DNA of 64,000 nucleotides from assembly GCA_051306435.1 (NCBI GenBank), contig JBPPNF010000052.1, positions 4,906 to 68,905 of the forward strand, written 5' to 3'. The position numbers were made by a program, and so were the translations under genes. Each line of letters begins with the position of its first letter. The stretch's first letter is position 1. Shown one piece after another: positions 1-64,000 of the stretch. The notes beneath the pieces were generated by a model that did no database searches, was not told where the DNA came from, and saw only the letters and a list, made by a program, of their open reading frames with translations. This DNA comes from Solirubrobacterales bacterium (GTDB taxonomy: Bacteria; Actinomycetota; Thermoleophilia; Solirubrobacterales; JACPNS01).

Positions 1-265
1 GCGTGTGCCGCTTCTCCAAGGCGGCCTGTCCGCCCTCGCTCCCACGCAACACATTCGCCGAAGCCGTCCCGGCGAGCTTTATCCCCTGCCCCCCGAGCGC
101 CTTGCCCACACGCGCAGCGCGGCCAAAGCGGCTCTTGGAAATCGCGCGGTCATCCTTGTCGGCCACGAGGCCAGCCTAGACGCCCCGCTTTCCAGCAAGG
201 CCTTTACAAAACCAAACTCCACCCACGCCGAAGAGACGACTCCACCCGCTAAAATCCGCCACCGC

Positions 266-928
266 ATGTCAGACGACCGCCAAACAATCGAACTTTCCGC
301 GCGCGAATCCTTTGGTTCCCGCGATGGCCGCCGCCTCCGTAAGACCGGGAACATCCCCGGAATCCTCTACGGCCGCGGCCGCGACCCGCAAGCATTCAGC
401 GTCAACGAGCACGACCTTCGCGCAACCTTGAAGGCCGGCCACGCCCTGTTTGACGCCCAGCTCGGCGGCGACTCGGTTCCGGTGATCGTCAAGGACCAGC
501 AGCACCACCCCGTGCGCGGCGACTTCACCCACATCGATCTTCTCGAAGTGGACCTCAAGCAGTCCATCGAATCGCTCGTCCAGGTCGAACTCACAGGCGT
601 CGAAGACGCCCCGGGAGTCGTCCAGGGCGGTGTGCTCGACCAGGTCACGCGCGAACTCAACGTCGAGGCGCTGCCGACCGACATTCCGGACTCGATCGTG
701 ATCGACGTCTCCCACCTTGAGCTGAACGAGACCTACATGCTCTCGCAGGTCACGACGATCCCGTCAGAGCTCACGGTTCTCGACGACGCAGAGGAGACCG
801 TCATCGCGACCGTCACCCCGCCGTCCAAGGCCGAGGCACCCGAGACCGTCGAAGAAGAGACCGAAGTTGTCGGCGAAGGCGAAGCTGCCGTCGAAGGCGA
901 CGACGACTCCGAGTCTTCAGACGAGTAG
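266..928 (+). CDS. rplY: 50S ribosomal protein L25/general stress protein Ctc
   Basis: RRLRKTGNIPGILYG, QHHPVRGDFTHIDL, GGVLDQ, ALPTDIPD motifs and acidic tail; upstream of pth; start moved to ATG 266. Confidence 0.95.
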   Translation: MSDDRQTIELSARESFGSRDGRRLRKTGNIPGILYGRGRDPQAFSVNEHDLRATLKAGHALFDAQLGGDSVPVIVKDQQHHPVRGDFTHIDLLEVDLKQSIESLVQVELTGVEDAPGVVQGGVLDQVTRELNVEALPTDIPDSIVIDVSHLELNETYMLSQVTTIPSELTVLDDAEETVIATVTPPSKAEAPETVEEETEVVGEGEAAVEGDDDSESSDE

Positions 929-958
929 TCCGTCAAGGCTCTCCGTAGCCTTGTTCAT

Positions 959-1534
959 ATGAGCATCTTCAAGCGCGGCGGCAAGCCCGCCCCGGTTGAC
1001 TGGCTGATCGTCGGGCTGGGAAACCCCGGCAAACGCTACGCCCGCACCCGTCACAACATCGGTGAGATGGCAGCCGAGCGCCTGATCGAGCAGCTCGACC
1101 TGGGCAAGCCGAAATCGCGCTATCGCGGTGCGTTCGTGGACGGCCGGCTCGGGCCCGGTGGCCCGCGCGTCGCCGTGCTCGTCCCGGAGACCTTCATGAA
1201 TGAGAGCGGCCAGTCAGTCGGCCCGGCCCGCGGCGAGCTTCGCGTCGAGCCGGATCATGTGCTCGTGATCCACGACGAGATCGACTTCGCCTTCGGCAGG
1301 ATCGAGAGCAAGCTCGGTGGCGGACACGGCGGCCACAACGGTCTCCGGTCGATCAAGAACGGACTTGGAACCGCTGACTTTCGCCGCGTGCGCGTGGGCG
1401 TCGGCCGCCCCGATTCGACCGATCCAGAGATCGTCTCGTCGTGGGTTCTGGGAAAGTTCGACGAACCGAGGGGCGAAGTCGACGCGCTGGTCGACGACGC
1501 CGTTCGCGAAACACTGCGCCAGATCGGCGTCTAG
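959..1534 (+). CDS. pth: Peptidyl-tRNA hydrolase
   Basis: LIVGLGNPG, TRHNIG, TFMNESG, HDEID, GGHNGLRS motifs. Confidence 0.97.
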   Translation: MSIFKRGGKPAPVDWLIVGLGNPGKRYARTRHNIGEMAAERLIEQLDLGKPKSRYRGAFVDGRLGPGGPRVAVLVPETFMNESGQSVGPARGELRVEPDHVLVIHDEIDFAFGRIESKLGGGHGGHNGLRSIKNGLGTADFRRVRVGVGRPDSTDPEIVSSWVLGKFDEPRGEVDALVDDAVRETLRQIGV

Positions 1535-1697
1535 AGGTCATGGCCAAAACCTCGGGAGCGTTCTGCTGAGTCTGAAACCAAGCAGGTCGTGGCGGGCGAC
1601 CGCAGCAATAGCGGCGCTATTGCGAGGATCGCACTCCGCGAGATGCGCAGCGTTTCAGGCCAGCAGAATACCGCGGGGTTTTGGCCATGACCTCTAG
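1531..1697. mobile_element. MITE-like element copy 1 (167 bp including flanking CTAG)
   Basis: Terminal IR CTAGAGGTCATGGCCAAAACC...GGTTTTGGCCATGACCTCTAG; near-identical copy at 21576-21742; no transposase. Confidence 0.85.
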
Positions 1698-2020
1698 AAC
1701 AGCGTCTCGGACTGCGTGGGCCGTTCTGGGCGTGAACGCGCAGGACGCCCGGGAGCGGTGGCCTTGGCCATGCTGCGACGTCGCTCAAGGCGAATCCCGC
1801 CGTAAGCGCGCTTGTCAGTGAGCGAGAGCTGGCTCTCTGGAGGGGCAAGCATCACGCGCTGTTTGCGTGCTTCGGCGCGCACAGCCGCCTCCGAGCGACG
1901 CAGCTTCTTGGCGATCTTTTCGGCCGGAACCTGATGCTCCGCCATGAGTTCCAGACGCATTCTGTCTGCGCCGGTCCAAGCACGCCCCGTACGGGCCTGT
2001 TGTCTGGTGACTTTTCTCAT
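1694..2020 (-). CDS. Small basic protein with Myb/GcrA-like HTH
   Basis: WTxxDxxxL...IAKKLRRSEAAVR pattern; -10-like TAGATT 7 nt before ATG 2020. Confidence 0.6.
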   Translation of the reverse strand: MRKVTRQQARTGRAWTGADRMRLELMAEHQVPAEKIAKKLRRSEAAVRAEARKQRVMLAPPESQLSLTDKRAYGGIRLERRRSMAKATAPGRPARSRPERPTQSETLF

Positions 2021-2046
2021 ACTCACCAATCTATGGTTCGGGCCGG

Positions 2047-2062
2047 ACGAACATATGTTCGT
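2047..2062. promoter_or_regulatory. LexA (SOS/Cheo) box
   Basis: Perfect palindrome ACGAACATATGTTCGT matching Gram-positive CGAAC-N4-GTTCG, between the small HTH gene and mfd. Confidence 0.8.
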
Positions 2063-2183
2063 GTTTGGCCGTCGTCGGTCTCTGGCGTTCTCCTGCCCGA
2101 CCGCTCACTTATGTAAACACCATTTTGGGCTTTTTGTTGCTGCGATTCTGTGAACGTTTCACCGCATAGAGTCTCGGCCTCAA

Positions 2184-5100
2184 GTGAGCGAGCTAGCTCT
2201 GCCAGTACGACAAGTCGAAGACGACGAGCTGTTCAACGCGCTCGGCGGCGCTTCTGCACGGGTTTTCGTCTCCCAGGCATTCACGCCGTTCACGCTCGCA
2301 GTCGCGGCGCAGCGCTTCGCTCCCGGCCGCACCACGCTGATCGTCGCGGCAGACGACACCGCCGCCCGCGACCTTGCCGCGGATCTCTCGGCCTACCTTC
2401 CCGGCAGATCCGTGCGCTCGTATCCCGCGCGCGGAGTGATGTACGAATCGCATCTCGAGCCGCCACCGCACCTCGTCGGACTGCGCATCGCAGCGCTCGA
2501 CTCGCTGACCGCCGAGGACTCTGACGCGATCGTCGTGGTCAGTGCCGGCGCACTGGCCGAGAGAGTTCCCGACCCCGCGCTCAGGCCGCACGGGTTCAAG
2601 CTGGAGCGCGGAGGCGTCGCCGAACTCGACGAGCTGGCACGAGACCTTGTGGCCAGCGGCTACGAAAGGGTCGACCGCGTCGAGGACCGCGGCCAGTTCG
2701 CAGCACGCGGCGACATCCTCGACGTGTTTCCCGCGACCGGCGACAACGCCGTGCGGATCGAGTTCTTCGACATCGAGATTGAGTCGCTGCGCCGCTTCTC
2801 GACATTCACGCAGCGTTCACTCGAGGACGTCGAGTTCGTCGAGATCGAACCGGCGACCGAGCTCGCCGCTGAGTACCGCAAGGACGCGACGCAGGCACTC
2901 GCAGACCAGGAAGAAGGCGACGACTCCCACCCCGCGGACATCGCCGAGTTGCTTCCGATCGACCGCTTCCACGCCCTGCTCGATCTTGCGCCGGACGACG
3001 CCTGGCTTGCCGTCGCCGCCCGTGAGGATGTCGAGTCGGCGCTGACAGAGCTCGGTTCGGATGTCGAGGCGACCTATCAGGACCCGACCGGCCACGGCCT
3101 CTACGTGCCGCCGGAGGAGCTGCTCGCGCAGATCGACCAGGGAGCGGATCTGACGATCAGCAATCTCGTCGCCGAGCCCGGCGGCGCCGAGCTGCGCGCA
3201 GAGCACCCGGGGAGCATGGCGCGCAGCTTCGATGCCGCCGAGATCGAGCTTGAGAAGCTCCAGCGCAGCGGTTACCGCACGATCATCGCCTGGAGCCGCA
3301 AGTCCGAGCTTGAGCGCGCGCAGTACAACCTCGCCCGCGTCAAACCTCGAACGCTTGAAGAGTCAGACAACCAACGCGAATGGACCGGCGTCTTTTTTGC
3401 CCGGCAGACGCTGCGCGAGGGCTTCGTCTCGCCGGCGCTGAAGCTCGCCGTGATCCCCGACCGGTTGCTGCTGAGGGCGGCCGGACGAAGCGCAGCGAAG
3501 ACGAGCGCGCGCGGCCGGATCGCCGGCTTCGCCGATCTGGCGGTCGGTGACATCGTCGTCCACGAGGACCACGGGATCGCAAAGTTCGACGGCTTCGAGA
3601 CCAAGGCCGTCGCCGGCATCACGCGCGACTACCTCACGCTGCTCTACCGCGGCGGCGACAAGGTCTTTCTGCCGGCCGATCAGCTGCACAAGATCAGCCG
3701 CTACTTCGGCGCGGCCGGGCCCGACGGCGTCAACCTCAGCAAGCTCGGCGGCAAGTCATGGGAGAACCTCAAGACCCGAGCCCGCAAGGCGGCGCACGAG
3801 CTCGCAGGCGAGTTGATCAACCTCTACGCCGCGCGCCGGCGCGCGATCGGCTTCGCGTTCAGCCCGGACAACGAGATGCAGCGCCAGTTCGAGGATGCCT
3901 TTCCCTACCAGGAGACGCGCGATCAGCTCGATGCGATCGAGCGCGTCAAGGAGGGCATGGAATCCCCGCAGCCGATGGACATTCTGATCTGCGGCGACGT
4001 CGGCTTCGGCAAGACCGAAGTCGCGCTTCGCGCGGCGTTCAAGGCCGTCCAGGACAGCAAGCAGGTGATGCTGCTCGCGCCGACCACGATCCTCACCCAG
4101 CAGCACTTCGGAACCTTCAGCGAACGCATGCGCGATTTCCCGATCACCGTCGACTTCGTCAGCCGCTTCCGCAGCAGGGCCGAACAGAAGGAGTCACTGA
4201 AGAAGTTCGAGGAGGGCGCGGTCGACATCATGATCGGCACGCACCGGTTGCTCTCGGCCGACGTGAGGCCGAAGGACCTCGGCCTGATCGTCGTCGACGA
4301 GGAGCAGCGTTTCGGAGTCAAGCAGAAGGAGCTCCTGCGCCAGCTGCGCATGCAGACCGATGTCATCAGCCTCTCCGCCACGCCGATCCCGCGCACGCTG
4401 CAGATGTCGATGGCGGGCATGCGCGAGATCGCGGTGATCGCAACGCCACCCGAGGGCCGCCGCCCGGTACGCACGCATGTCGGCGAGTGGGACGAGGAGG
4501 TCGTCAAGCAGGCGCTCCAGCGCGAACACGATCGTGGCGGGCAGTCGCTGTACATGCACGACCTGGTGGGAACGATCGACGAGACGGCCGACCGAATCCG
4601 CGCGCTGATGCCCGAGCTACGGGTGAACGTCGTGCACGGTCAACTCGACGAGCACACGCTCGAAGAGCGGATGATGGGTTTCATCCGCGGCGAGTACGAG
4701 TGCCTGGTCTGCACAACGATCGTCGAATCGGGCCTCGACATCCCCTCGGCCAACACCTTGATCGTCGAGCGGGCCGACAAGCTGGGCCTGTCGCAGGCGT
4801 ACCAGATCCGCGGCCGCGTCGGCCGCGGTCGCGAGCGCGCGTTCGCCTACTTCCTCTACCCGGGCGCGGCGGCGCTCACCCAGGTCGCCGGCAGCCGGCT
4901 CTCGACCCTGGCCGACCACACTGAGCTCGGCAGCGGATTCAAAGTGGCGATGCGCGACCTCGAGATCCGCGGAGCCGGCAACCTGCTCGGCGAGGAGCAG
5001 TCGGGCCACATCGCCGCGGTCGGATTCGATCTGTACGTGTCGATGATCGATGCGGCGGTCGCAGAACTGGAAGGCAAGGGCGACGCGGAGTCGCTCCAGC

Positions 5101-5549
5101 CGGTCAGGCTCGACGTCTCGGTCGATGCCTACGTGCCCAGCGAGTACGTCATGTACGAACAGGCGAAGATCGAGCTCCACCGCAGAGTCGCCGGCGCACG
5201 CGAGCTGGCGGACGTCGGATCGCTGCGCGAAGAGCTGAAGGATCGCTTCGGCCCGGTCCCCGATCCACTGGAAAGACTGCTTCAACTTCAGGAGGCAAGG
5301 CTCAAGTTTGGTCGCTGCGGGGCCCGGACAGTGGGCTTCACATCCGGTCGACTGGTGGTTACGCCGATCGACCTCGATGCAGGTCAGGTGGCACAGGTTC
5401 GCGAAGATCACCCCACGGCCATCTACGATCGTGGCCAGCGCAGCATTGCGTTGCGTGTGGATGGGGAGCCGGAGGAGCAGTTCTCTGCTCTGTCGGGGTT
5501 GGCGGATTCTTTGGTAGGAGCCATCGGGTCTGTACCCGAACCGGTGTAG
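2184..5549 (+). CDS. mfd: Transcription-repair coupling factor
   Basis: UvrB-homology region, CarD/RID (VVHEDHGI), GDVGFGKT, DEEQRFG, SATPIPRT, QIRGRVGR, DLEIRGAGNLLG. Confidence 0.98.
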   Translation: MSELALPVRQVEDDELFNALGGASARVFVSQAFTPFTLAVAAQRFAPGRTTLIVAADDTAARDLAADLSAYLPGRSVRSYPARGVMYESHLEPPPHLVGLRIAALDSLTAEDSDAIVVVSAGALAERVPDPALRPHGFKLERGGVAELDELARDLVASGYERVDRVEDRGQFAARGDILDVFPATGDNAVRIEFFDIEIESLRRFSTFTQRSLEDVEFVEIEPATELAAEYRKDATQALADQEEGDDSHPADIAELLPIDRFHALLDLAPDDAWLAVAAREDVESALTELGSDVEATYQDPTGHGLYVPPEELLAQIDQGADLTISNLVAEPGGAELRAEHPGSMARSFDAAEIELEKLQRSGYRTIIAWSRKSELERAQYNLARVKPRTLEESDNQREWTGVFFARQTLREGFVSPALKLAVIPDRLLLRAAGRSAAKTSARGRIAGFADLAVGDIVVHEDHGIAKFDGFETKAVAGITRDYLTLLYRGGDKVFLPADQLHKISRYFGAAGPDGVNLSKLGGKSWENLKTRARKAAHELAGELINLYAARRRAIGFAFSPDNEMQRQFEDAFPYQETRDQLDAIERVKEGMESPQPMDILICGDVGFGKTEVALRAAFKAVQDSKQVMLLAPTTILTQQHFGTFSERMRDFPITVDFVSRFRSRAEQKESLKKFEEGAVDIMIGTHRLLSADVRPKDLGLIVVDEEQRFGVKQKELLRQLRMQTDVISLSATPIPRTLQMSMAGMREIAVIATPPEGRRPVRTHVGEWDEEVVKQALQREHDRGGQSLYMHDLVGTIDETADRIRALMPELRVNVVHGQLDEHTLEERMMGFIRGEYECLVCTTIVESGLDIPSANTLIVERADKLGLSQAYQIRGRVGRGRERAFAYFLYPGAAALTQVAGSRLSTLADHTELGSGFKVAMRDLEIRGAGNLLGEEQSGHIAAVGFDLYVSMIDAAVAELEGKGDAESLQPVRLDVSVDAYVPSEYVMYEQAKIELHRRVAGARELADVGSLREELKDRFGPVPDPLERLLQLQEARLKFGRCGARTVGFTSGRLVVTPIDLDAGQVAQVREDHPTAIYDRGQRSIALRVDGEPEEQFSALSGLADSLVGAIGSVPEPV

Positions 5550-5682
5550 AAAAATCACTGTTCGGGGTCCGTTAAGCGTGTCTTATGCGCCGCAACATGC
5601 GAGTTTGCGGGCGGTTCCACTTGATATGTTCCCACCGCTTTTGACCTGAAAACTAGAGCGAAAAACAAACGAGCATCGAGCT

Positions 5683-6798
5683 GTGAAAAACATCACTTCG
5701 AACAAATATTTCATTCCCGGTTTTGCCGTCGTCGTCTTTCTGTTGGTGGCGCTTGTCCTCGTCGTGTTCCGTGGCGGAGTCCCGGACGACGCGGTCGCTT
5801 CCGTTGACGGCAACGCGATCCCGATCACTGAGTTCAACAAGACCTTGAAGGTCAACTCGGCCCAGAGTGGCGGCGTGGTCCCGGACCCGCCGGACTACAC
5901 CAAGTGCATCGCGAACAAGAAGAAGACCACTCCCAAGCTCAGCGACTCTGCCCTGAAGAAGCAGTGTGAGAACGACTGGACCACCTCCAAGGACACAATC
6001 ATGACTTCGCTGATCCAGCAGGAGTGGTTCCAGCTCGAGGCGGAGGACCGCGGCATCGAGATCAGCGACGCCGAGGTCAAGGCCCGTTTCGCACAGCTCA
6101 AGCAGCAGTCCTTCCCGAAGGCCGCTGACTACCAGAAGTTCCTCAAGCAGTACAACCAGACCGAGGCTGACCTGCTCAAGCTCGTCAGGGTGAGCATGAT
6201 CCAGGAGAAGGTCCAGGCGGAGGTCACCGCGATCCCGACGCCCAGCACCGGACAGGTCGAGGACGAGTACAACAAGAACAAGAAGAAGTACGCCACGCCC
6301 GCATCACGTGACATCAACCTCGTGTTCAACGCCAGCAAGGCCAAGGCTGACGCCGCGAAGTCAGCACTCGAGGACGGAGACAGCTGGAGCGCAGTCGCCA
6401 AGGAGTACTCCGAGGACAGCGTCAGCAAGTCAAACGGCGGAAAGTTCCCGGGCGTGACCAAGGGTCAGTTCCCGAAGGCACTCGACGAAGCCGTCTTCAG
6501 CGCCGACAAGGGCAAGATCGTCGGCCCGATCAAGACGCAGTACGGCTACTACCTCTTCGAGGTCACCAAGGCCACGTCCGCGTCGCAACAGACGCTGGCA
6601 AAGGCCGCGCCGCAGATCAAGTCGACCCTCCAGCAGGAGGCCCAGCAGAAGGCTCAGACCAGCTTCCAGACTGAGTTCACCGACAAGTGGCGCAAGAAGA
6701 CCAAGTGCGCCGATGACTTCAAGGTCGCTGCCGTCTGTGGCAACGCACCGGAGCCGAAGGAAGGCTCAACCGCCGAAGCCGGAGCAGCAGCCCAGTAA
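5683..6798 (+). CDS. PrsA/SurA-like peptidyl-prolyl isomerase foldase
   Basis: N-terminal TM helix, SurA_N-like region, parvulin motifs AKEYSED and GPIKTQYGYY; follows mfd. Confidence 0.85.
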   Translation: MKNITSNKYFIPGFAVVVFLLVALVLVVFRGGVPDDAVASVDGNAIPITEFNKTLKVNSAQSGGVVPDPPDYTKCIANKKKTTPKLSDSALKKQCENDWTTSKDTIMTSLIQQEWFQLEAEDRGIEISDAEVKARFAQLKQQSFPKAADYQKFLKQYNQTEADLLKLVRVSMIQEKVQAEVTAIPTPSTGQVEDEYNKNKKKYATPASRDINLVFNASKAKADAAKSALEDGDSWSAVAKEYSEDSVSKSNGGKFPGVTKGQFPKALDEAVFSADKGKIVGPIKTQYGYYLFEVTKATSASQQTLAKAAPQIKSTLQQEAQQKAQTSFQTEFTDKWRKKTKCADDFKVAAVCGNAPEPKEGSTAEAGAAAQ

Positions 6799-6825
6799 GC
6801 ATTCCCGCCAGATTGATCCACGACT

Positions 6826-6853
6826 ACGCCCGGCCGTTGTGCCGGGCGTTTTT
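6826..6853 (+). terminator. Intrinsic terminator
   Basis: ACGCCCGGC-cgttgt-GCCGGGCGT followed by TTTT. Confidence 0.85.
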
Positions 6854-6872
6854 CGTTCTCCGGGCGATTTGA

Positions 6873-8213
<1,341 letters not shown>

Positions 8214-8260
8214 CTGCTCAAGGGGCAGGGGACGCGCCAATCCACGCGAAACCCGTCCCT

Positions 8261-8617
8261 ATGCCTTCGAAGGACTCAGGGAAGAGGTCGCGTGCTCCGC
8301 GTGAGCGGGTTCGCGTTGCGCACAAGAGCAAAGGGCGCCCGGTCTCCAAAGGCATCCGCTGGGACCGCCTCCCGGGCAACTGGCTCGTGGTCATCCTGCT
8401 CGTGATGGGCGCGCTCTACGTGCCGCCGCTGAAGGGCTACTACGAACAACGCAAAGCGACAAGCGCGGCGAAGTCAACCCTTCAGCAGGTAGGCAAAGAA
8501 AACCGCGCCCTCAAAGCAAGAGCCCGCTCGCTGAAGAAAGAATCAACCATCGAGCTCGAGGCCCGCAAACTTGGCATGGTCAACCCCGAAGAACGACCTT
8601 TCGTAATCCTCCGGTGA
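8261..8617 (+). CDS. Septum formation initiator (FtsB/DivIC family)
   Basis: TM helix, coiled coil, IELEARKLGMVNPEE; classic position after eno. Confidence 0.85.
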   Translation: MPSKDSGKRSRAPRERVRVAHKSKGRPVSKGIRWDRLPGNWLVVILLVMGALYVPPLKGYYEQRKATSAAKSTLQQVGKENRALKARARSLKKESTIELEARKLGMVNPEERPFVILR

Positions 8618-8634
8618 CCAACCCGGTCGGGTAC

Positions 8635-8698
8635 GGGTGTCAGATGACCTTGTCCCCGCAGACGTACTCAGTCGAGGAGACAAGGTCATCTGGAACCC
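8635..8698. repeat. Long intergenic inverted repeat between convergent genes
   Basis: CAGATGACCTTGTC (8641-8654) and GACAAGGTCATCTG (8679-8692) form a perfect 14-bp IR. Confidence 0.7.
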
Positions 8699-8701
8699 AA
8701 G

Positions 8702-9277
8702 TCATGCAGCGTTGGTGGCTGCCTCTTCCGACGAGTTCTCTTCGTCAGCGGATTCTTCGGAGTACCGATTGATCACGATCTGATCAGATGAGATCGTCAC
8801 GGAGATCGGACGGTGCCCCGCCCAGTGTTCGGCGTAGACCGGATCTTCAACGATCGCCGGATCGAGCCAGAGCCCGTAACCCTCTTCGCCGTGATCGAAG
8901 GTCGCTTCAAATGCCGGCCGGCGACGGCCTCGGCCGCCACGACGGCCACGACGACGGCGACGTCCGGGGGCAGCGCCCTCGTCGTCCTCGTCGGCGTTGG
9001 TCGCCTCTGCTTCGCGCTTCGCGAGAGCTGCTTCCAGCTCTGAGGCGATCAACGCGTCGTCTTCGGCTCGCAAGTCAAGTTCTTCTTCGATCCCGGGAGT
9101 TGAGTCTTGGGAATCGGCTGCAGCGGCACCGTCAGCATCGAGCGACTGCTCGCGCTTGAACGCGGCGATGTCTTCCGCCGTGGCGTCAAGCTGATGCGCG
9201 ATCCAGGCGTCTGTGCGGCCCTGTCGGACCCATACGCGAATCTGGTTGAGGTGTGGTCGTAGCTGTCTAGTTGCCAT
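8702..9277 (-). CDS. Hypothetical protein: HTH-like N-terminus, Arg/Gly-rich segment
   Basis: IRVWVRQGRTDAWIAHQL, acidic linker, RRRRRGRRGGRGRRR; -10-like TAAGGT before ATG 9277. Confidence 0.75.
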   Translation of the reverse strand: MATRQLRPHLNQIRVWVRQGRTDAWIAHQLDATAEDIAAFKREQSLDADGAAAADSQDSTPGIEEELDLRAEDDALIASELEAALAKREAEATNADEDDEGAAPGRRRRRGRRGGRGRRRPAFEATFDHGEEGYGLWLDPAIVEDPVYAEHWAGHRPISVTISSDQIVINRYSEESADEENSSEEAATNAA

Positions 9278-9490
9278 GTCGCTGACCTTATCAGCGGCTT
9301 TCACGCGGAAATCGGTGCATTTCTCGGCCCGAAGGTATAGACAATCTGGCCAGCTATCCAGTAAAGTGAACGCACTGCGGGAGCAGGACATCCCGCGCGT
9401 AGTGGTTTTTAGGTACCATCACTGCTCAGCCCCGAGCGGCGGGCCTGATGGGTCGCCGCTCGAACGACGCAAAGTGCTTGGAGGCGCTGC

Positions 9491-9736
9491 ATGCTCGTAC
9501 TCACCCGGAAATCGAATCAGAGCATCATGATCGCGGATGACGTTGAAATCTCCGTGCTCTCAATCGTGGGTGACAAGGTCCGCATCGGCATCGAAGCCCC
9601 GAAGAACATCCCGATCTTCCGCAAAGAGGTCTACCTGCAGATCCAGCGCGAACAGGCCGAGGAACACGCCGGCTCGCCGGACGCCACACCCGAAGCAGTG
9701 GACGCCGCCCTGGGCCAGATCGCCGACGGCGCCTAG
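9491..9736 (+). CDS. csrA: Carbon storage regulator CsrA
   Basis: MLVLTRK...SIMI...[19 protein letters not shown]; GGAGG RBS. Confidence 0.96.
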
Positions 9737-9752
9737 CTCCGCCTGCCCCGCT

Positions 9753-9899
9753 TTGCATGCCTCCGGCATGCAAGCCAAAGGTCCGCCGCAACGCCCCTTA
9801 TTCAAGCCGTTTTCATTGCTTGCCAGAGGCATGCAAGAAGAATGCCTTGGGAATCACCCGTTTACGATTGCCAGTCGGTTGCATGCCGGAGGCATGCAA
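9753..9899. repeat. REP/REPIN-like array type 1: three 21-bp palindromes, 63-bp period
   Basis: TTGCATGCC-nnn-GGCATGCAA units at 9753, 9816 (one mismatch) and 9879; same motif flanks the RAYT at 51-52 kb. Confidence 0.85.
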
Positions 9900-9917
9900 G
9901 GGCGTCGGGGGTTCGTT

Positions 9918-10157
9918 CTAGGCCATGATTGAGCTGAGGACTTGGAACATGCCCCAGCTCACAAGAACGACAGTGGCGACAAGCACGACCATGAGCGTGA
10001 CGAAGCGCCGGAACTGGTGCTGTTCGTGCTGCTCGATGTAGCGCTTCTGCGTGCGCTTGATCGCTTCGTGACGCACTTCATGGCGTTGTTTGCGGTCGGT
10101 GTGAGTGTGCTCGTGGAACGCACGCTCGAACTCGGCCACTGATTGCCGCATCTTCAT
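9918..10157 (-). CDS. Small hypothetical protein with C-terminal TM helix
   Basis: Charged helix plus hydrophobic C-terminus; -10-like TAGAGT upstream; start uncertain. Confidence 0.7.
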   Translation of the reverse strand: MKMRQSVAEFERAFHEHTHTDRKQRHEVRHEAIKRTQKRYIEQHEQHQFRRFVTLMVVLVATVVLVSWGMFQVLSSIMA

Positions 10158-10170
10158 AACGCCATTCACT

Positions 10171-10704
10171 CTAGCGATCACAGGCCCGCCAAAGGCCTTT
10201 CCTAGTGCGGATTGCTACACGCTCCAGATCGGCAAATTGCTCGGCCTTTGAGGTGTTGGGCTCAATCTCCAGCGTTCGCGCGAAGCCCCGCCTGAGCAGC
10301 TCGGCATTGACGAACGTCTCGCCGATGTAGACGAACGCCAGGGATCGACCGAACCTGTCCTCTGTCTCGCGATCGGGCACCAGCCGCACCGTGCGACCGT
10401 TGACCAGCGACTTGTTGAAGGCACTGGCGTCTTTGCCGAAGCACTCGACCGGGCTGTCGGGCTTGACCGACTCGGGCGTGTCGACGCCGATGTACCGGAC
10501 GCGTTCGGTGCGGCCGCCAGCGCCGCGCACGAGGATCGTGTCGCCGTCGACGACTCGGAGCACGGTTGCCGTTCGAGCTCCGGCCGGCGGCGGCGCGGAG
10601 GATTGCCCGGACGGTGCCGGCGAATCACCGTCGATGAGGAAATTCGCCAGCACCACCAGAGCGGCGAATGCGACAACCCAGGCCGCCGCATGCGCGCGGG
10701 ACAT
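10171..10704 (-). CDS. Thermonuclease (SNase-like), membrane-anchored or secreted
   Basis: RVVDGDT, VRYIGVDTPE, DRFGRSLAFVY, VNAELLRRG, KGLW. Confidence 0.93.
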   Translation of the reverse strand: MSRAHAAAWVVAFAALVVLANFLIDGDSPAPSGQSSAPPPAGARTATVLRVVDGDTILVRGAGGRTERVRYIGVDTPESVKPDSPVECFGKDASAFNKSLVNGRTVRLVPDRETEDRFGRSLAFVYIGETFVNAELLRRGFARTLEIEPNTSKAEQFADLERVAIRTRKGLWRACDR

Positions 10705-10710
10705 CGGGAA

Positions 10711-11628
10711 CTACGGCGTGCGGATGACGTTCTTGGTCAGCGTCTCGCTGATCGCAGAAACGATCTTCTTCGCCGCGGCAGGCTTGCGCTGCCAGATGTT
10801 GCGTCCGTAGATCACGCCTGAACCGCCGGCCTTCATGACCATTTTCGTCATGTCGAGGACTTCGGCGTCGGAGGCCTTCGAGCCACCCGAGAGCACGACG
10901 AGCGAACGACCGGCGCTCTCGACGCACTGGCGGATCGCTTCCTGCTGGTCGACCTTCATCTTGTTGTACGGCGCCGGGGAGTCGGCGTCTGAGTCGAGTC
11001 CGACCTTCGGCATGTTGATCTTGACGATGTCGGCGCCCATCTCCATGGCCATGCGCGACGCGTAGTCGATCGCGTAGAAGCTGTCCTGTCCGCCCTTGGC
11101 GGCGACGGCGCTACCGCGCGGGTAGGACCAGACAACCAGCGGAAGGCCGTACTTCTCGCAGTCGGCGCGAACTTCGCCGAGCTGCTTGAGGTCCTCGTCC
11201 TGACGGGGCGAGCCGACGTAAAGGGTGTAGCCGATGGCCGTGGCGCCGAGACGCACGCCGTCGAGCACGCTGGCGTTGACTGCGGAGAAAGCCTCGCCGC
11301 TGGGCGGAATGTCGGTCTTGCCGTTGACCTTCAGGAGCAGCGGCACCTGACCGGCCCAGTCGGGCCAGTACTTCGTGGCGAAACCGATCTGGCAGGCGAT
11401 GCCGCTGTAGTTGGACGCGGCCGCGAGCGCGAACTCGTAGTCGGGGTTCTTCGAGGCGGGGTTGGGGAAGAAGTCACGCGGGCCGTGCTCGATGCCCTGG
11501 TCGATCGGCAGGTACATGAGCGTGCCGTTTCCGGGACCGTGCGTGTAGAGCATGTTGTAGAGACGCGCCTTCTTGCCGGGCGAGACTACATCGAGCAATG
11601 ATTTCTGGGGCGATGACTGCTTGGCCAT
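10711..11628 (-). CDS. Class I fructose-bisphosphate aldolase (DhnA family)
   Basis: DQGIEHGP, WSYPRG, GADIVK Schiff-base Lys, LSGG, YGRNIWQ; start set to ATG 11628. Confidence 0.9.
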   Translation of the reverse strand: MAKQSSPQKSLLDVVSPGKKARLYNMLYTHGPGNGTLMYLPIDQGIEHGPRDFFPNPASKNPDYEFALAAASNYSGIACQIGFATKYWPDWAGQVPLLLKVNGKTDIPPSGEAFSAVNASVLDGVRLGATAIGYTLYVGSPRQDEDLKQLGEVRADCEKYGLPLVVWSYPRGSAVAAKGGQDSFYAIDYASRMAMEMGADIVKINMPKVGLDSDADSPAPYNKMKVDQQEAIRQCVESAGRSLVVLSGGSKASDAEVLDMTKMVMKAGGSGVIYGRNIWQRKPAAAKKIVSAISETLTKNVIRTP

Positions 11629-11740
11629 AGTGGGGTTGACTCCTGATCGATTCAGCCGCTTGGATGCGGGAAGCTTGAGGGCCAGAGCATAATCAAGCCG
11701 ACCAGGCCGGAGGGAGCGACCTGTACGCTGCAGCCCAGCC

Positions 11741-12538
11741 ATGCCCGAACGCGAATTCTTCGTCATCTGCAACAACTGCGGCAGCGAGGTCAGTCCCTAC
11801 GTGACCGAGTGCCCGTACTGCGGCACCCGCCTGCGCAAAAGCGCGCCGGACCTGAAGAAGCAGAAGAAGGCCGAAGAGAAGGAAGAGCGCAAGGCCGAGA
11901 AGCGGCGCGAGCGACTGCGGGCGCAGTATGAGGGCGGCTCAAGCAGCGGTGGCGGGGCCGCTCCGGGGGCTTGGCTTGAGCGCACGGGCAGACCGATAGC
12001 GACCGGCGCGCTGGTTGCGATCTCGATCGTCGCATCGATCCTCGCGGCAAGCAACATTCCCGACGTCAGCGACTGGATGCTGGCCAACCTGGTGTACCTC
12101 GGCAACTTCACGAGCACGCCGACCGTCCTGCTCACGGCGCCGTTCATTCATCTTTCGGCCGGCTACGCCTTCGTGTCCCTGTTCGGGTTTGCGGTGTTCG
12201 GCGCAGGCCTTGAGCGCCGGTTCGGTCCCGTGGCCGTGGTGCTGCTCTGGTTTGTCTGCGGGGCGGCCGGAATCGGCATGAAGGCGCTCGCCGACCCGGC
12301 GCATGCGGCGCTCGGCGCGATGGGCTGCGTCGCGGGAGCGATGTTCGCCTGGACGATCTACGTGGTCAACAAGGAAGACCTGCGTGACCACGACGCACTC
12401 GGCCTGGCCGCGATGGCCCTGGTCGTCTGTGCGCTGCCGATCGCCACCGATTCGGCGAGCGTCTGGGTACTGCTGGGCGGCGCACTCGCCGGTCTGATCA
12501 GCGGCTTCGTGCTGACGCGACTCTCACCGCGCGACTAG
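11741..12538 (+). CDS. Zn-ribbon plus rhomboid-like membrane protein, probably inactive
   Basis: CNNC...CPYC ribbon; LLTAPFIH, GLERRFG; GAMG where GxSG is expected. Confidence 0.75.
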   Translation: MPEREFFVICNNCGSEVSPYVTECPYCGTRLRKSAPDLKKQKKAEEKEERKAEKRRERLRAQYEGGSSSGGGAAPGAWLERTGRPIATGALVAISIVASILAASNIPDVSDWMLANLVYLGNFTSTPTVLLTAPFIHLSAGYAFVSLFGFAVFGAGLERRFGPVAVVLLWFVCGAAGIGMKALADPAHAALGAMGCVAGAMFAWTIYVVNKEDLRDHDALGLAAMALVVCALPIATDSASVWVLLGGALAGLISGFVLTRLSPRD

Positions 12539-12541
12539 AAG

Positions 12542-13060
12542 CTAGAAGTCGAACTTACGCGGCGGCGCTTCGTCGAACCAGAGCTTGTCGTGCTCTGGCG
12601 TTTCTTCGAAGAAGTCTGGCGTGGCCTCGAGCAGGTCGTCCTCGTCGACGGCTTCGGGCTCTTCGGCCGCCTGCGCTTCTTCCTCACCGAACTCGAACTC
12701 GATCGTGCCGGTGATCTCGCCGGACTTCGGCTCTTCGACGCTTGATGCGACGGCCGTTTCAGTGATCGGCTCTTGGGCGGGGGCGGGCTCTGGTTCGGGT
12801 TCCGGGGCCGGTGCCGGCGCTGGTGCTGGCTCTGGCGCAGGCTCTGGCTCTGGCTCTGGCTCTGGCGCAGGCTCAGCGGCAGCGGCAGGCGCTTCCTCGC
12901 GAATCGGAGGACTCAGGGCGTCTTCGAGCTCGTGTACGACCTCTTCGGGATCGGCGCCGTGCTCCTGTTTCAGGGCCAGGTGAGCCGCGATCGCGTCGGC
13001 GAGCGATCCGCCGGGAACGTCCGCGGAGTCGCCCTCGGGGGTTTCAATGTCATCTGCCAT
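12542..13060 (-). CDS. Acidic hypothetical protein with PE/AP low-complexity linker
   Basis: AIAAHLALKQEHG N-terminus, PEPEP/APAP repeats, LWFDEAPPRKFDF C-terminus. Confidence 0.75.
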   Translation of the reverse strand: MADDIETPEGDSADVPGGSLADAIAAHLALKQEHGADPEEVVHELEDALSPPIREEAPAAAAEPAPEPEPEPEPAPEPAPAPAPAPEPEPEPAPAQEPITETAVASSVEEPKSGEITGTIEFEFGEEEAQAAEEPEAVDEDDLLEATPDFFEETPEHDKLWFDEAPPRKFDF

Positions 13061-13128
13061 GCGGGCCATCTTACGGCGATCGCCGGAAGCTCTGCCCTGA
13101 TGACCGGATAAGCGGGGATGATTCCCAG

Positions 13129-13902
13129 ATGTCGCCGAAAACGTTTCTGCTCGTCCCGACCGCCCTGATTGCGGTCTCTGTATCGATTGAGGCGACGCTG
13201 CTTGCGGGCGTCGCCAGCATCGGCACCACGACCTACCACATGATGCACCTCGCGCTGATGGCGGTCCTGATCGTGGCGCAGTTCGGGGTTTACGCGTACG
13301 CGCGTGAACACGGCGGGCCGGCGCGGCTCGCGCTGCTGTTCGCGATCGGAGCGTCCTGCACCGGGATCGGCGATTTCGTCAACGGCGCAGCAAGCGGCAT
13401 CGAGCCGATCTCACACAAACTCTCGTGGGCGCTGCTTCTGTTCGGCACCGGCTACACGCTCTACACAGTCGCGCTCTGGCTGCACAACGAACCGATTCTC
13501 AGAGGCAGAGCGAGCAACTTCGCACGCTGGCGCTACCTGATCGCCCTACCGATCCTCGCCGTGAACGTCGCCGGCTGGCAGATGCAGGTGGGGCCGAACG
13601 TCGACGGACTCGACCTGCTCGCCTGGGGCTCGTTCATCTTCAACGCGACGATCTACGTCCTGCTGCCGACCTTTGCGATCTGGTTCTTCCACAGCTCCGG
13701 CTGGAGCGTCGGCGGACTGATCGTCCTGATCGGCGCGATCATGATCCAGTACTCCGACCTGATCCTCTTCGACTCGTGGCTCCGCGACGGCAACCCCGAC
13801 GTCCCACCGTTCGAGCTCTACGCAATCAACTGGATCGTCTACTTCAGCGGCCAAGCCCTGATCTCAATCTTCCCAGCGCTGGCAATCCAAGAACGGACCT
13901 GA
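13129..13902 (+). CDS. YhhN/lysoplasmalogenase-like membrane protein
   Basis: Multiple TM helices; GIGD, YSDLI, YFSGQALI motifs; start ATG 13129. Confidence 0.65.
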   Translation: MSPKTFLLVPTALIAVSVSIEATLLAGVASIGTTTYHMMHLALMAVLIVAQFGVYAYAREHGGPARLALLFAIGASCTGIGDFVNGAASGIEPISHKLSWALLLFGTGYTLYTVALWLHNEPILRGRASNFARWRYLIALPILAVNVAGWQMQVGPNVDGLDLLAWGSFIFNATIYVLLPTFAIWFFHSSGWSVGGLIVLIGAIMIQYSDLILFDSWLRDGNPDVPPFELYAINWIVYFSGQALISIFPALAIQERT

Positions 13903-13913
13903 ATCCTCGAACC

Positions 13914-14001
13914 ATCGGCTTAAGCGGCGCATGTTCAAACCACGAACTCGCCGAACGGCTCGCCTGTTCCAATTCTACGCGAGCAAGGATTCTCGATCAA
14001 G
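13914..14001 (+). repeat. att-like direct repeat copy 1 (left end of element A)
   Basis: 88-bp imperfect repeat of 16582-16669, containing GGCGCATGTTCAAACC. Confidence 0.75.
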
Positions 14002-14198
14002 TGGACCCAACGTCTGTCTCCGTGCCGCCGACGAGTCCCGTTGTGCGTCCGGCAGCGGTCCGGCGCGCTGTCAGTCAGGTACTTCTCGACTCGGATCGAC
14101 CGATGTGCGCCGCGAGCGACAGCTCATCGATAACACGAATTTCCAGAGGCCTGTATCGCGCCGGCTCAACCGAGGTGAATCGCGAACTCAGGCGTTAG
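13914..14198 (+). pseudogene. Internally deleted winged-helix ORF remnant
   Basis: RPAAVRRAVSQVLLDSDRPM...RISRGLY matches the 16582-16925 ORF with the middle missing. Confidence 0.6.
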
Positions 14199-15322
14199 TC
14201 GAACTGCCCGAGCCATTTCCGTTCGAACAGCACCTTGCCAAGATGGCCCACTCGCGTCGGCGGGAACAGACGCACTTGTGGGTCGGGCTCGGCGAAGAAG
14301 TCGCCCCTTGCAACGCCGGCCTTGCCACGTCCGATCTCGAGGAAGCATGATCCGTGACCCGCGAATCTGGCGCTGGTCTCGTGACCACGTGCGATGGCGA
14401 TCAAGTTGTCGGCAACGACGCGGGCTTGTTCGTTCGCGAAGACTCCTGCCTTCGGGAGCGGCTTTCCGTTGGCCAACGGAATAGCCGTCACGTCGCCGAT
14501 CGCGTGAACGTGATCCGCCGCGCGCAGGGTATGCCGGTCAACCGGAATCCAGCCGTTCGGCCCGGCCAGCTCCGAGTCGCGCACAAACGCCGGCGCTCGG
14601 TGTGGCGGTATCGCGATCAACAGGTCATATCGTTCCACGTCGTCCGCGAAGCGCAGCACCTGTGCGTTTTCATCGACTTCGCCAAGCGTCCGATCAGGGC
14701 GAAACGCGATGCCGCGTTTCTCCAGCATCGAGGCAACGCGATCACCCACTGCCGGTCCGGCCACCGGCATCGGTTGCGGTTCGACGGTGTGAACTCCCAC
14801 CTGCGATTCGACACCGCGCCTGCGCAAGTACGCCTCGATCAGAAACGCCGCTTCATACGGTGCAGCCGGGCATTTGTACGGCATCGACGGAACCACAATC
14901 TGAACGCGTCCGCCGTTGAAATTGCTCAGCGTTGCTCCTAAGTCCGCGGCTGCGTCCTTCGTGTAGAACGATGACGCATTTCCGAGTCCTGGCACGTCTG
15001 CAAAATTCAGCTCCGCACCAGGGGCCACGACCAGTTCGTCGTAGCTCACCGTTGAGCTGGTCGTCGTCACATTTTGCGCCCCAAGATCTATCCCCGTGAC
15101 ACATTCGCTCACCAGCTCGACGCCCCAGTTCGAGATCGAGTCGATCGGCCGCGAGACCTGTTCGACGTTCCGCGCGCCGTTCAGCAGCCAGAGAAACGAC
15201 GGTGCGAAGTCGTGGTTCACTGCCGGGTCGATCACGACGATGTGAATGTCCTTGGCACGTTCGGACAGTCGCTTGGCGCACGCCACGCCGCCGACTCCAG
15301 CACCGATCACGACCACCTTCAT
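14195..15322 (-). CDS. SQR/FCC-like FAD-dependent sulfide oxidoreductase
   Basis: VVVIGAGVGG, YKCPAAPYE, HAIGDV, PKAG, CFLE. Confidence 0.88.
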   Translation of the reverse strand: MKVVVIGAGVGGVACAKRLSERAKDIHIVVIDPAVNHDFAPSFLWLLNGARNVEQVSRPIDSISNWGVELVSECVTGIDLGAQNVTTTSSTVSYDELVVAPGAELNFADVPGLGNASSFYTKDAAADLGATLSNFNGGRVQIVVPSMPYKCPAAPYEAAFLIEAYLRRRGVESQVGVHTVEPQPMPVAGPAVGDRVASMLEKRGIAFRPDRTLGEVDENAQVLRFADDVERYDLLIAIPPHRAPAFVRDSELAGPNGWIPVDRHTLRAADHVHAIGDVTAIPLANGKPLPKAGVFANEQARVVADNLIAIARGHETSARFAGHGSCFLEIGRGKAGVARGDFFAEPDPQVRLFPPTRVGHLGKVLFERKWLGQFD

Positions 15323-16002
15323 GCTGACTTCTCCGATCGTTCGCCCGGTGCGATTTCGATCGGCCGTCCCTCGGCGACCCATTCTGCAAACCCGATGTCA
15401 AGCCGCTCGGTAGCAAGACCGAAACGCTTCATCGCGCGCACGGCGCTCGGCGCGAGCACGCAGTACGAGTCGCGGCAGTAAGCGACGACACTCGAATTTC
15501 GTGGCAGTTCTGAGATTCGGTCCGAGAGATCTTCGAGTGGCAGCGAGATCGCTCCGGGAATGTGCCCCGCCTCGAACTCGTCGCGGGGCCGAACGTCGAT
15601 CAACACGACCTCGTCGTCTCGCATCCGGGCGAACAGGCGGTCGCTGCCGATCTGTTCGAGGTCTTGTGTCTCAGTGAGAAAGTCGCGGACGAGACTCTGC
15701 GCCTCCAGGCTGCGCGCCTCGGCGAGTTGTCGCAGTGAGACCAGCGCCGAGAACACGGACTCGTCCGCCAGCCGGTAGTGGATTCGCTGTCCGTCGCGTC
15801 GCGTGTCGACCAGCCGGGCTTGCCGCAAGACCTTCAGTTGCGACGAAACCGTGGTCAGTGGTGCCGAAAGCCTGGTCCGGATTTCGTCGACGCTGCGCTC
15901 TCCTTGAACCAGCAACTCAAGAATGCGCACGCGCAACGGATTGGCGAATGCGTGCCCGAGCTTGGCGATTTCGGTGTCGAGATCGACCGACTGCATGACC
16001 AT
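15319..16002 (-). CDS. ArsR/SmtB regulator fused to rhodanese domain
   Basis: ANPLRVRILELL...VSSQLKVLRQARLV; DVRPRDEFEAGHIPGA, YCRDSYC. Confidence 0.92.
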   Translation of the reverse strand: MVMQSVDLDTEIAKLGHAFANPLRVRILELLVQGERSVDEIRTRLSAPLTTVSSQLKVLRQARLVDTRRDGQRIHYRLADESVFSALVSLRQLAEARSLEAQSLVRDFLTETQDLEQIGSDRLFARMRDDEVVLIDVRPRDEFEAGHIPGAISLPLEDLSDRISELPRNSSVVAYCRDSYCVLAPSAVRAMKRFGLATERLDIGFAEWVAEGRPIEIAPGERSEKSA

Positions 16003-16003
16003 C

Positions 16004-16360
16004 TCAGAACACCAAAACCTTGTCAGCCCAGAGCGACCACTCGGTGAGCCCATCGAGGTTCGACCGCGAAGCGCCTTCGACGAGCGGCACGTCGGCGAAG
16101 CCGCGGGCGTCCAGGCAGGTGCCGCAGACACCGACCTCAGCCCCTTTTCGCGTGATCGAGCCGACCATGCGCTCGATGTTGTAGTAGCCGTCGGGTGTCT
16201 GCTGGCCGGCGACTGCGCAACCGGCGGCGTCGCCGAACAAGAACATCCGAATCTCGACGCCGTCCTGCTTGATCAGCGAGCGCGCGAGCCGGAGGCCGTT
16301 GTATGAGCGTTCCGTCCCGTACGGCGGATCGTTGAGAATGACGAGGAAATGATTAGCCAT
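16004..16360 (-). CDS. DsrE/YchN family sulfur-relay protein
   Basis: DPPYGTERSYNGLRLA, FLFGDAAGCA, GQQTPDGYYN, CGTCLDARG. Confidence 0.92.
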   Translation of the reverse strand: MANHFLVILNDPPYGTERSYNGLRLARSLIKQDGVEIRMFLFGDAAGCAVAGQQTPDGYYNIERMVGSITRKGAEVGVCGTCLDARGFADVPLVEGASRSNLDGLTEWSLWADKVLVF

Positions 16361-16377
16361 GCGACCATAATACTATA

Positions 16378-16395
16378 TTACGAGAAACATCGTAA
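16378..16395. promoter_or_regulatory. Candidate ArsR operator
   Basis: TTACGA-N6-TCGTAA inverted repeat next to the AT-rich -10 of the dsrE promoter. Confidence 0.55.
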
Positions 16396-16526
16396 GATTA
16401 CCGAGACACACAACGACTCGCCCGCCCTGATGGGACCGTGTGGAGATACGTAGACGTCGAGATCCAGATCGAGATTCGCGGTGAGTACCGGCACGTCGCC
16501 GAGGGCGGATCTGGCTGATCACTGCC

Positions 16527-16551
16527 GGCGGTTTGAACTCTGCAAATTGGT
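16527..16551 (+). repeat. att-like arm (right end of element A)
   Basis: GGCGGTTTGAACTctgcaaattGGT resembles GGCGGTTTGAACTtcaacaaaatGGT abutting the tRNA at 18323-18348. Confidence 0.7.
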
Positions 16552-16581
16552 CGCGTGAAGAACCTCTGTAAATCCGCAGGA

Positions 16582-16669
16582 GTGGGCTTGACCGGCGCAT
16601 GTTCAAACCGACTTATGGCAGACCGCGTCGCCTGCTCTAATTCTACGCGAGTAAAGATTCTCGATCAAG
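16582..16669 (+). repeat. att-like direct repeat copy 2 (left end of element B)
   Basis: GTGGGCTTGACCGG-CGCAT-GTTCAAACC aligns to the tRNA antisense GTGGAGCTAGCCGG-ATTCGAACC. Confidence 0.75.
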
Positions 16670-16925
16670 CCCTCAATGCCGACGATGTGCAACCTCGGCT
16701 CATCGAAGTCGCACGACCGTTGGCAGTGCGAGAAGCCGTGAAACAGGTGCTGGAAGATTCCCAGCGCCCATTGCGTTACGTTGCGGTTGTCGAGCTTGTT
16801 AGCCGGAGGCTGGGCTGCAACGTCAGTCGATCAACGGTCAGGTCGGCACTCAGTGATCTCGCGGCGTCTCCGACATCTTCAGTGATTCGCAAGCAGCGTG
16901 GCCTTTACGAGACGCGGACTACCTT
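16582..16925 (+). CDS. Winged-helix-like ORF starting at the att site, 3' end at the IS fragment junction
   Basis: AVREAVKQVLEDSQRPLRYVAVVELV...VSRSTVRSALSDL...RKQRGLY. Confidence 0.55.
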
Positions 16926-17760
16926 TATCTCAGCGCCTTGCCGCCGTCGAGCACAAACAGCATGCCTTGCTGCGGGTCAAGCCCGCGATCGACGAGGTCG
17001 GTCAGCAACGCAGTGGAGACCGTCGCGTTCTCGGTTGATCCCTCCCACAAACCCAGTGGCAGCTTGACGCCTTCGGTTGTGACGCCCAGGGCGACCACGA
17101 CCGTGCGGCCTTTCAGGTCGAGTCCGTCGATCATCAATGCGGCCAGCCGCACGTCGCCAAGGTCGCGGCCCATCAGCTGCTTCATGGCGTCTCTCGTGCG
17201 GACGACAAACTCACGCGAGACGGCTGACTTGGACGTTGAGACGGCAGCTTCTTCGACTGCCTCGCCGACCGCCTCGCCGGCACCCTTGAAGCGGCGCGTT
17301 GAGATGCCCGCGAGCATCCGGTCAAGGATTCCTCGGCCGAGCGGGTCGCGACCTGCGAACTGCTCGTAGGTAGCAACTTGCGCCTCGCCGCCGCCCTTCC
17401 TGCGGATCCGAGGCCGGCGGATTCTCAGGCGCCTGGCACCGAGGGTCACCTGGCCGTTCTCGTGGCCATGGCGGTAAACCGTGCGCTGCGGATCGTGGGC
17501 TCCCTTGGGGCCGGCAAGCCGCGTGACCTCTTCGTCCATCAGCTCCTGCATGACGGCCATGCCGGTGAGGGCCAACTGGAGACGATCGGGCGCTTCGTTC
17601 GTCGCGCCGATCGGCGCGACGACAGCTTCGTTGTGTAGGTTCTGCATTGTTTGGTTCTCCTGTATTTTCGTTGTGGAAAATTGCCTCGTCACGCTCCCAA
17701 AAGGAGCGGACGGGGCTGGAGAACCGGCGGGTGAAGTTCTACGGAGAGTGGGGCAATCTC
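16925..17760 (-). mobile_element. Truncated IS256-family element (transposase fragment 16925-17647)
   Basis: YRHGH, RPRIR, LAGISTRR, SAVSR, LMIDG, VLDGGKAL then stop; catalytic E region missing; IR-like end near 17733-17760. Confidence 0.85.
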
Positions 17761-18409
17761 GCGGATCGAGCACCTCTTCGGCCGTGTCCAGCTTGAGCCA
17801 GCGATTCGCGAGCGGATCAAGGCAGCAGTCTTGGCCTACTTGGACGAGCGGGGCCAACACGCTGCGCCGCGACTTGCCAAGGCCGAAGCTGAACTGACGA
17901 AATTGAAGAACCAGGAGAAGAAGCTGCTCGACGCGCATTACGCGGATTCAATTTCCAAAGATTTGTTCGTCGAAGAGCAAGCGCGGATTCGCCGCGAACG
18001 CATCGCGGCCGACAAGCTGATCGAACGATTGAGCGCCGACGAGACGGTCGTGCAGGAAAAGGTGATGACGGCTCTGGCCATGACCGATCGAATTCAGACC
18101 GCGTACATCGCGGGAGACCCCAGCGCCAAGCGACTATTCAACCAGGCGTTCTTTAGATGGATTGCGATCGGCCACGAAGATGTCAGCGACTTCCAGGTCG
18201 CCGAGCCTTTCGATCAGTTCGTGGAACTGGTTGCGGTTGATGTGATCGAGGAGGAGTCTTTGGTTCAGACGAGCGCCGTGTCAGCACTCAAAAGCAAAAC
18301 CGCCGACCTCTTTTCAAAGGTCGGCGGTTTGAACTTCAACAAAATGGTGGAGCTAGCCGGATTCGAACCGGCGGCCTTTCGATTGCGAACCGAACGCTCT
18401 ACCAACTGA
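17761..18409 (+). pseudogene. C-terminal fragment of a large serine recombinase, reading antisense through the tRNA
   Basis: Coiled coil KKLLDAHYADSISKDLFVEEQARI, KRLFNQAFF, tail MVELAGFEP; catalytic N-terminus lost at the IS. Confidence 0.7.
18297..18330 (-). terminator. Terminator downstream of tRNA-Ala
   Basis: 13-bp stem AAACCGCCGACCT/AGGTCGGCGGTTT with T-rich tail on the minus strand. Confidence 0.8.
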
Positions 18410-18420
18410 GCTATAGCCCC
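18345..18420 (-). tRNA. tRNA-Ala(CGC)
   Basis: GGGGCTATAGCTCAGTTGGTAGAGC...TTCGCAA...GGTTCGAATCC...CTCCACCA; G3:U70 pair; encoded CCA. Confidence 0.97.
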
Positions 18421-18469
18421 GTGCCGTGAGAATGGTATCGGCGCAGCGATCGCGCGAGACAGCTCGCGG

Positions 18470-18997
18470 CTAGAGCGTCTCTCGCTCGCCGACGCGCAGC
18501 TGCTTGGGAGTCGTGAAGTTGGCGAGATCAACGGTGTCGGTGGCCAGCTCTGACCAGTCGCCGTCGAATTCGAACTCCGCAAGAGCGGCGGTGGGAAACT
18601 TTGCCGCCACGCGGGTGAGGCCTTCGCTCTCTCGGGCGATCTCGACAGAGAGGTCGTGAATCGAAGGGTTGTGCCCGACCAGCAGCACTGCCTTGCGCTT
18701 CTTCGGGACGCCGCGCAGCACATCGAGCAGGTCCTTCCTGGATGCCCGGTAGATCGCGTCCTCGAACTCAGTCTTTGCATCGCGGGGCAACGCGCGGGCG
18801 ACCGCCATGAGCGTCTCGCGCGCCCGGCGCGCCCCGGAGCAGTAGATGAAGTCCGGCTCGATCCCGCGATCGAGAATCAGCTCTGCGATCAGCTCGCAGT
18901 CGTTCCAGCCACGCTCGGTCAATCCACGCTCGTAGTCGAGCTGCCCGGCCAGCTCCCAGCTGGACTTCGCGTGGCGCAGAAGGTACAGATGCCTCAT
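18470..18997 (-). CDS. SixA-like histidine phosphatase
   Basis: LLRHAKSSW, CSGARRARET, LLVGHNP, FPTAALA. Confidence 0.92.
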   Translation of the reverse strand: MRHLYLLRHAKSSWELAGQLDYERGLTERGWNDCELIAELILDRGIEPDFIYCSGARRARETLMAVARALPRDAKTEFEDAIYRASRKDLLDVLRGVPKKRKAVLLVGHNPSIHDLSVEIARESEGLTRVAAKFPTAALAEFEFDGDWSELATDTVDLANFTTPKQLRVGERETL

Positions 18998-19004
18998 CAG
19001 CCGG

Positions 19005-19892
19005 CTATCGCTCGGGTCGCGTCGGCCCGACGTGGTCGAAGATTGCTGCGACGTCATCCTTGCCACGGCCTGCTTCGAGCGCCGCGTTGAAGTGGTCGTT
19101 CGTACCCTCGGCAAGCGGGAGCTGAAGGCCCGCCTCGCGCGCGGCGCCGACGATCAGGCGCGTGTCCTTGGTCCCGTGTTCAAGCGGAAAGTTCGGTTCG
19201 AACTCTCCGTCGAGCATCATCCTGCCCTTGACCTGCGCGTAGGCCGAACCGACGGGAGCGCCGTCGATCGCATCGAGAAACGCTTCGGGATCGAGGCTCA
19301 GCGCGGAGCAGAGATGCACGGCCTCGGCGATCATCGCCGTCTGGGTGAGCACCCAGTGGTTGGTCACGAGCTTCATGCGCGAGCCGTTGCCGGCCTCGCC
19401 GAGCCATACCGTCCTGGCGCCGACGGCGTCGAGCACCGGGGCGGCAAACTCAGCGGCGGCCTTGTCGCCGGAGGCGAGCATCACGAGCTGACCGGCCTCG
19501 GCGGGATTCTTGGTGCCCGATACCGGAACGTCCACAAATGCGACTCCGGCTTCGGCGGCCAGGGCGATCAACGCATCTGTTCCTTCGACCCCGATCGTCG
19601 CGCACTGCAGCCACGCCGCGCCCTCGGCGAGCCCGCCGAGCAGCGGCTCCATCACCTCGCGCGTGACCTGCGCGTCCGAAAGCACGCTGATCACCACATC
19701 GCGGTCACGCACGGCCGCAGCCGCATCTTCAAAAACTTCTGCGCCGTCTTCGGCCAGCGGCCTCGCCTTCTCGGGACTGCGATTCCAGACAGCGGTGCTG
19801 ATCCCCGCCTTGACGGTGTTGCGCGCCATCGCCGCACCGATGATGCCGGCGCCGAGGATCGCGACTGACGTTGCCCTGCGTTCTTCGCTCAT
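19005..19892 (-). CDS. NAD(P)-dependent beta-hydroxyacid dehydrogenase (3-hydroxyisobutyrate DH family)
   Basis: GAGIIGAAMA, WNRS, DVPVSGT, MKLVTN, KDTRL. Confidence 0.9.
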   Translation of the reverse strand: MSEERRATSVAILGAGIIGAAMARNTVKAGISTAVWNRSPEKARPLAEDGAEVFEDAAAAVRDRDVVISVLSDAQVTREVMEPLLGGLAEGAAWLQCATIGVEGTDALIALAAEAGVAFVDVPVSGTKNPAEAGQLVMLASGDKAAAEFAAPVLDAVGARTVWLGEAGNGSRMKLVTNHWVLTQTAMIAEAVHLCSALSLDPEAFLDAIDGAPVGSAYAQVKGRMMLDGEFEPNFPLEHGTKDTRLIVGAAREAGLQLPLAEGTNDHFNAALEAGRGKDDVAAIFDHVGPTRPER

Positions 19893-20090
19893 CGCGCCGA
19901 CGATATCGCCGACGCCGCGCGCGACGCTCACATGCTCAGAACCAGTTCCTCCAGGCGGTCGTAGGCCTCGGTCAGGCCGCCTTCACTGCCGGAGCCGACC
20001 GTTCACGGCCAGCCACGCGCCTGACGAGGTCGAGCGTCGGTGTTGATTCAACCGTTTGGTTGACTGATCCACGATCGGTATGTTCCGTGC

Positions 20091-20567
20091 ATGAGCACCT
20101 TTGAACAGGAAGTCGCGAGGAATCACGCGCGCGCGATGGAGATCGGTCGGCGGATGGCTGGGCCCGACGCGGTGGTCTCCCCGGCGATGATCACAACGCG
20201 CGGCGGACTGCTGCGCAAGCGCAAAAAGAACGGTACGGTCATCGCCGCACTCGCCTCTGGCGTACTCCGCCTACAGCCGGTTGAACCAGTCGAACTTGAC
20301 CTGGCAGGCGAGCTGATCGAACTCACTCCGGCGAGAATCGAGAGCGCCATGAGCAAGCCCATTGACATGCCCGCCACAGACGGTGAGCCACTCTGCTCGG
20401 GGTTGGTCGTGAAGGTCAACACGGTCGATGGGGCCAGTTTCGAGCTGAGCTTTCTTGACGGCTCGGGCGATCTCTTCCGCGACCACACGCCGGAGGCGCG
20501 CGCCGAGATCATCTCCGCCTTCGACGCCTTCGTCGCCTGGGCACCAGCCGTTGGCGAGTCTGTCTGA
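20091..20567 (+). CDS. Hypothetical protein (paralog of 21115-21579)
   Basis: Shared ALA..L..QPV, DG..FEL, TP..RA....DA.V.W; -10-like TATGTT 6 nt before ATG. Confidence 0.7.
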   Translation: MSTFEQEVARNHARAMEIGRRMAGPDAVVSPAMITTRGGLLRKRKKNGTVIAALASGVLRLQPVEPVELDLAGELIELTPARIESAMSKPIDMPATDGEPLCSGLVVKVNTVDGASFELSFLDGSGDLFRDHTPEARAEIISAFDAFVAWAPAVGESV

Positions 20568-20579
20568 GAGAATTGCCCA

Positions 20580-21077
20580 ATGGACTCCACTGAACTTAAA
20601 TCACTTCAGCGTCCGCTCAAGCAGAGCTACCGAGATGACGCCGCGAGTGCGCTCATCACGCTTGAAGCGAGCGGAAAAATCGATGACCAGAACCTGACGT
20701 GCTCGGTCGCAACCGGCAAGGCGATTGTTGAGGCCGGCCTGCACCCCGCGTCCGGCGGCTCGGGAACCTTTGCGTGCTCGGGCGACATGTTGTTGCAGGC
20801 GCTGGTCGCATGTGCCGGCGTGACGCTGCAGGCGGTTGCGACCAATCGCGGACTTGAGCTCGCTGGAGGTTCGGTCCGAGCAGAAGGCGACCTCGATTTT
20901 CGTGGGACCATGGGCGTCGATCCCGATGCGCCGGTGGGCTTTCGTGACATCCGGTTGAGCTTCGAGCTGGAGGGTGATCTCTCCGACGAGGAGATGTCAA
21001 CGCTGATCGCAACGACAGAGCGCTACTGCGTCGTGTTGCAGACATTGCTCTCACCACCGAAGATCGCGGTCGCTTGA
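20580..21077 (+). CDS. OsmC family protein
   Basis: CSGDMLLQALVACAG, EGDLDFRG, TERYCVV. Confidence 0.92.
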   Translation: MDSTELKSLQRPLKQSYRDDAASALITLEASGKIDDQNLTCSVATGKAIVEAGLHPASGGSGTFACSGDMLLQALVACAGVTLQAVATNRGLELAGGSVRAEGDLDFRGTMGVDPDAPVGFRDIRLSFELEGDLSDEEMSTLIATTERYCVVLQTLLSPPKIAVA

Positions 21078-21114
21078 ACGAGCGCAATTGGAGGGAGCCC
21101 CCTATACGATGTGA

Positions 21115-21579
21115 GTGATGGCCAGCAGTTGGAGAATCTCTGAGCGTCAGCGCCAACTCGAGGACATTGCGCTCGACGTCGCAGGCCTCGCCCCGGAGGC
21201 GACCTCGGTCGCCACGATCGCTGCAAAGCACGGACTGTTCGGCAGGAAGTCGGATGAGGAATTCGTGATGCTCGCGCTCGCCCCGCCGTTTCTGCACATT
21301 CAGCCGGTCGACGAGAAGACTCTCGCCATCACCGCTCCCCCGCTCACGCTCACAAAGGACGATCTGAGCCACGTCGCTGTGCACCCTCACATCGCGGAGA
21401 TCCGCGGCCGAGAAGAGCGAATCACCGTCGAAGTCGAGTTGCGGTTTCGGGACGGCAGACGCTTCGAACTGCTCGTCCCGAGCGGGGCGATCTATGGCGA
21501 CGAAGCGACGCCGTCGATACGCGCCAGGACGACAGCGATCTGCGACGCCATCGTCGACTGGTTGAAGTCTGCCGGCTAG
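21115..21579 (+). CDS. Hypothetical protein (paralog of 20091-20567)
   Basis: Motif similarity to the upstream paralog. Confidence 0.7.
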   Translation: MMASSWRISERQRQLEDIALDVAGLAPEATSVATIAAKHGLFGRKSDEEFVMLALAPPFLHIQPVDEKTLAITAPPLTLTKDDLSHVAVHPHIAEIRGREERITVEVELRFRDGRRFELLVPSGAIYGDEATPSIRARTTAICDAIVDWLKSAG

Positions 21580-21742
21580 AGGTCATGGCCAAAACCTCGG
21601 GAGGGTTCTGCTGAGTCTGAAACCAAGCAGGTCGTGGCGGGCGACCGCAGCAATAGCGGCGCTATTGCGAGGATCGCACTCCGCGAGATGCGCAGCGTTT
21701 CAGGCCAGCAGAATGCCGCGGGGTTTTGGCCATGACCTCTAG
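21576..21742. mobile_element. MITE-like element copy 2
   Basis: Same length as copy 1, two substitutions, CTAG at both ends. Confidence 0.85.
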
Positions 21743-23154
21743 CGCTTGTCGCGAATGATCACGCTGGCCCCGCGCTTGGGGATCATCGTGACGTTTCTGT
21801 GCTGCACATGCTCGGCCTCCGGGCGGTCCGGCTCGATCTCCAGGCGCGCCGCCATGCGCTCAAGCACCACGCGCATCTCGGCCATCGCGAGCGATGCGCC
21901 AAGACAACGACGCGTGCCGCCGCCGAAGGGAATCCACTCGTAGGTACCCGGCTTGTGGCCGACCCAGCGCTGGGGTTTGAACTCCCAGGGCTCGGGGTAG
22001 AGGTCTTCGCGGTGGTGCACCAGAAGGATGCTGATGGTGATCGGGGTGCCGGCCTCGACGCCGTACTCGCCGAGCTGCCACGGTGCCATCACGCGGCGTC
22101 CGACCATCGGGATCACCGGACGCGAGCGCATCGTCTCCTGGATCACGTATTCGATCTGGTCGGCCTTGTCGGCGCGATCGGTGCGGACGGCGTCGTAGAG
22201 CTCGTTGTAGGCGTCGGGGGAGCGCACGAGGCGCTCCCACGCCCAGGCCAGTGAGTTGGCGGTGGTCTCGTGGCCGGCGAGCAGCAAGGTGATCAGCTCG
22301 TCGCGCAGCTCGCGGTCGGTCATCGCCTCGCCGTCCTCGTCGCGGGCGCGCATCAGCATCGACATGATGTCCTTGCGCTCCTCGAGGTTCGGGTCCTTGC
22401 GGCGCTCGGCGATCACTTCGTAGACCGGTTTGTCGAGCTGGGCGAGGGCGTACTTCTGGATGCCGACCGCATCTTCACGGCCGACGTTGACGTACTCACT
22501 CACCTTCGCGATCGGCGTGGTTGAAAGCTCAGCCAGCTTGCGCGTGACTGCCGCGAGGCGGTACTCGGAGGTGCCCTTCTCCGGGCGGCCCACAACGCCG
22601 AAGATTCCCGACATGATCACGTCGAGCGTGACGTCCTGCATCTTCGGGGCGATCTCCATGACCTCGCCGACGGGCCAGTGGTCAATTGACTTGTCGATCG
22701 CATCCTCGATCATCGAGATGTACTGCGCGATCGAGTCGCCGTGAAAGGAAGGGAGCAGCAACTTGCGCTGCCGCAGGTGACGCGCGCCGCGCGCAGTGAG
22801 CACAGAGTCCTTGCCGACGATCGGTCGCAGCGGCGACTCGGTGGTGAGCGTCGGGGCGACGTCCGGCGATGCGGTGAAGAGCGATCTGGCGTGATCGGGG
22901 TGACCAGTGGTCACGGGGTGCCCGGGGATGATTCCGTGGAAGCGGAAGACCTCGCCGAAATCCTTTCGGCCCTTGAGCACGAACTCGGCCTGACGTTGGC
23001 CGAAGCGCAGAACCTGGTTCCAGCGCGGGAGATCGAACTCGGGCACGCGCTTGAGCGTGGCGAGTTCTGCTTCAGTGATCTGACCCGCTGGCGAAGCCGG
23101 GTAGGAGCCGATCAGCGGCTGCTCTGTCCTCGTGATTGTTTCTGGGGGAACCAT
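21739..23154 (-). CDS. Cytochrome P450
   Basis: AGHETT, ETMR (ExxR), PFGGGTRRCLG heme motif. Confidence 0.97.
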   Translation of the reverse strand: MVPPETITRTEQPLIGSYPASPAGQITEAELATLKRVPEFDLPRWNQVLRFGQRQAEFVLKGRKDFGEVFRFHGIIPGHPVTTGHPDHARSLFTASPDVAPTLTTESPLRPIVGKDSVLTARGARHLRQRKLLLPSFHGDSIAQYISMIEDAIDKSIDHWPVGEVMEIAPKMQDVTLDVIMSGIFGVVGRPEKGTSEYRLAAVTRKLAELSTTPIAKVSEYVNVGREDAVGIQKYALAQLDKPVYEVIAERRKDPNLEERKDIMSMLMRARDEDGEAMTDRELRDELITLLLAGHETTANSLAWAWERLVRSPDAYNELYDAVRTDRADKADQIEYVIQETMRSRPVIPMVGRRVMAPWQLGEYGVEAGTPITISILLVHHREDLYPEPWEFKPQRWVGHKPGTYEWIPFGGGTRRCLGASLAMAEMRVVLERMAARLEIEPDRPEAEHVQHRNVTMIPKRGASVIIRDKR

Positions 23155-23263
23155 GACGTCAAACAGTGTAACGGTTTGTCAGAGCGCCGCGTTCGCTATC
23201 TGCACGCCCGCCCAGACGCCCACCGCACTGCCCGCGATGACCGTGATCAGCCAGCCCCATGCG

Positions 23264-23983
23264 TTACCCATCGTTGCCTCCTGTCCGCTCGCCGGTCACC
23301 GGGTCGATGAAGTCGTTGGTCGGCTCGACCTTGCGCTCCGCAGCCTGCTCGGTCGTCGGCGGCTTGTTCATCGCGTTCGGGTCTGACTGCCCGTACATCG
23401 GGTCGCCGGGCATGCTGCGGACGAACTCGACGTTTGCTCGCACGACCGGGGTGTCGAAGACTGGTTTGGCCTCTTCGGGGTTGGCGCTGTCTTTGAAGTA
23501 GCTGCGCAAAGCCATCAGGCCGGGGATCAGTCCGCCGAGCGCCATCAGCCAGAAGACGACGCCGCTGATGATCCAGCCGGTTCCGCCGCCGGTGAGGCTT
23601 GGCGGCGGGTCGAGACCGAGATCGATGAAGTTGTAACCGAGCGCGCCGAAGAGCGCTGCCCAGAGCAGCAGCCCTACGCCCGAGAGCCTCACGCCGCCGT
23701 ACCAACCCGACGCGCCGACGAGAACTCCGGCGAAGATCAGACCGACGACAATCCCGCCCATCAGCAACGTGGTCTGCCCGGTTGAGCAGACCTGACCAGG
23801 ATTGATCTGGTACGGACCGCCAGAGGCGCAGGCACCGCCGCTGTTGATCATCAGATCGCGCATAGCCATGTAGACGGCAGTGAGGCACGCGGCGAAACCT
23901 ACGGCACCGACGAAGACGGCGGCGAGCGCCAACGGGCCACCGGCACCGCGCCCGCCGCCGCTTTCGTTCGAAGCGTCAGCCAT
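23264..23983 (-). CDS. Hypothetical membrane protein (about 4 TM, CASGGPY...C loop)
   Basis: Hydrophobic segments; start overlaps the upstream stop. Confidence 0.75.
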   Translation of the reverse strand: MADASNESGGGRGAGGPLALAAVFVGAVGFAACLTAVYMAMRDLMINSGGACASGGPYQINPGQVCSTGQTTLLMGGIVVGLIFAGVLVGASGWYGGVRLSGVGLLLWAALFGALGYNFIDLGLDPPPSLTGGGTGWIISGVVFWLMALGGLIPGLMALRSYFKDSANPEEAKPVFDTPVVRANVEFVRSMPGDPMYGQSDPNAMNKPPTTEQAAERKVEPTNDFIDPVTGERTGGNDG

Positions 23984-24390
23984 TACAGCCCGAGCGATGA
24001 AGCCCAGTCAATCCAGACGATGTTCGGATCCGCCTGGTCGACCTTGAGCTTGATCTGCTGGCCGGGCGCGGCCTTTGACAGGTAGGGCGTCTCGACGACC
24101 TGCGTGACCGACACCGGGTACGGCACGCCGCCCTCGGGGAAGACGGTCATGTCGATCTGCATCGTCGGCTGGAAGTTGACCATCGCGCCGGTCTGCATCG
24201 CGGCGGTGATCGAACCGGTCGCGTCTTTGCCGGACATCGAGAGATTGGCCGCCTGGGTCTGCGCGGCCATCATCGCGTTGGCCTCCTTCATCCTCTCCAT
24301 GCCGTCTGCCATCTGCTGCCCGGGATCCCAGTCCTTCTGGATCTCCTTGGACTGCTTCTGCAGGTCATTCATGCTTTTGAAGAAACCCAT
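23983..24390 (-). CDS. Hypothetical protein: amphipathic N-helix plus OB-fold-like C-terminus
   Basis: MGFFKSM...; TGAMVNFQP...VDQADPNIVWIDW. Confidence 0.75.
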   Translation of the reverse strand: MGFFKSMNDLQKQSKEIQKDWDPGQQMADGMERMKEANAMMAAQTQAANLSMSGKDATGSITAAMQTGAMVNFQPTMQIDMTVFPEGGVPYPVSVTQVVETPYLSKAAPGQQIKLKVDQADPNIVWIDWASSLGL

Positions 24391-24393
24391 ACG

Positions 24394-24813
24394 TCAGCCC
24401 GCCTGGTAGAGCGCGTTGAACTTCTGGCCGACGGCGGTGCCGCCCTGCATGCGCTGACCCCAACCGGCCATCGCTGCGTCCCAGTCCGCTGCGTCGATGC
24501 CTGCGGCGGCTGCGGCTGCGTGAGCCTGGGCCGGGTCTGCTGCGCCGGCGCCGAGGCCCTTACAGATTGAGGCGTACTGCTCGAGCGTGACGCCGTTGAT
24601 CGGCGAGAAGTCTGCGCCGTCCGCGGTCGCGCCGCCTGCAGCGGCTGCGGCGTTGGCGGCTGCCATCGCCTGCTGCTGCTGTTGCATCGCGGCTGCCTGC
24701 TGGGCTGCGCCCATCTCCTGCGCCTGCGCACCGAGCTGCTGTGCCTGGTTGATCATGTCGGGCGCCTGCTCGACCATGTTTTTCATGTCTTTCATCTGCT
24801 TGAACATGCCCAT
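24394..24813 (-). CDS. Hypothetical Gln/Ala/Met-rich protein
   Basis: MGMFKQM...; PINGVTLEQYA...W...GWGQRM; start ATG 24813. Confidence 0.75.
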   Translation of the reverse strand: MGMFKQMKDMKNMVEQAPDMINQAQQLGAQAQEMGAAQQAAAMQQQQQAMAAANAAAAAGGATADGADFSPINGVTLEQYASICKGLGAGAADPAQAHAAAAAAGIDAADWDAAMAGWGQRMQGGTAVGQKFNALYQAG

Positions 24814-25155
24814 GAGTGGATTCCTTTGGGTCAGTGGGTAAGTGGGTTCAGAGCATTCAATGTACAGGAAGTTGGTACGGCGGATTGGACAGAATTCGCA
24901 GAGGGTTGGCAAATAGAGGACGCCGCGCGGAGCAACGACTGAAACGACTGATCGTTGCTCCAAGCCGGGCATGTGGCCCCTGCGGAAGCCCGCTATGCAC
25001 TCGCTAGCTTCGCATAATCAGTATCCGCTCCAGTGGGGAAAGATCAGCTTGTCCGATTCACCGCGGGAAGATCATGGTGTCTGTGGCCGTGGGGTTCACG
25101 CCCACCTCCGATGAAGATTGTTTGACACGGGTGACCTACCCGCAGTCAACCGCTC

Positions 25156-26091
25156 CTACCCGTTCGGTGTGCCACTGCGCTCGCCGCGCGGATCGGGCAG
25201 CGGCGTGAGCACTCCGGCGAGGCGCTCGCGCAGGTGCTCGAAAGCCGGCGGAAGTGAGAGGTTCAGGCCCAGCTCTTCGAGCGGCTCGTCGGCCGTGAAC
25301 CCCGGCCCCATGGTCGCCAGCTCGAACAACACTCCCGAGGGCTCGCGGAAGTAGATCGACCTGAAGTAGAAGCGGTCGATCACCGGAGTCGCGTGGGTTC
25401 GGGCTGCGGCCATGTGCTTCTGCCAGCGGTCCTGATCCTCGATGTAGGTCGCGAAGGCGACGTGGTGGACGCAGCCTGCGCCCTGGATTCCCGCGCTGTC
25501 CGGCGCCTGGTCATGGACGTAGTAGGAGGAGCGCAGCTCGCCGCCGACGGTCCATTCGCCGGGCTCGCCCTGCTTGAAGCCCATCACCTCATCGAGCAAC
25601 GCGGCGCTGCGCTGCGGGTCATCGGCGTAGGCGCGCACGCCGTCGAATCCGAGCAGCGCATGCTCTGCCGGGATGTCGGGCGCGATCGCGCTGAGCGGCG
25701 GCTGGTCGCCGGTGTAGACGGTCAGCAGGTGGCGCAGGCCCTCGGGGTCACGGAACGTCAGACCGCCGTCCTCCCGGGCTGTCGTGAAGCCCTTTTTGGC
25801 GAGCCTCTGCTCCCAGAAGTCGAGCGTGGCGTCGCTGCCGACGCGCCAGCCGATCGTGTGCGCCATGCCGGCGCCGGCGCGGCCCCGGACCGCACCCGGG
25901 TACTCGAAGAAGGTCAGATCCATCCCCGGATCGCCGCGCTCGTCGCCGTAGAAGAGGTGGTAGACCGTCGGGTCATCCTGGTTGACGGTCTTCTTGACGA
26001 GCCGCAGACCGAGCGTGCCGACGTAGAACTCAACGTTCTTGCGCACATCGCCGGTGATGGCGGTGATGTGGTGGATCCCCTCGAGTTTCAT
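25156..26091 (-). CDS. VOC/glyoxalase family ring-cleaving dioxygenase (MhqO-like)
   Basis: GIHHITA, KTVNQDDP, HHVAF, DRFYFRSIYFREPSGVLFELAT. Confidence 0.93.
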   Translation of the reverse strand: MKLEGIHHITAITGDVRKNVEFYVGTLGLRLVKKTVNQDDPTVYHLFYGDERGDPGMDLTFFEYPGAVRGRAGAGMAHTIGWRVGSDATLDFWEQRLAKKGFTTAREDGGLTFRDPEGLRHLLTVYTGDQPPLSAIAPDIPAEHALLGFDGVRAYADDPQRSAALLDEVMGFKQGEPGEWTVGGELRSSYYVHDQAPDSAGIQGAGCVHHVAFATYIEDQDRWQKHMAAARTHATPVIDRFYFRSIYFREPSGVLFELATMGPGFTADEPLEELGLNLSLPPAFEHLRERLAGVLTPLPDPRGERSGTPNG

Positions 26092-26127
26092 GGGGCCAAG
26101 ATACGCGAAGCCTCGTAGGATCGCGTC

Positions 26128-27189
26128 ATGCCTGCATATGACGCCTTCAAAGATCTGCCGCTGAAGATTGAGTCCTCGGAGTTCGTCCGCCATGAGTTGG
26201 CGGTGTCAAGCGGTTTTGATCGCGTGACCACCGAGATCGTCATGCACGGCCTGGGCGAGACCGGTCGCGGTGAGGACGTCACCTACGACACGCTCGATCA
26301 CGACGTTCTGCAGAAGGACGCTGTCGTCGATCTGACTTTCGAGGGGACCTTCGATGAGTTCTCGCAGCAGCTGAAGACTTTGCCGCTCTGGGCCGCTCCG
26401 CCGGTGCGCGACGTGTCTGAGAACTACCGGACGTGGGGATTCGAGAGCGCCGCGCTGGATCTGGCGCTGCGCCAGAACGGGACCGACTTTGCTGCTGCGC
26501 TGGGCATCGAGCCGTCGCCGGTGCGGTTCATCCTGTCTCTGCGGCTGGGCGAGCCGCCGGAGATCTCGCGCGTGGAGAACTGGCTCGCGGTGGCGCCCTG
26601 GCTGGAGTTCAAGCTTGACGCCGAGAACTCGTGGCCCAGGGAGTTGTTCGAGCAGCTCGGCACGACCGGGCTGGTGCGGCAGGTCGACCTGAAGGGCTAC
26701 TACACCGACAGCCCGGTCGACAATCCGCCGACCGAGCGCATGTACCGCGACACGATCGAGTGTTTTCCGGACGCCTGGATCGAGGACGCGGCATTCACCG
26801 ATGACACGCGACCGCTGCTTGAAGCACCGGGCGTCGTTGAGCGCCTGACCTGGGATGCGCAGATGCACGGCCTGGCCGACATCGAGGCGCTCGAGTTTCC
26901 GCCGCGCGGGATGAACATCAAGCCGTCGCGCTTTGGCCCTTTGAGCGAGCTGTTGGCCGTGATCGAGTACTGCAGCGCGCGCGACATCGAGATGTACTCG
27001 GGCGGTCAGTTCGAGTTGTCGGTCGGCCGCGCGCACCTGCATGCGATCGCGAGCGTGTTCTTTCCGGACACGCCCAACGACGCGTCGCCGATCGATTACC
27101 ACGGGAACGACCCGGTCGAAGGCGCGCCCTCCTCGCCGCTGCCGGTCCCTCCGTCGGAGGAGCGCCGGGGGTTCAGTTGGCCACTGTGA
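26128..27189 (+). CDS. Enolase-superfamily protein (mandelate racemase/OSBS-like)
   Basis: ESAALDLAL, FKLD, WIED, NIKPSRFG. Confidence 0.75.
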   Translation: MPAYDAFKDLPLKIESSEFVRHELAVSSGFDRVTTEIVMHGLGETGRGEDVTYDTLDHDVLQKDAVVDLTFEGTFDEFSQQLKTLPLWAAPPVRDVSENYRTWGFESAALDLALRQNGTDFAAALGIEPSPVRFILSLRLGEPPEISRVENWLAVAPWLEFKLDAENSWPRELFEQLGTTGLVRQVDLKGYYTDSPVDNPPTERMYRDTIECFPDAWIEDAAFTDDTRPLLEAPGVVERLTWDAQMHGLADIEALEFPPRGMNIKPSRFGPLSELLAVIEYCSARDIEMYSGGQFELSVGRAHLHAIASVFFPDTPNDASPIDYHGNDPVEGAPSSPLPVPPSEERRGFSWPL

Positions 27190-27234
27190 GCGATCGCACC
27201 TTGAACTTCTGACGCGACGCTGTAGATTGAGCCG

Positions 27235-28089
27235 ATGGCACCCGGCTACGCAACCTTTCAGGGACACCGTCTCGCATACGAGACCTACGGCCGCGGCAGG
27301 CGCGCGGTGGTGCTGATCCACGGATTGATGATGAGCGCCCGCATGCAGGAGCCGCTGGCTCTGGCGCTCGCCGAAGACGGCAACATGACGATCACGATCG
27401 ATCTCGCCGGCCACGGAAAGTCCGACGGCCACCGCGATCACCTCTACAACTGGGACATCCCGCGCTACGCCGCGGCGATCGACTCGGTGCTGGAGGATCT
27501 TGAGATTTCCGAGGCCGTTGTGATCGGCACGTCGCTCGGCGCGAACATCGCGCTGCAGCTGGCCAACGACAACCCGTCGCGTGTGCGCGGTCTCGTCGCA
27601 GAGATGCCGGCGCTGGAGAACGCGATGATCGGCGGTCCGCTCTTCTTCACGCCGTTCGCTGCTCTGGCTGAGTGGGCTGAACCGGTTGCGCAGGTGATTT
27701 CCGGCACCGCCCGCTTGATTCCGGAGCGCCCGATGCCGTTCGGCGCGAACATCCTGCTTGACCTGGTCAAGCGCGATCCGAAGTCGACGGTCGACATCTT
27801 GAAGGGACTCTTCTACGGGCCGATCGCGCCGTCGCAGGATCAGCGCGCCGCCCTGGACGTGCCGACGCTTGTGATCGGGCATCGCCACGACCCGATCCAC
27901 CCGTACAACGACGCCAAGGATCTCGCGGCGTTGATGCCCGACGCGCGCCTGATCGATGCGAACTCGATCGCAGAGCTGCGTCTGACCCCGGCACGGATCA
28001 CCGGCGAAGTGATCGACTTCGTCGACGAGTGCTGGTCGCCAAAGGTCGTCGGAAAAAACGGCACATCGCGCAAGAAGCGTCGGGCGTAG
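27235..28089 (+). CDS. Alpha/beta hydrolase
   Basis: LIHGL, DLAGHGKS, GTSLG nucleophile elbow. Confidence 0.9.
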   Translation: MAPGYATFQGHRLAYETYGRGRRAVVLIHGLMMSARMQEPLALALAEDGNMTITIDLAGHGKSDGHRDHLYNWDIPRYAAAIDSVLEDLEISEAVVIGTSLGANIALQLANDNPSRVRGLVAEMPALENAMIGGPLFFTPFAALAEWAEPVAQVISGTARLIPERPMPFGANILLDLVKRDPKSTVDILKGLFYGPIAPSQDQRAALDVPTLVIGHRHDPIHPYNDAKDLAALMPDARLIDANSIAELRLTPARITGEVIDFVDECWSPKVVGKNGTSRKKRRA

Positions 28090-28106
28090 CCTCTTCCCGG
28101 GTGTTT

Positions 28107-28255
28107 TCGCTCACCTCTGGTGAGCGAGTGGGATCGGTCTTCGCGAGCGGCTTGGTTGTGCGGTTTTCTTCGCTCACCAGAGGTGAGCGGTCGAATTCCG
28201 CTTGAACAAGCGGCCCTTTGGGTACTCATCAACTTCGCTCACCAGACGTGAGCGA
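28107..28255. repeat. REP/REPIN-like array type 2: three 21-bp palindromes, 63- and 65-bp spacing
   Basis: TCGCTCACC-nnn-GGTGAGCGA units at 28107, 28170 and 28235 (last two imperfect), between convergent genes. Confidence 0.8.
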
Positions 28256-28270
28256 AGGATCGCGGTGGGG

Positions 28271-28852
28271 TTATTTCCAGCCGCCGGTTTCTCCGCGGTA
28301 CAAGTTGTCGCCGCTGAAGAGGAGTTTCACGGTCTTCAGGAGGATCTGGATGTCAAGTTTCGTGCTGCGGTGGTCGACGTACCAGACGTCCAGATCGATG
28401 CGCTCGCTCCAGGGGAGCGCGGCTCGGCCGTTGACCTGGGCCCAGCCGGTGATGCCGGGCTTGACTTCCAGGCGCCGCAGCTGATGTTCGTTGTACTTGT
28501 CGACCTGGGCGCGGACGGTCGGGCGGGGGCCGATGATGCTCATCTCGCCCTTCAGCACATTGATCAGATTGGGCAGTTCGTCGATTGAGAACCTGCGCAG
28601 CAGCGCGCCGGACTTCAGGATGCGCGAGTCGTTCTCGTCGACCGCCAGGCCGGCCCCTTTTGACTCAGCGTTCTTGACCATCGTGCGCAGCTTCATCAGC
28701 ATGAAGTCCTGATTGTCCTTGCCGACGCGCTGCTGGCGGAAGAACGGTGAGCCCGGCGATTCGATGACGATCCAGATCATCGCGCCGAACAGGAGCGGAC
28801 TGGTGACGAGCAGCGCCAGGGCAGAGACGAGGATGTCGAAGGCGCGGCGCAT
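28271..28852 (-). CDS. Priming sugar (phosphoglycosyl) transferase
   Basis: RAFDI, KLRTM, IDELPNLINVLKGEMSIIGPRP, KPGITGWAQVNGR. Confidence 0.95.
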   Translation of the reverse strand: MRRAFDILVSALALLVTSPLLFGAMIWIVIESPGSPFFRQQRVGKDNQDFMLMKLRTMVKNAESKGAGLAVDENDSRILKSGALLRRFSIDELPNLINVLKGEMSIIGPRPTVRAQVDKYNEHQLRRLEVKPGITGWAQVNGRAALPWSERIDLDVWYVDHRSTKLDIQILLKTVKLLFSGDNLYRGETGGWK

Positions 28853-28864
28853 CTTGGGCGGGAA

Positions 28865-30004
28865 TTATCGCGTGCCCTCGGGGGGAGTCCAGCCCTCATC
28901 AAGAATCTGCTCGGTGCCCTTCTTCAGGTAGTCGACCAGCCCGAGCGCGACCGACGCGGTTGTCAGCACGTAGTAGCGCGCGATCAGGAACGGCTTGAAC
29001 TTGATGATCGGGGCGATCAGGGCCGCGGCGAGCAGTGCGAGCTGGAGGATCAGCAGCACCAGGAAGAACGCGGAGTCCGGCGCGAGGATCGCGCTGGTGA
29101 TCAGCGCGCCGAGGTGCAGGAATGGAGCCTTGTACCTCAGCACCCGGTGCGAGAAGATCATCCAGGTGTAGGCGGGTCCGTAGCCCTTCGGCTTCAGCAT
29201 CCCGCCACCGAGGATGATCGGCCAGGCAAAGCTCATCATGCGGCGCTTGCGTTTGAACTCGCCGCTGATGTTCGGGACCATCACCTCTGACGCCCGGGCC
29301 GCCGACGCGTAGATCGCGCGGCCGCCGAATTTGACGATGCGGAACGGGAGCGTGAGGTCATGGCCGGTGACGGGCGCGATCGCCTTGTATGCGGCCGGGC
29401 CGACCGCGTAGATCGCGCCGTTTCCTGCGGTCACTGACTTCAGCGCCGACTCCCGCGCGCGCAGCCACATCTCGTAGCGCCAGTAGACGCCCTCCTGGTT
29501 GTCGCCGATCTCGTTGACGAAGTTGACGCGGCCGCAGACATATTCGACCCCCGGCTCGGCGAAGGCGTCGACCAAGCGCATCAAGGCATCCGGCTCCCAC
29601 ATCGTGTTGGCGTCGCTGAAGGCGAGCAGCTCGCCGCTCGCCTGCTCGACCGCTGCGTTCTGTGCGGCCATCTTGCCGCCGTGCGGGAGATCAAGCACGA
29701 GGTCTGCTCCGGCGGCGCGCGCGATCACCGACGTGTCGTCGGGCGAGCCGTCGCAGGCGACGATGATCTGCAGACGCTCGCGCGGGTAGTCGAGGGCGAG
29801 TGCGTTCTTGACCTTGGACTCGATCACTGTGGCCTCGGCGTAGGCGGCGATGATCAGCGTGACCGGCGGATATGCGCCGCCTGCGAGCTCCGGTGCCTGC
29901 GCAGCCGGTCGCGCGAAGATCCCCAGCAGCAGCGGGTAGCCGAACTGCGCGTAGATGAGCAGTCCCGCAGACAGCCAGAAGATGATCTCGAGGGCGGTGC
30001 GCAT
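28865..30004 (-). CDS. Glycosyltransferase family 2
   Basis: IIAAYAE, DGSPD, FSDAN, GAIYA, C-terminal TMs. Confidence 0.92.
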   Translation of the reverse strand: MRTALEIIFWLSAGLLIYAQFGYPLLLGIFARPAAQAPELAGGAYPPVTLIIAAYAEATVIESKVKNALALDYPRERLQIIVACDGSPDDTSVIARAAGADLVLDLPHGGKMAAQNAAVEQASGELLAFSDANTMWEPDALMRLVDAFAEPGVEYVCGRVNFVNEIGDNQEGVYWRYEMWLRARESALKSVTAGNGAIYAVGPAAYKAIAPVTGHDLTLPFRIVKFGGRAIYASAARASEVMVPNISGEFKRKRRMMSFAWPIILGGGMLKPKGYGPAYTWMIFSHRVLRYKAPFLHLGALITSAILAPDSAFFLVLLILQLALLAAALIAPIIKFKPFLIARYYVLTTASVALGLVDYLKKGTEQILDEGWTPPEGTR

Positions 30005-30025
30005 GAGCGCGGGGATTATCGCGGG

Positions 30026-31114
30026 TCAGGCGAGGCTGGCATAGAGATCGAGCGTGCGGCGGGCGATCGAGCTCCAGGCAAACTCACCCTCGGCCAGCGA
30101 AGCGGCGGCGGCCCCGAGCCGCTCGCGCGCCTGCGCGTCGCCGAGCAACTCGCTCAGACCCCGCGCGATCGCGGTCAGATCGTCCGGCGCGACAGCGAGG
30201 GCGGCGCCGTGATCATCGGCGATCTCGGTGAATCCCCCGACGCGCGTCAACAGCAGCGGTTTGCCGAACGCGAGCGCCGTGAAGAGCACGCCCGACTGAT
30301 CGATCTGACGATACGGCAGCGCGACCACATCGGCGCGCTCGAAGTATGCGCCGAGTTCGTCGTCGCCGATGAAGCGCTCGATCCAGCGCACGCGGTCGGC
30401 GATCCCGAGATCGCTCGCGAGTGTCTTCAGGACATCGGTGTCCATCCGCGCGGCGCCGGCGAGCCAGAGCTCGGCGTCGGGGTCTGCCGCGGCGAAGCCT
30501 TCGAGCATCAGGTCGATCCCCTTGTAGGGACGCATCAGGCCGAACTGCAGCACGACGGGCTTCTCGACCGCGGCGAACTCGGGCGGGAGCGGCTTCGGAT
30601 TCGGGACCCTGGTCAGGTGCTCGAAGACTCCGTGCGGGATCACATGGACTTTCGCGGCCTCCACATCAAGTGCCTCGATCAGAACATCGCGGCCGTGGCG
30701 GCTGTGCACGACGACCGCGTCCACAGAGTTGTAGGTCTTGCCGAGCGCGCCGAGCTGACCGGGGCGCGGCTCGCGCGGGATCACGTCGTGGGCGGTCAGC
30801 ACCGTCGGCCCGGGCGGCAGCAGGTGGCGATCGATCGCCTGGATCGGCAGCCACTGGAAGTGCGTCACGTCGGCCTTCGGAAGGCGCCGCAGGCGCAGCA
30901 TGTCCAGCGGGTGCTGGGCGAGCTTGACCGGCAGCGGTCCCCCGACGCGGTAGAAATGGTCGTTCAGCTTGTACCCGTCCGGCTCTGGGCGCGGGCCGTG
31001 GCGGAACGCCGAGGTGACGAGTTCCACGTCGGCCCCGGCGGCCGCGAGCGCCGCGCAGAGCGCGTGGTCATAGGGCGGCGTGTAGGCGGGCGGATCGGCG
31101 ACTCGGACGCGCAT
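30026..31114 (-). CDS. Glycosyltransferase family 4
   Basis: TAHD, VIPHG, FGLMRPYKG, LPYRQIDQSG. Confidence 0.92.
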   Translation of the reverse strand: MRVRVADPPAYTPPYDHALCAALAAAGADVELVTSAFRHGPRPEPDGYKLNDHFYRVGGPLPVKLAQHPLDMLRLRRLPKADVTHFQWLPIQAIDRHLLPPGPTVLTAHDVIPREPRPGQLGALGKTYNSVDAVVVHSRHGRDVLIEALDVEAAKVHVIPHGVFEHLTRVPNPKPLPPEFAAVEKPVVLQFGLMRPYKGIDLMLEGFAAADPDAELWLAGAARMDTDVLKTLASDLGIADRVRWIERFIGDDELGAYFERADVVALPYRQIDQSGVLFTALAFGKPLLLTRVGGFTEIADDHGAALAVAPDDLTAIARGLSELLGDAQARERLGAAAASLAEGEFAWSSIARRTLDLYASLA

Positions 31115-31160
31115 CGGGGGATTATCGCTTGGCGGGCGGGCGGCCGGTACGCTCGCGGCC

Positions 31161-32084
31161 GTGGATCTGTCGTACTGCATCGTCAACACCAACGGCGGCG
31201 AGCTGCTGAGGAAGTGCCTCGACGCAATCGAGCGGTGGACGCCGGAGGGCGTTTCCTACGAGACGCTGCTGCTTGACAACGCGTCTGACGACGGATCGCC
31301 CGAGCACGCCGCCGGGCGTGATCACGTGCGGCTGATCCAGTTGACTCGCCGGACCGGCAAGGCTGCGAACGATTCGCAGTTGTTGCGCGAGGCGCAGGGT
31401 GAGTTTGCGTTGCTGCTGAACGAGGATTCCGAGATCACTGAGGGCGCAGTCGGCGAATTGCTCGAGGCGCTTCACGCGGATCCCGATGCGGCCGCCGCAG
31501 GTGCGTTGCTGATGAACGGCGACGGGGTCGCTCAACCCTGCGCATGGAAGTTCACCACCGTCGGCACCGCCCTGGCCGGCGCGTTCTGGCTGCATCGCGT
31601 CTTCACGGTTCAGAGCGGTGGATCGCAGACGCGTCGCGTGGACTGGGCGCAGTCGGCAGCGCTGCTGCTGCGCACCGCGCGCGCCAATGCGATCGGGAAT
31701 CTCGATGAGGACTTCTTCGTCTACGGCGACGAGGTCGATCTGTGCAAGCGCCTTGCCAATGCCGGCGGACACACGCTCTACGTGCCCGGCGCGAGGGTCT
31801 TTCATCGTGAGGGCCTCTCCCACGGCGACTCGGCCAAGCGCCGCATCGTCGAGTTTCATCGCGGGCGCGATCTCTACATGAAGAAGCATCACGGCGTCGT
31901 GCCGGCTGCGCTCGTTCGCGTGCTCGTCGCGATCACCTACCTCGAGCGGGCGCTCGTCTCATTGATCGTGCGCAGGCACGAGCCCAAGCGCTTCCTCTGG
32001 CACGCGCGCGCGGCGATCCAGCCGTTCCGTGGCGAGGGCCTGCGCGAATCTGCGGCCGCATGGAACAAAGCGCGCGGCGTCTGA
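31161..32084 (+). CDS. Glycosyltransferase family 2 (WbbL-like)
   Basis: DNASDDGS, LLNED, DEDFFVYGDEVDLCKR. Confidence 0.92.
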   Translation: MDLSYCIVNTNGGELLRKCLDAIERWTPEGVSYETLLLDNASDDGSPEHAAGRDHVRLIQLTRRTGKAANDSQLLREAQGEFALLLNEDSEITEGAVGELLEALHADPDAAAAGALLMNGDGVAQPCAWKFTTVGTALAGAFWLHRVFTVQSGGSQTRRVDWAQSAALLLRTARANAIGNLDEDFFVYGDEVDLCKRLANAGGHTLYVPGARVFHREGLSHGDSAKRRIVEFHRGRDLYMKKHHGVVPAALVRVLVAITYLERALVSLIVRRHEPKRFLWHARAAIQPFRGEGLRESAAAWNKARGV

Positions 32085-32228
32085 ACGGCCGACGGTCCCT
32101 CGGCATCGCCTGGGCGATCGGCGGCCACATCTTCATCCCGGCCATGCTGATGCTGCTCGCGACCGGGAGCAGTCAGGCCGTCGTGAGTGACCTGCGCAGG
32201 CAGGCCACCTGACTGCTGAAGTCAGCGC

Positions 32229-35200
32229 CTACTTGAAGAACTTGCTGCCGGCCGGCGCAACGTAGTTGTACCGGTAGGCCGTGCCGTCCACGTTCGTGAT
32301 CTCGAACGTGAAAGTCACATTCTTCTTCTGGCACTTCTTCAGGGCAGCCTTGTACTTCTTCGCAGCCTTGTACTTCTTCCTGGTGACAGCAGCGCAGAAG
32401 GTCTTGTAGGACGGCAGCAGGGCGCTCATCTTGGTGTTTATCGAGAGGCTGCGGGCGTTTGCCGGGAAGGTCCTGGCGAACTTCAGGCCGTTGCTTCCGG
32501 AAACCCGGAAGTCCTTCGCGGTGAGCTTGGTCGAGCCAACCCTGCCGGTCAGGTTCTTCAAGTTCTTCTTGTAGGTCTTGGCCAGCTTCTTGTTCTTCGT
32601 CTTCTTCCACTTGATCAGCTTCTTGTTGATCTTCGTGCCCTTCGGGTACGTGACTCGGGCCGACTTGATCGCCTGGCAGTTGGCTGCCGTGGTCAGCGAC
32701 AGCGAGGTGCTGACCTTCTTGTTGCCCCTCTTCTTGGCACCCTTGGTCGAGACCCTGACGACCGGGTTGACACAGGTGTTGACGATTTTCTGGCAGAAGG
32801 CCGTGATGCCGGTGACCGGGCTGTTCTGGCTGACCGACTGTCCGGAGTGGCTGGAGAACGACGAGGCGGCCGAACCGCACTTGCCGTCAGAGCGCAGACC
32901 GAGGATGCCCTTCGGGCCACCCGTGAGGTTCATCGTCAGGTCGCTCCAGATCAGATCCGGCAGGTTCGTGAAGGCGCTCTGGATCTGGCTGGCTCCGCTC
33001 CCGGAGATGAAGCTGTTGGCGCCGCGGATCCGCATGTCGATCGGGGCCGGAATGTCCAACAGGAGGTCCGGCAACGACTGACCAGAGACGCTCTTGGCCA
33101 TGTAGACCGTTCCGGTCACCGGCGTGGTGAGCAGCGGCGTGTCGACCGAGACCGTTCCGATCTTCGAGCTTGCCGGGCAGGCACGCGCGTTGACGAGATC
33201 CACCGGGCAGGCGTCTGCGATTCCCGCGACGTTCACGGTCATGACCGACGGCAGGACCACGGTCGTCGACTTCAGCGTCGAGTCGCCGTTTTCGGTGTGC
33301 ATCTTGATCGTCCATGACGGTGCGATGCGGTCGTCACCGGCGCTGGTCGCCGCGAAGGCGATCGAGGGGCTGAACATGCGCGACGGGCAACCGGTTGCCT
33401 GGTAGCCGTCGCTGTCCGAAGCCGGCGCGCCGTTGTACGGCGTCAGCGTCGTCACGACGCTGAACGGCGAGCAGTCGGATGCGTTGTAGAGGAACGGCTT
33501 CTGCGTTGCCTGTGCGATACCCGGAAGCGAGATGTCCAAGTTCTGGATGTGCGTCGGGACGCCCTTGAACATCTTCGGCACGTCGACGAAGTTCGCGGTG
33601 ATCCCGTGGTCGGTCGGGCGGATCTGGATACGACCCTGGGTGATGTAGTCGCCGAGGTCGTACGGACCGGCCTTCGCGGGCACCTTGATCGACATGCCGG
33701 CGATGTCGCCGCCCACGCCCTCGGTCAGGTAGACCTTTCCGGGCATCGTCAGCGTCTGGCCGTACTGACCGATCTTGGCGATCACGTCGCCGACCTTGCT
33801 GATGTCGGTACAGGTACCAGCCGCTGCATTGGTCAGCGGGCAGAGCGGCACCGCAGCGGCGCTACCGAGGAAGCCGGCCGGGAGCTGCATGCTGACGTTC
33901 CTGATGTCTTCCTGCGCGTCACCACGCGAAATCGTGAACTCAGCGTTCGGGTGACCGCCGGACGTCAGCGGGCTGATGTCCGAGGTCGAGGTCGGCGTGA
34001 AGGTCTTCGCAACCGCCGCATCGATCGGAAGCGTCGAGCTGCGGATCACGTTGGCGGTGCCGGAGTGCGGCGTCATGTCGGCGGCGGCCTCGACCGTGCT
34101 GGCAGAACCGACGACGCCCTCCGGGTTGAGCAGCAGCGGGAAGTAGGTTGTCGTCGATGCGACAACCTTCTTGTAACCGGTCAGCTCGACGCGGAAGTCG
34201 GTGAACGGGATGTCCGGCAGGCCCGCGAAGCGGGTCGTGATCTCGCCGGTCGTCTCGTTGACGCGGGCGATTCCGCGGATCGTGATCAGGGTCTTGCCCG
34301 AGAGCTGGATAGTCAACTTGTAGCGGTCTGATCCGTCGCTTGCCGTACCCGGAGTCTCCAGGTAGACCGCGCCCCAGAGGGAGTGCGAGCCTGGGCCGTC
34401 CGGGCTGGTCTGGTCCTTCGGCAGCAGCGACGTGTCGATCCAGGCCGTACCGACGCGCGAGGCCTCCGGGCAGGTCTGGGAGTCGAGCTGCGCCGCCGAG
34501 CAGGCTGCGAGGCCGTTGGCGGCCGGCGCTGAGAGGCGGAAGCCCGGAAGTGCGAGCTCGAGTTCCTTCAGCGTCGCCTGCGTGGCGAGGCTCTCGTCCT
34601 GGTGGATCAGCACGTGCAGGCCCGTCGGGTGCTCGGCGCCGTGGCCGACTTCCGGCGCGACCGCCTGGTTCTCGATCGTCACCGTGTTGGCGTTGAGGTT
34701 GAGGTTCTCGCAGCCGGTGAACTTGTACTCCAGTTGTGAGTCCGCGTTCTTCGTCGTCGGGTTGCTGTCGTCCTTGTCGAAGACCGAGGTGACCACGGCG
34801 CGGATGTGCAGATAGTCGCCGCATGAGCGCGGGTTGCTCATGAAGATCTTCTCGTCGGGCGTGCCCTCGTTGGCCTTGCCGACAAGCGTGATCTGCATCT
34901 GGCTGATGCGCACCGGGATGCCTTCGAAGACCTGCGGCATGTCGCCGGTCTCCGCGAAGAGGCTGTAGTCGTTGCTGTCGAGGTTGACGTCGACCGGGAC
35001 GATCACCTTGCCGAAGGCGAACGGTCCGACGCTGACGTCAGCGATGAAGGTGAACTTGGCCGGGCGGTTGCTCGGCGCGACGGTGTTGTAGAGGCCACCG
35101 CTGATCTCGTAGGTGTCGGACGAGTCGCCGATCTTCAGCGTGACCGTGCCGATCTGGCTGCCCGGTTCAGTCGATCCGCAGTTGCCGGCATCGGCGTCTG

Positions 35201-38200
35201 CCTGGAGGCAGGTCGGCGCGGCGTCAGCGGAGCCGACAAGGCCCGGCGGCAGCAGGATCTTCACGCGCTTGATCGACTTGTCGGAGTTCGGACGGTTGAC
35301 CGTCATCGTGACCGGCTTGCTTGCGCCGGCGACGTACTCGGACTCTGCGCCGGTACCGATCTGGCTCGACAGATAGCCGGACTGGTCGGCGGACTCCGTC
35401 TGACTGCAGTTGGCGACAACGTCGGTCGTCGTGAAGTCAGTGTGTGCATTGATCGAGTCGGTCGGACGCGCCCACGGGGACATGTCTGCATTGATGCGGA
35501 ACGTGCCACAGGTGTTCGGGTTGGTGAGCAGTGCGTGCTCGCCAGCGCCGGTCGTCTTGAAGCTCAGCGTCAGGTTGCTGAACTGCAGGTCCGGCAGGTT
35601 GTCGAACGTGGCGATGACCTGGCCGTCGCCGGTGTTGACTGCTCCGGTGCCGCCGGTAGGGACGTCAGACGAGCCGTCAACGGTGACGCTGCCAGCCGTG
35701 TAGAGGTCGCCCGAGCCGGGCAGGTCCACGAAGAGACCGAGGCGGTAACGCGTTGAAGCCTGGTTGCCGACTGGCGGCAAGAGGTAGAGCGCGCCGGTCT
35801 GCGTGGTCGGCAGCAGCGGCGTGTCGAGCGCGACCTCGCCGAGCCTTGAGCTCGACGGGCAGCCTGATCCGCCGGCCTCCACCGTTGCATCGGCGCAGGT
35901 CATGCCGGCGCCGTAGTTGCCCACACCCGGGTTGATGCTCATGCCCTCGGGGAAGGCCGTGACGATCTTCTTGGTCGAGGACGAGTTGCCGCTGAACTGG
36001 AAGCCGAGGTCGAGTCCGACCGGCTTGCCGCGTTGCGTCGTGGACAGTGACGCGGTGATCGCCGGGTTGTACGGCGCGTTGGCGCAGTTCACGGTCGTGA
36101 AGTCGCCGCCGGGCGAGCCGACGGTGACCGCATTGCCGAGCGTCGAAACCATCGTCGCCGAAAGCGTGTGGCTGGTGCACTGCGACGGGTTGATCATGAA
36201 CGGCTTGTCGTCGGCGGTGTTGCCCGGCGTGCCCTGGTCGGCCATGCCGTCGAGCTGGATCTGCAGCTGGCGGACACGGACCGGGACACCCTCGTAGTAC
36301 CTCGGCAGCACGGTGTGCGCGTCGATCGAGAGGTCGCTCGCCTGGGCGCCGGTGACAATCTGAGTCGTGACCGGGAGGCTGAGCTTGCCGAGGTCGTACG
36401 GGCCGACAGTGACGGGAATGACGACCGCCAGGCGCGCAGGCTCGGACGCATCCGGGATCACGTTGTAGAGCGTGCCGTTCATCGTCAGGGTGTCCGTCCC
36501 GGCACCGATCTGCGTGGTGACCGTTCCGACGGCGCTGTCCGCGGCACACGTGCCGGCGATGGCGTCGGCCTGCGAGCAGCGGGGCGTCAGGACCGTGTTG
36601 GCCACGAGACCCGGCGGGAGGTGCAGGTCGAAGTCGCGGATCTGCTGCGTGTAGTCGCTGCGGCCCACTGTGATCGTGACTTCCGGGTTGGCCGCAGCAT
36701 CGAGCGTGCTGAAGCTCGCACCGAAGCTCGGGTTGAACGGTTCAGAGGCCTGCGATCCGCTGCCGCCGTAGACGGTGTTGAAGGTGCCGTCGGCCGTGAT
36801 CGTCGATCCGCCGGACTGCGGGGTGATCTCAGCGGACACCGTCTGCGTACCTTCGGTTTCGGCGTTGGTGAACAGCGCCTGCGGGCCGCCGTTGAAGGCG
36901 ATCTTCAGCTGGGTGAAGCCGAGGTCCGGAATCGACGGGAAGGTCGCGACGACGCGGCCGGTCGGGCTGCCGCCGTCGGTTGCTCCGAGCCCGCCGGCGA
37001 TGTCCGACGAGCCGTTCACCGCAGCGCTGCCGCGGACGATCAGTTTGGTGCCGGGCAGGTCCACGACCAGCGCCAGCTTGTAGCGGGTTGCGGCAGTGCT
37101 GCCCGGAGTCTCCAGGTAGACGTAGCCGGTCTTTGTTCCGGGCAGGAGCGGCGTGATCAGCTCGACGCTGCCGATACGGCTGCCGAGCGGACAGGCGTCG
37201 GCGTTGCTGTCGATCTGGCTCGTCGAGCAGGCGTCGAGGCCGCCGTTGGCGTTGGCCACTGCCGGGTTCAAGGTCATGCCCAGCGGCATCGTCGTGACGA
37301 CGCTGCCGACGTTCGGGTTGCTGGCCGACGAGTCGATCTGCAGCGTCATGCCCGTCGGGACGGCCGTGGTGCCGGCCGTGCCGGAGATCGTCAGCGTCGG
37401 GTCCGGCGAGAAGTCAACCGGGCAACCCGTGACCGGGTAGTTCACGCTGCGCGCGGCGGTGCTGCCGGTCAGCGGCACGAGGTCTGCACGCAGCGGGTTG
37501 GTCGATCCGACGGCGTCACACTTGCTCGGGTTCTTGATGAAGCCCTTGTCGTCTGCGCCCGGGCCGTTGCCCTGATCGACGATGCCCTTCAGCGTTATCG
37601 ACATTTCGGCGAGGCGCACGTTGATGCCCTCGTACCTGGTCGGAATCAACGTCGTGGCGTCCACGCCGTAGTCACTGCTGCGCAGGCTCGTCGGGACCGG
37701 GATCGTCAGCTTGCCGAGGTCGTACGGACCAACCAGAACCGGGACGATCACAGCCATACGGGCCGGCTCGTCGGAGTTCGGAGTGACGTTGTGGATCGTG
37801 CCCGGCAGGTCCATCGTCTCGGCACCGGTTCCCAGCTTGGTGACGACGGATCCGACCTGGCTTGCGGCGGTGCAGGTCGCGGCTGCGGCCTGGGCCTGCG
37901 AGCAGGTGGTGTTGGTCGCCGTGGTGTCAGCGACGAGGCCGACCGGCAGCTTCAGGTTGAAGTTGCGCAGGTACTCGTTCTTGGCGCCGGCCGTGACCGC
38001 GAGGGTCAGGTCGGTGTTGGCGCCGCTGACCGTGCTGGCGGGCGTTGCGGTGAAGGTCGGGTTGAACGGCTTGCTCGCCGAGCAGCCCAGCGTATTGCTG
38101 AGGCTGAACGTGGAGTTGACGAGCGCGTCCGCCCCACCGGAGCTCGGCGTGATCGTCGAGTTGGTGGTCTGCGTGCCGCAGGTGTCGGGGTTGGTCAGCA

Positions 38201-41200
38201 GGGCGCGGTTGCCGGTGTTGAAGTTGATCACCATCTGCGTGAACTGCAGGTCGGGGATCGTGTCGAAGTCCGTCGTGATGCGGCCGGTGCCGGTGTCGGT
38301 GGCGCCAAGGCCTGCCGTGATGTCCGATGAGCCGTTGACCAGCACCTTGCCGCGCAGGATCATGTCCGTGCCCGGGAGGTGGACGACGATCGCCAGCTTG
38401 TAGCGCGTGGCGCCCGTTGCGCCCGGGTCCTCGAGGTAGACGCTTCCGGTCTGGGCTGCGCCCAGCAGCGGAGTGTTCAGCGTGACCGTGCCCTGGTTGG
38501 AGCTGGCCGGGCAGCCTGAGCCACCGGCGTTGATCAGCGCCGTCGAGCACGTCGCGAGTCCGTTGCCGGCGTTCGCGTTGATCGACATGTCATCCGGCAG
38601 CGCCAGCTGGAAGCGGCTGATCGTGGAGTTCTGCGGGTCGGATCCGATCGTCACGCCGAGACCCGTCGGGACGGTCGTGTCGCTCGGGGTGCTCGTGACA
38701 TCGACGGTCGGCGCGGCCGTGAAGTTGCGCGGGCAGCCCGTCGTGGTGAAGCTTGAGGTGCGTGTCGCCGCAGAGCCGGTGTCAGAGATCATGTCGGCCG
38801 TGACCGTGTTGTTCTGGCACCTGCTCGGAACGCTGACGAACGGCTTGCCGGTCGACGGCGCGATTCCCATCAGCGAGACGTCGAGCTTCCTGATGCGGAC
38901 GGCGATGCCCTCGTAACGGCGTGGGATCGTGGTCGTCGTGCTGACCGAAAGGTCGGGGTTCAGCTGTGTGCCGATCGGGATCATCAGCTTGCCGAGGTTG
39001 TACGGACCAACCTGGACGTCGGTGATCGCGGCCAGGCGCGCGGGCTCCGAGGCGTTCGGCGTGACGTTGTAGATCTGTCCGGCGAGCTCGAGGTTGTTGG
39101 CGTCTGCGGTGCCGTTTCCGATGAAGGCGTCGAAGACACCGACGAGGTTGTCGCTCGAGCAGTTTCCTGCGGCGGCGTCTGCCTGCGAGCAGTGCGTGGT
39201 GGCCGTGGTGGCGGCGACCAGACCGACCGGCAGGTCGAGGTTCAGCTCGCGCAGGTAGCGCTGGTTCAGGGCGTTGGTGCCGTTCGGACGGTCAACGTGG
39301 AAGTTGAGATCCGGGTGACCGCTGGCTGCGGTGGAGCTGCTTCCGTCGACGCTGACGCTGAAGTTCGGGCTGAACGAGTCGCTGCAACCGGCCGGCGTCG
39401 TCGTGTACGCGGCCGTCGGAGCGGCGTTCGTGCCGCCGGAGCTCGGCGTCATCGTTGTCGTGAACGTGTTGGACGAGCAGGTCTGCGGGTTGACCAACAT
39501 CGGGTTCGCGGAGCTGAACGCCATGTTCAGGTCAGTGAATCCGAGGTCCGGGATCGTGTCGAAGTCGGCGATGATCTGGCCGGTGCCCGAGTCGACCGCT
39601 CCGGTGCCACCGGTCGGAATCGTGGAGGAACCGTCGATCGAGACCTTGCCGTGGACGACGAGCTTGGCGCCCGGCAGGTCGACGACCATTGCGATCTTGT
39701 AACGCGTGCTCGCCGTGTTGCCCGGAGTCTCGAGGTAGACCTTGCCGGTGTAGGACGTGGTCGGGTCGAGCAGCTGGGTCTTCAGGCTGACGCTGCCGAT
39801 CTGCGAGCTGGCCGGGCAGGTCGATCCGCCGGCGTCGATCGAGACGCTCGAGCATGCGGTCAGGTTGTTGGCAAAGCCCGGGTTGATCTCCATGCCCAGC
39901 GGCATCGCCACCTGGACGCGGCCGATCGTCGGGTTGTTCGCCGCTGACGTGATCTGGAAGGCGAGGTTGACGGGGGCGGTGCGGGTGAACGTGTCCGGCG
40001 TGACCGCGAAGGCCGGCGACGTCGCGAAGTTGGTCGGGCAGCCGGTGACGTTGATCGCCGACGTCAGCGTCGAGCTGTTGCTCGTGTCAGAGATCATCGT
40101 GGCTTCGATGTTGCTGGAGCCACACTTGCTCGGGGCGACCATGAAGCGGTTGCCGTTGGGCATGCCCTGGATCGCCATCTGCATGGCGCGAACGCGGACG
40201 GCGATTCCTTCGAAGCGGCTCGGCAGTGATGCGCTGGCCGTGACGGTGAGGTCGGAGTTCAGTGTGGTCGGGACCGGGACGCTCAGCTTGCCGAGGTCGA
40301 ACGGTCCGACCATGACCGGCACGACCGCCTGCAGGCGGGCGGGCTGGTCGGCGTTCGGAATCACGTTGTAGATCGAGCCGGTGACGGTGTAGTCCTCGGC
40401 AACGGTGTCGCTGGATCCGAGGGTCGTGGTGACCGTTCCGACGAGGTTGCCGGCGGCGCAGTTGCCCGCGTCGGCGTTGGCCTGGCTGCAGCGCGGTACG
40501 CCCGTCGTGTTGGCGACGAGACCGACCGGCAGCTTGATGTCGAAGCTCTTGAGCTCCTGCATGCCCAGCGGGTTGCCGACGTTGAGCGTCAGGTTCGGGT
40601 TGGACGCCGAGGTGCTCGGTGCGAGCGCGGCGCTGAAGGTCGGGTTGAAACCGGTGACCGCCGTGGTGCCGCCCGAGGTCGTGAAGGTCGCGTTCGCGGT
40701 GCGCGTGGTCGCGACCGAGTTCGGCGTCAGCGTGCCGTTCACCGTGAAGGTGGCGGCGGTCTTCGGGTTCACGAACAGCATGTTCGCGCTGTTGAAGGCG
40801 ATCTGCAACGCCGTGAAGCCGAGGTCCGGGATGCCCGGGAAGTCCGCGGTGATCTGACCGGTCGCCGTGCCGGAGGGGTCGGTCGATCCGAGTCCACCGC
40901 CGGCGATCGTCGTCGAGCCGTTGACGAGCGTGCCGCCGTGGATGACCAGGTCCCTGCCCGGCAGGTGGATGACCAGCGCGAGCTTGTAGCGCGTGGCTGC
41001 GGTTGTGCCCGGCGTCTCGAGGTAGATCTCACCAGTCTGCGTGCCGGGCAGCAGCGGCGTCGTGAGCGTGACCGCCGCAAGGTTCGAACTGGTCAGCTTG
41101 CACGGGTTGCTGCTGGATGCGTCGGTGTCGATCGTCGAGCAGGCGACGAGGCCGTTGCCGACGGCGGGGTTCAGTTCCATGCCGGCCGGAAACGCGATCT

Positions 41201-44200
41201 GAACGCGGCCTGTCGTGGCGCTGCCCGTCGGGACGTTGACGCCCAGGGTCAGGGCTGTCGGATTGCCGGCAGCGGTCGGGCTGACCGATGCGCTGAGCGT
41301 CGGGTCGTAGGCCGGGACGCTCGAGGAGCATCCGGTGGTCGTGAAGCTGGAGCTGTTGTTGGCGCCCGAAGAGTCGACGCTGTTGTCCCCGGCGGTGAAG
41401 TCGGCGCTGATCGTGTTGCTCTGGCACTTGCTCGGGTTGGTCATGTAGTCGTTGCCGTTGACCGTGCCGTTCAGGGTCATGGCGAGCGTGCGCAGGCGCA
41501 CTGCGATGCCCTCATAGCGCTGCGGCAGCGTCACCGCGGCGTCAATTCCGTAGTCGGCACGGATGCTCGACGTGACCGGGATCGTCAGGTTGCCGAGGTC
41601 GAACGGACCGACGACAACCGGCACGATCGCCGCGAAGCGGACGGGCTCGTCGGCGTTGGGCGTGACCTGGAAGATCTTGCCGCCGGCGAGCGAGTAGGTC
41701 GCGGTGCCGGATCCGAAGCTCGTGTTGAAGGTTCCGACCTGTGAGCCTGCGGCGGTCGTCTCGCATGATCCCGCCACGGCACTTGCCTGCGAGCAGTTGC
41801 TGGCGACGGCCGTCGTGTTGGCGACGAGGCCGGTCGGCAGGTGGATCGCCATTGACTTCAGCGTCTTGTGCTTGTCGCTGCGAGAGACGTTCAGCGTGAG
41901 GTTCGGGTGGCCGGCCGGCGTGGGGTTGCTGACCGAAGCCGTGAACGACGGATCGAACGGGAACGTTCCGCAGCCGCTCAGCGGGTAGGACGGCGAGCTG
42001 CTGCTGGTCGCACCTGTGTCGGAGTTCGGCGTGAAGGTCGCGCCGAAGCTGTTCGCGCAGGTCTCGGGGTTCACGACCAACGCGTTCGGGCCGCTGTTGA
42101 AGGCCATCGAGAGGCTGGTGAAGCCGAGGTCCGGGATGTTGTCGAAGTCGGCACTGATCTGGCCGGTGCCCGAATCGACCGCGCCGGTGCCGGCGGTCGG
42201 GATCGTGGTCGAGCCGTTGATGCTGATTGCGCCACGCAGGATCAGCTTCTGACCCGGCAGGTCGATGACCATCGCGACCCGGTAGCGCGTGGTTGAAGTG
42301 GTGCCCGGCGACTCGAGGTAGAGCTTGCCGGTGGGGTTTGTGTTCAGCAGCGGCGTGACCATCGTGATGTTCGCGAGCTGCGAGCTTCCGGCGCAGCCTG
42401 CACCGCCGGCGTTGATCGTCGCCGTGGCGCACGCGGTCAGTCCAGTACCGAACGCCGGGTTGATCTCCATGCCGCTCGGGAACGTGATCTGCACCCGCTT
42501 CATCGTCGGGTTGGTTGCCGCCGAGTTGATCGTGAAGGTCAGGCCCGCGGGATCTGCCGGGACGGACGACGACGTTGCGACAGCAAGAGTCGGCGCGGTG
42601 CCAAAGCCTGCGCATCCACCGGTCGTGAAGTTGAAGGAGCTGGCGACGGTCGCCGGTGAGGCACCGTCAGAGACCATCGACGCGGTGACCGCGTTGCTCT
42701 GGCACTTGCTCGGGTTGATCATGAAGGGGTTGCCGTTGGCGGTGCTGGCCAGCTGCAGCTGCAACGAACGGATGTGCACGGCGATGCCCTCGTAGCGCGT
42801 CGGCAGCTGGGCGGTGGCGTCGACGCCAAGGTCTGTGCGCAGCGTGGTCGAGATCGGGATGCTGAGCTTTCCGAGGTCGAACGGTCCGACGACCACAGGC
42901 AGAACTACAGCAAATCGCGCGGGCTCGGCCGCGTTGGCCTGGACGTTGTACATCGATCCGCCGAGCGGGAAGGTTGATGCGCCAGATCCGATCGTGGTCG
43001 AAACCGATCCGATGATCTGGTTGGCGGCGCAGTTGCCGGCCGCAGCGGTCGCCTGTGAGCAGAGCGTGGTCGCGCTGGTCGCAGCGACAAGGCCGGTCGG
43101 CAGGCCGACGGTGATGTTGCGCAGGTCGCGGTTGTTGTCCGGGCGGACGAAGTTCAGCGTCAAGTTCGGGTTGCCCGCCGAAGTCGTCGGCGAGACGTTG
43201 CCGTTGAAGGTCGGAGCGAATGCCAGCGGGTCGCTGCAGTTGGTGTCGGGGGTGTAGCCGTCGGTCACGGTGCGCGCTGCGCCTGTGCCGTTCGGTGTCC
43301 ACAGCGCGCTGAAGGTCGAGAGCGTGCAGCTCTGAGGGTTGACGAACAGTGCCTGACCGCCGCTGTTGAAGGCGACGCGCATGTTCGTGAAGCCGAGATC
43401 CGGGATGCCCGGGAAGTCGGCGACGATCTGTCCGGTGCCCGAATCGACCGCGCCGGTTCCGCCGGTCGGGATCGTGCTCGAGCCGTTGACGGTGATCGCG
43501 CCGTGCAGGATCAGATCCTTGCTCGGCAGCTTGACGACGATCGCGGCCTTGTAGCGGGTGGTGCCCGTGGTGCCCGGCTGCTCGAGATAGACGGCGCCGG
43601 TCTGCGGCGCTGAGAGCAGCGGCGTGGTCAGGGTGACCGTGCCCAGGCGCGAGCCATTGCCGTCGCAGGTCGTCTGACCCGGGGTCGTGGCGAGGTTTGC
43701 GGCGCTGCAGTAGTTCAGGCCTGTGCCGACGGCCGGGTTCAGTTCGAATCCGGTCGGGAAGGTCAGTCTGATCGCCTTGGTCGTCGGGTTCATGAGCGTG
43801 CTGCCCAGGTCGAACGTGAGCCCGACCGGCTGCCCGGCCTCGGTTGTCGACGGAGTGACGGCGAGCGTCGGATCGGTCGCGTACGGACGGTTGCAGCCGG
43901 TGAAGGTTGCTGGCGTGGTGCGCGCGACGGTCACCGGCTCCGGCGAGATGATGTCGGCACCGATCGATCCGGCGAGGCACTCGCTCGGGTTGATCATGAA
44001 CGGCTGGCCGCTGACAGTTCCGTTGAGGGTCAGGTTGATCGAGCGCACACGCACGTCAACGCCCTCGTACCTGGTCGGCAGCTGCGAGAAGGTGTCGACA
44101 CCGTAGGCGCGGGTCGGGTCGGCGACGCCGTCGTTGAGCGCCGTCGAGATGTCAACCGGCAGGTTGCCGAGGTTGAACGGTCCGACGAGTACCGGGATCA

Positions 44201-47200
44201 GCGCGGCGAGGTGCGCCGGCTCGTTCGCGCCCGGTACGACGTTGTAGACGGTGCCGCTCAGCGAGAACTGCTCGGCGTTCGCGCCGATACCGGTTGTGAT
44301 CGATCCGACGGCGCTGCTCGGCGTGGTCGTGCCACAGGTGCCGGCCGCAGCGTCGGCCTGTGAACAGCGGACGACGGCCGTGGTGTTGGCGACAAGGCCG
44401 ACCGGCAACTTCACGTTGAGGTTGCGGATCGTGTTGACCGTACTGCCGCCGTTGTTGACGGCGATGTTGAGGTTCGGGTTGGCACCCGCGACATAGCTGC
44501 TGAGTGTGCCCGAGAATGTCGGGGCGAAGCTCGTGGTGACGCACGGGCTGTTGGTGTCGAAGTTCGAGTTGTTGGTCGTGGCGCTGCTCGGGTTGTTGTA
44601 CGGGTACATCTGCGCCGCGATCGTGTTCGTCGCCGAGCATGTCGTAGGCGTGACCAGCATCGCCTTGCTGCCGGTGGCGAGGTTCACGGTCAGGTTGTTG
44701 AACGAGAGGTCCGGGAGGTTGTCGAAGTCGGCGGTGACCACTCCGGTTCCGGAGTCGACGCTGCCGGTCGCACCGGCCGGGACGGTCGTGTCACCGTTGA
44801 CGCGGACCTTGCCGCGGATCACCAGGCTCTGGCCCGGGAGCGCGATGATCATCGCCAGGCGGAAGCGGGTATCCGGGGATCCGCCGACGTCAGGTGACTC
44901 GAGATAGACGCTTCCGGTAAAGGTTCCCGAGATCAGCGGCGTCGTCATCGACACCGTTCCGACGACCTGCTTGCCGGCCGCTGAGCATGCGTCAGCTCCG
45001 CCTGCGCTGCTGTTGATCGTGGCGGTCGGGCAGGTGAAGCCGGCGGGGTAGTTGCCGACGGCCGGGTTGACCGACATGCCCGCCGGGAAGGTCAGCCTGA
45101 GCTGCTTCAACGTGGCGTTGCCGCTCGAGTTGCTGACGGTGACGTCCAGTCCGACGGGCGACTGCGTTGCCGGTGTCGCCGGGTTGGTCGCGACGGTCGT
45201 GGTCGGCGGCGTTGCGCCGAAGCCGCCGGCGCAGGCGCCGACGGTGAAGTTCTGAGTGCCGGTCGCGGTGCTGGCGAGGTGCGAGGTCATCGTCGCGGTC
45301 GTGGTCTTGCTCGCGCCGCAGTTGCTCGGGTTGGTCATGAAGTTCGCTCCGTTGCCCGGGGCGACGCCGTTGATCAGGACCTGCAGGCTGCGGTAGCGAA
45401 TCTTCACGCCCTCATATCGAGCCGGCAGCGTGACGTTCGCGTTCAGGCCGTACGGGTCCGCGTCGGTTGCAGGTCGCATCGAGAGGGGGACCGGGAGCGA
45501 CAACGAACCGAGGTTGAACGGTCCCAGCACGACCGGGACGATCGCCGTGAACTTGGCGAGCGCGCCGGGCGCGACGGTGTTGTAGAGGTTTCCGGAAAGG
45601 CTCGCGAGACCCGCGCTCGGGGAAGCGACGAGCGCGGAACCGACCGTGGTCACGACCGACCCGATACGCGTGTTCGCCGGGCAGGCAGCTGCGTCGGCCT
45701 GGACCTGTGTACAGGTCGGAACCGCCGCCGGGGCTCCCGTCAGACCAGACGGCAGCGCGAACTGGACAGATCTCAGCTGCTGGCTCTTCTCCGGACGGTT
45801 CACCGTGAGCGTGAGATCCGGGTGCGCGTTCGGCGCGGTGGTCGAAAGTGTCTGGGCGAAGGTCGGGGCCCACGGGTCGGTTCCGGTGGATCCGACTGTG
45901 CCGTTGTAGTTGGTCAGGTAGCTGGCGCTGGAGTTCACCGGGCTGGTCGAGCTCGTCGAGTACGGCAGGAAGCTGGCGTTGAAGGTCTGGGTGCCGATCG
46001 TGTCACTGTTGACGAACATCGCCGTCGGGCTGTTGAAGGCCATCAGCAGCGACGACCACGGGACGTCTGGGAGGTTGTCAAAGACCGCCGTGAGTTGGCC
46101 CGTGCCGGAGTCGATCGCGCCGGTGCTGCCGCTGACTCCGCCTGTCGTGGAGCCGTTCAGACCGACCGAACCGCGAACGATGATCCGTCCACCGGGCAGG
46201 CTCAGGTACATCGCGAGGCGGTAACGCGTGGCCGGTGTGGAGCCGGGAGCCTCGAGGTAGACCTGACCCGCGATGGTGGTCGGCAGAAGCGGCGTCGTCA
46301 CCGTGACGTCGGCGATCTTCGTGGCGGCGCCGGTGCAGTTGTTGGTCGCGTTGGTGATGTCTGTGTCGATCGTCGCCGTCGGACACGCAGTCACGGCGGA
46401 TGCAAAACCGGGGTTGATCTCGAGGCCTGCGGGCATCGTGACCGTCGCGCGCCGGATAGTCGACTGCTGCGTGGTCGCGGCGGTCTGGTTCTGGCTCAAG
46501 TTGATGTTCAGGCCGGTGGGCTGCGCGGTGGCGAGCGTCGTCGGCGTGACCGCGAGCGTCGGCGAGAACGGCTGCGGCACCGCCGCGCAGTTGAGGCTCT
46601 GGTCGGTGTCGCTCAGCACGACGGTCGACGTCGAGCCGGTGCCCGGCAGGGCTGGACCGGAGAGGTCGCCGTTGGAGGTCAGGCTGGCCTCGAAGGCAAG
46701 CGGCGAGGCGCAGGTGTTCGAGGGATTCTGCAGGAACGGAGCCGTGCCAGCCATCCCGTTCAGCGTCAGCGAGATGCTGCGGTAGCCGATCGGGATGCCG
46801 TTGATCGACTGCGTCAGGTCGGTCGTCGCAACAAGCCGGAAGGTCGAAGCGTTGTCAAGTCGCAGGATCGCATAGCTGATCACGTAGCCGAAGTCGAACG
46901 GTCCGACGACGGCCGGCGTGACGATTGCGAGCTTGGCGGTCTGCGTCGAGTTGTCGGTTGCGACGTTGTAGATCGTGCTGGTCGGCATGACCAGTGTTCC
47001 CGGACCGAGGCCGACGGTGACCGCAGCCGATCCGAGCGCGTTCGCCGGACCACAGGTGCCGAGGCTCGTCTGCGTCAGGCCCGAGCAGATCGGGACCGCG
47101 TTCGCCGATCCGGCGAAGCCGTAGGGCAGCTTGAAGAGCAGCGACTTGAGGTTGTCGGTGCGGTCGGCGCGCGTGACGTTCAGCGTCATGTCCGGGTGCT

Positions 47201-48887
47201 GCCCGGCGTTGACGTTGCTGAGGTTCGCGCTGAAGGTCGGAGCGAAGGCGTCGAACGAGCAGCTGCCGTTGGTGCCGGAGGTGACGCTGAGCGCCTTGTT
47301 CGAAGTCAGGGCGGTCTGGTTGGTCCACGGCGTGAGCGTGACCGAGGCGTCGTAGGCACCACAGACCTGCGGGTTGACGAGCAACTGCTGGTCGTCATTC
47401 GGGTTCGACACCGGGTTGCTCACCGGGGCGCCGAGGTTGTCGAAGCCGACGCCGGTTGACGCGGTGTTGAGGTCGAGCGTGAAGGTGCTGTAGTTGAACT
47501 GCGGCAGTCCCGCGCCCCACGGCGTGACGTTCTGAATCGAGACGGTGACCTGGCCGTTGGCGGGGTTGGTTGTGGCGCGACCCTCGAACTTGACGGCAAG
47601 TCCTGAGCGTGCGGCGTAGAAATAGAGGCGGTAGATTCCGGCGGCTTCGTCGCCGGGCTGCGAGTCCCCGAGATACAGCTTTCCGATCAGATCGCCGGTC
47701 ATTTCCGGCGCTGCGACCGCAACTGTTCCGACATCACTCCCTGCGGGACAGGTCGGGGGGGCGTCGGTGATGCGGAATGTTCCGGTCGGGGCCACCGGCC
47801 TGCGGAACTGGTCCTCGGTGCAACCGGCGCTGCCGAGGCGACCACCGACGGCGGAGTTGATCTTCATGCCGACAGGAAGCGTCATGTCGAGCTGCTTCGT
47901 GTAGGCCGGCTGGTTGACGTTCGTCGTCACCACGGGATTGGTGAGCACCACGCGCAGTCCGACCGGTCTCCCGGCCTGGGTGTTGCTCTGGGTCACTGTG
48001 AAGTTTGATGCGTATGCCGCCATGCCGGTGCAATTCGGCGTCACGCTGGACGATGAGACCTTGAAGTCAGGCGCGGCCGCGATCTCGGAGGCCGGCTTGA
48101 GGTCGACGTCGACGTTGCCGTTCGAGTTGTAGGCGCGGGTGAAGACCCTTGATGTCCAAGCGTCACAGCGGGTGGGGTTGGTCAGGAAGGGCTTCGTGCT
48201 CGGCGCGGGGGCCATGCCGTAGATCGTCTGCGTCAGCGAGACCATACGGATGTCGCCGCCGAGGATCGGGTCAGTGCGCGTAACGTCGTCGATGATGTCA
48301 ATGCGAAGGCCCTGATCATCGGGGCGCAACGTGATCTTCGCTGTGAGGTCGATGTTGACCGTCAGTCCAAGCAGACACCAGGGCGCGTTGCCCTGGAGGT
48401 GGATGCCGAGGTAGGCCGGAACTTCCGGGTTTGCGCTCGGTCGGTTCCGCAGGAGAAACAGGCCGTTGCCGCCGGAGTTGAGGCTGATGTTTCCGCAAAT
48501 CGACAGCGAAGAAGATGCGACCGCCGAGAGGTTGCCGATCTTGCTGGAAGCAGGACAACCGGCGTACGACGGACTTCCGCTTCCAGCCGTCACACCGGTG
48601 TAGTCGACCGTGCAGCGGTTCGCGGCCGCGACGGCATTCGGGTCGCCGATCTCGCCGGCGGGCAGGTCGATGACCAGGCGCTGCGGGTCGTCGTTGTTGG
48701 GCGTGGTGAAGGAGATCGCCTGGTTGATGTTTGAGTGCGCGCCCGGGACGTTTGAGGTGGGGTATGTCGCGTTCAGCGACGTAGAGACGTCAGCGTTGGC
48801 TGTATTCGCGAACAGCGCAACCGAAAAAAGACACGCCGCGACCAGGGCAGTCAGCGTGAGAAGAGAGATTCGCGACGTCCTCGACAC
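32229..48887 (-). CDS. Giant secreted repeat protein (about 5550 aa, 12 units of about 440 aa, Lys-rich C-terminus)
   Basis: Uninterrupted ORF; signal peptide ending ANTANA; recurring GxVYLExPG and GP(F/Y)(D/N)LG modules every ~1.3 kb; start GTG 48887 inferred. Confidence 0.9.
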   Translation of the reverse strand: MSRTSRISLLTLTALVAACLFSVALFANTANADVSTSLNATYPTSNVPGAHSNINQAISFTTPNNDDPQRLVIDLPAGEIGDPNAVAAANRCTVDYTGVTAGSGSPSYAGCPASSKIGNLSAVASSSLSICGNISLNSGGNGLFLLRNRPSANPEVPAYLGIHLQGNAPWCLLGLTVNIDLTAKITLRPDDQGLRIDIIDDVTRTDPILGGDIRMVSLTQTIYGMAPAPSTKPFLTNPTRCDAWTSRVFTRAYNSNGNVDVDLKPASEIAAAPDFKVSSSSVTPNCTGMAAYASNFTVTQSNTQAGRPVGLRVVLTNPVVTTNVNQPAYTKQLDMTLPVGMKINSAVGGRLGSAGCTEDQFRRPVAPTGTFRITDAPPTCPAGSDVGTVAVAAPEMTGDLIGKLYLGDSQPGDEAAGIYRLYFYAARSGLAVKFEGRATTNPANGQVTVSIQNVTPWGAGLPQFNYSTFTLDLNTASTGVGFDNLGAPVSNPVSNPNDDQQLLVNPQVCGAYDASVTLTPWTNQTALTSNKALSVTSGTNGSCSFDAFAPTFSANLSNVNAGQHPDMTLNVTRADRTDNLKSLLFKLPYGFAGSANAVPICSGLTQTSLGTCGPANALGSAAVTVGLGPGTLVMPTSTIYNVATDNSTQTAKLAIVTPAVVGPFDFGYVISYAILRLDNASTFRLVATTDLTQSINGIPIGYRSISLTLNGMAGTAPFLQNPSNTCASPLAFEASLTSNGDLSGPALPGTGSTSTVVLSDTDQSLNCAAVPQPFSPTLAVTPTTLATAQPTGLNINLSQNQTAATTQQSTIRRATVTMPAGLEINPGFASAVTACPTATIDTDITNATNNCTGAATKIADVTVTTPLLPTTIAGQVYLEAPGSTPATRYRLAMYLSLPGGRIIVRGSVGLNGSTTGGVSGSTGAIDSGTGQLTAVFDNLPDVPWSSLLMAFNSPTAMFVNSDTIGTQTFNASFLPYSTSSTSPVNSSASYLTNYNGTVGSTGTDPWAPTFAQTLSTTAPNAHPDLTLTVNRPEKSQQLRSVQFALPSGLTGAPAAVPTCTQVQADAAACPANTRIGSVVTTVGSALVASPSAGLASLSGNLYNTVAPGALAKFTAIVPVVLGPFNLGSLSLPVPLSMRPATDADPYGLNANVTLPARYEGVKIRYRSLQVLINGVAPGNGANFMTNPSNCGASKTTTATMTSHLASTATGTQNFTVGACAGGFGATPPTTTVATNPATPATQSPVGLDVTVSNSSGNATLKQLRLTFPAGMSVNPAVGNYPAGFTCPTATINSSAGGADACSAAGKQVVGTVSMTTPLISGTFTGSVYLESPDVGGSPDTRFRLAMIIALPGQSLVIRGKVRVNGDTTVPAGATGSVDSGTGVVTADFDNLPDLSFNNLTVNLATGSKAMLVTPTTCSATNTIAAQMYPYNNPSSATTNNSNFDTNSPCVTTSFAPTFSGTLSSYVAGANPNLNIAVNNGGSTVNTIRNLNVKLPVGLVANTTAVVRCSQADAAAGTCGTTTPSSAVGSITTGIGANAEQFSLSGTVYNVVPGANEPAHLAALIPVLVGPFNLGNLPVDISTALNDGVADPTRAYGVDTFSQLPTRYEGVDVRVRSINLTLNGTVSGQPFMINPSECLAGSIGADIISPEPVTVARTTPATFTGCNRPYATDPTLAVTPSTTEAGQPVGLTFDLGSTLMNPTTKAIRLTFPTGFELNPAVGTGLNYCSAANLATTPGQTTCDGNGSRLGTVTLTTPLLSAPQTGAVYLEQPGTTGTTRYKAAIVVKLPSKDLILHGAITVNGSSTIPTGGTGAVDSGTGQIVADFPGIPDLGFTNMRVAFNSGGQALFVNPQSCTLSTFSALWTPNGTGAARTVTDGYTPDTNCSDPLAFAPTFNGNVSPTTSAGNPNLTLNFVRPDNNRDLRNITVGLPTGLVAATSATTLCSQATAAAGNCAANQIIGSVSTTIGSGASTFPLGGSMYNVQANAAEPARFAVVLPVVVGPFDLGKLSIPISTTLRTDLGVDATAQLPTRYEGIAVHIRSLQLQLASTANGNPFMINPSKCQSNAVTASMVSDGASPATVASSFNFTTGGCAGFGTAPTLAVATSSSVPADPAGLTFTINSAATNPTMKRVQITFPSGMEINPAFGTGLTACATATINAGGAGCAGSSQLANITMVTPLLNTNPTGKLYLESPGTTSTTRYRVAMVIDLPGQKLILRGAISINGSTTIPTAGTGAVDSGTGQISADFDNIPDLGFTSLSMAFNSGPNALVVNPETCANSFGATFTPNSDTGATSSSSPSYPLSGCGTFPFDPSFTASVSNPTPAGHPNLTLNVSRSDKHKTLKSMAIHLPTGLVANTTAVASNCSQASAVAGSCETTAAGSQVGTFNTSFGSGTATYSLAGGKIFQVTPNADEPVRFAAIVPVVVGPFDLGNLTIPVTSSIRADYGIDAAVTLPQRYEGIAVRLRTLAMTLNGTVNGNDYMTNPSKCQSNTISADFTAGDNSVDSSGANNSSSFTTTGCSSSVPAYDPTLSASVSPTAAGNPTALTLGVNVPTGSATTGRVQIAFPAGMELNPAVGNGLVACSTIDTDASSSNPCKLTSSNLAAVTLTTPLLPGTQTGEIYLETPGTTAATRYKLALVIHLPGRDLVIHGGTLVNGSTTIAGGGLGSTDPSGTATGQITADFPGIPDLGFTALQIAFNSANMLFVNPKTAATFTVNGTLTPNSVATTRTANATFTTSGGTTAVTGFNPTFSAALAPSTSASNPNLTLNVGNPLGMQELKSFDIKLPVGLVANTTGVPRCSQANADAGNCAAGNLVGTVTTTLGSSDTVAEDYTVTGSIYNVIPNADQPARLQAVVPVMVGPFDLGKLSVPVPTTLNSDLTVTASASLPSRFEGIAVRVRAMQMAIQGMPNGNRFMVAPSKCGSSNIEATMISDTSNSSTLTSAINVTGCPTNFATSPAFAVTPDTFTRTAPVNLAFQITSAANNPTIGRVQVAMPLGMEINPGFANNLTACSSVSIDAGGSTCPASSQIGSVSLKTQLLDPTTSYTGKVYLETPGNTASTRYKIAMVVDLPGAKLVVHGKVSIDGSSTIPTGGTGAVDSGTGQIIADFDTIPDLGFTDLNMAFSSANPMLVNPQTCSSNTFTTTMTPSSGGTNAAPTAAYTTTPAGCSDSFSPNFSVSVDGSSSTAASGHPDLNFHVDRPNGTNALNQRYLRELNLDLPVGLVAATTATTHCSQADAAAGNCSSDNLVGVFDAFIGNGTADANNLELAGQIYNVTPNASEPARLAAITDVQVGPYNLGKLMIPIGTQLNPDLSVSTTTTIPRRYEGIAVRIRKLDVSLMGIAPSTGKPFVSVPSRCQNNTVTADMISDTGSAATRTSSFTTTGCPRNFTAAPTVDVTSTPSDTTVPTGLGVTIGSDPQNSTISRFQLALPDDMSINANAGNGLATCSTALINAGGSGCPASSNQGTVTLNTPLLGAAQTGSVYLEDPGATGATRYKLAIVVHLPGTDMILRGKVLVNGSSDITAGLGATDTGTGRITTDFDTIPDLQFTQMVINFNTGNRALLTNPDTCGTQTTNSTITPSSGGADALVNSTFSLSNTLGCSASKPFNPTFTATPASTVSGANTDLTLAVTAGAKNEYLRNFNLKLPVGLVADTTATNTTCSQAQAAAATCTAASQVGSVVTKLGTGAETMDLPGTIHNVTPNSDEPARMAVIVPVLVGPYDLGKLTIPVPTSLRSSDYGVDATTLIPTRYEGINVRLAEMSITLKGIVDQGNGPGADDKGFIKNPSKCDAVGSTNPLRADLVPLTGSTAARSVNYPVTGCPVDFSPDPTLTISGTAGTTAVPTGMTLQIDSSASNPNVGSVVTTMPLGMTLNPAVANANGGLDACSTSQIDSNADACPLGSRIGSVELITPLLPGTKTGYVYLETPGSTAATRYKLALVVDLPGTKLIVRGSAAVNGSSDIAGGLGATDGGSPTGRVVATFPSIPDLGFTQLKIAFNGGPQALFTNAETEGTQTVSAEITPQSGGSTITADGTFNTVYGGSGSQASEPFNPSFGASFSTLDAAANPEVTITVGRSDYTQQIRDFDLHLPPGLVANTVLTPRCSQADAIAGTCAADSAVGTVTTQIGAGTDTLTMNGTLYNVIPDASEPARLAVVIPVTVGPYDLGKLSLPVTTQIVTGAQASDLSIDAHTVLPRYYEGVPVRVRQLQIQLDGMADQGTPGNTADDKPFMINPSQCTSHTLSATMVSTLGNAVTVGSPGGDFTTVNCANAPYNPAITASLSTTQRGKPVGLDLGFQFSGNSSSTKKIVTAFPEGMSINPGVGNYGAGMTCADATVEAGGSGCPSSSRLGEVALDTPLLPTTQTGALYLLPPVGNQASTRYRLGLFVDLPGSGDLYTAGSVTVDGSSDVPTGGTGAVNTGDGQVIATFDNLPDLQFSNLTLSFKTTGAGEHALLTNPNTCGTFRINADMSPWARPTDSINAHTDFTTTDVVANCSQTESADQSGYLSSQIGTGAESEYVAGASKPVTMTVNRPNSDKSIKRVKILLPPGLVGSADAAPTCLQADADAGNCGSTEPGSQIGTVTLKIGDSSDTYEISGGLYNTVAPSNRPAKFTFIADVSVGPFAFGKVIVPVDVNLDSNDYSLFAETGDMPQVFEGIPVRISQMQITLVGKANEGTPDEKIFMSNPRSCGDYLHIRAVVTSVFDKDDSNPTTKNADSQLEYKFTGCENLNLNANTVTIENQAVAPEVGHGAEHPTGLHVLIHQDESLATQATLKELELALPGFRLSAPAANGLAACSAAQLDSQTCPEASRVGTAWIDTSLLPKDQTSPDGPGSHSLWGAVYLETPGTASDGSDRYKLTIQLSGKTLITIRGIARVNETTGEITTRFAGLPDIPFTDFRVELTGYKKVVASTTTYFPLLLNPEGVVGSASTVEAAADMTPHSGTANVIRSSTLPIDAAVAKTFTPTSTSDISPLTSGGHPNAEFTISRGDAQEDIRNVSMQLPAGFLGSAAAVPLCPLTNAAAGTCTDISKVGDVIAKIGQYGQTLTMPGKVYLTEGVGGDIAGMSIKVPAKAGPYDLGDYITQGRIQIRPTDHGITANFVDVPKMFKGVPTHIQNLDISLPGIAQATQKPFLYNASDCSPFSVVTTLTPYNGAPASDSDGYQATGCPSRMFSPSIAFAATSAGDDRIAPSWTIKMHTENGDSTLKSTTVVLPSVMTVNVAGIADACPVDLVNARACPASSKIGTVSVDTPLLTTPVTGTVYMAKSVSGQSLPDLLLDIPAPIDMRIRGANSFISGSGASQIQSAFTNLPDLIWSDLTMNLTGGPKGILGLRSDGKCGSAASSFSSHSGQSVSQNSPVTGITAFCQKIVNTCVNPVVRVSTKGAKKRGNKKVSTSLSLTTAANCQAIKSARVTYPKGTKINKKLIKWKKTKNKKLAKTYKKNLKNLTGRVGSTKLTAKDFRVSGSNGLKFARTFPANARSLSINTKMSALLPSYKTFCAAVTRKKYKAAKKYKAALKKCQKKNVTFTFEITNVDGTAYRYNYVAPAGSKFFK

Positions 48888-49204
48888 GTTCTCATAAACA
48901 TCTGCCTCAGCTGATCGATTCGGTTGAACCGTCTCAAGACAGCCCTGGGAGCCACTCTGGCTCCGTGCACGCTCGCACATTCCCTGCATCCCCTTGTATT
49001 TATCCTCGTAATCCCCGGTCCGTCAGGCGGACCCATCCGCCACTAACCTGGCGGCAATCTGTACAGCAGCCTTTTGTCGGCAAATCGGCCCTGACCCTTG
49101 AGTAAGAAACGATCTGGTACGCGGCATAAACCCCGCGCAAGAGCGTCGATTCGGTGTCTGCTGCGGCCCCCCGCCCTGGTGGCCGAATGTTCTACTCGAG
49201 CGAC

Positions 49205-50275
49205 CTAGAGTAGCTTCTGGATCAGATCGCGCAACTCCGCGCCGGATCTGCGATCGCGATCAAGCACCGTGAAGCGGCCGGGACGTGTTACCGGAGAGTA
49301 CGAAACGATCTCCGAAAGACGCGCCGCGCCAAGCCCGAACCCTGTGAGTGCGCCCTTCATACCTACGGCAGCGATGATTTCGCGCACGGCTTCAACGTCA
49401 CCCCCCTGGAGCTGCGTCGCGACGAGTGAGCCGAAGGCAACCTGCTCGCCGTGCGTGGCGGTGCCGGGTTCGAGTCGGTCGAGCGCGTGGCTGATCAGGT
49501 GCTCTGACCCCGAACAGGGGCGCGACGAGCCGGCGATCTCCATCGCAAGGCCGCTGATCACGAGTCCGTCAAGCAGCCGACGAGCGAGTTCGATCGTGAG
49601 CTCGCCCTTGCCGAGCGGCGTGAGGTCAAGGCCTTCGATCAGCAGCAGCGCGCAGCTGGAGAGCAGCGCGGCGAAGTCATCGACCTCTTCTTCACCTGCG
49701 TCGGCCGCGATCCGCCAGTCGATCAGCGCGCTGCGATTGCCCAGCAGATCCCCCACTCCGGCCCGCGCAAAGCCGATCGGCGCCGCGGCGACGGTCTCGA
49801 GATCGGCGATCACCGCGACCGGAAGCGCGGAGCGTTCGCTCACCACTTCGCCGCCGACATCTGCGATCACGGAGATCGGCGAGGCGATGCCGTCGGCCGA
49901 GAGCTGGGTCGGGACGATCACCACGGGCAGGTCGGTCAGCAGCGCCGCAGACTTGGCGACGTCGATCGGGCGACCGCCACCGACCGCGATCAGCGCATCG
50001 TGATCGCGCGCCGCGACGGCAGCGATTCGCTGAACCTCGCTGCGGGTGTTGTCGCTGACGAGCTCGCGGGCCGCGCCGTTGATCTTCAGGTCGTCGCAGA
50101 CCGCCGCCGACTGAGAAGTACCCGAGACCATCAAAGGCGACCCCGAGTCGATCGCGTTCAGCACCTCCGCCAGTTCCGCAGCCAGGGCGTCGCTTCCCTC
50201 AACGCTGCGCAGGAACCGCGGCAGCTCGATCTGGCGCTTCGACGTGATCGCCGCGACCAGCTTCTCGTCAGCCAC
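49205..50275 (-). CDS. Glycerol-1-phosphate dehydrogenase-like protein (EgsA/AraM family)
   Basis: GGGRPIDVAK, PTQLSADGIASP, GSSRPCSGSEHLISHALD, HGEQVA. Confidence 0.88.
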   Translation of the reverse strand: MADEKLVAAITSKRQIELPRFLRSVEGSDALAAELAEVLNAIDSGSPLMVSGTSQSAAVCDDLKINGAARELVSDNTRSEVQRIAAVAARDHDALIAVGGGRPIDVAKSAALLTDLPVVIVPTQLSADGIASPISVIADVGGEVVSERSALPVAVIADLETVAAAPIGFARAGVGDLLGNRSALIDWRIAADAGEEEVDDFAALLSSCALLLIEGLDLTPLGKGELTIELARRLLDGLVISGLAMEIAGSSRPCSGSEHLISHALDRLEPGTATHGEQVAFGSLVATQLQGGDVEAVREIIAAVGMKGALTGFGLGAARLSEIVSYSPVTRPGRFTVLDRDRRSGAELRDLIQKLL

Positions 50276-50993
50276 TGACGGCCGCCTTGCCGTCGATCGC
50301 GGGAGCGATCACCTTGCGCGCGCGGGCGAGGTCGTCGTGGTCATCGATTTCGACCCACTTCGTACCGCCGATGCGCTCAAGGCGCACGCGGCGTTCTTTG
50401 GCGAGCGCTTCGATCGCGTCCTCGTAGTAGACCTGCACGTTCCCGGCGGCGATGAACTCGTCGAGGATCTCGGCCATGCGTGGGCCGTCGGCCGGGTCGA
50501 TGCGGGTGAGTCCGATGTACTCGCCGACTGAGCTGTCGAACGGCAGTGATTTGTGCAGGCGGTCGAGGCGGCCGTCGACTTCGGTGGCCTTCATCGACTC
50601 CCGGTCAACTGCGAGTTCGTCGTCGACGAGGATTGCGGTGCCCTCTGCTGCTGCAAGCCGCCGCGCAAGTTCGGGTTCGAAGAGCAGGTCGCAGTTGACG
50701 ATCACGCAGCCGCCCCGCACGATCTCGCGCGCCTGCCACAGCGAAGTGACGTTGTTCTCGGTGTCCCAGCGGTCGTTGAAAAGCTGCTCGACGTCGTGGT
50801 CATCGAATGCGGCGGCCTGGTGACCGGTGAGCACCACGATGCGATCAAACCCTGCATCGCGCAGATACTCGAAGGAACGCTCCGCAAGCGGGCGCCCGCC
50901 GACCTCGACGAACGCTTTGGGAATGTCGGCGGTCACGTCGCCGAGCCGCGACCCGCGACCGGCCGCAAGATAAATCACAGGAAGTTCCGCCAT
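50268..50993 (-). CDS. LicC/IPCT-like cytidylyltransferase
   Basis: LAAGRGSRL, PK, NCDL, GEYIG, YYED, WVEIDDHDD. Confidence 0.88.
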   Translation of the reverse strand: MAELPVIYLAAGRGSRLGDVTADIPKAFVEVGGRPLAERSFEYLRDAGFDRIVVLTGHQAAAFDDHDVEQLFNDRWDTENNVTSLWQAREIVRGGCVIVNCDLLFEPELARRLAAAEGTAILVDDELAVDRESMKATEVDGRLDRLHKSLPFDSSVGEYIGLTRIDPADGPRMAEILDEFIAAGNVQVYYEDAIEALAKERRVRLERIGGTKWVEIDDHDDLARARKVIAPAIDGKAAVSG

Positions 50994-51041
50994 CGCCGAC
51001 ACGGTACCCACCATCTCCCCAAACACCACCCCCAACCCGCC

Positions 51042-51148
51042 TCGCATGCTCCCGGCATGCAACGGAAGTTCGTTCAAATCCACCCCATGTCCAAGCGGTT
51101 TCTCTTGCATGCCTCAGGCATGCAGCGTTGCATGGCAGAGGCATGCAG
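51042..51148. repeat. Type 1 palindromes downstream of the RAYT
   Basis: Units at 51042, 51105 (63-bp spacing) and 51128. Confidence 0.85.
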
Positions 51149-51171
51149 CAACAACTCGCCGCACGGCGAGA

Positions 51172-51819
51172 TCAGATCGGTCTGTACGGATGCCGTCGAG
51201 GATCGATCCCCCATTCGATCAGCTTCCGTCGCACAATCGAAGGACCGCGTCGATTCATGAACTCGCGATAGTTGTCCATTCCTCCAAAAATGTTCAACGA
51301 AGTCGAGGGGTCAAACCACGTGTACTCCAGGTTCCCGACCAGCGCCTGATAGCTGGCGAAAGGCGTCTCAAACTGCGTGATCGGATTGTTGAGCTCGATA
51401 TACGCGATCATGTCGCGGATCTGCGTCGGATCGGCAAACTCTTGAAATGGGTTGGCGGCGAACTCTGAAAACACTTGCCCGCGCCATCCAGTCTCGCGGT
51501 TGAAGGAGCGCGCCTGCGCGGCGAGCACGCGCGACATGAGTTTTGTGATGCCGTCCGCAGTTTTCTGATGGGCAAGATTGTGCAGGTGGTTGTCCATCAC
51601 ATTGAACGCGATCACCTCAACTTCGTTGAACAGTTTCGTGTGTGTGCGTCCCCAATCGTCCCAGGTCTCGCGGGGACTGAGGTGGTTTTCGAAGCGACGA
51701 AGCAACTCTCGCTTCTGCGCGTCGCTGGCGAAGGGTTTGAGGTTTCCGATCGCACGCGAGGTGAGGTGGTACCCGGAGTTTGCAGTGAACGTTGAAATGT
51801 TCGGAGCGATAACGCCCAT
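51172..51819 (-). CDS. REP-associated tyrosine (HUH/Y1) transposase, RAYT-like
   Basis: YHLTSR, AFNVMDNHLH (HUH), FNRETGWRGQVF, YIELNNP catalytic Tyr, ASY. Confidence 0.85.
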   Translation of the reverse strand: MGVIAPNISTFTANSGYHLTSRAIGNLKPFASDAQKRELLRRFENHLSPRETWDDWGRTHTKLFNEVEVIAFNVMDNHLHNLAHQKTADGITKLMSRVLAAQARSFNRETGWRGQVFSEFAANPFQEFADPTQIRDMIAYIELNNPITQFETPFASYQALVGNLEYTWFDPSTSLNIFGGMDNYREFMNRRGPSIVRRKLIEWGIDPRRHPYRPI

Positions 51820-51936
51820 GGGAGTCGTGCTTCTTTCTGATCTCTGTTGATCTGGCCGTCACCCGTCATCGCGGCCCCTTAACTCCTTAAGGGTTTGAGC
51901 GGAGCACGTTTACCCCCCTACAACGGAATTTCTTTC

Positions 51937-52020
51937 TTGCATGCCTGAGGCATGCACAGGAAATCGCTTGAAACAAGGGTGTTACCGATCGCAGTTTCAT
52001 TGCATGCCTGAGGCATGCAA
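51937..52020. repeat. Type 1 palindromes upstream of the RAYT
   Basis: TTGCATGCCTGAGGCATGCA at 51937 and 52000 (63-bp spacing), inverted relative to the left-flank pair. Confidence 0.85.
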
Positions 52021-52046
52021 ACGGTGGGTTTGTAGGGTGGGCGGCG

Positions 52047-52949
52047 ATGGTTGGGGAGAATTCCAGGAAGAAATTGCCGCCGTTGCCGGAACTGATCGCG
52101 ATTTGTGGCGGTGAGGGCACGGGTCGGCCCGGCGAGCCGCGCGACCTGCGGCGCCTGTACGCGCGCGGCGTGCGCAAGCTCTCGATCCGGATCACGCGTG
52201 TGCTGCTGCCGACCGGCATCAGCGCCAATCAGACGACGGTCGTCGGCATCCTGATCGGCCTCATCGGCGCGGCGCTACTGGCGGACAACTACTTCTGGGC
52301 ACAGATCACCGCCATTCTGTTGCTGCAGCTCTCGTTCGTGCTGGACTTCTGCGACGGCGAGATCGCGCGCTTCGAGCGTGTCATCGAGGGCAAGAGCTCC
52401 GGCGCCGGTGGCGCGTACCTGGACTGGGTCGGGCACTACTACATCCCCGCGCTGATGACCGGCGCGCTCGGCTGGGCGATCTTTCACGAGACCGGCGACT
52501 GGTGGTGGCTTGCGGCGGCGTTGATCGTGATCCTGTCGCTCGTGCGGGTTCCCTACAGCGCGCGCGACCACATCATGTGGGGCGTCTACCGCGACAAGCC
52601 GGAGCTGCGCGACTCCGAGCCGATGGTCCGCGCGGCGATGGCGCGGATGGGCGGCGACCCGGAGGCTCTGAACCTCGAGGCCTCCGGCACCGAAACGATG
52701 GCCGGCGGATCGGGTCGCGGCTGGCTCTGGAGCCGCTACACGAACTTCGGTCAGCTGATCGTCTTCCCCGGCTACATCAATCTTGTGGCGGCGGCGTCGA
52801 TCATCGACATGCTGCTCTCCTGGGGCGACCGTTCGGTGGAATCGATCTGGGCGCGAGGGAGCCTGCTGGCGCTACTCGGGGCCGTGCACTTCCTGCACCA
52901 GATCCGGGCGATCGCCCAGGGATTTCGAGTCACGCGCGCGCTTGAGTAG
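52047..52949 (+). CDS. CDP-alcohol phosphotransferase
   Basis: ISANQTT, DFCDGEIAR...GAYLD motif. Confidence 0.9.
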   Translation: MVGENSRKKLPPLPELIAICGGEGTGRPGEPRDLRRLYARGVRKLSIRITRVLLPTGISANQTTVVGILIGLIGAALLADNYFWAQITAILLLQLSFVLDFCDGEIARFERVIEGKSSGAGGAYLDWVGHYYIPALMTGALGWAIFHETGDWWWLAAALIVILSLVRVPYSARDHIMWGVYRDKPELRDSEPMVRAAMARMGGDPEALNLEASGTETMAGGSGRGWLWSRYTNFGQLIVFPGYINLVAAASIIDMLLSWGDRSVESIWARGSLLALLGAVHFLHQIRAIAQGFRVTRALE

Positions 52950-54407
52950 CGCGCGGACGTCCCTGATCTGAGCAAGCTCAGCGCGGCTGAAGAAGCCGGT
53001 GACCAGCAGCACGACGGGATAGAGCACCCACCAGAGGATGCGCTCGACAACCGCTGCCGTGCCCACGGGATCCAGCACGTTGTCACCGACCACGGCGACG
53101 AGCGCCGCCGCCGCGATGATCTGAGCAAGTCGACGCCACTCCAGCACCAGGCCGAGCGTCTGACGCGCGCGGATGTACATCAGCCCGAGCAACACCAGAT
53201 ACGCACCGACCAGCGCAATACCGGCACCGACGATTTCGTGATCCGGGATCAGCAGCAGACCGAGGACGACATTGGCGACGAGTCCGGCAAAGGCGACCGG
53301 GAAGAGCGAGCCGGTCTTCCCCATGCGTGCGACGGCCGAGACCAGCACGAGATACGCGCCGTAGAACACGACACCGGTCGCCACATAAGGCACGGCGCGG
53401 TCTGCGGCGTGGAAGGCCGGCTGCGACGTGAGCAGGCGCACCAGCGGTCCGGCCAGCAGCGTCAGCGCGGTGACGATCCCGGCGGTGATCAGCAGGTAAT
53501 AGGTGAGCACACGGCCGTAGACAACCTTGGCCTCGGCGTCCGATTTGATCGAGTAGGCCAGCGGCGGCCAGGCGAGCTGGAAGGCGCGGACGAAGATCGT
53601 CACGCCCTGCGAGAGCTTGTAGGCGATCGAATAGAGACCGGCGGCGGCGAGGCCGGCCGTCCGCGAGGCGGGAATGTTCACGAGCAGAATGCGGTCGACC
53701 CAGTTGAGCGCGTAGAGCGAGATCTCTCCCGGCACGGTGGGCAGGCCGAAGCGCAGCATCGGCCCCGCCAGCGGCAGGCCGGGGCCCGGGACGCGGCGCG
53801 CAATGAAGTGCAGGACCATCAACCCGGTCACGACGATGATCGTGCCGATCGCGTTTCCGAGCACGAGGCCCTTAGCCTCCATGTCCTTGCCGATCACGAA
53901 CCACAGCGACAGCGGCACGGTGATCAAGACATTCGTCATGCTCGCGAGCGCGTACGAACCGGCCTTTTCCTCCACGCGGAAGAGCGCCATGAGCAGCTCA
54001 TAGAAGGTCGCGAACCAGAACCATACGATCGCGATCTTCACGAGCGTGTCGGCACCGGGCGCGTCGCGCAGCAGCAGCGAGGCGAGCGGCCCGGCGAGCG
54101 CGAAGCAGATCAACACGCCCACGGTCGTGGTGATCGTCAGCCCCCAGAAACCGGTGCGCACGACCTGGCGCGGGTCGTACTTGTCGTTCAGGAAGTAGAA
54201 GCGCAGCAGCGCCTCGATCGCGCCGAGCCGAAAGAGGATCGAAAGCACGATCACCGTGGTGGCGATGATCTCGACCTGTCCGAACTCCGACGGCGAGATG
54301 TACTTCGTGTAGATCGGCAGCGTGAAGAGCGCGATCAGCTTGGCCAGCACGCTTGAAGCGGTGTAGGCAGTGCCGGTTCGGGCGAGGCGCTTCAGGTAGC
54401 CGATCAC
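52872..54407 (-). CDS. Wzx-like polysaccharide flippase
   Basis: LPIYTKYISPSEFG, LRFGLP, DRILL, GLYSIAYK; many TMs. Confidence 0.9.
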   Translation of the reverse strand: MIGYLKRLARTGTAYTASSVLAKLIALFTLPIYTKYISPSEFGQVEIIATTVIVLSILFRLGAIEALLRFYFLNDKYDPRQVVRTGFWGLTITTTVGVLICFALAGPLASLLLRDAPGADTLVKIAIVWFWFATFYELLMALFRVEEKAGSYALASMTNVLITVPLSLWFVIGKDMEAKGLVLGNAIGTIIVVTGLMVLHFIARRVPGPGLPLAGPMLRFGLPTVPGEISLYALNWVDRILLVNIPASRTAGLAAAGLYSIAYKLSQGVTIFVRAFQLAWPPLAYSIKSDAEAKVVYGRVLTYYLLITAGIVTALTLLAGPLVRLLTSQPAFHAADRAVPYVATGVVFYGAYLVLVSAVARMGKTGSLFPVAFAGLVANVVLGLLLIPDHEIVGAGIALVGAYLVLLGLMYIRARQTLGLVLEWRRLAQIIAAAALVAVVGDNVLDPVGTAAVVERILWWVLYPVVLLVTGFFSRAELAQIRDVRALLKRARDSKSLGDRPDLVQEVHGPE

Positions 54408-55951
54408 GCGGGTTCGGCGTCCGGCCGCGACTCTTCGGTTGCCCCGTTGCGCGGAATCGCCGCGAGCGAGACCGCCGCGCCGAGCAGCGCCCAGGTCAGC
54501 GGATCCTCAAGCAGCGCCGCATACGCGAGTGAATGCACAAAGATCGCCGTGAATGCCGCGGCCACCGCCACGCGCGCCACCAGACCGGGCCGGCCGCGCG
54601 GGCCGTCATCCTTGCCGACGCGCCGGAAAACGGCGCCGAAGCCGGCGACCAGCAGCGCGATGAACGCGGCCAGCCCGACGATGCCCTGCTCAGCCGCGAC
54701 CGTCAGCGGCGATGTGTGCGACTTGGTCGTGCTCGCAGGTCCGTAGATCGTGCGCTTGGCGAGTTTGTTGGCCCGGTAGGACTCGGAGAAGTCGCCCGAG
54801 CCGTGGCCGAAGAACGGCTTCTGTCCCCACAGCGAAAGGCCGCCGGTCACCAGATCGAAGCGGCCGCTCGTTGACTTCTCGGCGCTCTTGCCGTCGGTCA
54901 GATCAACCCCTGTGATCGACGGGAACGCAAACGCGAAGATCAGCCCGGCCAGCAGCGCCACCCCGGTCACGATCAGGACCGACTTCGCCTTCCAGCGCAG
55001 CGCGGCCAGAACGATCAGCCCTGCCAGCAACGCCGCGAAGCTCGACTGCGAGAGCGAGAGCACCAGGCCGGCCCAGAGGATCGCGAGCAGCAGCGCGGCG
55101 CCGAGCACGCGTCGCGTCTTGCCCGTGTAGAGCATCAACGCCGTGACGACGAGCATCACGATCGCGAGGAAGCGCCCGTAGATGTTCGGATCGAAGAAGA
55201 GCGACTGCACGCGGAAGTACGGATCGAAGTCCGAAGGTTGCGAGCCGCCGATCGTCACCAGATAGCGGCCCTGCGCGAACTCGATGAAGCCGGCGAACAC
55301 GAGCACCAGCGCAACTGTCACCAACGTGACCGCGCAGACGCGCAGCAGCTGCGCGTCCCACTTCTGCGCCGCAGCCAGGCCGTAGAGCAACACGAAAGGC
55401 GCGTAGAAGAAGCAGAAGTTCTGCGTCGCGACTGAAATGTCGCCGGCGTAGACGCTCTGCACTGCATAGAGCGCGAGGAAAACGACGATCGTCACGTCGA
55501 GCAGCTTCGGTCCGCGCGGATTGTCGACTGCGCGGCCGCGCCAGTAGCTCCAGGCACGCGCGACGACGGCGCCACCGATCGTCAGGTACAGCGGCAGCAG
55601 CAGCTTCACGGACTCGCCGCCGATGTCGATCGGCACGCGGAAGGCCAGGGTTGCCAGCGCGGCAGGAATCACGGCGCGCGGGTAGCGCACGAAGATCGCG
55701 GCAGCGGCGGCAAGCGCGATCGCCCCGGCGACCAGTCCGGCCACGATCAGCGGCGCCGAAATCTGCGGCAGGCTCGACTGCTCGTCGCCGACCACGGAGC
55801 CGGCGAGCACCAGCGGGGCCATCGCAAGCACGAGCACCGCGCTGATCCAGCGCAGGCGCTCGCTCGACGCCAGCAGCCAGCCGGCGATCAGCGCGGCGAG
55901 CAGGGCCAGGCCGAAGCTCTGCAGAGCATTTGCGACGGCGAGCTGCGTCAT
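54404..55951 (-). CDS. O-antigen ligase/Wzy-like polymerase
   Basis: RVQSLFFDPN, LSLSQS, SGR, GHGSG, SHTS...AEQGIVG. Confidence 0.88.
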   Translation of the reverse strand: MTQLAVANALQSFGLALLAALIAGWLLASSERLRWISAVLVLAMAPLVLAGSVVGDEQSSLPQISAPLIVAGLVAGAIALAAAAAIFVRYPRAVIPAALATLAFRVPIDIGGESVKLLLPLYLTIGGAVVARAWSYWRGRAVDNPRGPKLLDVTIVVFLALYAVQSVYAGDISVATQNFCFFYAPFVLLYGLAAAQKWDAQLLRVCAVTLVTVALVLVFAGFIEFAQGRYLVTIGGSQPSDFDPYFRVQSLFFDPNIYGRFLAIVMLVVTALMLYTGKTRRVLGAALLLAILWAGLVLSLSQSSFAALLAGLIVLAALRWKAKSVLIVTGVALLAGLIFAFAFPSITGVDLTDGKSAEKSTSGRFDLVTGGLSLWGQKPFFGHGSGDFSESYRANKLAKRTIYGPASTTKSHTSPLTVAAEQGIVGLAAFIALLVAGFGAVFRRVGKDDGPRGRPGLVARVAVAAAFTAIFVHSLAYAALLEDPLTWALLGAAVSLAAIPRNGATEESRPDAEPA

Positions 55952-57834
55952 CGCGTCAGCACCTCAAGGATCGCGGCCGTCGAGTAGGCGACGTTCGGCT
56001 GCGCCGGGTTGTCAAGTTCGGCGAACCATCCGCGCACTCCGACCCGGATCACCGTGCCTTTGCCGAGTTTGTAGCCGATCAGAGCCGGGGCGCCTGCCTC
56101 TCGACCGGCAGCGGTGAGGATCTCGGCGCCGCGAGCCTGCTGCTTGGACTGCTCGAACGTGGTGAAGAGACCGGTCGGGCCACGCAGCAGTCCGAGCTCG
56201 TCCTCGAAGGCGATCACCGGTGCCGGTGCCTCGGTGACGTTCTCGACGGTCTCGCCGAAGATGTCGCGCTGGCGGTGGTCCGAGGGACCGGACAGCTGGG
56301 TCGTGCCCAGTGCGACCGTGCGACGGAAGGCGTCCTGCGAGAAGAATGCGACCTTGCCTCCGCGCTGCACGAACGCGCGCAGCACGACGCCGAGCTCAGC
56401 GGTGATCCAGCGTTCGTCGCCGGTGAAAAGGATCGCCTCGTGATTCCTCAGCGCGGCGGCCGGGTTGGCAGCGAGCGCGGCGTCGGTGGTCGTCTGCGCG
56501 TCAAGCTCTGCCTGCGACCTCGCCAGGTATTCGGCGAGCGCTCCCTCGTTCAGGTCGAAGCCGGGCGTGCCGGCCTGAAGCGCAAGAAAGCGGTCAAGCG
56601 GCACGCGGAGCTGTTTGCCCGGCGGGAGCTGCTGGAAGGGATCGGCGAAGCCGTCGCCCGTGACGTCGACGGGGTTGGTCGCCTGCCAGGCGATCGAAGG
56701 CTGCACGATCAGCAACTTCCGGTTGCGCCCTGCGGTGATTGGCACCGGCGTGCGGGCGATGCCGCGATCGCCCCGCACAGGCCTGCGCGCCGCGATCCGC
56801 AGCGTGTAGAGGCCGCCACTCGTGCGCGGGACGTTCACGCGTAGCGTCGCGCCACGCGCGCGGCCACTGGCGAGGGTGGAGCCACCGGCCTGCGTGAGCC
56901 GGTACGAATAGCCGCCGCTCGGCGGGTTCACGCGGAAGCTCGCCCGCGTGCCGATCACGACGGGCCTGAACGGCGGCGCGATCTGCACGCCGGTGAGCGT
57001 CACGCCCGCCAGTCCGCGCGTCGTCCCCGCACGCGGCGGCAGTTCGGTGCTGCTTGTTCCGACGTTGCTCGCCGCGTCACAGGCTCGCGCGACGATCACG
57101 TAGCTGCCGACCGGTGCCGGCCGGGCGCGGCCGGTCGTCTCCACTCCGACGCACTGCTCGCGCCAGCCCTGGAAGCTGCCGATCGTCTGATCCCACGTGC
57201 CGGAGTTCTTGCCCTGTGAGCTGACGAACGATGCGACGGGCTTTGCGCCGGTGCGCTGGCCGCGCACGCGATAGACGAGGAACTCGGCGCGCTTTGCAGT
57301 GCCGACACCGGAGTAGGTCGCCGTGACGGGCTTGCGCCCCCGCAGAATCGAGACGGTGTGCCCGCCGACAACGTTTGCGGTCAGCTCAGGCGGTACGGAA
57401 TCGACGACAAAGAACTGGTCCGGCACGAATGTGCGACCGCTGTTTCTGAGCGTGATGCGCACGCGGTAGGCGCCGTCGGCGACGGCCGCGCCACGGTTCT
57501 TGTTGCCCGAAGCGTCGACGAATCCGCGATAGCGCCCGTTCCAGTAGAACGTGTGCGGACCGGCCGAGAGTCGTTCGTCGTCGGCGAGCGCGCGGACTGC
57601 CCGCCCGGTGCGGTCGACGACCTCGACCGTGACGACGTCGGCTTCCTTTGTTCTGAAGCGCACGCGGCCCTTGTCGTCGACCCCGTCGGCGTTGGGCGAG
57701 ATGTACCGCTTGATGCTCACCGAGTAGACGAGCGGGTCGGTGTTCTTCAGCCGCTGGGCGACGAAGAACGCGAAGAACGTGGCGAGCACGAGCAGGCCGA
57801 ATACAACTCGCGAGATCTGCGTGGCGCGGGTCAC
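55948..57834 (-). CDS. Membrane-anchored protein: FlgD-Ig-like plus N,N-dimethylformamidase-beta-like domain
   Basis: ISPNADG, WNGR...DGAYRVRI, WQATNP; family assignment from memory of motifs. Confidence 0.6.
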   Translation of the reverse strand: MTRATQISRVVFGLLVLATFFAFFVAQRLKNTDPLVYSVSIKRYISPNADGVDDKGRVRFRTKEADVVTVEVVDRTGRAVRALADDERLSAGPHTFYWNGRYRGFVDASGNKNRGAAVADGAYRVRITLRNSGRTFVPDQFFVVDSVPPELTANVVGGHTVSILRGRKPVTATYSGVGTAKRAEFLVYRVRGQRTGAKPVASFVSSQGKNSGTWDQTIGSFQGWREQCVGVETTGRARPAPVGSYVIVARACDAASNVGTSSTELPPRAGTTRGLAGVTLTGVQIAPPFRPVVIGTRASFRVNPPSGGYSYRLTQAGGSTLASGRARGATLRVNVPRTSGGLYTLRIAARRPVRGDRGIARTPVPITAGRNRKLLIVQPSIAWQATNPVDVTGDGFADPFQQLPPGKQLRVPLDRFLALQAGTPGFDLNEGALAEYLARSQAELDAQTTTDAALAANPAAALRNHEAILFTGDERWITAELGVVLRAFVQRGGKVAFFSQDAFRRTVALGTTQLSGPSDHRQRDIFGETVENVTEAPAPVIAFEDELGLLRGPTGLFTTFEQSKQQARGAEILTAAGREAGAPALIGYKLGKGTVIRVGVRGWFAELDNPAQPNVAYSTAAILEVLTR

Positions 57835-57844
57835 GCCGGGCGGA

Positions 57845-59104
57845 TTACTGATCGAAGTCCGCGCCGAGCACAACGATCACCGGCACAGATCCACCGGCCG
57901 CGAGCACATCGTCGTTTGCCGGCTTGATGTCGGTGACTGCCAGTTCCTTGGCCACCTCGGTCGCCTCCTGCTTGCTCCCTGAGGCGTAATACACGATGCT
58001 CGTCGGGTGGACGGTGCCGTCGTTGAGGTTGCCGGTGGTGGTGTCGGTGAAGCCAGCCTTGTTCAGTCCCGTTGCTGCGGTCGCGGCGATGCCGGCGGTG
58101 TCGGTTCCGTTCAGCACGGCAACGGTGACTGCTGCGCGATTGATCCGCGGGTCGCGGTTGGTCGCGGTGTTCTGTGTCTCCTGGGCGGCCGAGCCGCTGG
58201 TCTGCTTGCCCGTGTCTGCGGCGTCGTCACCCCCGAGCAGCTGCGTTCCGATCAGGATCACGGCAAATACTGCGACGAGCACTCCGGCGACGGCGAAGGG
58301 CACCCGGCTGCGCTGTTCGGCCGGCGGATCGATCGCCTCGAAGTGGCCGGAGCCGGTGGCGCCGGTCGAGAGGTAGTAGTCGGGGATCGGCGGCGTGGTC
58401 GGACCGCGCACGGCTGTGAACTCGGATGTGTCCAGCGGCGGCAGCGGCGGCAGCGGAGCGGCCGCGCGCGCGGCGGCAGGCGTGGAGGGTGTGAGCAGGT
58501 TCTGCTCGGACTCGGACGGGACCCGAGGCGGAGCGTCGCCTTCGGGCGGGGCCGGGTGGACGATCGTGTCACCGGCGCCTGCGCTGGCGGCGGCCACTTC
58601 GTAGGGCGCGTGCTCGGCGCTGCCTTCGACCGCCTCTTCCTCGGCCGGCTGATCTTCGCCGGCCTCGGGAGCCGCGGCCACGGCCTCGGCCTCCTCGCCG
58701 AACTCCTGAGCGACGACGTCATGCGCCTGAGTCTCCTGCGAGTCGGTCTGCACGAGCGGCGCCTCTGCGACCTCTGCCACTTCCGGCGTGGCCGCGTCGG
58801 CGGCGACGAGCGGCGCGGCGGAGATGTCGACTCCGGCGTCCTGCGCAATTCCGGCGGCTGCTGCTGCCTCGGACTGGCGCAGCGCCATCGATTCATAGGC
58901 CTGCGCAATCGCCTGCGAAGCGATCTGCTGGGCGCGGAGTTCGATCTCACCGGCGCGCTCGGGCTCGCGGCCGGCCCACTCGCGCAACCTGCGTACGTCG
59001 CGCGCCTGCGAGAAGTAGAGCATCGAGAGCACTGCAAGGCCGATGATTCCGGCAAAGCCGGCAATCGCGCCGAAGTTCAGAAGTATGTCTTTGAGTTCGC
59101 CCAA
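57845..59104 (-). CDS. LytR C-terminal domain membrane protein
   Basis: VAVLNGTDTAGIAA...VYY...VIVVLGAD; TM helices at both ends of a disordered linker. Confidence 0.85.
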   Translation of the reverse strand: MGELKDILLNFGAIAGFAGIIGLAVLSMLYFSQARDVRRLREWAGREPERAGEIELRAQQIASQAIAQAYESMALRQSEAAAAAGIAQDAGVDISAAPLVAADAATPEVAEVAEAPLVQTDSQETQAHDVVAQEFGEEAEAVAAAPEAGEDQPAEEEAVEGSAEHAPYEVAAASAGAGDTIVHPAPPEGDAPPRVPSESEQNLLTPSTPAAARAAAPLPPLPPLDTSEFTAVRGPTTPPIPDYYLSTGATGSGHFEAIDPPAEQRSRVPFAVAGVLVAVFAVILIGTQLLGGDDAADTGKQTSGSAAQETQNTATNRDPRINRAAVTVAVLNGTDTAGIAATAATGLNKAGFTDTTTGNLNDGTVHPTSIVYYASGSKQEATEVAKELAVTDIKPANDDVLAAGGSVPVIVVLGADFDQ

Positions 59105-59158
59105 ATCAATTCAGCGCTGCCGCGCATCAGGCGCGGGGCAGCGGGAGATGCCTGGAGT

Positions 59159-61072
59159 CTAGGACTCGGGTAACGCGGATTCGGTGGTCAGTCCGGCCGC
59201 GGCCTGAACGAGATCCGCCAGCGCCTGCGGCTTTCCGACAACCATCAGGCGTTCTACCTCATCAAAGATTTCCTCGACGCGTGCCGGGTCCATCGTTTCG
59301 CGCTCAGCGCGGACGATCTTCTCCGCGGCCGTCGCCTGCGGGGTCTCGTCCGGGTTGTACAGATCCTCGTGCAGCTTCTCGCCCGGAGAAGGCGCCGTCA
59401 CGACGATCGGGATGTCGACATCCGGCTCAAGACCGGCAAGCGAAATCATGTTGCGCGCGAGGTCGATGATCTTGACCGGCTCGCCCATCTCCAGCACGAA
59501 GACCTCGCCGCCGTGGCCGAGGTCGCCGGCGCGGATGATCAACTGCACGGCCTCGGGGATCGTCATGAAGTAGCGGGTCATCTCCGGGTGGGTGACCGTG
59601 ACGGGACCGCCGCCGGCGATCTGACGGCGGAAGATCGGCACGACAGATCCCGAGGAACCGAGCACGTTTCCGAATCGCACCGAGCAGTAGGTCGTTCCCT
59701 CGTGGCGCGACTGCGCCGATTCGATCGCCCACTCGGCCAGCGCCTTGGAGGCACCCATCGTGGTCTTGGGCTTCACTGCCTTGTCGGTGCTGACCAGCAC
59801 GAAGCGGCGCACGCCTGCCTGCCCGGCGAGCTCGGCGACCGAGCGCGTGGCGATCGCGTTGTTGCGGATCGCCTCGACGGGGTTTTCCTGCATCAGCTGC
59901 ACGTGCTTGTAGGCGGCGGCGTGAAAGACGATCTCGGGCGTGAACTGCTCGAAGATCTGCTGCATGCGCGGGACGTCTTTGCAGTCTCCCAGCACTGCCT
60001 CCACGCTCCCGAAGTGACGATCGTCCTCGAGCTCGCGGCGGATGTTGAAGAGGTTGTCCTCAGCGTGGTCAACGAGGATGATCTTGCGCGGGCGCACCCG
60101 GGCGATCTGGCGGCAGAGCTCGGAGCCGATCGAGCCGCCGGCGCCGGTGACCATCACGACTTCGCCGGCGAGGTAGGCACCCATGCGGTCGAGCTGCATG
60201 ATGATCGGGTCGCGGCCGAGGATGTCTTCGACCTGGACTTCACGCAGCTGCTTGACAAGATTGACATCGCCGCGCAGCAGTTCGAAGACGGTCGGCAGCG
60301 TACGGACCGGGATGTCACGCTCGCGGCAGGCCGAAACGACGTTCTCCCTCAGCGAACCCGGTGCGGACGGGATCGCGATGATCACCTCGTCGGGCTCGGC
60401 CTCCTCGAGAATCTGCGGCAGCTGCTTGGTGCGACCGAGCACCTTCAGGCCGACCATGCGCGCACCGGCCTTGCGCGGGTCGTCGTCGATGAAGCCGATC
60501 GGTGTCTCACCGAGTTCGGGGTTGCGCAACATCTCGCGCGCGACCATCTGGCCGCCGTCGCCGGCTCCGACGATCAGAATCTCACGGCCGCTCGGAAGCT
60601 TGTATCCGCGCATCGGCTTCTCGACAACACTGCGCACGAGAAAGCGTGAGCCGCCGATCAGCAGCAGGGTGAGCAGGAAGTCGAATGCCGCGACCGACCG
60701 CGGCAGGGCGATGCCGTTCGGCTGGACCAGGAAGACGCCGCCGACAAGCAGCAGGCTTCCGAGCACGACGGCCTGGACCAGGCGCCGGAAGTCGTGCGAG
60801 TCGGTGTAACGCCACCACTTCGAGTAGCTGCCGAAGATCGCGAAGATCAAGACTTTGCCGACGACCGCAAATGGCAGCACGGTCCAGAAGAGATCCTCGT
60901 AGCGCGGTGGGATTCCGTCAACGCCAAAGCGCGCCGGGATCGAGCTGTTGAAGACCAGCCAGAACGCCCCGAAGAAGGCAAGCGAAACGAGCGTCGCGTC
61001 GGTGAGGAGCTGCTGCGCGCGGTGCAGCAGCACCGAACGCCGCATCCTGCGGGTCAGTCGGGCTCCGGGCAT
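59159..61072 (-). CDS. UDP-sugar 4,6-dehydratase (PglF/CapD/WbpM-like)
   Basis: TGAGGSIGSE, HAAAYKHV, STDKAV, RFGNVLGSSGSV, RYFMTIPEA. Confidence 0.95.
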   Translation of the reverse strand: MPGARLTRRMRRSVLLHRAQQLLTDATLVSLAFFGAFWLVFNSSIPARFGVDGIPPRYEDLFWTVLPFAVVGKVLIFAIFGSYSKWWRYTDSHDFRRLVQAVVLGSLLLVGGVFLVQPNGIALPRSVAAFDFLLTLLLIGGSRFLVRSVVEKPMRGYKLPSGREILIVGAGDGGQMVAREMLRNPELGETPIGFIDDDPRKAGARMVGLKVLGRTKQLPQILEEAEPDEVIIAIPSAPGSLRENVVSACRERDIPVRTLPTVFELLRGDVNLVKQLREVQVEDILGRDPIIMQLDRMGAYLAGEVVMVTGAGGSIGSELCRQIARVRPRKIILVDHAEDNLFNIRRELEDDRHFGSVEAVLGDCKDVPRMQQIFEQFTPEIVFHAAAYKHVQLMQENPVEAIRNNAIATRSVAELAGQAGVRRFVLVSTDKAVKPKTTMGASKALAEWAIESAQSRHEGTTYCSVRFGNVLGSSGSVVPIFRRQIAGGGPVTVTHPEMTRYFMTIPEAVQLIIRAGDLGHGGEVFVLEMGEPVKIIDLARNMISLAGLEPDVDIPIVVTAPSPGEKLHEDLYNPDETPQATAAEKIVRAERETMDPARVEEIFDEVERLMVVGKPQALADLVQAAAGLTTESALPES

Positions 61073-61120
61073 GGGAATGAGTCTACGGGGGGTCGGTCGG
61101 GATTTCCCGGCGGTGCACCC

Positions 61121-62134
61121 TCAGGTGCGCCGGGCAGCGCCCAGGGCAAGCTCCGCGAGAAATCGCGGATCGCGGCGGATCCGGTCGCTGCCCGGCGCCC
61201 CGCGCTTGACGATCTCCAGGCCGTCGAGGTTCTCGAGTCTGTTCAGCCGGCGGTCGGCGAGGAGTTCCTCGTCAACTGCTCCGAGCCGACCGGCGAAGGT
61301 CGTCCACACCGGCGTGCCAAGTGCGACGGCTTCGCGATTCATCGTGCCCCCGGCCCCGATCACCGCGTCAACCAACGCAACCAACGACGGCCCGTCGATT
61401 GCGCCCTCGGGAATCACTATGTTCGAGTGCGCGGCCTTCACGAGTTCATCGCGCTGCTCTGGCGTGCGCGGCAGCGCCACGACCTGGACGGTCTCATCTG
61501 CCGCCAGCAGCTCGATCAACCGCGGGAAGAGGTCGTTCTCAAGGCGGTGGTACAGCGACACATCCGGTGGTGTACGCAGCAGCACGAGCTTCTTGGATCG
61601 ATCAAGTCCGAGCTCGTCGAGCACCGACTCGTCCGGCTCAAAATCGCTCAGGTAATACTCCTCTTTCAGTCCCGGGTAGCCGAAGATCTTGCCCTTCGCG
61701 CCGTAGGAATAGAGTCGCTCCTCGGGGATCACGTCCGGCACGATCGTCCGCCTCGTGAAGCGGCAGTTGATCGCGTGCTGAAGCTTCGCCCATTCGTAGT
61801 CGAACATCGTCACGGCCGGGATGCCGCGCAGCTTGGCCGCGACGGTTATGTCGTTCGAGCCGTGCCCGATCGCAAGATCAAACTTCTTGCCGCGCGACCA
61901 GCGCAGCAGCGCGCCCGATCTGGAGAACAGTCCGACGGCCTTGCTCGCCGCATGTCCGCCACGGTGGTGGCCGATCGCAGTGTGCGGCATCTCGTAGCGC
62001 TCGAGCAGTGCGAGCGTCTGGGCGAAATCGCGCGCAGTCACCTCGACCTCATGGCCGTCGGCGCGCAGAACATCGATCACAGGTCGCAGCACGAGAACGT
62101 GCGGCGAGTTGGTCAGGTCAACCCAGACCTTCAT
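61121..62134 (-). CDS. DUF354 family protein (GT-B-like)
   Basis: WVDLTNSPHV, TARD, GLKEEYYL, GGTMNREAVALGTP. Confidence 0.85.
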   Translation of the reverse strand: MKVWVDLTNSPHVLVLRPVIDVLRADGHEVEVTARDFAQTLALLERYEMPHTAIGHHRGGHAASKAVGLFSRSGALLRWSRGKKFDLAIGHGSNDITVAAKLRGIPAVTMFDYEWAKLQHAINCRFTRRTIVPDVIPEERLYSYGAKGKIFGYPGLKEEYYLSDFEPDESVLDELGLDRSKKLVLLRTPPDVSLYHRLENDLFPRLIELLAADETVQVVALPRTPEQRDELVKAAHSNIVIPEGAIDGPSLVALVDAVIGAGGTMNREAVALGTPVWTTFAGRLGAVDEELLADRRLNRLENLDGLEIVKRGAPGSDRIRRDPRFLAELALGAARRT

Positions 62135-63220
62135 CTACCCGCGCACTGATGCCAGCGCTGCGATGACTGCCTGCACCTGCTCCTCACGCAGCGACGGGCT
62201 CATCGGCAGCGCGAGGTTGCGCGCGGCGGCGCGGTCGGTCGCCGGCAGATCGACCGACTGCTCGGTCGCCGGCTGGCGGTGGATCGGCGTGCGGTAGTAC
62301 CCGCGCGCCTCGACGGCGTGGTCGGAGAGCGCCGCGGCGAGGCTGTCAGGGTCGTCGTGCTGGACGACGTAAAGATGGTGAACGGGGATCGAGCCCTCGG
62401 GAACATGTTGCGGTACCGCGAACTCGGCTACGCCGGCGCTGGCATACGCGGCTGCGGCGTCCTGGCGACCCGCGTTCCAGCTGTCGATGTGCGGCAGCAA
62501 CACGCGCAGGAGCGCGGCCTGGATCGCGTCGAGCCGCGAGTTGTATCCGACGAGCGTGTGCAGCTGCTTGTTGGTCGTCCCGTGGTGGCGGAGCAGTCGG
62601 GCGGTCTCTTCGATCTGCGGGTCGCTGGTCGTGATGATCCCGGCGTCGCCGAAGGCGCCGAGGTTCTTCGACGGGAAGAAGCTGAAGGTCGCGACATCGC
62701 CGAGTGAGCCGGCGCGGGCGCCGTGCAGCGTGGCACCGACTGCCTGCGCAGCGTCCTCGACGATCTTGAAGTCGTGCTTGTCGGCCAGCAGGCGAAGCTG
62801 ATCGACCGGCGCGGGCAGCCCGAAGAGGTGCACGGCGACCACCGCCCTGGTGTTCGGCGTCAGCGCGGCGGCGACGGTTTCGGCGGTGACGTTCATCGTC
62901 GCGGGATCAACGTCGCAGTAGACGACGTTGGCGCCGATCGTCAGCGCCGCCTCGGCGCTGGCATAGAAGGTGAAGGACGGGACGACGACATCGTCGCCGG
63001 CCTCAACGCCGGCCGCAAGCAGTGCGATGCTCAACGCATCGGTGCCGTTGGCGACTCCGACCGCGTGTTCGGTACCGACGTAGTCGGCGAACTCGCGCTC
63101 GAACTCGGTGACCTCGGGGCCGAGGATGAAGCGTCCGCTGTCGAGCACGCGCTTGATCGCGTCGTCGAGCTGCGGTCGCAGCGGCTGCAGCTGGGTGCTG
63201 GTGTCGAAAAGCGGGATCAT
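62135..63220 (-). CDS. DegT/DnrJ/EryC1/StrS sugar aminotransferase
   Basis: FILGPEV, NGTDAL, EDAAQA, SFFPSKNLG, GYNSRLD. Confidence 0.96.
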   Translation of the reverse strand: MIPLFDTSTQLQPLRPQLDDAIKRVLDSGRFILGPEVTEFEREFADYVGTEHAVGVANGTDALSIALLAAGVEAGDDVVVPSFTFYASAEAALTIGANVVYCDVDPATMNVTAETVAAALTPNTRAVVAVHLFGLPAPVDQLRLLADKHDFKIVEDAAQAVGATLHGARAGSLGDVATFSFFPSKNLGAFGDAGIITTSDPQIEETARLLRHHGTTNKQLHTLVGYNSRLDAIQAALLRVLLPHIDSWNAGRQDAAAAYASAGVAEFAVPQHVPEGSIPVHHLYVVQHDDPDSLAAALSDHAVEARGYYRTPIHRQPATEQSVDLPATDRAAARNLALPMSPSLREEQVQAVIAALASVRG

Positions 63221-63876
63221 TCGGTGGGCTTCGTCTCGCGGTTCTTGTACAGGTACCAACCGATCCAGGCCAGCACCACTATCACCGCCACGACCACAAG
63301 CTTCTGGAAGGCACCGACATACTTCTCGACCTCGTCCCAGCGCGAACCGAGCTGGTATCCGGCCACGACCAGCGCAGTGTTCCAGATCAGGCTGCCCGCC
63401 GCGGTGTAGACCAGAAACAGCGAGAACTTCATGCGCTCGACCCCGGCGGGAATCGAGATGAGACTGCGGAAGATCGGGATCATGCGCCCGAAGAAGACGG
63501 TCTTGGTCTGGTGCTTGACGTACCAGTTCTCTGTTCGGTCGAGGTCGGTGATCTTCATCAACGGCATCTTCATGATGATCGCCCGGACGCGGTCGCGCCC
63601 GATCGCGTAGCCGATCCAATAGAGGACGGTCGCGCCGATCAGCGACCCGATCGTCGCCCAGAAGATCGCGCCCACCAATGTCATGTTCGCGTCTTCCTGG
63701 CCCGCGGTGAAGCCGGCGAGCGGAAGGATCAGCTCGCTCGGGATCGGCGGGAAGAGGTTCTCGGCGGCGACGGCGACGGCAACCCCGGGGCCGCCGATGC
63801 TCTCCATCAGGTCCACCAGCTTGCCGGCGATTCCGCCTATCTCGTCGCCCGTGGTGGTCAGAAACGGGAGGATCAT
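63217..63876 (-). CDS. DedA family protein
   Basis: ENLFPPIPSELILPLAG, FFGRMIPIFRSLISIPAG. Confidence 0.93.
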   Translation of the reverse strand: MILPFLTTTGDEIGGIAGKLVDLMESIGGPGVAVAVAAENLFPPIPSELILPLAGFTAGQEDANMTLVGAIFWATIGSLIGATVLYWIGYAIGRDRVRAIIMKMPLMKITDLDRTENWYVKHQTKTVFFGRMIPIFRSLISIPAGVERMKFSLFLVYTAAGSLIWNTALVVAGYQLGSRWDEVEKYVGAFQKLVVVAVIVVLAWIGWYLYKNRETKPTE

Positions 63877-63925
63877 GGCTGCGGCGCAGGTTAGCCGACC
63901 CCCTGCTGGCCGTAACCTCCCATGC

Positions 63926-64000
63926 GTGAGCGACACCGACCCACGTTTAGGCCTCGGCGAGGCACTGGCCTACGGACTTCTTCAAGGGCCGACTGAACTG
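63926..64000 (+). CDS. uppP: Undecaprenyl-diphosphatase (BacA/UppP), 5' fragment
   Basis: EALAYGLLQGPTEL matches the BacA QGxTE motif; cut by the window edge. Confidence 0.7.
   Translation, partial: MSDTDPRLGLGEALAYGLLQGPTEL

Follow-up and report, generated by a model that had tools for sequence, protein, structure and literature searches.

A REPtron-like unit with two-hairpin arms and dispersed REPIN-like derivatives in a Thermoleophilia genus

To our knowledge, work on REP/RAYT systems has centred almost entirely on Proteobacteria and Cyanobacteria. The E. coli enzyme TnpAREP is monomeric and recognizes GTAG plus a bulged hairpin; IS608 TnpA is dimeric and takes one hairpin per end. Forms without the tag are also on record: the text of Di Nocera et al. 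2013 (PMC3733652) describes TIRtrons, RAYT-like genes with non-GTAG inverted repeats, some of them ‘double palindromic’, and in subclasses 2.6 and 3, according to the text of a 2018 survey (PMC6006769), the structures are atypical and carry no tag. For Actinobacteridae, the survey’s text reports subclass 1.1 only, with no non-IS200 Y1 proteins. Among the papers listed by a literature search, none joined REPs with Thermoleophilia, Solirubrobacterales, Rubrobacter or Thermoleophilum; supplementary lists may include similar cases. Here we describe, from a Thermoleophilia genus, a system that resembles REPtrons and TIRtrons and has REPIN-like derivatives. Genomic parasites of this kind are known; its form and its host are unusual. 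We are largely confident of its overall architecture, a REPtron-like unit in which a single-copy, divergent Y1/HUH (RAYT/TnpAREP-like) gene lies between inverted composite arms, with RAYT-less derivatives dispersed through the genome.

The window (the whole stretch of 64,000 nucleotides that was analysed) contains the unit at 50994–52046, between divergent genes (Table 1). Each of its two inverted arms runs from a C/G-rich tract through a 21-bp palindrome and a 42-nt spacer to a second copy of the palindrome, which is perfect, with a 9-bp stem and a 3-nt loop, and has the general form TTGCATGCC-N3-GGCATGCAA. An earlier sequence-only reading of this DNA had noted an open reading frame with YHLTSR, MDNHLH and YIELNNP between paired palindromes, inverted flanks and a motif shared by the spacers. 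These observations are confirmed: the frame is the 215-residue gene listed in Table 1, palindrome starts are 63 bp apart on both sides (51042/51105 and 51937/52000), the right spacer, once reverse-complemented, matches the left one in a gap-free alignment, and CACCC..TGT..CAAGCG.TTTC is present in both. On their outward strand, 16 outer arms of this palindrome class (class 1) have a mean G content of 0.50 and a mean C content of 0.17, compared with 0.32 each genome-wide.

Table 1. Features of the RAYT-bearing unit and of a second element of the same class in the window
Feature	Positions	Strand	Description
Left outer arm	50994..51041		C-rich on the + strand; belongs to the inserted segment (the orthologous intergenic region in a related genome is 25 nt without the element)
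Outer left palindrome	51042..51062		TCGCATGCT-CCC-GGCATGCAA; 2 mismatches to the consensus
Left spacer, 42 nt	51063..51104	+	Conserved 16-nt module at 51083-51098, 20 nt past the outer and 6 nt ahead of the inner palindrome
Inner left palindrome	51105..51125		TTGCATGCC-TCA-GGCATGCAG
Extra palindrome	51128..51148		TTGCATGGC-AGA-GGCATGCAG; 2 nt inward of the inner left palindrome; absent from the sequence-only reading
RAYT-like Y1/HUH gene	51172..51819	-	215 aa; HUH is H78-L-H80; putative catalytic Y140 within Y-I-E-L-N-N-P
Region upstream of the RAYT gene	51820..51936	-	CCTTAAGGGTTTGAGC stretch, also upstream of the C53 paralogue (by eye only)
Inner right palindrome	51937..51957		TTGCATGCC-TGA-GGCATGCAC
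Right spacer, 42 nt	51958..51999	-	Inverted counterpart of the left spacer; module at 51964-51979
Outer right palindrome	52000..52020		TTGCATGCC-TGA-GGCATGCAA
Right outer arm	52021..52046		G-rich on the + strand; ends at the ATG (52047) of a CDP-alcohol phosphatidyltransferase-like gene
RAYT-less triplet, same class	9753..9899		Palindromes at 9753, 9816 and 9879; flanked by a convergent gene pair

Sequence comparisons support the view that the window protein is a divergent Y1/HUH relative of the REP-associated transposases. Its earlier description as a Y1/HUH protein is upheld by a match to Pfam PF01797 (Y1_Tnp; E 2.9e-4) and qualified by the score of that match, 21.4 bits, which lies under the curated gathering cut-off of 23; family membership therefore rests on relatives, motifs and the predicted fold of a homologue. 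Among 24 close homologues, just 4 match Y1_Tnp at E ≤ 0.01, and none of the 7 genomic matches exceeds its cut-off; however, when a family profile was used to retrieve 60 more distant relatives, 40 of these passed it. NCBIfam NF047646 (REP_Tyr_transpos) gives 14.8 bits, short of its equivalog cut-off of 80. H78, H80 and Y140 are invariant in all 24 homologues aligned, and a nine-sequence alignment places the HUH and Tyr residues opposite HMH and Y in E. coli RayT, with N144 and F154 also matched. The Atlas predicted model of an 83%-identical homologue (the homologue’s model, not that of the window protein) reaches TM scores of 0.79–0.81 over 188–189 residues to clusters in which 91–98% of members carry Y1_Tnp, and several homologues are named RayT in JGI annotation. 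PDB sequence searches with the protein alone and as a family profile gave chance-level matches only, and an hhalign comparison of the family profile with E. coli RayT did not reach significance (E 0.53). The Tyr motif, Y-I-E-L-N-N-P-I-T-Q-F (Y-x3-N-[ND]-P), keeps the NP and following hydrophobic residue of the class 2 reference (Y---NP, NP(L/V)(R/K)xG), shifted one residue away from the Tyr, and lacks both the basic residue and the G; Y---NP itself occurs in three distant paralogues of the same genome (on C3, C40 and C5). Residues 145–215 form a strongly conserved C-terminal stretch with no Pfam match. Because the family scores below both the Pfam and the NCBIfam cut-offs, routine annotation overlooks systems of this kind.

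The 2.31-Mb draft genome (56 contigs) was scanned for the palindrome, counting matches with up to two mismatches. It contains 31 class-1 palindromes in 11 clusters, and spacing is non-random genome-wide: within arms, every one of the 19 spacings is 63 bp, and only one further neighbour spacing, of 23 bp, was recorded. The reversed pattern, used as a control, has no match in the genome; in the window, the core pattern occurs 8 times against 0.52 expected, a count that 0 of 100 shuffles reached. Nine of the 11 clusters lack a RAYT gene. Most of these are triplets (palindrome, spacer, palindrome, inverted spacer, palindrome) with the same outer tracts as the RAYT-bearing unit; a triplet corresponds to that unit minus the gene and one inner palindrome. 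These copies are extragenic, for the most part in gaps between convergent genes. The loop is orientation-specific, with TC-N in outer palindromes, and the single-strand fold of the window triplet pairs its two outer palindromes (z −4.48). Copies have diverged, with no near-identical pair in the genome, and copy number is low for REPs, at about ten clusters per class. Four of the 11 clusters lie at contig ends; the repeats break assemblies.

No GT[AG]G or CGTC tag was found within 6 nt of the foot, on either strand, at 29 of 30 class-1 palindromes, and only 3 of 39 class-2 palindromes have one at that distance. The sequence-only reading was thus right that a GTAG-type foot is missing. Its proposal of a distinct REP class captures palindromes without that foot and is overstated, as non-GTAG RAYT flanks are already described in the texts of PMC3733652 and PMC6006769. 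Of the three findings which that reading said would refute it, none was made: a Y1_Tnp match exists, if one below the cut-off, spacing is not random, and homologous RAYTs have such flanks.

The same 2.3-Mb genome has up to ten Y1 genes, including three close paralogues, of which the other two are 66% and 63% identical to the window protein. Each of the three lies between palindromes of its own class, and the dispersed hairpins of the three classes number 31, 39 and 28, in 11, 13 and 10 clusters; reversed-pattern controls for all three classes gave no match. Across classes, within-arm spacings are 63 bp (28 cases), 64 bp (17) and 65 bp (10), the two sister classes being phased at 64/65 bp and at 63/64/65 bp. 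Two-hairpin arms spaced 63–64 bp also flank all five orthologues (63–83% identity) in related genomes, with stems of TTGCATGCC, TTGCAAGCT or CTGCGCACC. The eight proteins form a single clade with 100/100 support, in which stem classes track sub-clades; the seven loci beyond that of the window likewise carry inverted cognate palindromes, so the flanks are a shared property of homologous RAYTs, and the stem class changes along with the adjacent Y1 protein across all eight. Farther afield, 33 loci of distant homologues from other phyla yielded no doublets at about 63 bp, and perfect-stem hairpins on both flanks were present at one of them, in a Coriobacteriales metagenome-assembled genome (MAG). 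Between classes, both partners differ at 5 of the 9 stem pairs, and at each pair 168–200 of 200 cells are paired. Together these observations support the palindromes as cognate repeats of the Y1/HUH protein. Because the stem varies in step with the enzyme across three cognate pairs in this genome and the spacer module is common to the classes, we infer that stem sequence sets enzyme specificity.

The spacers differ in sequence far more than in length. When 19 half-elements are aligned, no gaps are needed, stems are 96% identical and spacers 45%; unit length therefore looks constrained, spacer identity having fallen this far without any indel. Among 100 distinct units, 62 are 63 nt long, 26 are 64, 11 are 65 and one is 62. 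The 16-nt module keeps its position, 20 nt from the outer palindrome in 58 of 62 units and 6–7 nt from the inner palindrome in 61 of 62. An orthologous pair of triplets gives the same picture, with palindromes 90–95% identical, spacers 69% and 38%, and flanks 32–48%. Two other readings of the spacer were set aside. The module is palindromic, but a third small hairpin is not supported, as only 30 of 62 units are paired at its pair 3/14; nor do the spacers suit a CRISPR-like array, since the same module recurs in them at a fixed position from locus to locus and from class to class, with 2–7 repeats in two inverted blocks.

Of the earlier suggestion that 63 bp, as about six helical turns, reflects a geometric constraint, the constraint on unit length is supported, and the six-turn reading is not specifically so. 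Sister classes at 64 and 65 bp argue against a strict form of it, as do tandem arrays of the 63-bp unit, which reach seven palindromes in a related genome. We infer instead that the constraint would arise from an enzyme or complex that reads two hairpins and the module in fixed geometry, together with duplication of arms by whole units. A bolder and rather doubtful version is that this RAYT clade uses a bipartite substrate—two identical perfect hairpins 42–44 nt apart with a fixed 16-nt module—which would serve as a ruler for a dimeric or two-site enzyme, and that the A/B modules of the two spacers mark the ends of the mobile unit. We know of no studied Y1 enzyme that uses such a substrate. 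If this version were true, it would add a third mode of end recognition to those of E. coli TnpAREP and IS608 TnpA, and whole-unit expansion of arms would also be explained.

Helical phase would have more direct meaning if the palindromes were operator-like sites in duplex DNA for a dimeric protein, six turns apart and on the same face, with the link to the Y1 gene secondary. Perfect 9-N3-9 palindromes suit such a protein, 63 bp is 6.0 turns at 10.5 bp per turn, and palindromes are kept at the orthologous site while spacers drift; the co-variation of stems preserves symmetry, which duplex binding needs too. Palindromy and stem co-variation would also be kept by a dimeric protein that binds duplex DNA. 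We nevertheless consider operators very unlikely. The 64- and 65-bp sister classes, each with its own spacer type, would stand 34–69 degrees off phase, a symmetric dimer has no need of the orientation-specific TC-N loop of outer palindromes, and the stem class switches with the adjacent Y1 protein in 8 of 8 clade loci. The elements are, moreover, insertions gained and lost between species.

That turnover is evident at several sites. Four of five triplets tested are missing from the orthologous site of the closest relative, and the window triplet at 9753..9899 is missing at the orthologous site in four related genomes. One relative has an empty 25-nt intergenic spacer at the RAYT site; another carries its REPtron at the very position that a triplet occupies in this genome. 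The RAYT-bearing unit occupies different sites in three of the relatives, which fits an element that is itself moving rather than a strictly immobile domesticated gene. Most triplets share an A/B-module arm pair unlike the arms of the present RAYT gene and thus represent a lineage of their own. Two arrays of one related genome have interiors of 510 and 606 nt, neither of which yielded a RAYT remnant. Four public sequencing runs contain the stretch, as contigs, and these were compared with 44000–60000; an apparent skip of 51124–51936, which would correspond to excision of the gene, has sides of only 21 nt. Its loose ends belong to other triplets, being their flanks, and we therefore attribute it to cross-mapping.

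Mobility of this kind would also be expected of an ordinary autonomous IS200/IS605 insertion sequence, with the palindromes as subterminal hairpins and the triplets as deletion remnants. The Y1/HUH core, the gene-bearing unit at non-orthologous sites in related genomes and the triplet here at the site of a whole unit in a relative all agree with such an element, to which we give an even smaller chance than to operators. Its left and right ends would have the same orientation, unlike the inverted arms here, and the Tyr motif Y-x3-N-[ND]-P is not the Y---Q that table 1 of PMC6006769 gives for subclass 1.1. The inner palindromes enclose 811 nt, in which the 648-nt gene stands alone, leaving no room for tnpB. 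The genome has no near-duplicate of the gene, whose closest paralogue is 66% identical (collapsed copies are possible in a 56-contig draft), and most triplets, with their separate A/B arm pair, descend from a lineage other than that of the present gene.

Least probable of all is a role in RNA: where convergent genes end, the hairpin arrays would terminate transcription or shield mRNA, selection for this role would maintain the stems, and the Y1 enzyme would do no more than disperse the arrays. In its favour, four class-1 clusters (C5, C12, C21 and the window triplet) and five class-2 clusters do lie between convergent genes, none of the 22 clusters of these two classes lies inside a high-GC3 open reading frame, stems are kept at an orthologous site and the texts of PMC3733652 and PMC8266576 credit REPs with such roles. 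Against it, no T run follows the hairpins, and an Rfam scan of 50900–52200 returned only sub-threshold miRNA and snoRNA noise, the best match scoring 23 bits where the gathering score is 62; the gene-bearing unit is set between divergent genes, and the fixed unit length is left unexplained. An RNA role is compatible with the REPtron-like explanation.

Under the REPtron-like explanation, analogy with E. coli TnpAREP and IS608 TnpA suggests how the units might spread. The palindromes may fold into hairpins on single-stranded DNA at replication forks, where the enzyme would bind its cognate hairpin, nick where the neighbouring sequence dictates by means of Tyr140 and an HUH-bound metal, and rejoin the ends, so that arms or whole triplets could be copied, moved or deleted. 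Rejoining of ends might also extend arms by one 63-nt unit per event.

A genus of Thermoleophilia with a small genome thus carries a radiation of REP/RAYT systems. Its three paralogues, each with its own repeat class, constitute a natural series of specificity swaps in which a shared spacer module accompanies different stems, and a unit length that stays strict as spacer sequences drift opens substrate measurement by a Y1 enzyme to direct test.

Among described systems, the E. coli-type REPtron (as described in the texts of PMC2817692, PMC3333891, PMC3479197 and PMC8266576) resembles this one in having a single Y1/HUH gene per class between inverted cognate palindromes, the same palindromes dispersed in extragenic DNA in regularly spaced clusters, and several RAYTs per genome, each with its own repeat class. 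It differs in its tag, as a 5′ GT[AG]G is present at only 1 of 30 palindromes here, and in its bulged stems, which are perfect here. The arms described here consist of two identical hairpins in the same orientation at a fixed distance of 42–44 nt, whereas BIMEs are described as alternating REP and iREP with variable linkers; there are about ten clusters per class rather than the hundreds reported for E. coli-type REPs; and the protein, at 215 aa, has a conserved C-terminal stretch and a Y-x3-N-[ND]-P motif, unlike the E. coli RAYT. The host is a Thermoleophilia genus, set against subclass 1.1 only in what PMC6006769 reports for Actinobacteridae. With IS200/IS605 elements (IS608, ISDra2) the system shares a Y1/HUH core, hairpin-bearing ends and, presumably, a single-strand mechanism; it departs from them in arms that are inverted rather than direct, in lacking identical copies and tnpB, and in a Tyr motif without the Q of Y---Q.

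The TIRtrons, or TIRYTs, come close in other respects, in a comparison based on text descriptions of TIRs in PMC3733652: a RAYT-like gene flanked by long non-GTAG inverted repeats, some of them self-complementary or ‘double palindromic’, and repeat families of moderate size that occur in dimers or clusters. Of 56 outer arms with a length of 40 nt or more, 4 contain the TIRtron motif GGGG[AT][CG]A[CG] (none of the 16 from class 1); inspection by eye showed it once in a 39-nt arm that lies at a contig end. Residues 145–215 have no Pfam match corresponding to the C-terminal HTH-like domain of TIRtrons. As characterized in the text of Quentin et al. 2018 (PMC6006769), subclass 2.1 has a YIELNP-type Tyr motif and NH-u-H, close to the YIELNNP and NHLH found here. 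Finally, like the REPINs described in the texts of Bertels and Rainey (PMC3116915, PMC3337134 and PMC5581495), the triplets are non-autonomous units of inverted repeat halves at fixed spacing; REPINs are thought to be mobilized in trans by a single-copy RAYT, and a single strand can form one long hairpin. A REPIN is made of two imperfect REPs, whereas the unit here combines at least three self-reverse-complementary palindromes with two spacers that carry distinct A/B modules.

The RAYT-like gene of the window encodes a protein of 215 amino acids and lies between two inverted arms, each with an outer 21-bp palindrome, a 42-nt spacer and an inner palindrome. The sequence-only reading had recognized the open reading frame from the motifs YHLTSR, MDNHLH and YIELNNP, and the gene call agrees. 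It had also described palindromes paired 63 bp apart; these are present at both flanks, but a fifth copy was overlooked. The core palindrome pattern has 8 matches in the window versus 0.52 expected, a number reached by 0 of 100 shuffles. An ORF for a MobA-like nucleotidyltransferase (50268-51110, minus strand) that apparently overlaps the left palindromes is over-called by 39 codons at its upstream end: its domain begins only at residue 46, and domain start and homology to a related genome place the true start at the ATG at 50991-50993. The entire element therefore sits between two divergently transcribed genes.

Positions of the RAYT-like gene and class-1 palindromes in the window
Feature	Position	Strand	Details
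RAYT-like ORF	51172-51819	-	215 aa; YHLTSR, MDNHLH, YIELNNP
Class-1 palindromes, TTGCATGCC-N3-GGCATGCAA	starts 51042, 51105, 51937, 52000		spacing of 63 bp on each flank
Fifth class-1 palindrome	start 51128		2 bases beyond the inner left palindrome
Separate class-1 triplet	starts 9753, 9816, 9879		3 of the 8 core-pattern matches

Judged from invariant residues, the relatives found by profile search, their Y1_Tnp scores and the predicted model of a homologue, the protein belongs to the Y1/HUH superfamily. Its own scores are below the cut-offs of both Pfam Y1_Tnp (E = 2.9e-4, 21.4 bits; cut-off 23) and NCBIfam REP_Tyr_transpos (14.8 bits; cut-off 80). PDB sequence searches with the protein and with a profile of 24 homologues gave no match, and a profile comparison of the family with Escherichia coli RayT was not significant. 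H78, H80 and Y140 are invariant across the 24 homologues and share alignment columns with the HMH and Tyr of E. coli RayT, as do N144 and F154. A profile search of 1.84 billion representatives returned 3,651 proteins at E ≤ 1e-3, 236 at ≤ 1e-10 and 14 at ≤ 1e-30; of 60 scanned among the matches listed, 40 score above the Y1_Tnp cut-off, 5 give a weaker match and 15 have none. An 83%-identical homologue has an ESM Atlas model that matches clusters whose members carry Y1_Tnp in 91-98% of cases (TM 0.79-0.81, 188-189 of 215 residues aligned), and several homologues bear the JGI name ‘REP element-mobilizing transposase RayT’. The tyrosine motif of the family, Y-x3-N-[ND]-P, is without the Q of the IS200 type and is longer by one residue than the class-2 signature Y---NP as given by Quentin et al. 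(PMC6006769). Residues 145-215 are strongly conserved (FETPFASYQ ... FGG.D.Y.E.MNRRGP.IVRRKL ...), with no Pfam match.

The source genome is a 2.31-Mb draft (64.5% G+C, 56 contigs, 96% complete) in which 31 class-1 palindromes (≤2 mismatches) form 11 clusters: the two gene arms, the window triplet, seven further triplets and a doublet at a contig start. A triplet is a gene-less palindrome–spacer–palindrome–inverted spacer–palindrome. Of the neighbour spacings, 19 are 63 and one is 23, so that, as the earlier reading anticipated, spacing is non-random genome-wide, with 63 in all 19 within-arm cases. Four of the 11 clusters, three of them triplets, are no more than about 40 nt from a contig end (C32:16, C37:97276-97422, C40:79802-79948 and C47:30), which indicates that the repeats break the assembly and that the true copy number is probably higher.

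Ten Y1-like matches were found in this genome, including genes at C36:118-768, C53:20385-21038, C39:4097-4738 and C39:23466-24137 and on contigs C34, C24, C3, C40 and C5 (loci L002-L008). The two closest paralogues of the window protein (66% and 63% identical) each have their own palindrome class: CTGCACACC-N3-GGTGTGCAG (class 2; 39 in 13 clusters) and TCGCTCACC-N3-GGTGAGCGA (class 3; 28 in 10 clusters). Both genes are flanked by arms, and the other clusters of each class are gene-less triplets or quadruplets. Within-arm spacings pooled over the three classes are 63 (28 times), 64 (17) and 65 (10); the other nine (23, 35 and 91-100) are gaps between the two arms of a cluster. Reversed patterns of all three classes have zero matches in the genome. 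A class-3 triplet lies inside the window at 28107-28255 (starts 28107, 28170 and 28235; spacings 63 and 65; 3 matches versus 0.09 expected), and its cognate paralogue is on contig C53. More distant Y1 paralogues adjoin single longer hairpins that are themselves dispersed 8-9 times: the C34 gene has TCCACACTCGATCC-N5-GGATCGAGTGTGGA on both flanks (9 copies), and the C24 gene adjoins a class of 8 copies.

Oriented from outer to inner palindrome, all 19 class-1 halves align gap-free, with a mean identity of 96% in stems and 45% (range 17-79%) in spacers. Between classes, five of the nine stem pairs of the 21-bp palindromes differ on both sides, with 168-200 of 200 cells paired per pair. Within the spacer, conservation falls on a 16-nt module (type CC-S-CTTG-WW-CAAG-S-GG), detected in 62 of 100 distinct units (all classes, five genomes). 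Among these 62, it begins 20 nt past the outer palindrome in 58 and stops 6-7 nt short of the inner one in 61. Units without it carry a second variant, read by eye as roughly GGCTTAGGTATGCGG on the opposite strand. Most triplets combine one arm of each kind; both arms of the window gene are of the first. The module is itself palindromic, yet its third pair is paired in just 30 of 62 units, so we treat it as a sequence motif and its hairpin as unproven. Tracts outside the outer palindromes have an excess of C when read inward and of G when read outward (class 1, 40 nt read outward: mean G content 0.50 and C content 0.17, versus 0.32 each genome-wide), with weaker bias in classes 2 and 3.

Within the genus, the protein family (E ≤ 1e-20) occurs in 12 of 14 other genomes, a tally that includes the unpublished G013, which is counted in such tallies only; of 26 genomes representing five other families of the order, none has it. 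The titles of public records for the closest homologues name Thermoleophilaceae or Solirubrobacterales MAGs. As the sequence-only reading would lead one to expect, homologues have similar flanks: two-hairpin arms flank all five orthologues at 63-83% identity, with stem TTGCATGCC at spacing 63 in two genomes (one of which has arms of three palindromes), TTGCAAGCT at 63 in one and CTGCGCACC at 64 in two. Orthologues at 53-54% identity have 9-bp stems and 7-nt loops, and those at about 44% have single stems of 14-22 bp. A 38%-identical homologue (L055, genome G005) has 3 and 4 copies of CGTAGATGTC-CGA-CA(C/T)CTACG on its two flanks, at spacings alternating between 42 and 50 bp; this palindrome begins CGTAG, a GTAG-containing foot. 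A maximum-likelihood tree of 26 proteins groups the eight that have phased doublets in a single clade (100/100), and stem classes track its sub-clades; the labels are defined from the feature and common to kin, so the tree shows clustering and not independent events. Related hairpins with 15-17-bp stems flank both sides of a 26%-identical homologue in a Coriobacteriales MAG (L020), which looks like a further REPtron-like unit in another actinobacterial order.

The class-1 pattern is present in 5 of 15 genus genomes (G000, which holds the window, 31 matches; G002, 30; G004, 8; G009, 38; G010, 83), and the backward pattern in none of the 15. The 30 places in G002 give 19 neighbour spacings, each 63, and are arranged as eight triplets, one doublet and the two arms of the gene. 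Arms in G010 consist of tandem arrays of up to seven palindromes, forward units followed by reverse units, with within-arm spacings of 63 in 28 of 29 cases and 62 in one. Two G010 arrays (L114:238-747 and L117:234-839) enclose homologous segments of 510 and 606 nt with a common possible small ORF on the minus strand (...FIAGREAA.TST..LPW.RL.RRQST...). No RAYT remnant was found in these segments (tblastn gave nothing better than E = 0.04), and arms may therefore carry other cargo.

Sites turn over among relatives. The window triplet is missing at the orthologous convergent-gene junction in four genus genomes, three with 0-32 nt of intergenic DNA and the fourth with an unrelated hairpin; further genomes have other elements there. 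This junction (window 9737-9915; loci L075-L087) is a hot spot whose content differs among species: nothing, a different hairpin (GTACGTCAAAGATGCATCTTTGACGTAC), a C34-class hairpin or four tandem copies of a ~37-nt repeat. Of four more triplets compared with five relatives, three are absent from the closest relative; the fourth is shared with it but missing from two others. At this shared site the palindromes are 90-95% identical, the spacers 69% and 38% and the 60-nt flanks 48% and 32%, with no indel in the core. The closest relative has a syntenic gene-bearing unit (82% identity across 3.7 kb). In G010 the gene pair that flanks the unit in G000 is 25 nt apart and the RAYT unit is found beyond the next gene, and in G009 a whole gene-bearing unit occupies the site of the C5 triplet of G000. 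Given the empty sites, the C/G-rich tracts arrived with the element. All 22 class-1 and class-2 clusters, classified by a crude gene call from third-position G+C, lie outside ORFs with high third-position G+C, nine of them between convergent genes.

We conclude that the system is REPtron-like: a RAYT-type enzyme, cognate hairpin repeats and non-autonomous derivatives. Three co-resident enzyme–repeat pairs have a common spacer module and different stems. By analogy with E. coli TnpAREP and IS608 TnpA (PMC3479197, PMC8266576), the former a monomer and the latter a dimer (PMC3479197), hairpin binding would be followed by nicking and rejoining. A triplet is a gene-bearing unit minus the gene and one inner palindrome. 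Each palindrome equals its reverse complement, which makes the two inner copies direct repeats as well, and a deletion between them would yield exactly this structure. In a single-strand fold of the window triplet, the two outer palindromes pair together (z = -4.48); local hairpins are equally possible.

The earlier reading took 63 bp as about six helical turns. The existence of sister classes at 64 and 65 bp argues against duplex helical phase as what sets the period. The period is the length of the repeat unit (21 + 42), exact because arms grow by whole units and because length is kept as the spacer sequence diverges: the 19 halves have no indel and the 100 distinct units have one. We take this retention of length, seen in sequence comparison, as evidence for a functional constraint on the distance between hairpins and module. 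The system is well suited to testing how Y1 enzymes choose and measure substrates.

As in classical REPtrons, the gene lies between inverted cognate repeats, the repeats are dispersed in the genome and there is one repeat class per enzyme. Unlike in classical REPtrons, stems are perfect, each arm is a pair of hairpins in one orientation with a fixed distance between them, copy number is low and the host, a member of the Thermoleophilia, is unusual; GT[AG]G is present at just 1 of 30 class-1 and 3 of 39 class-2 palindromes, in keeping with the earlier remark that no GTAG-type foot abuts them. The GGGGWSAS motif of Quentin et al. occurs in only 4 of 56 arms. A literature search on REPs in Thermoleophilia gave nothing relevant among the papers listed, and Quentin et al. 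state that the Actinobacteridae of their sample had only IS200-type members (PMC6006769). They also describe untagged atypical structures in subclasses 2.6 and 3, and Di Nocera et al. describe RAYT-like genes whose terminal inverted repeats are not of the GTAG type and in some cases are doubly palindromic (PMC3733652). Given these precedents, the ‘distinct REP class’ proposed from the sequence is not a new category; it holds as a variant that differs from classical REPtrons.
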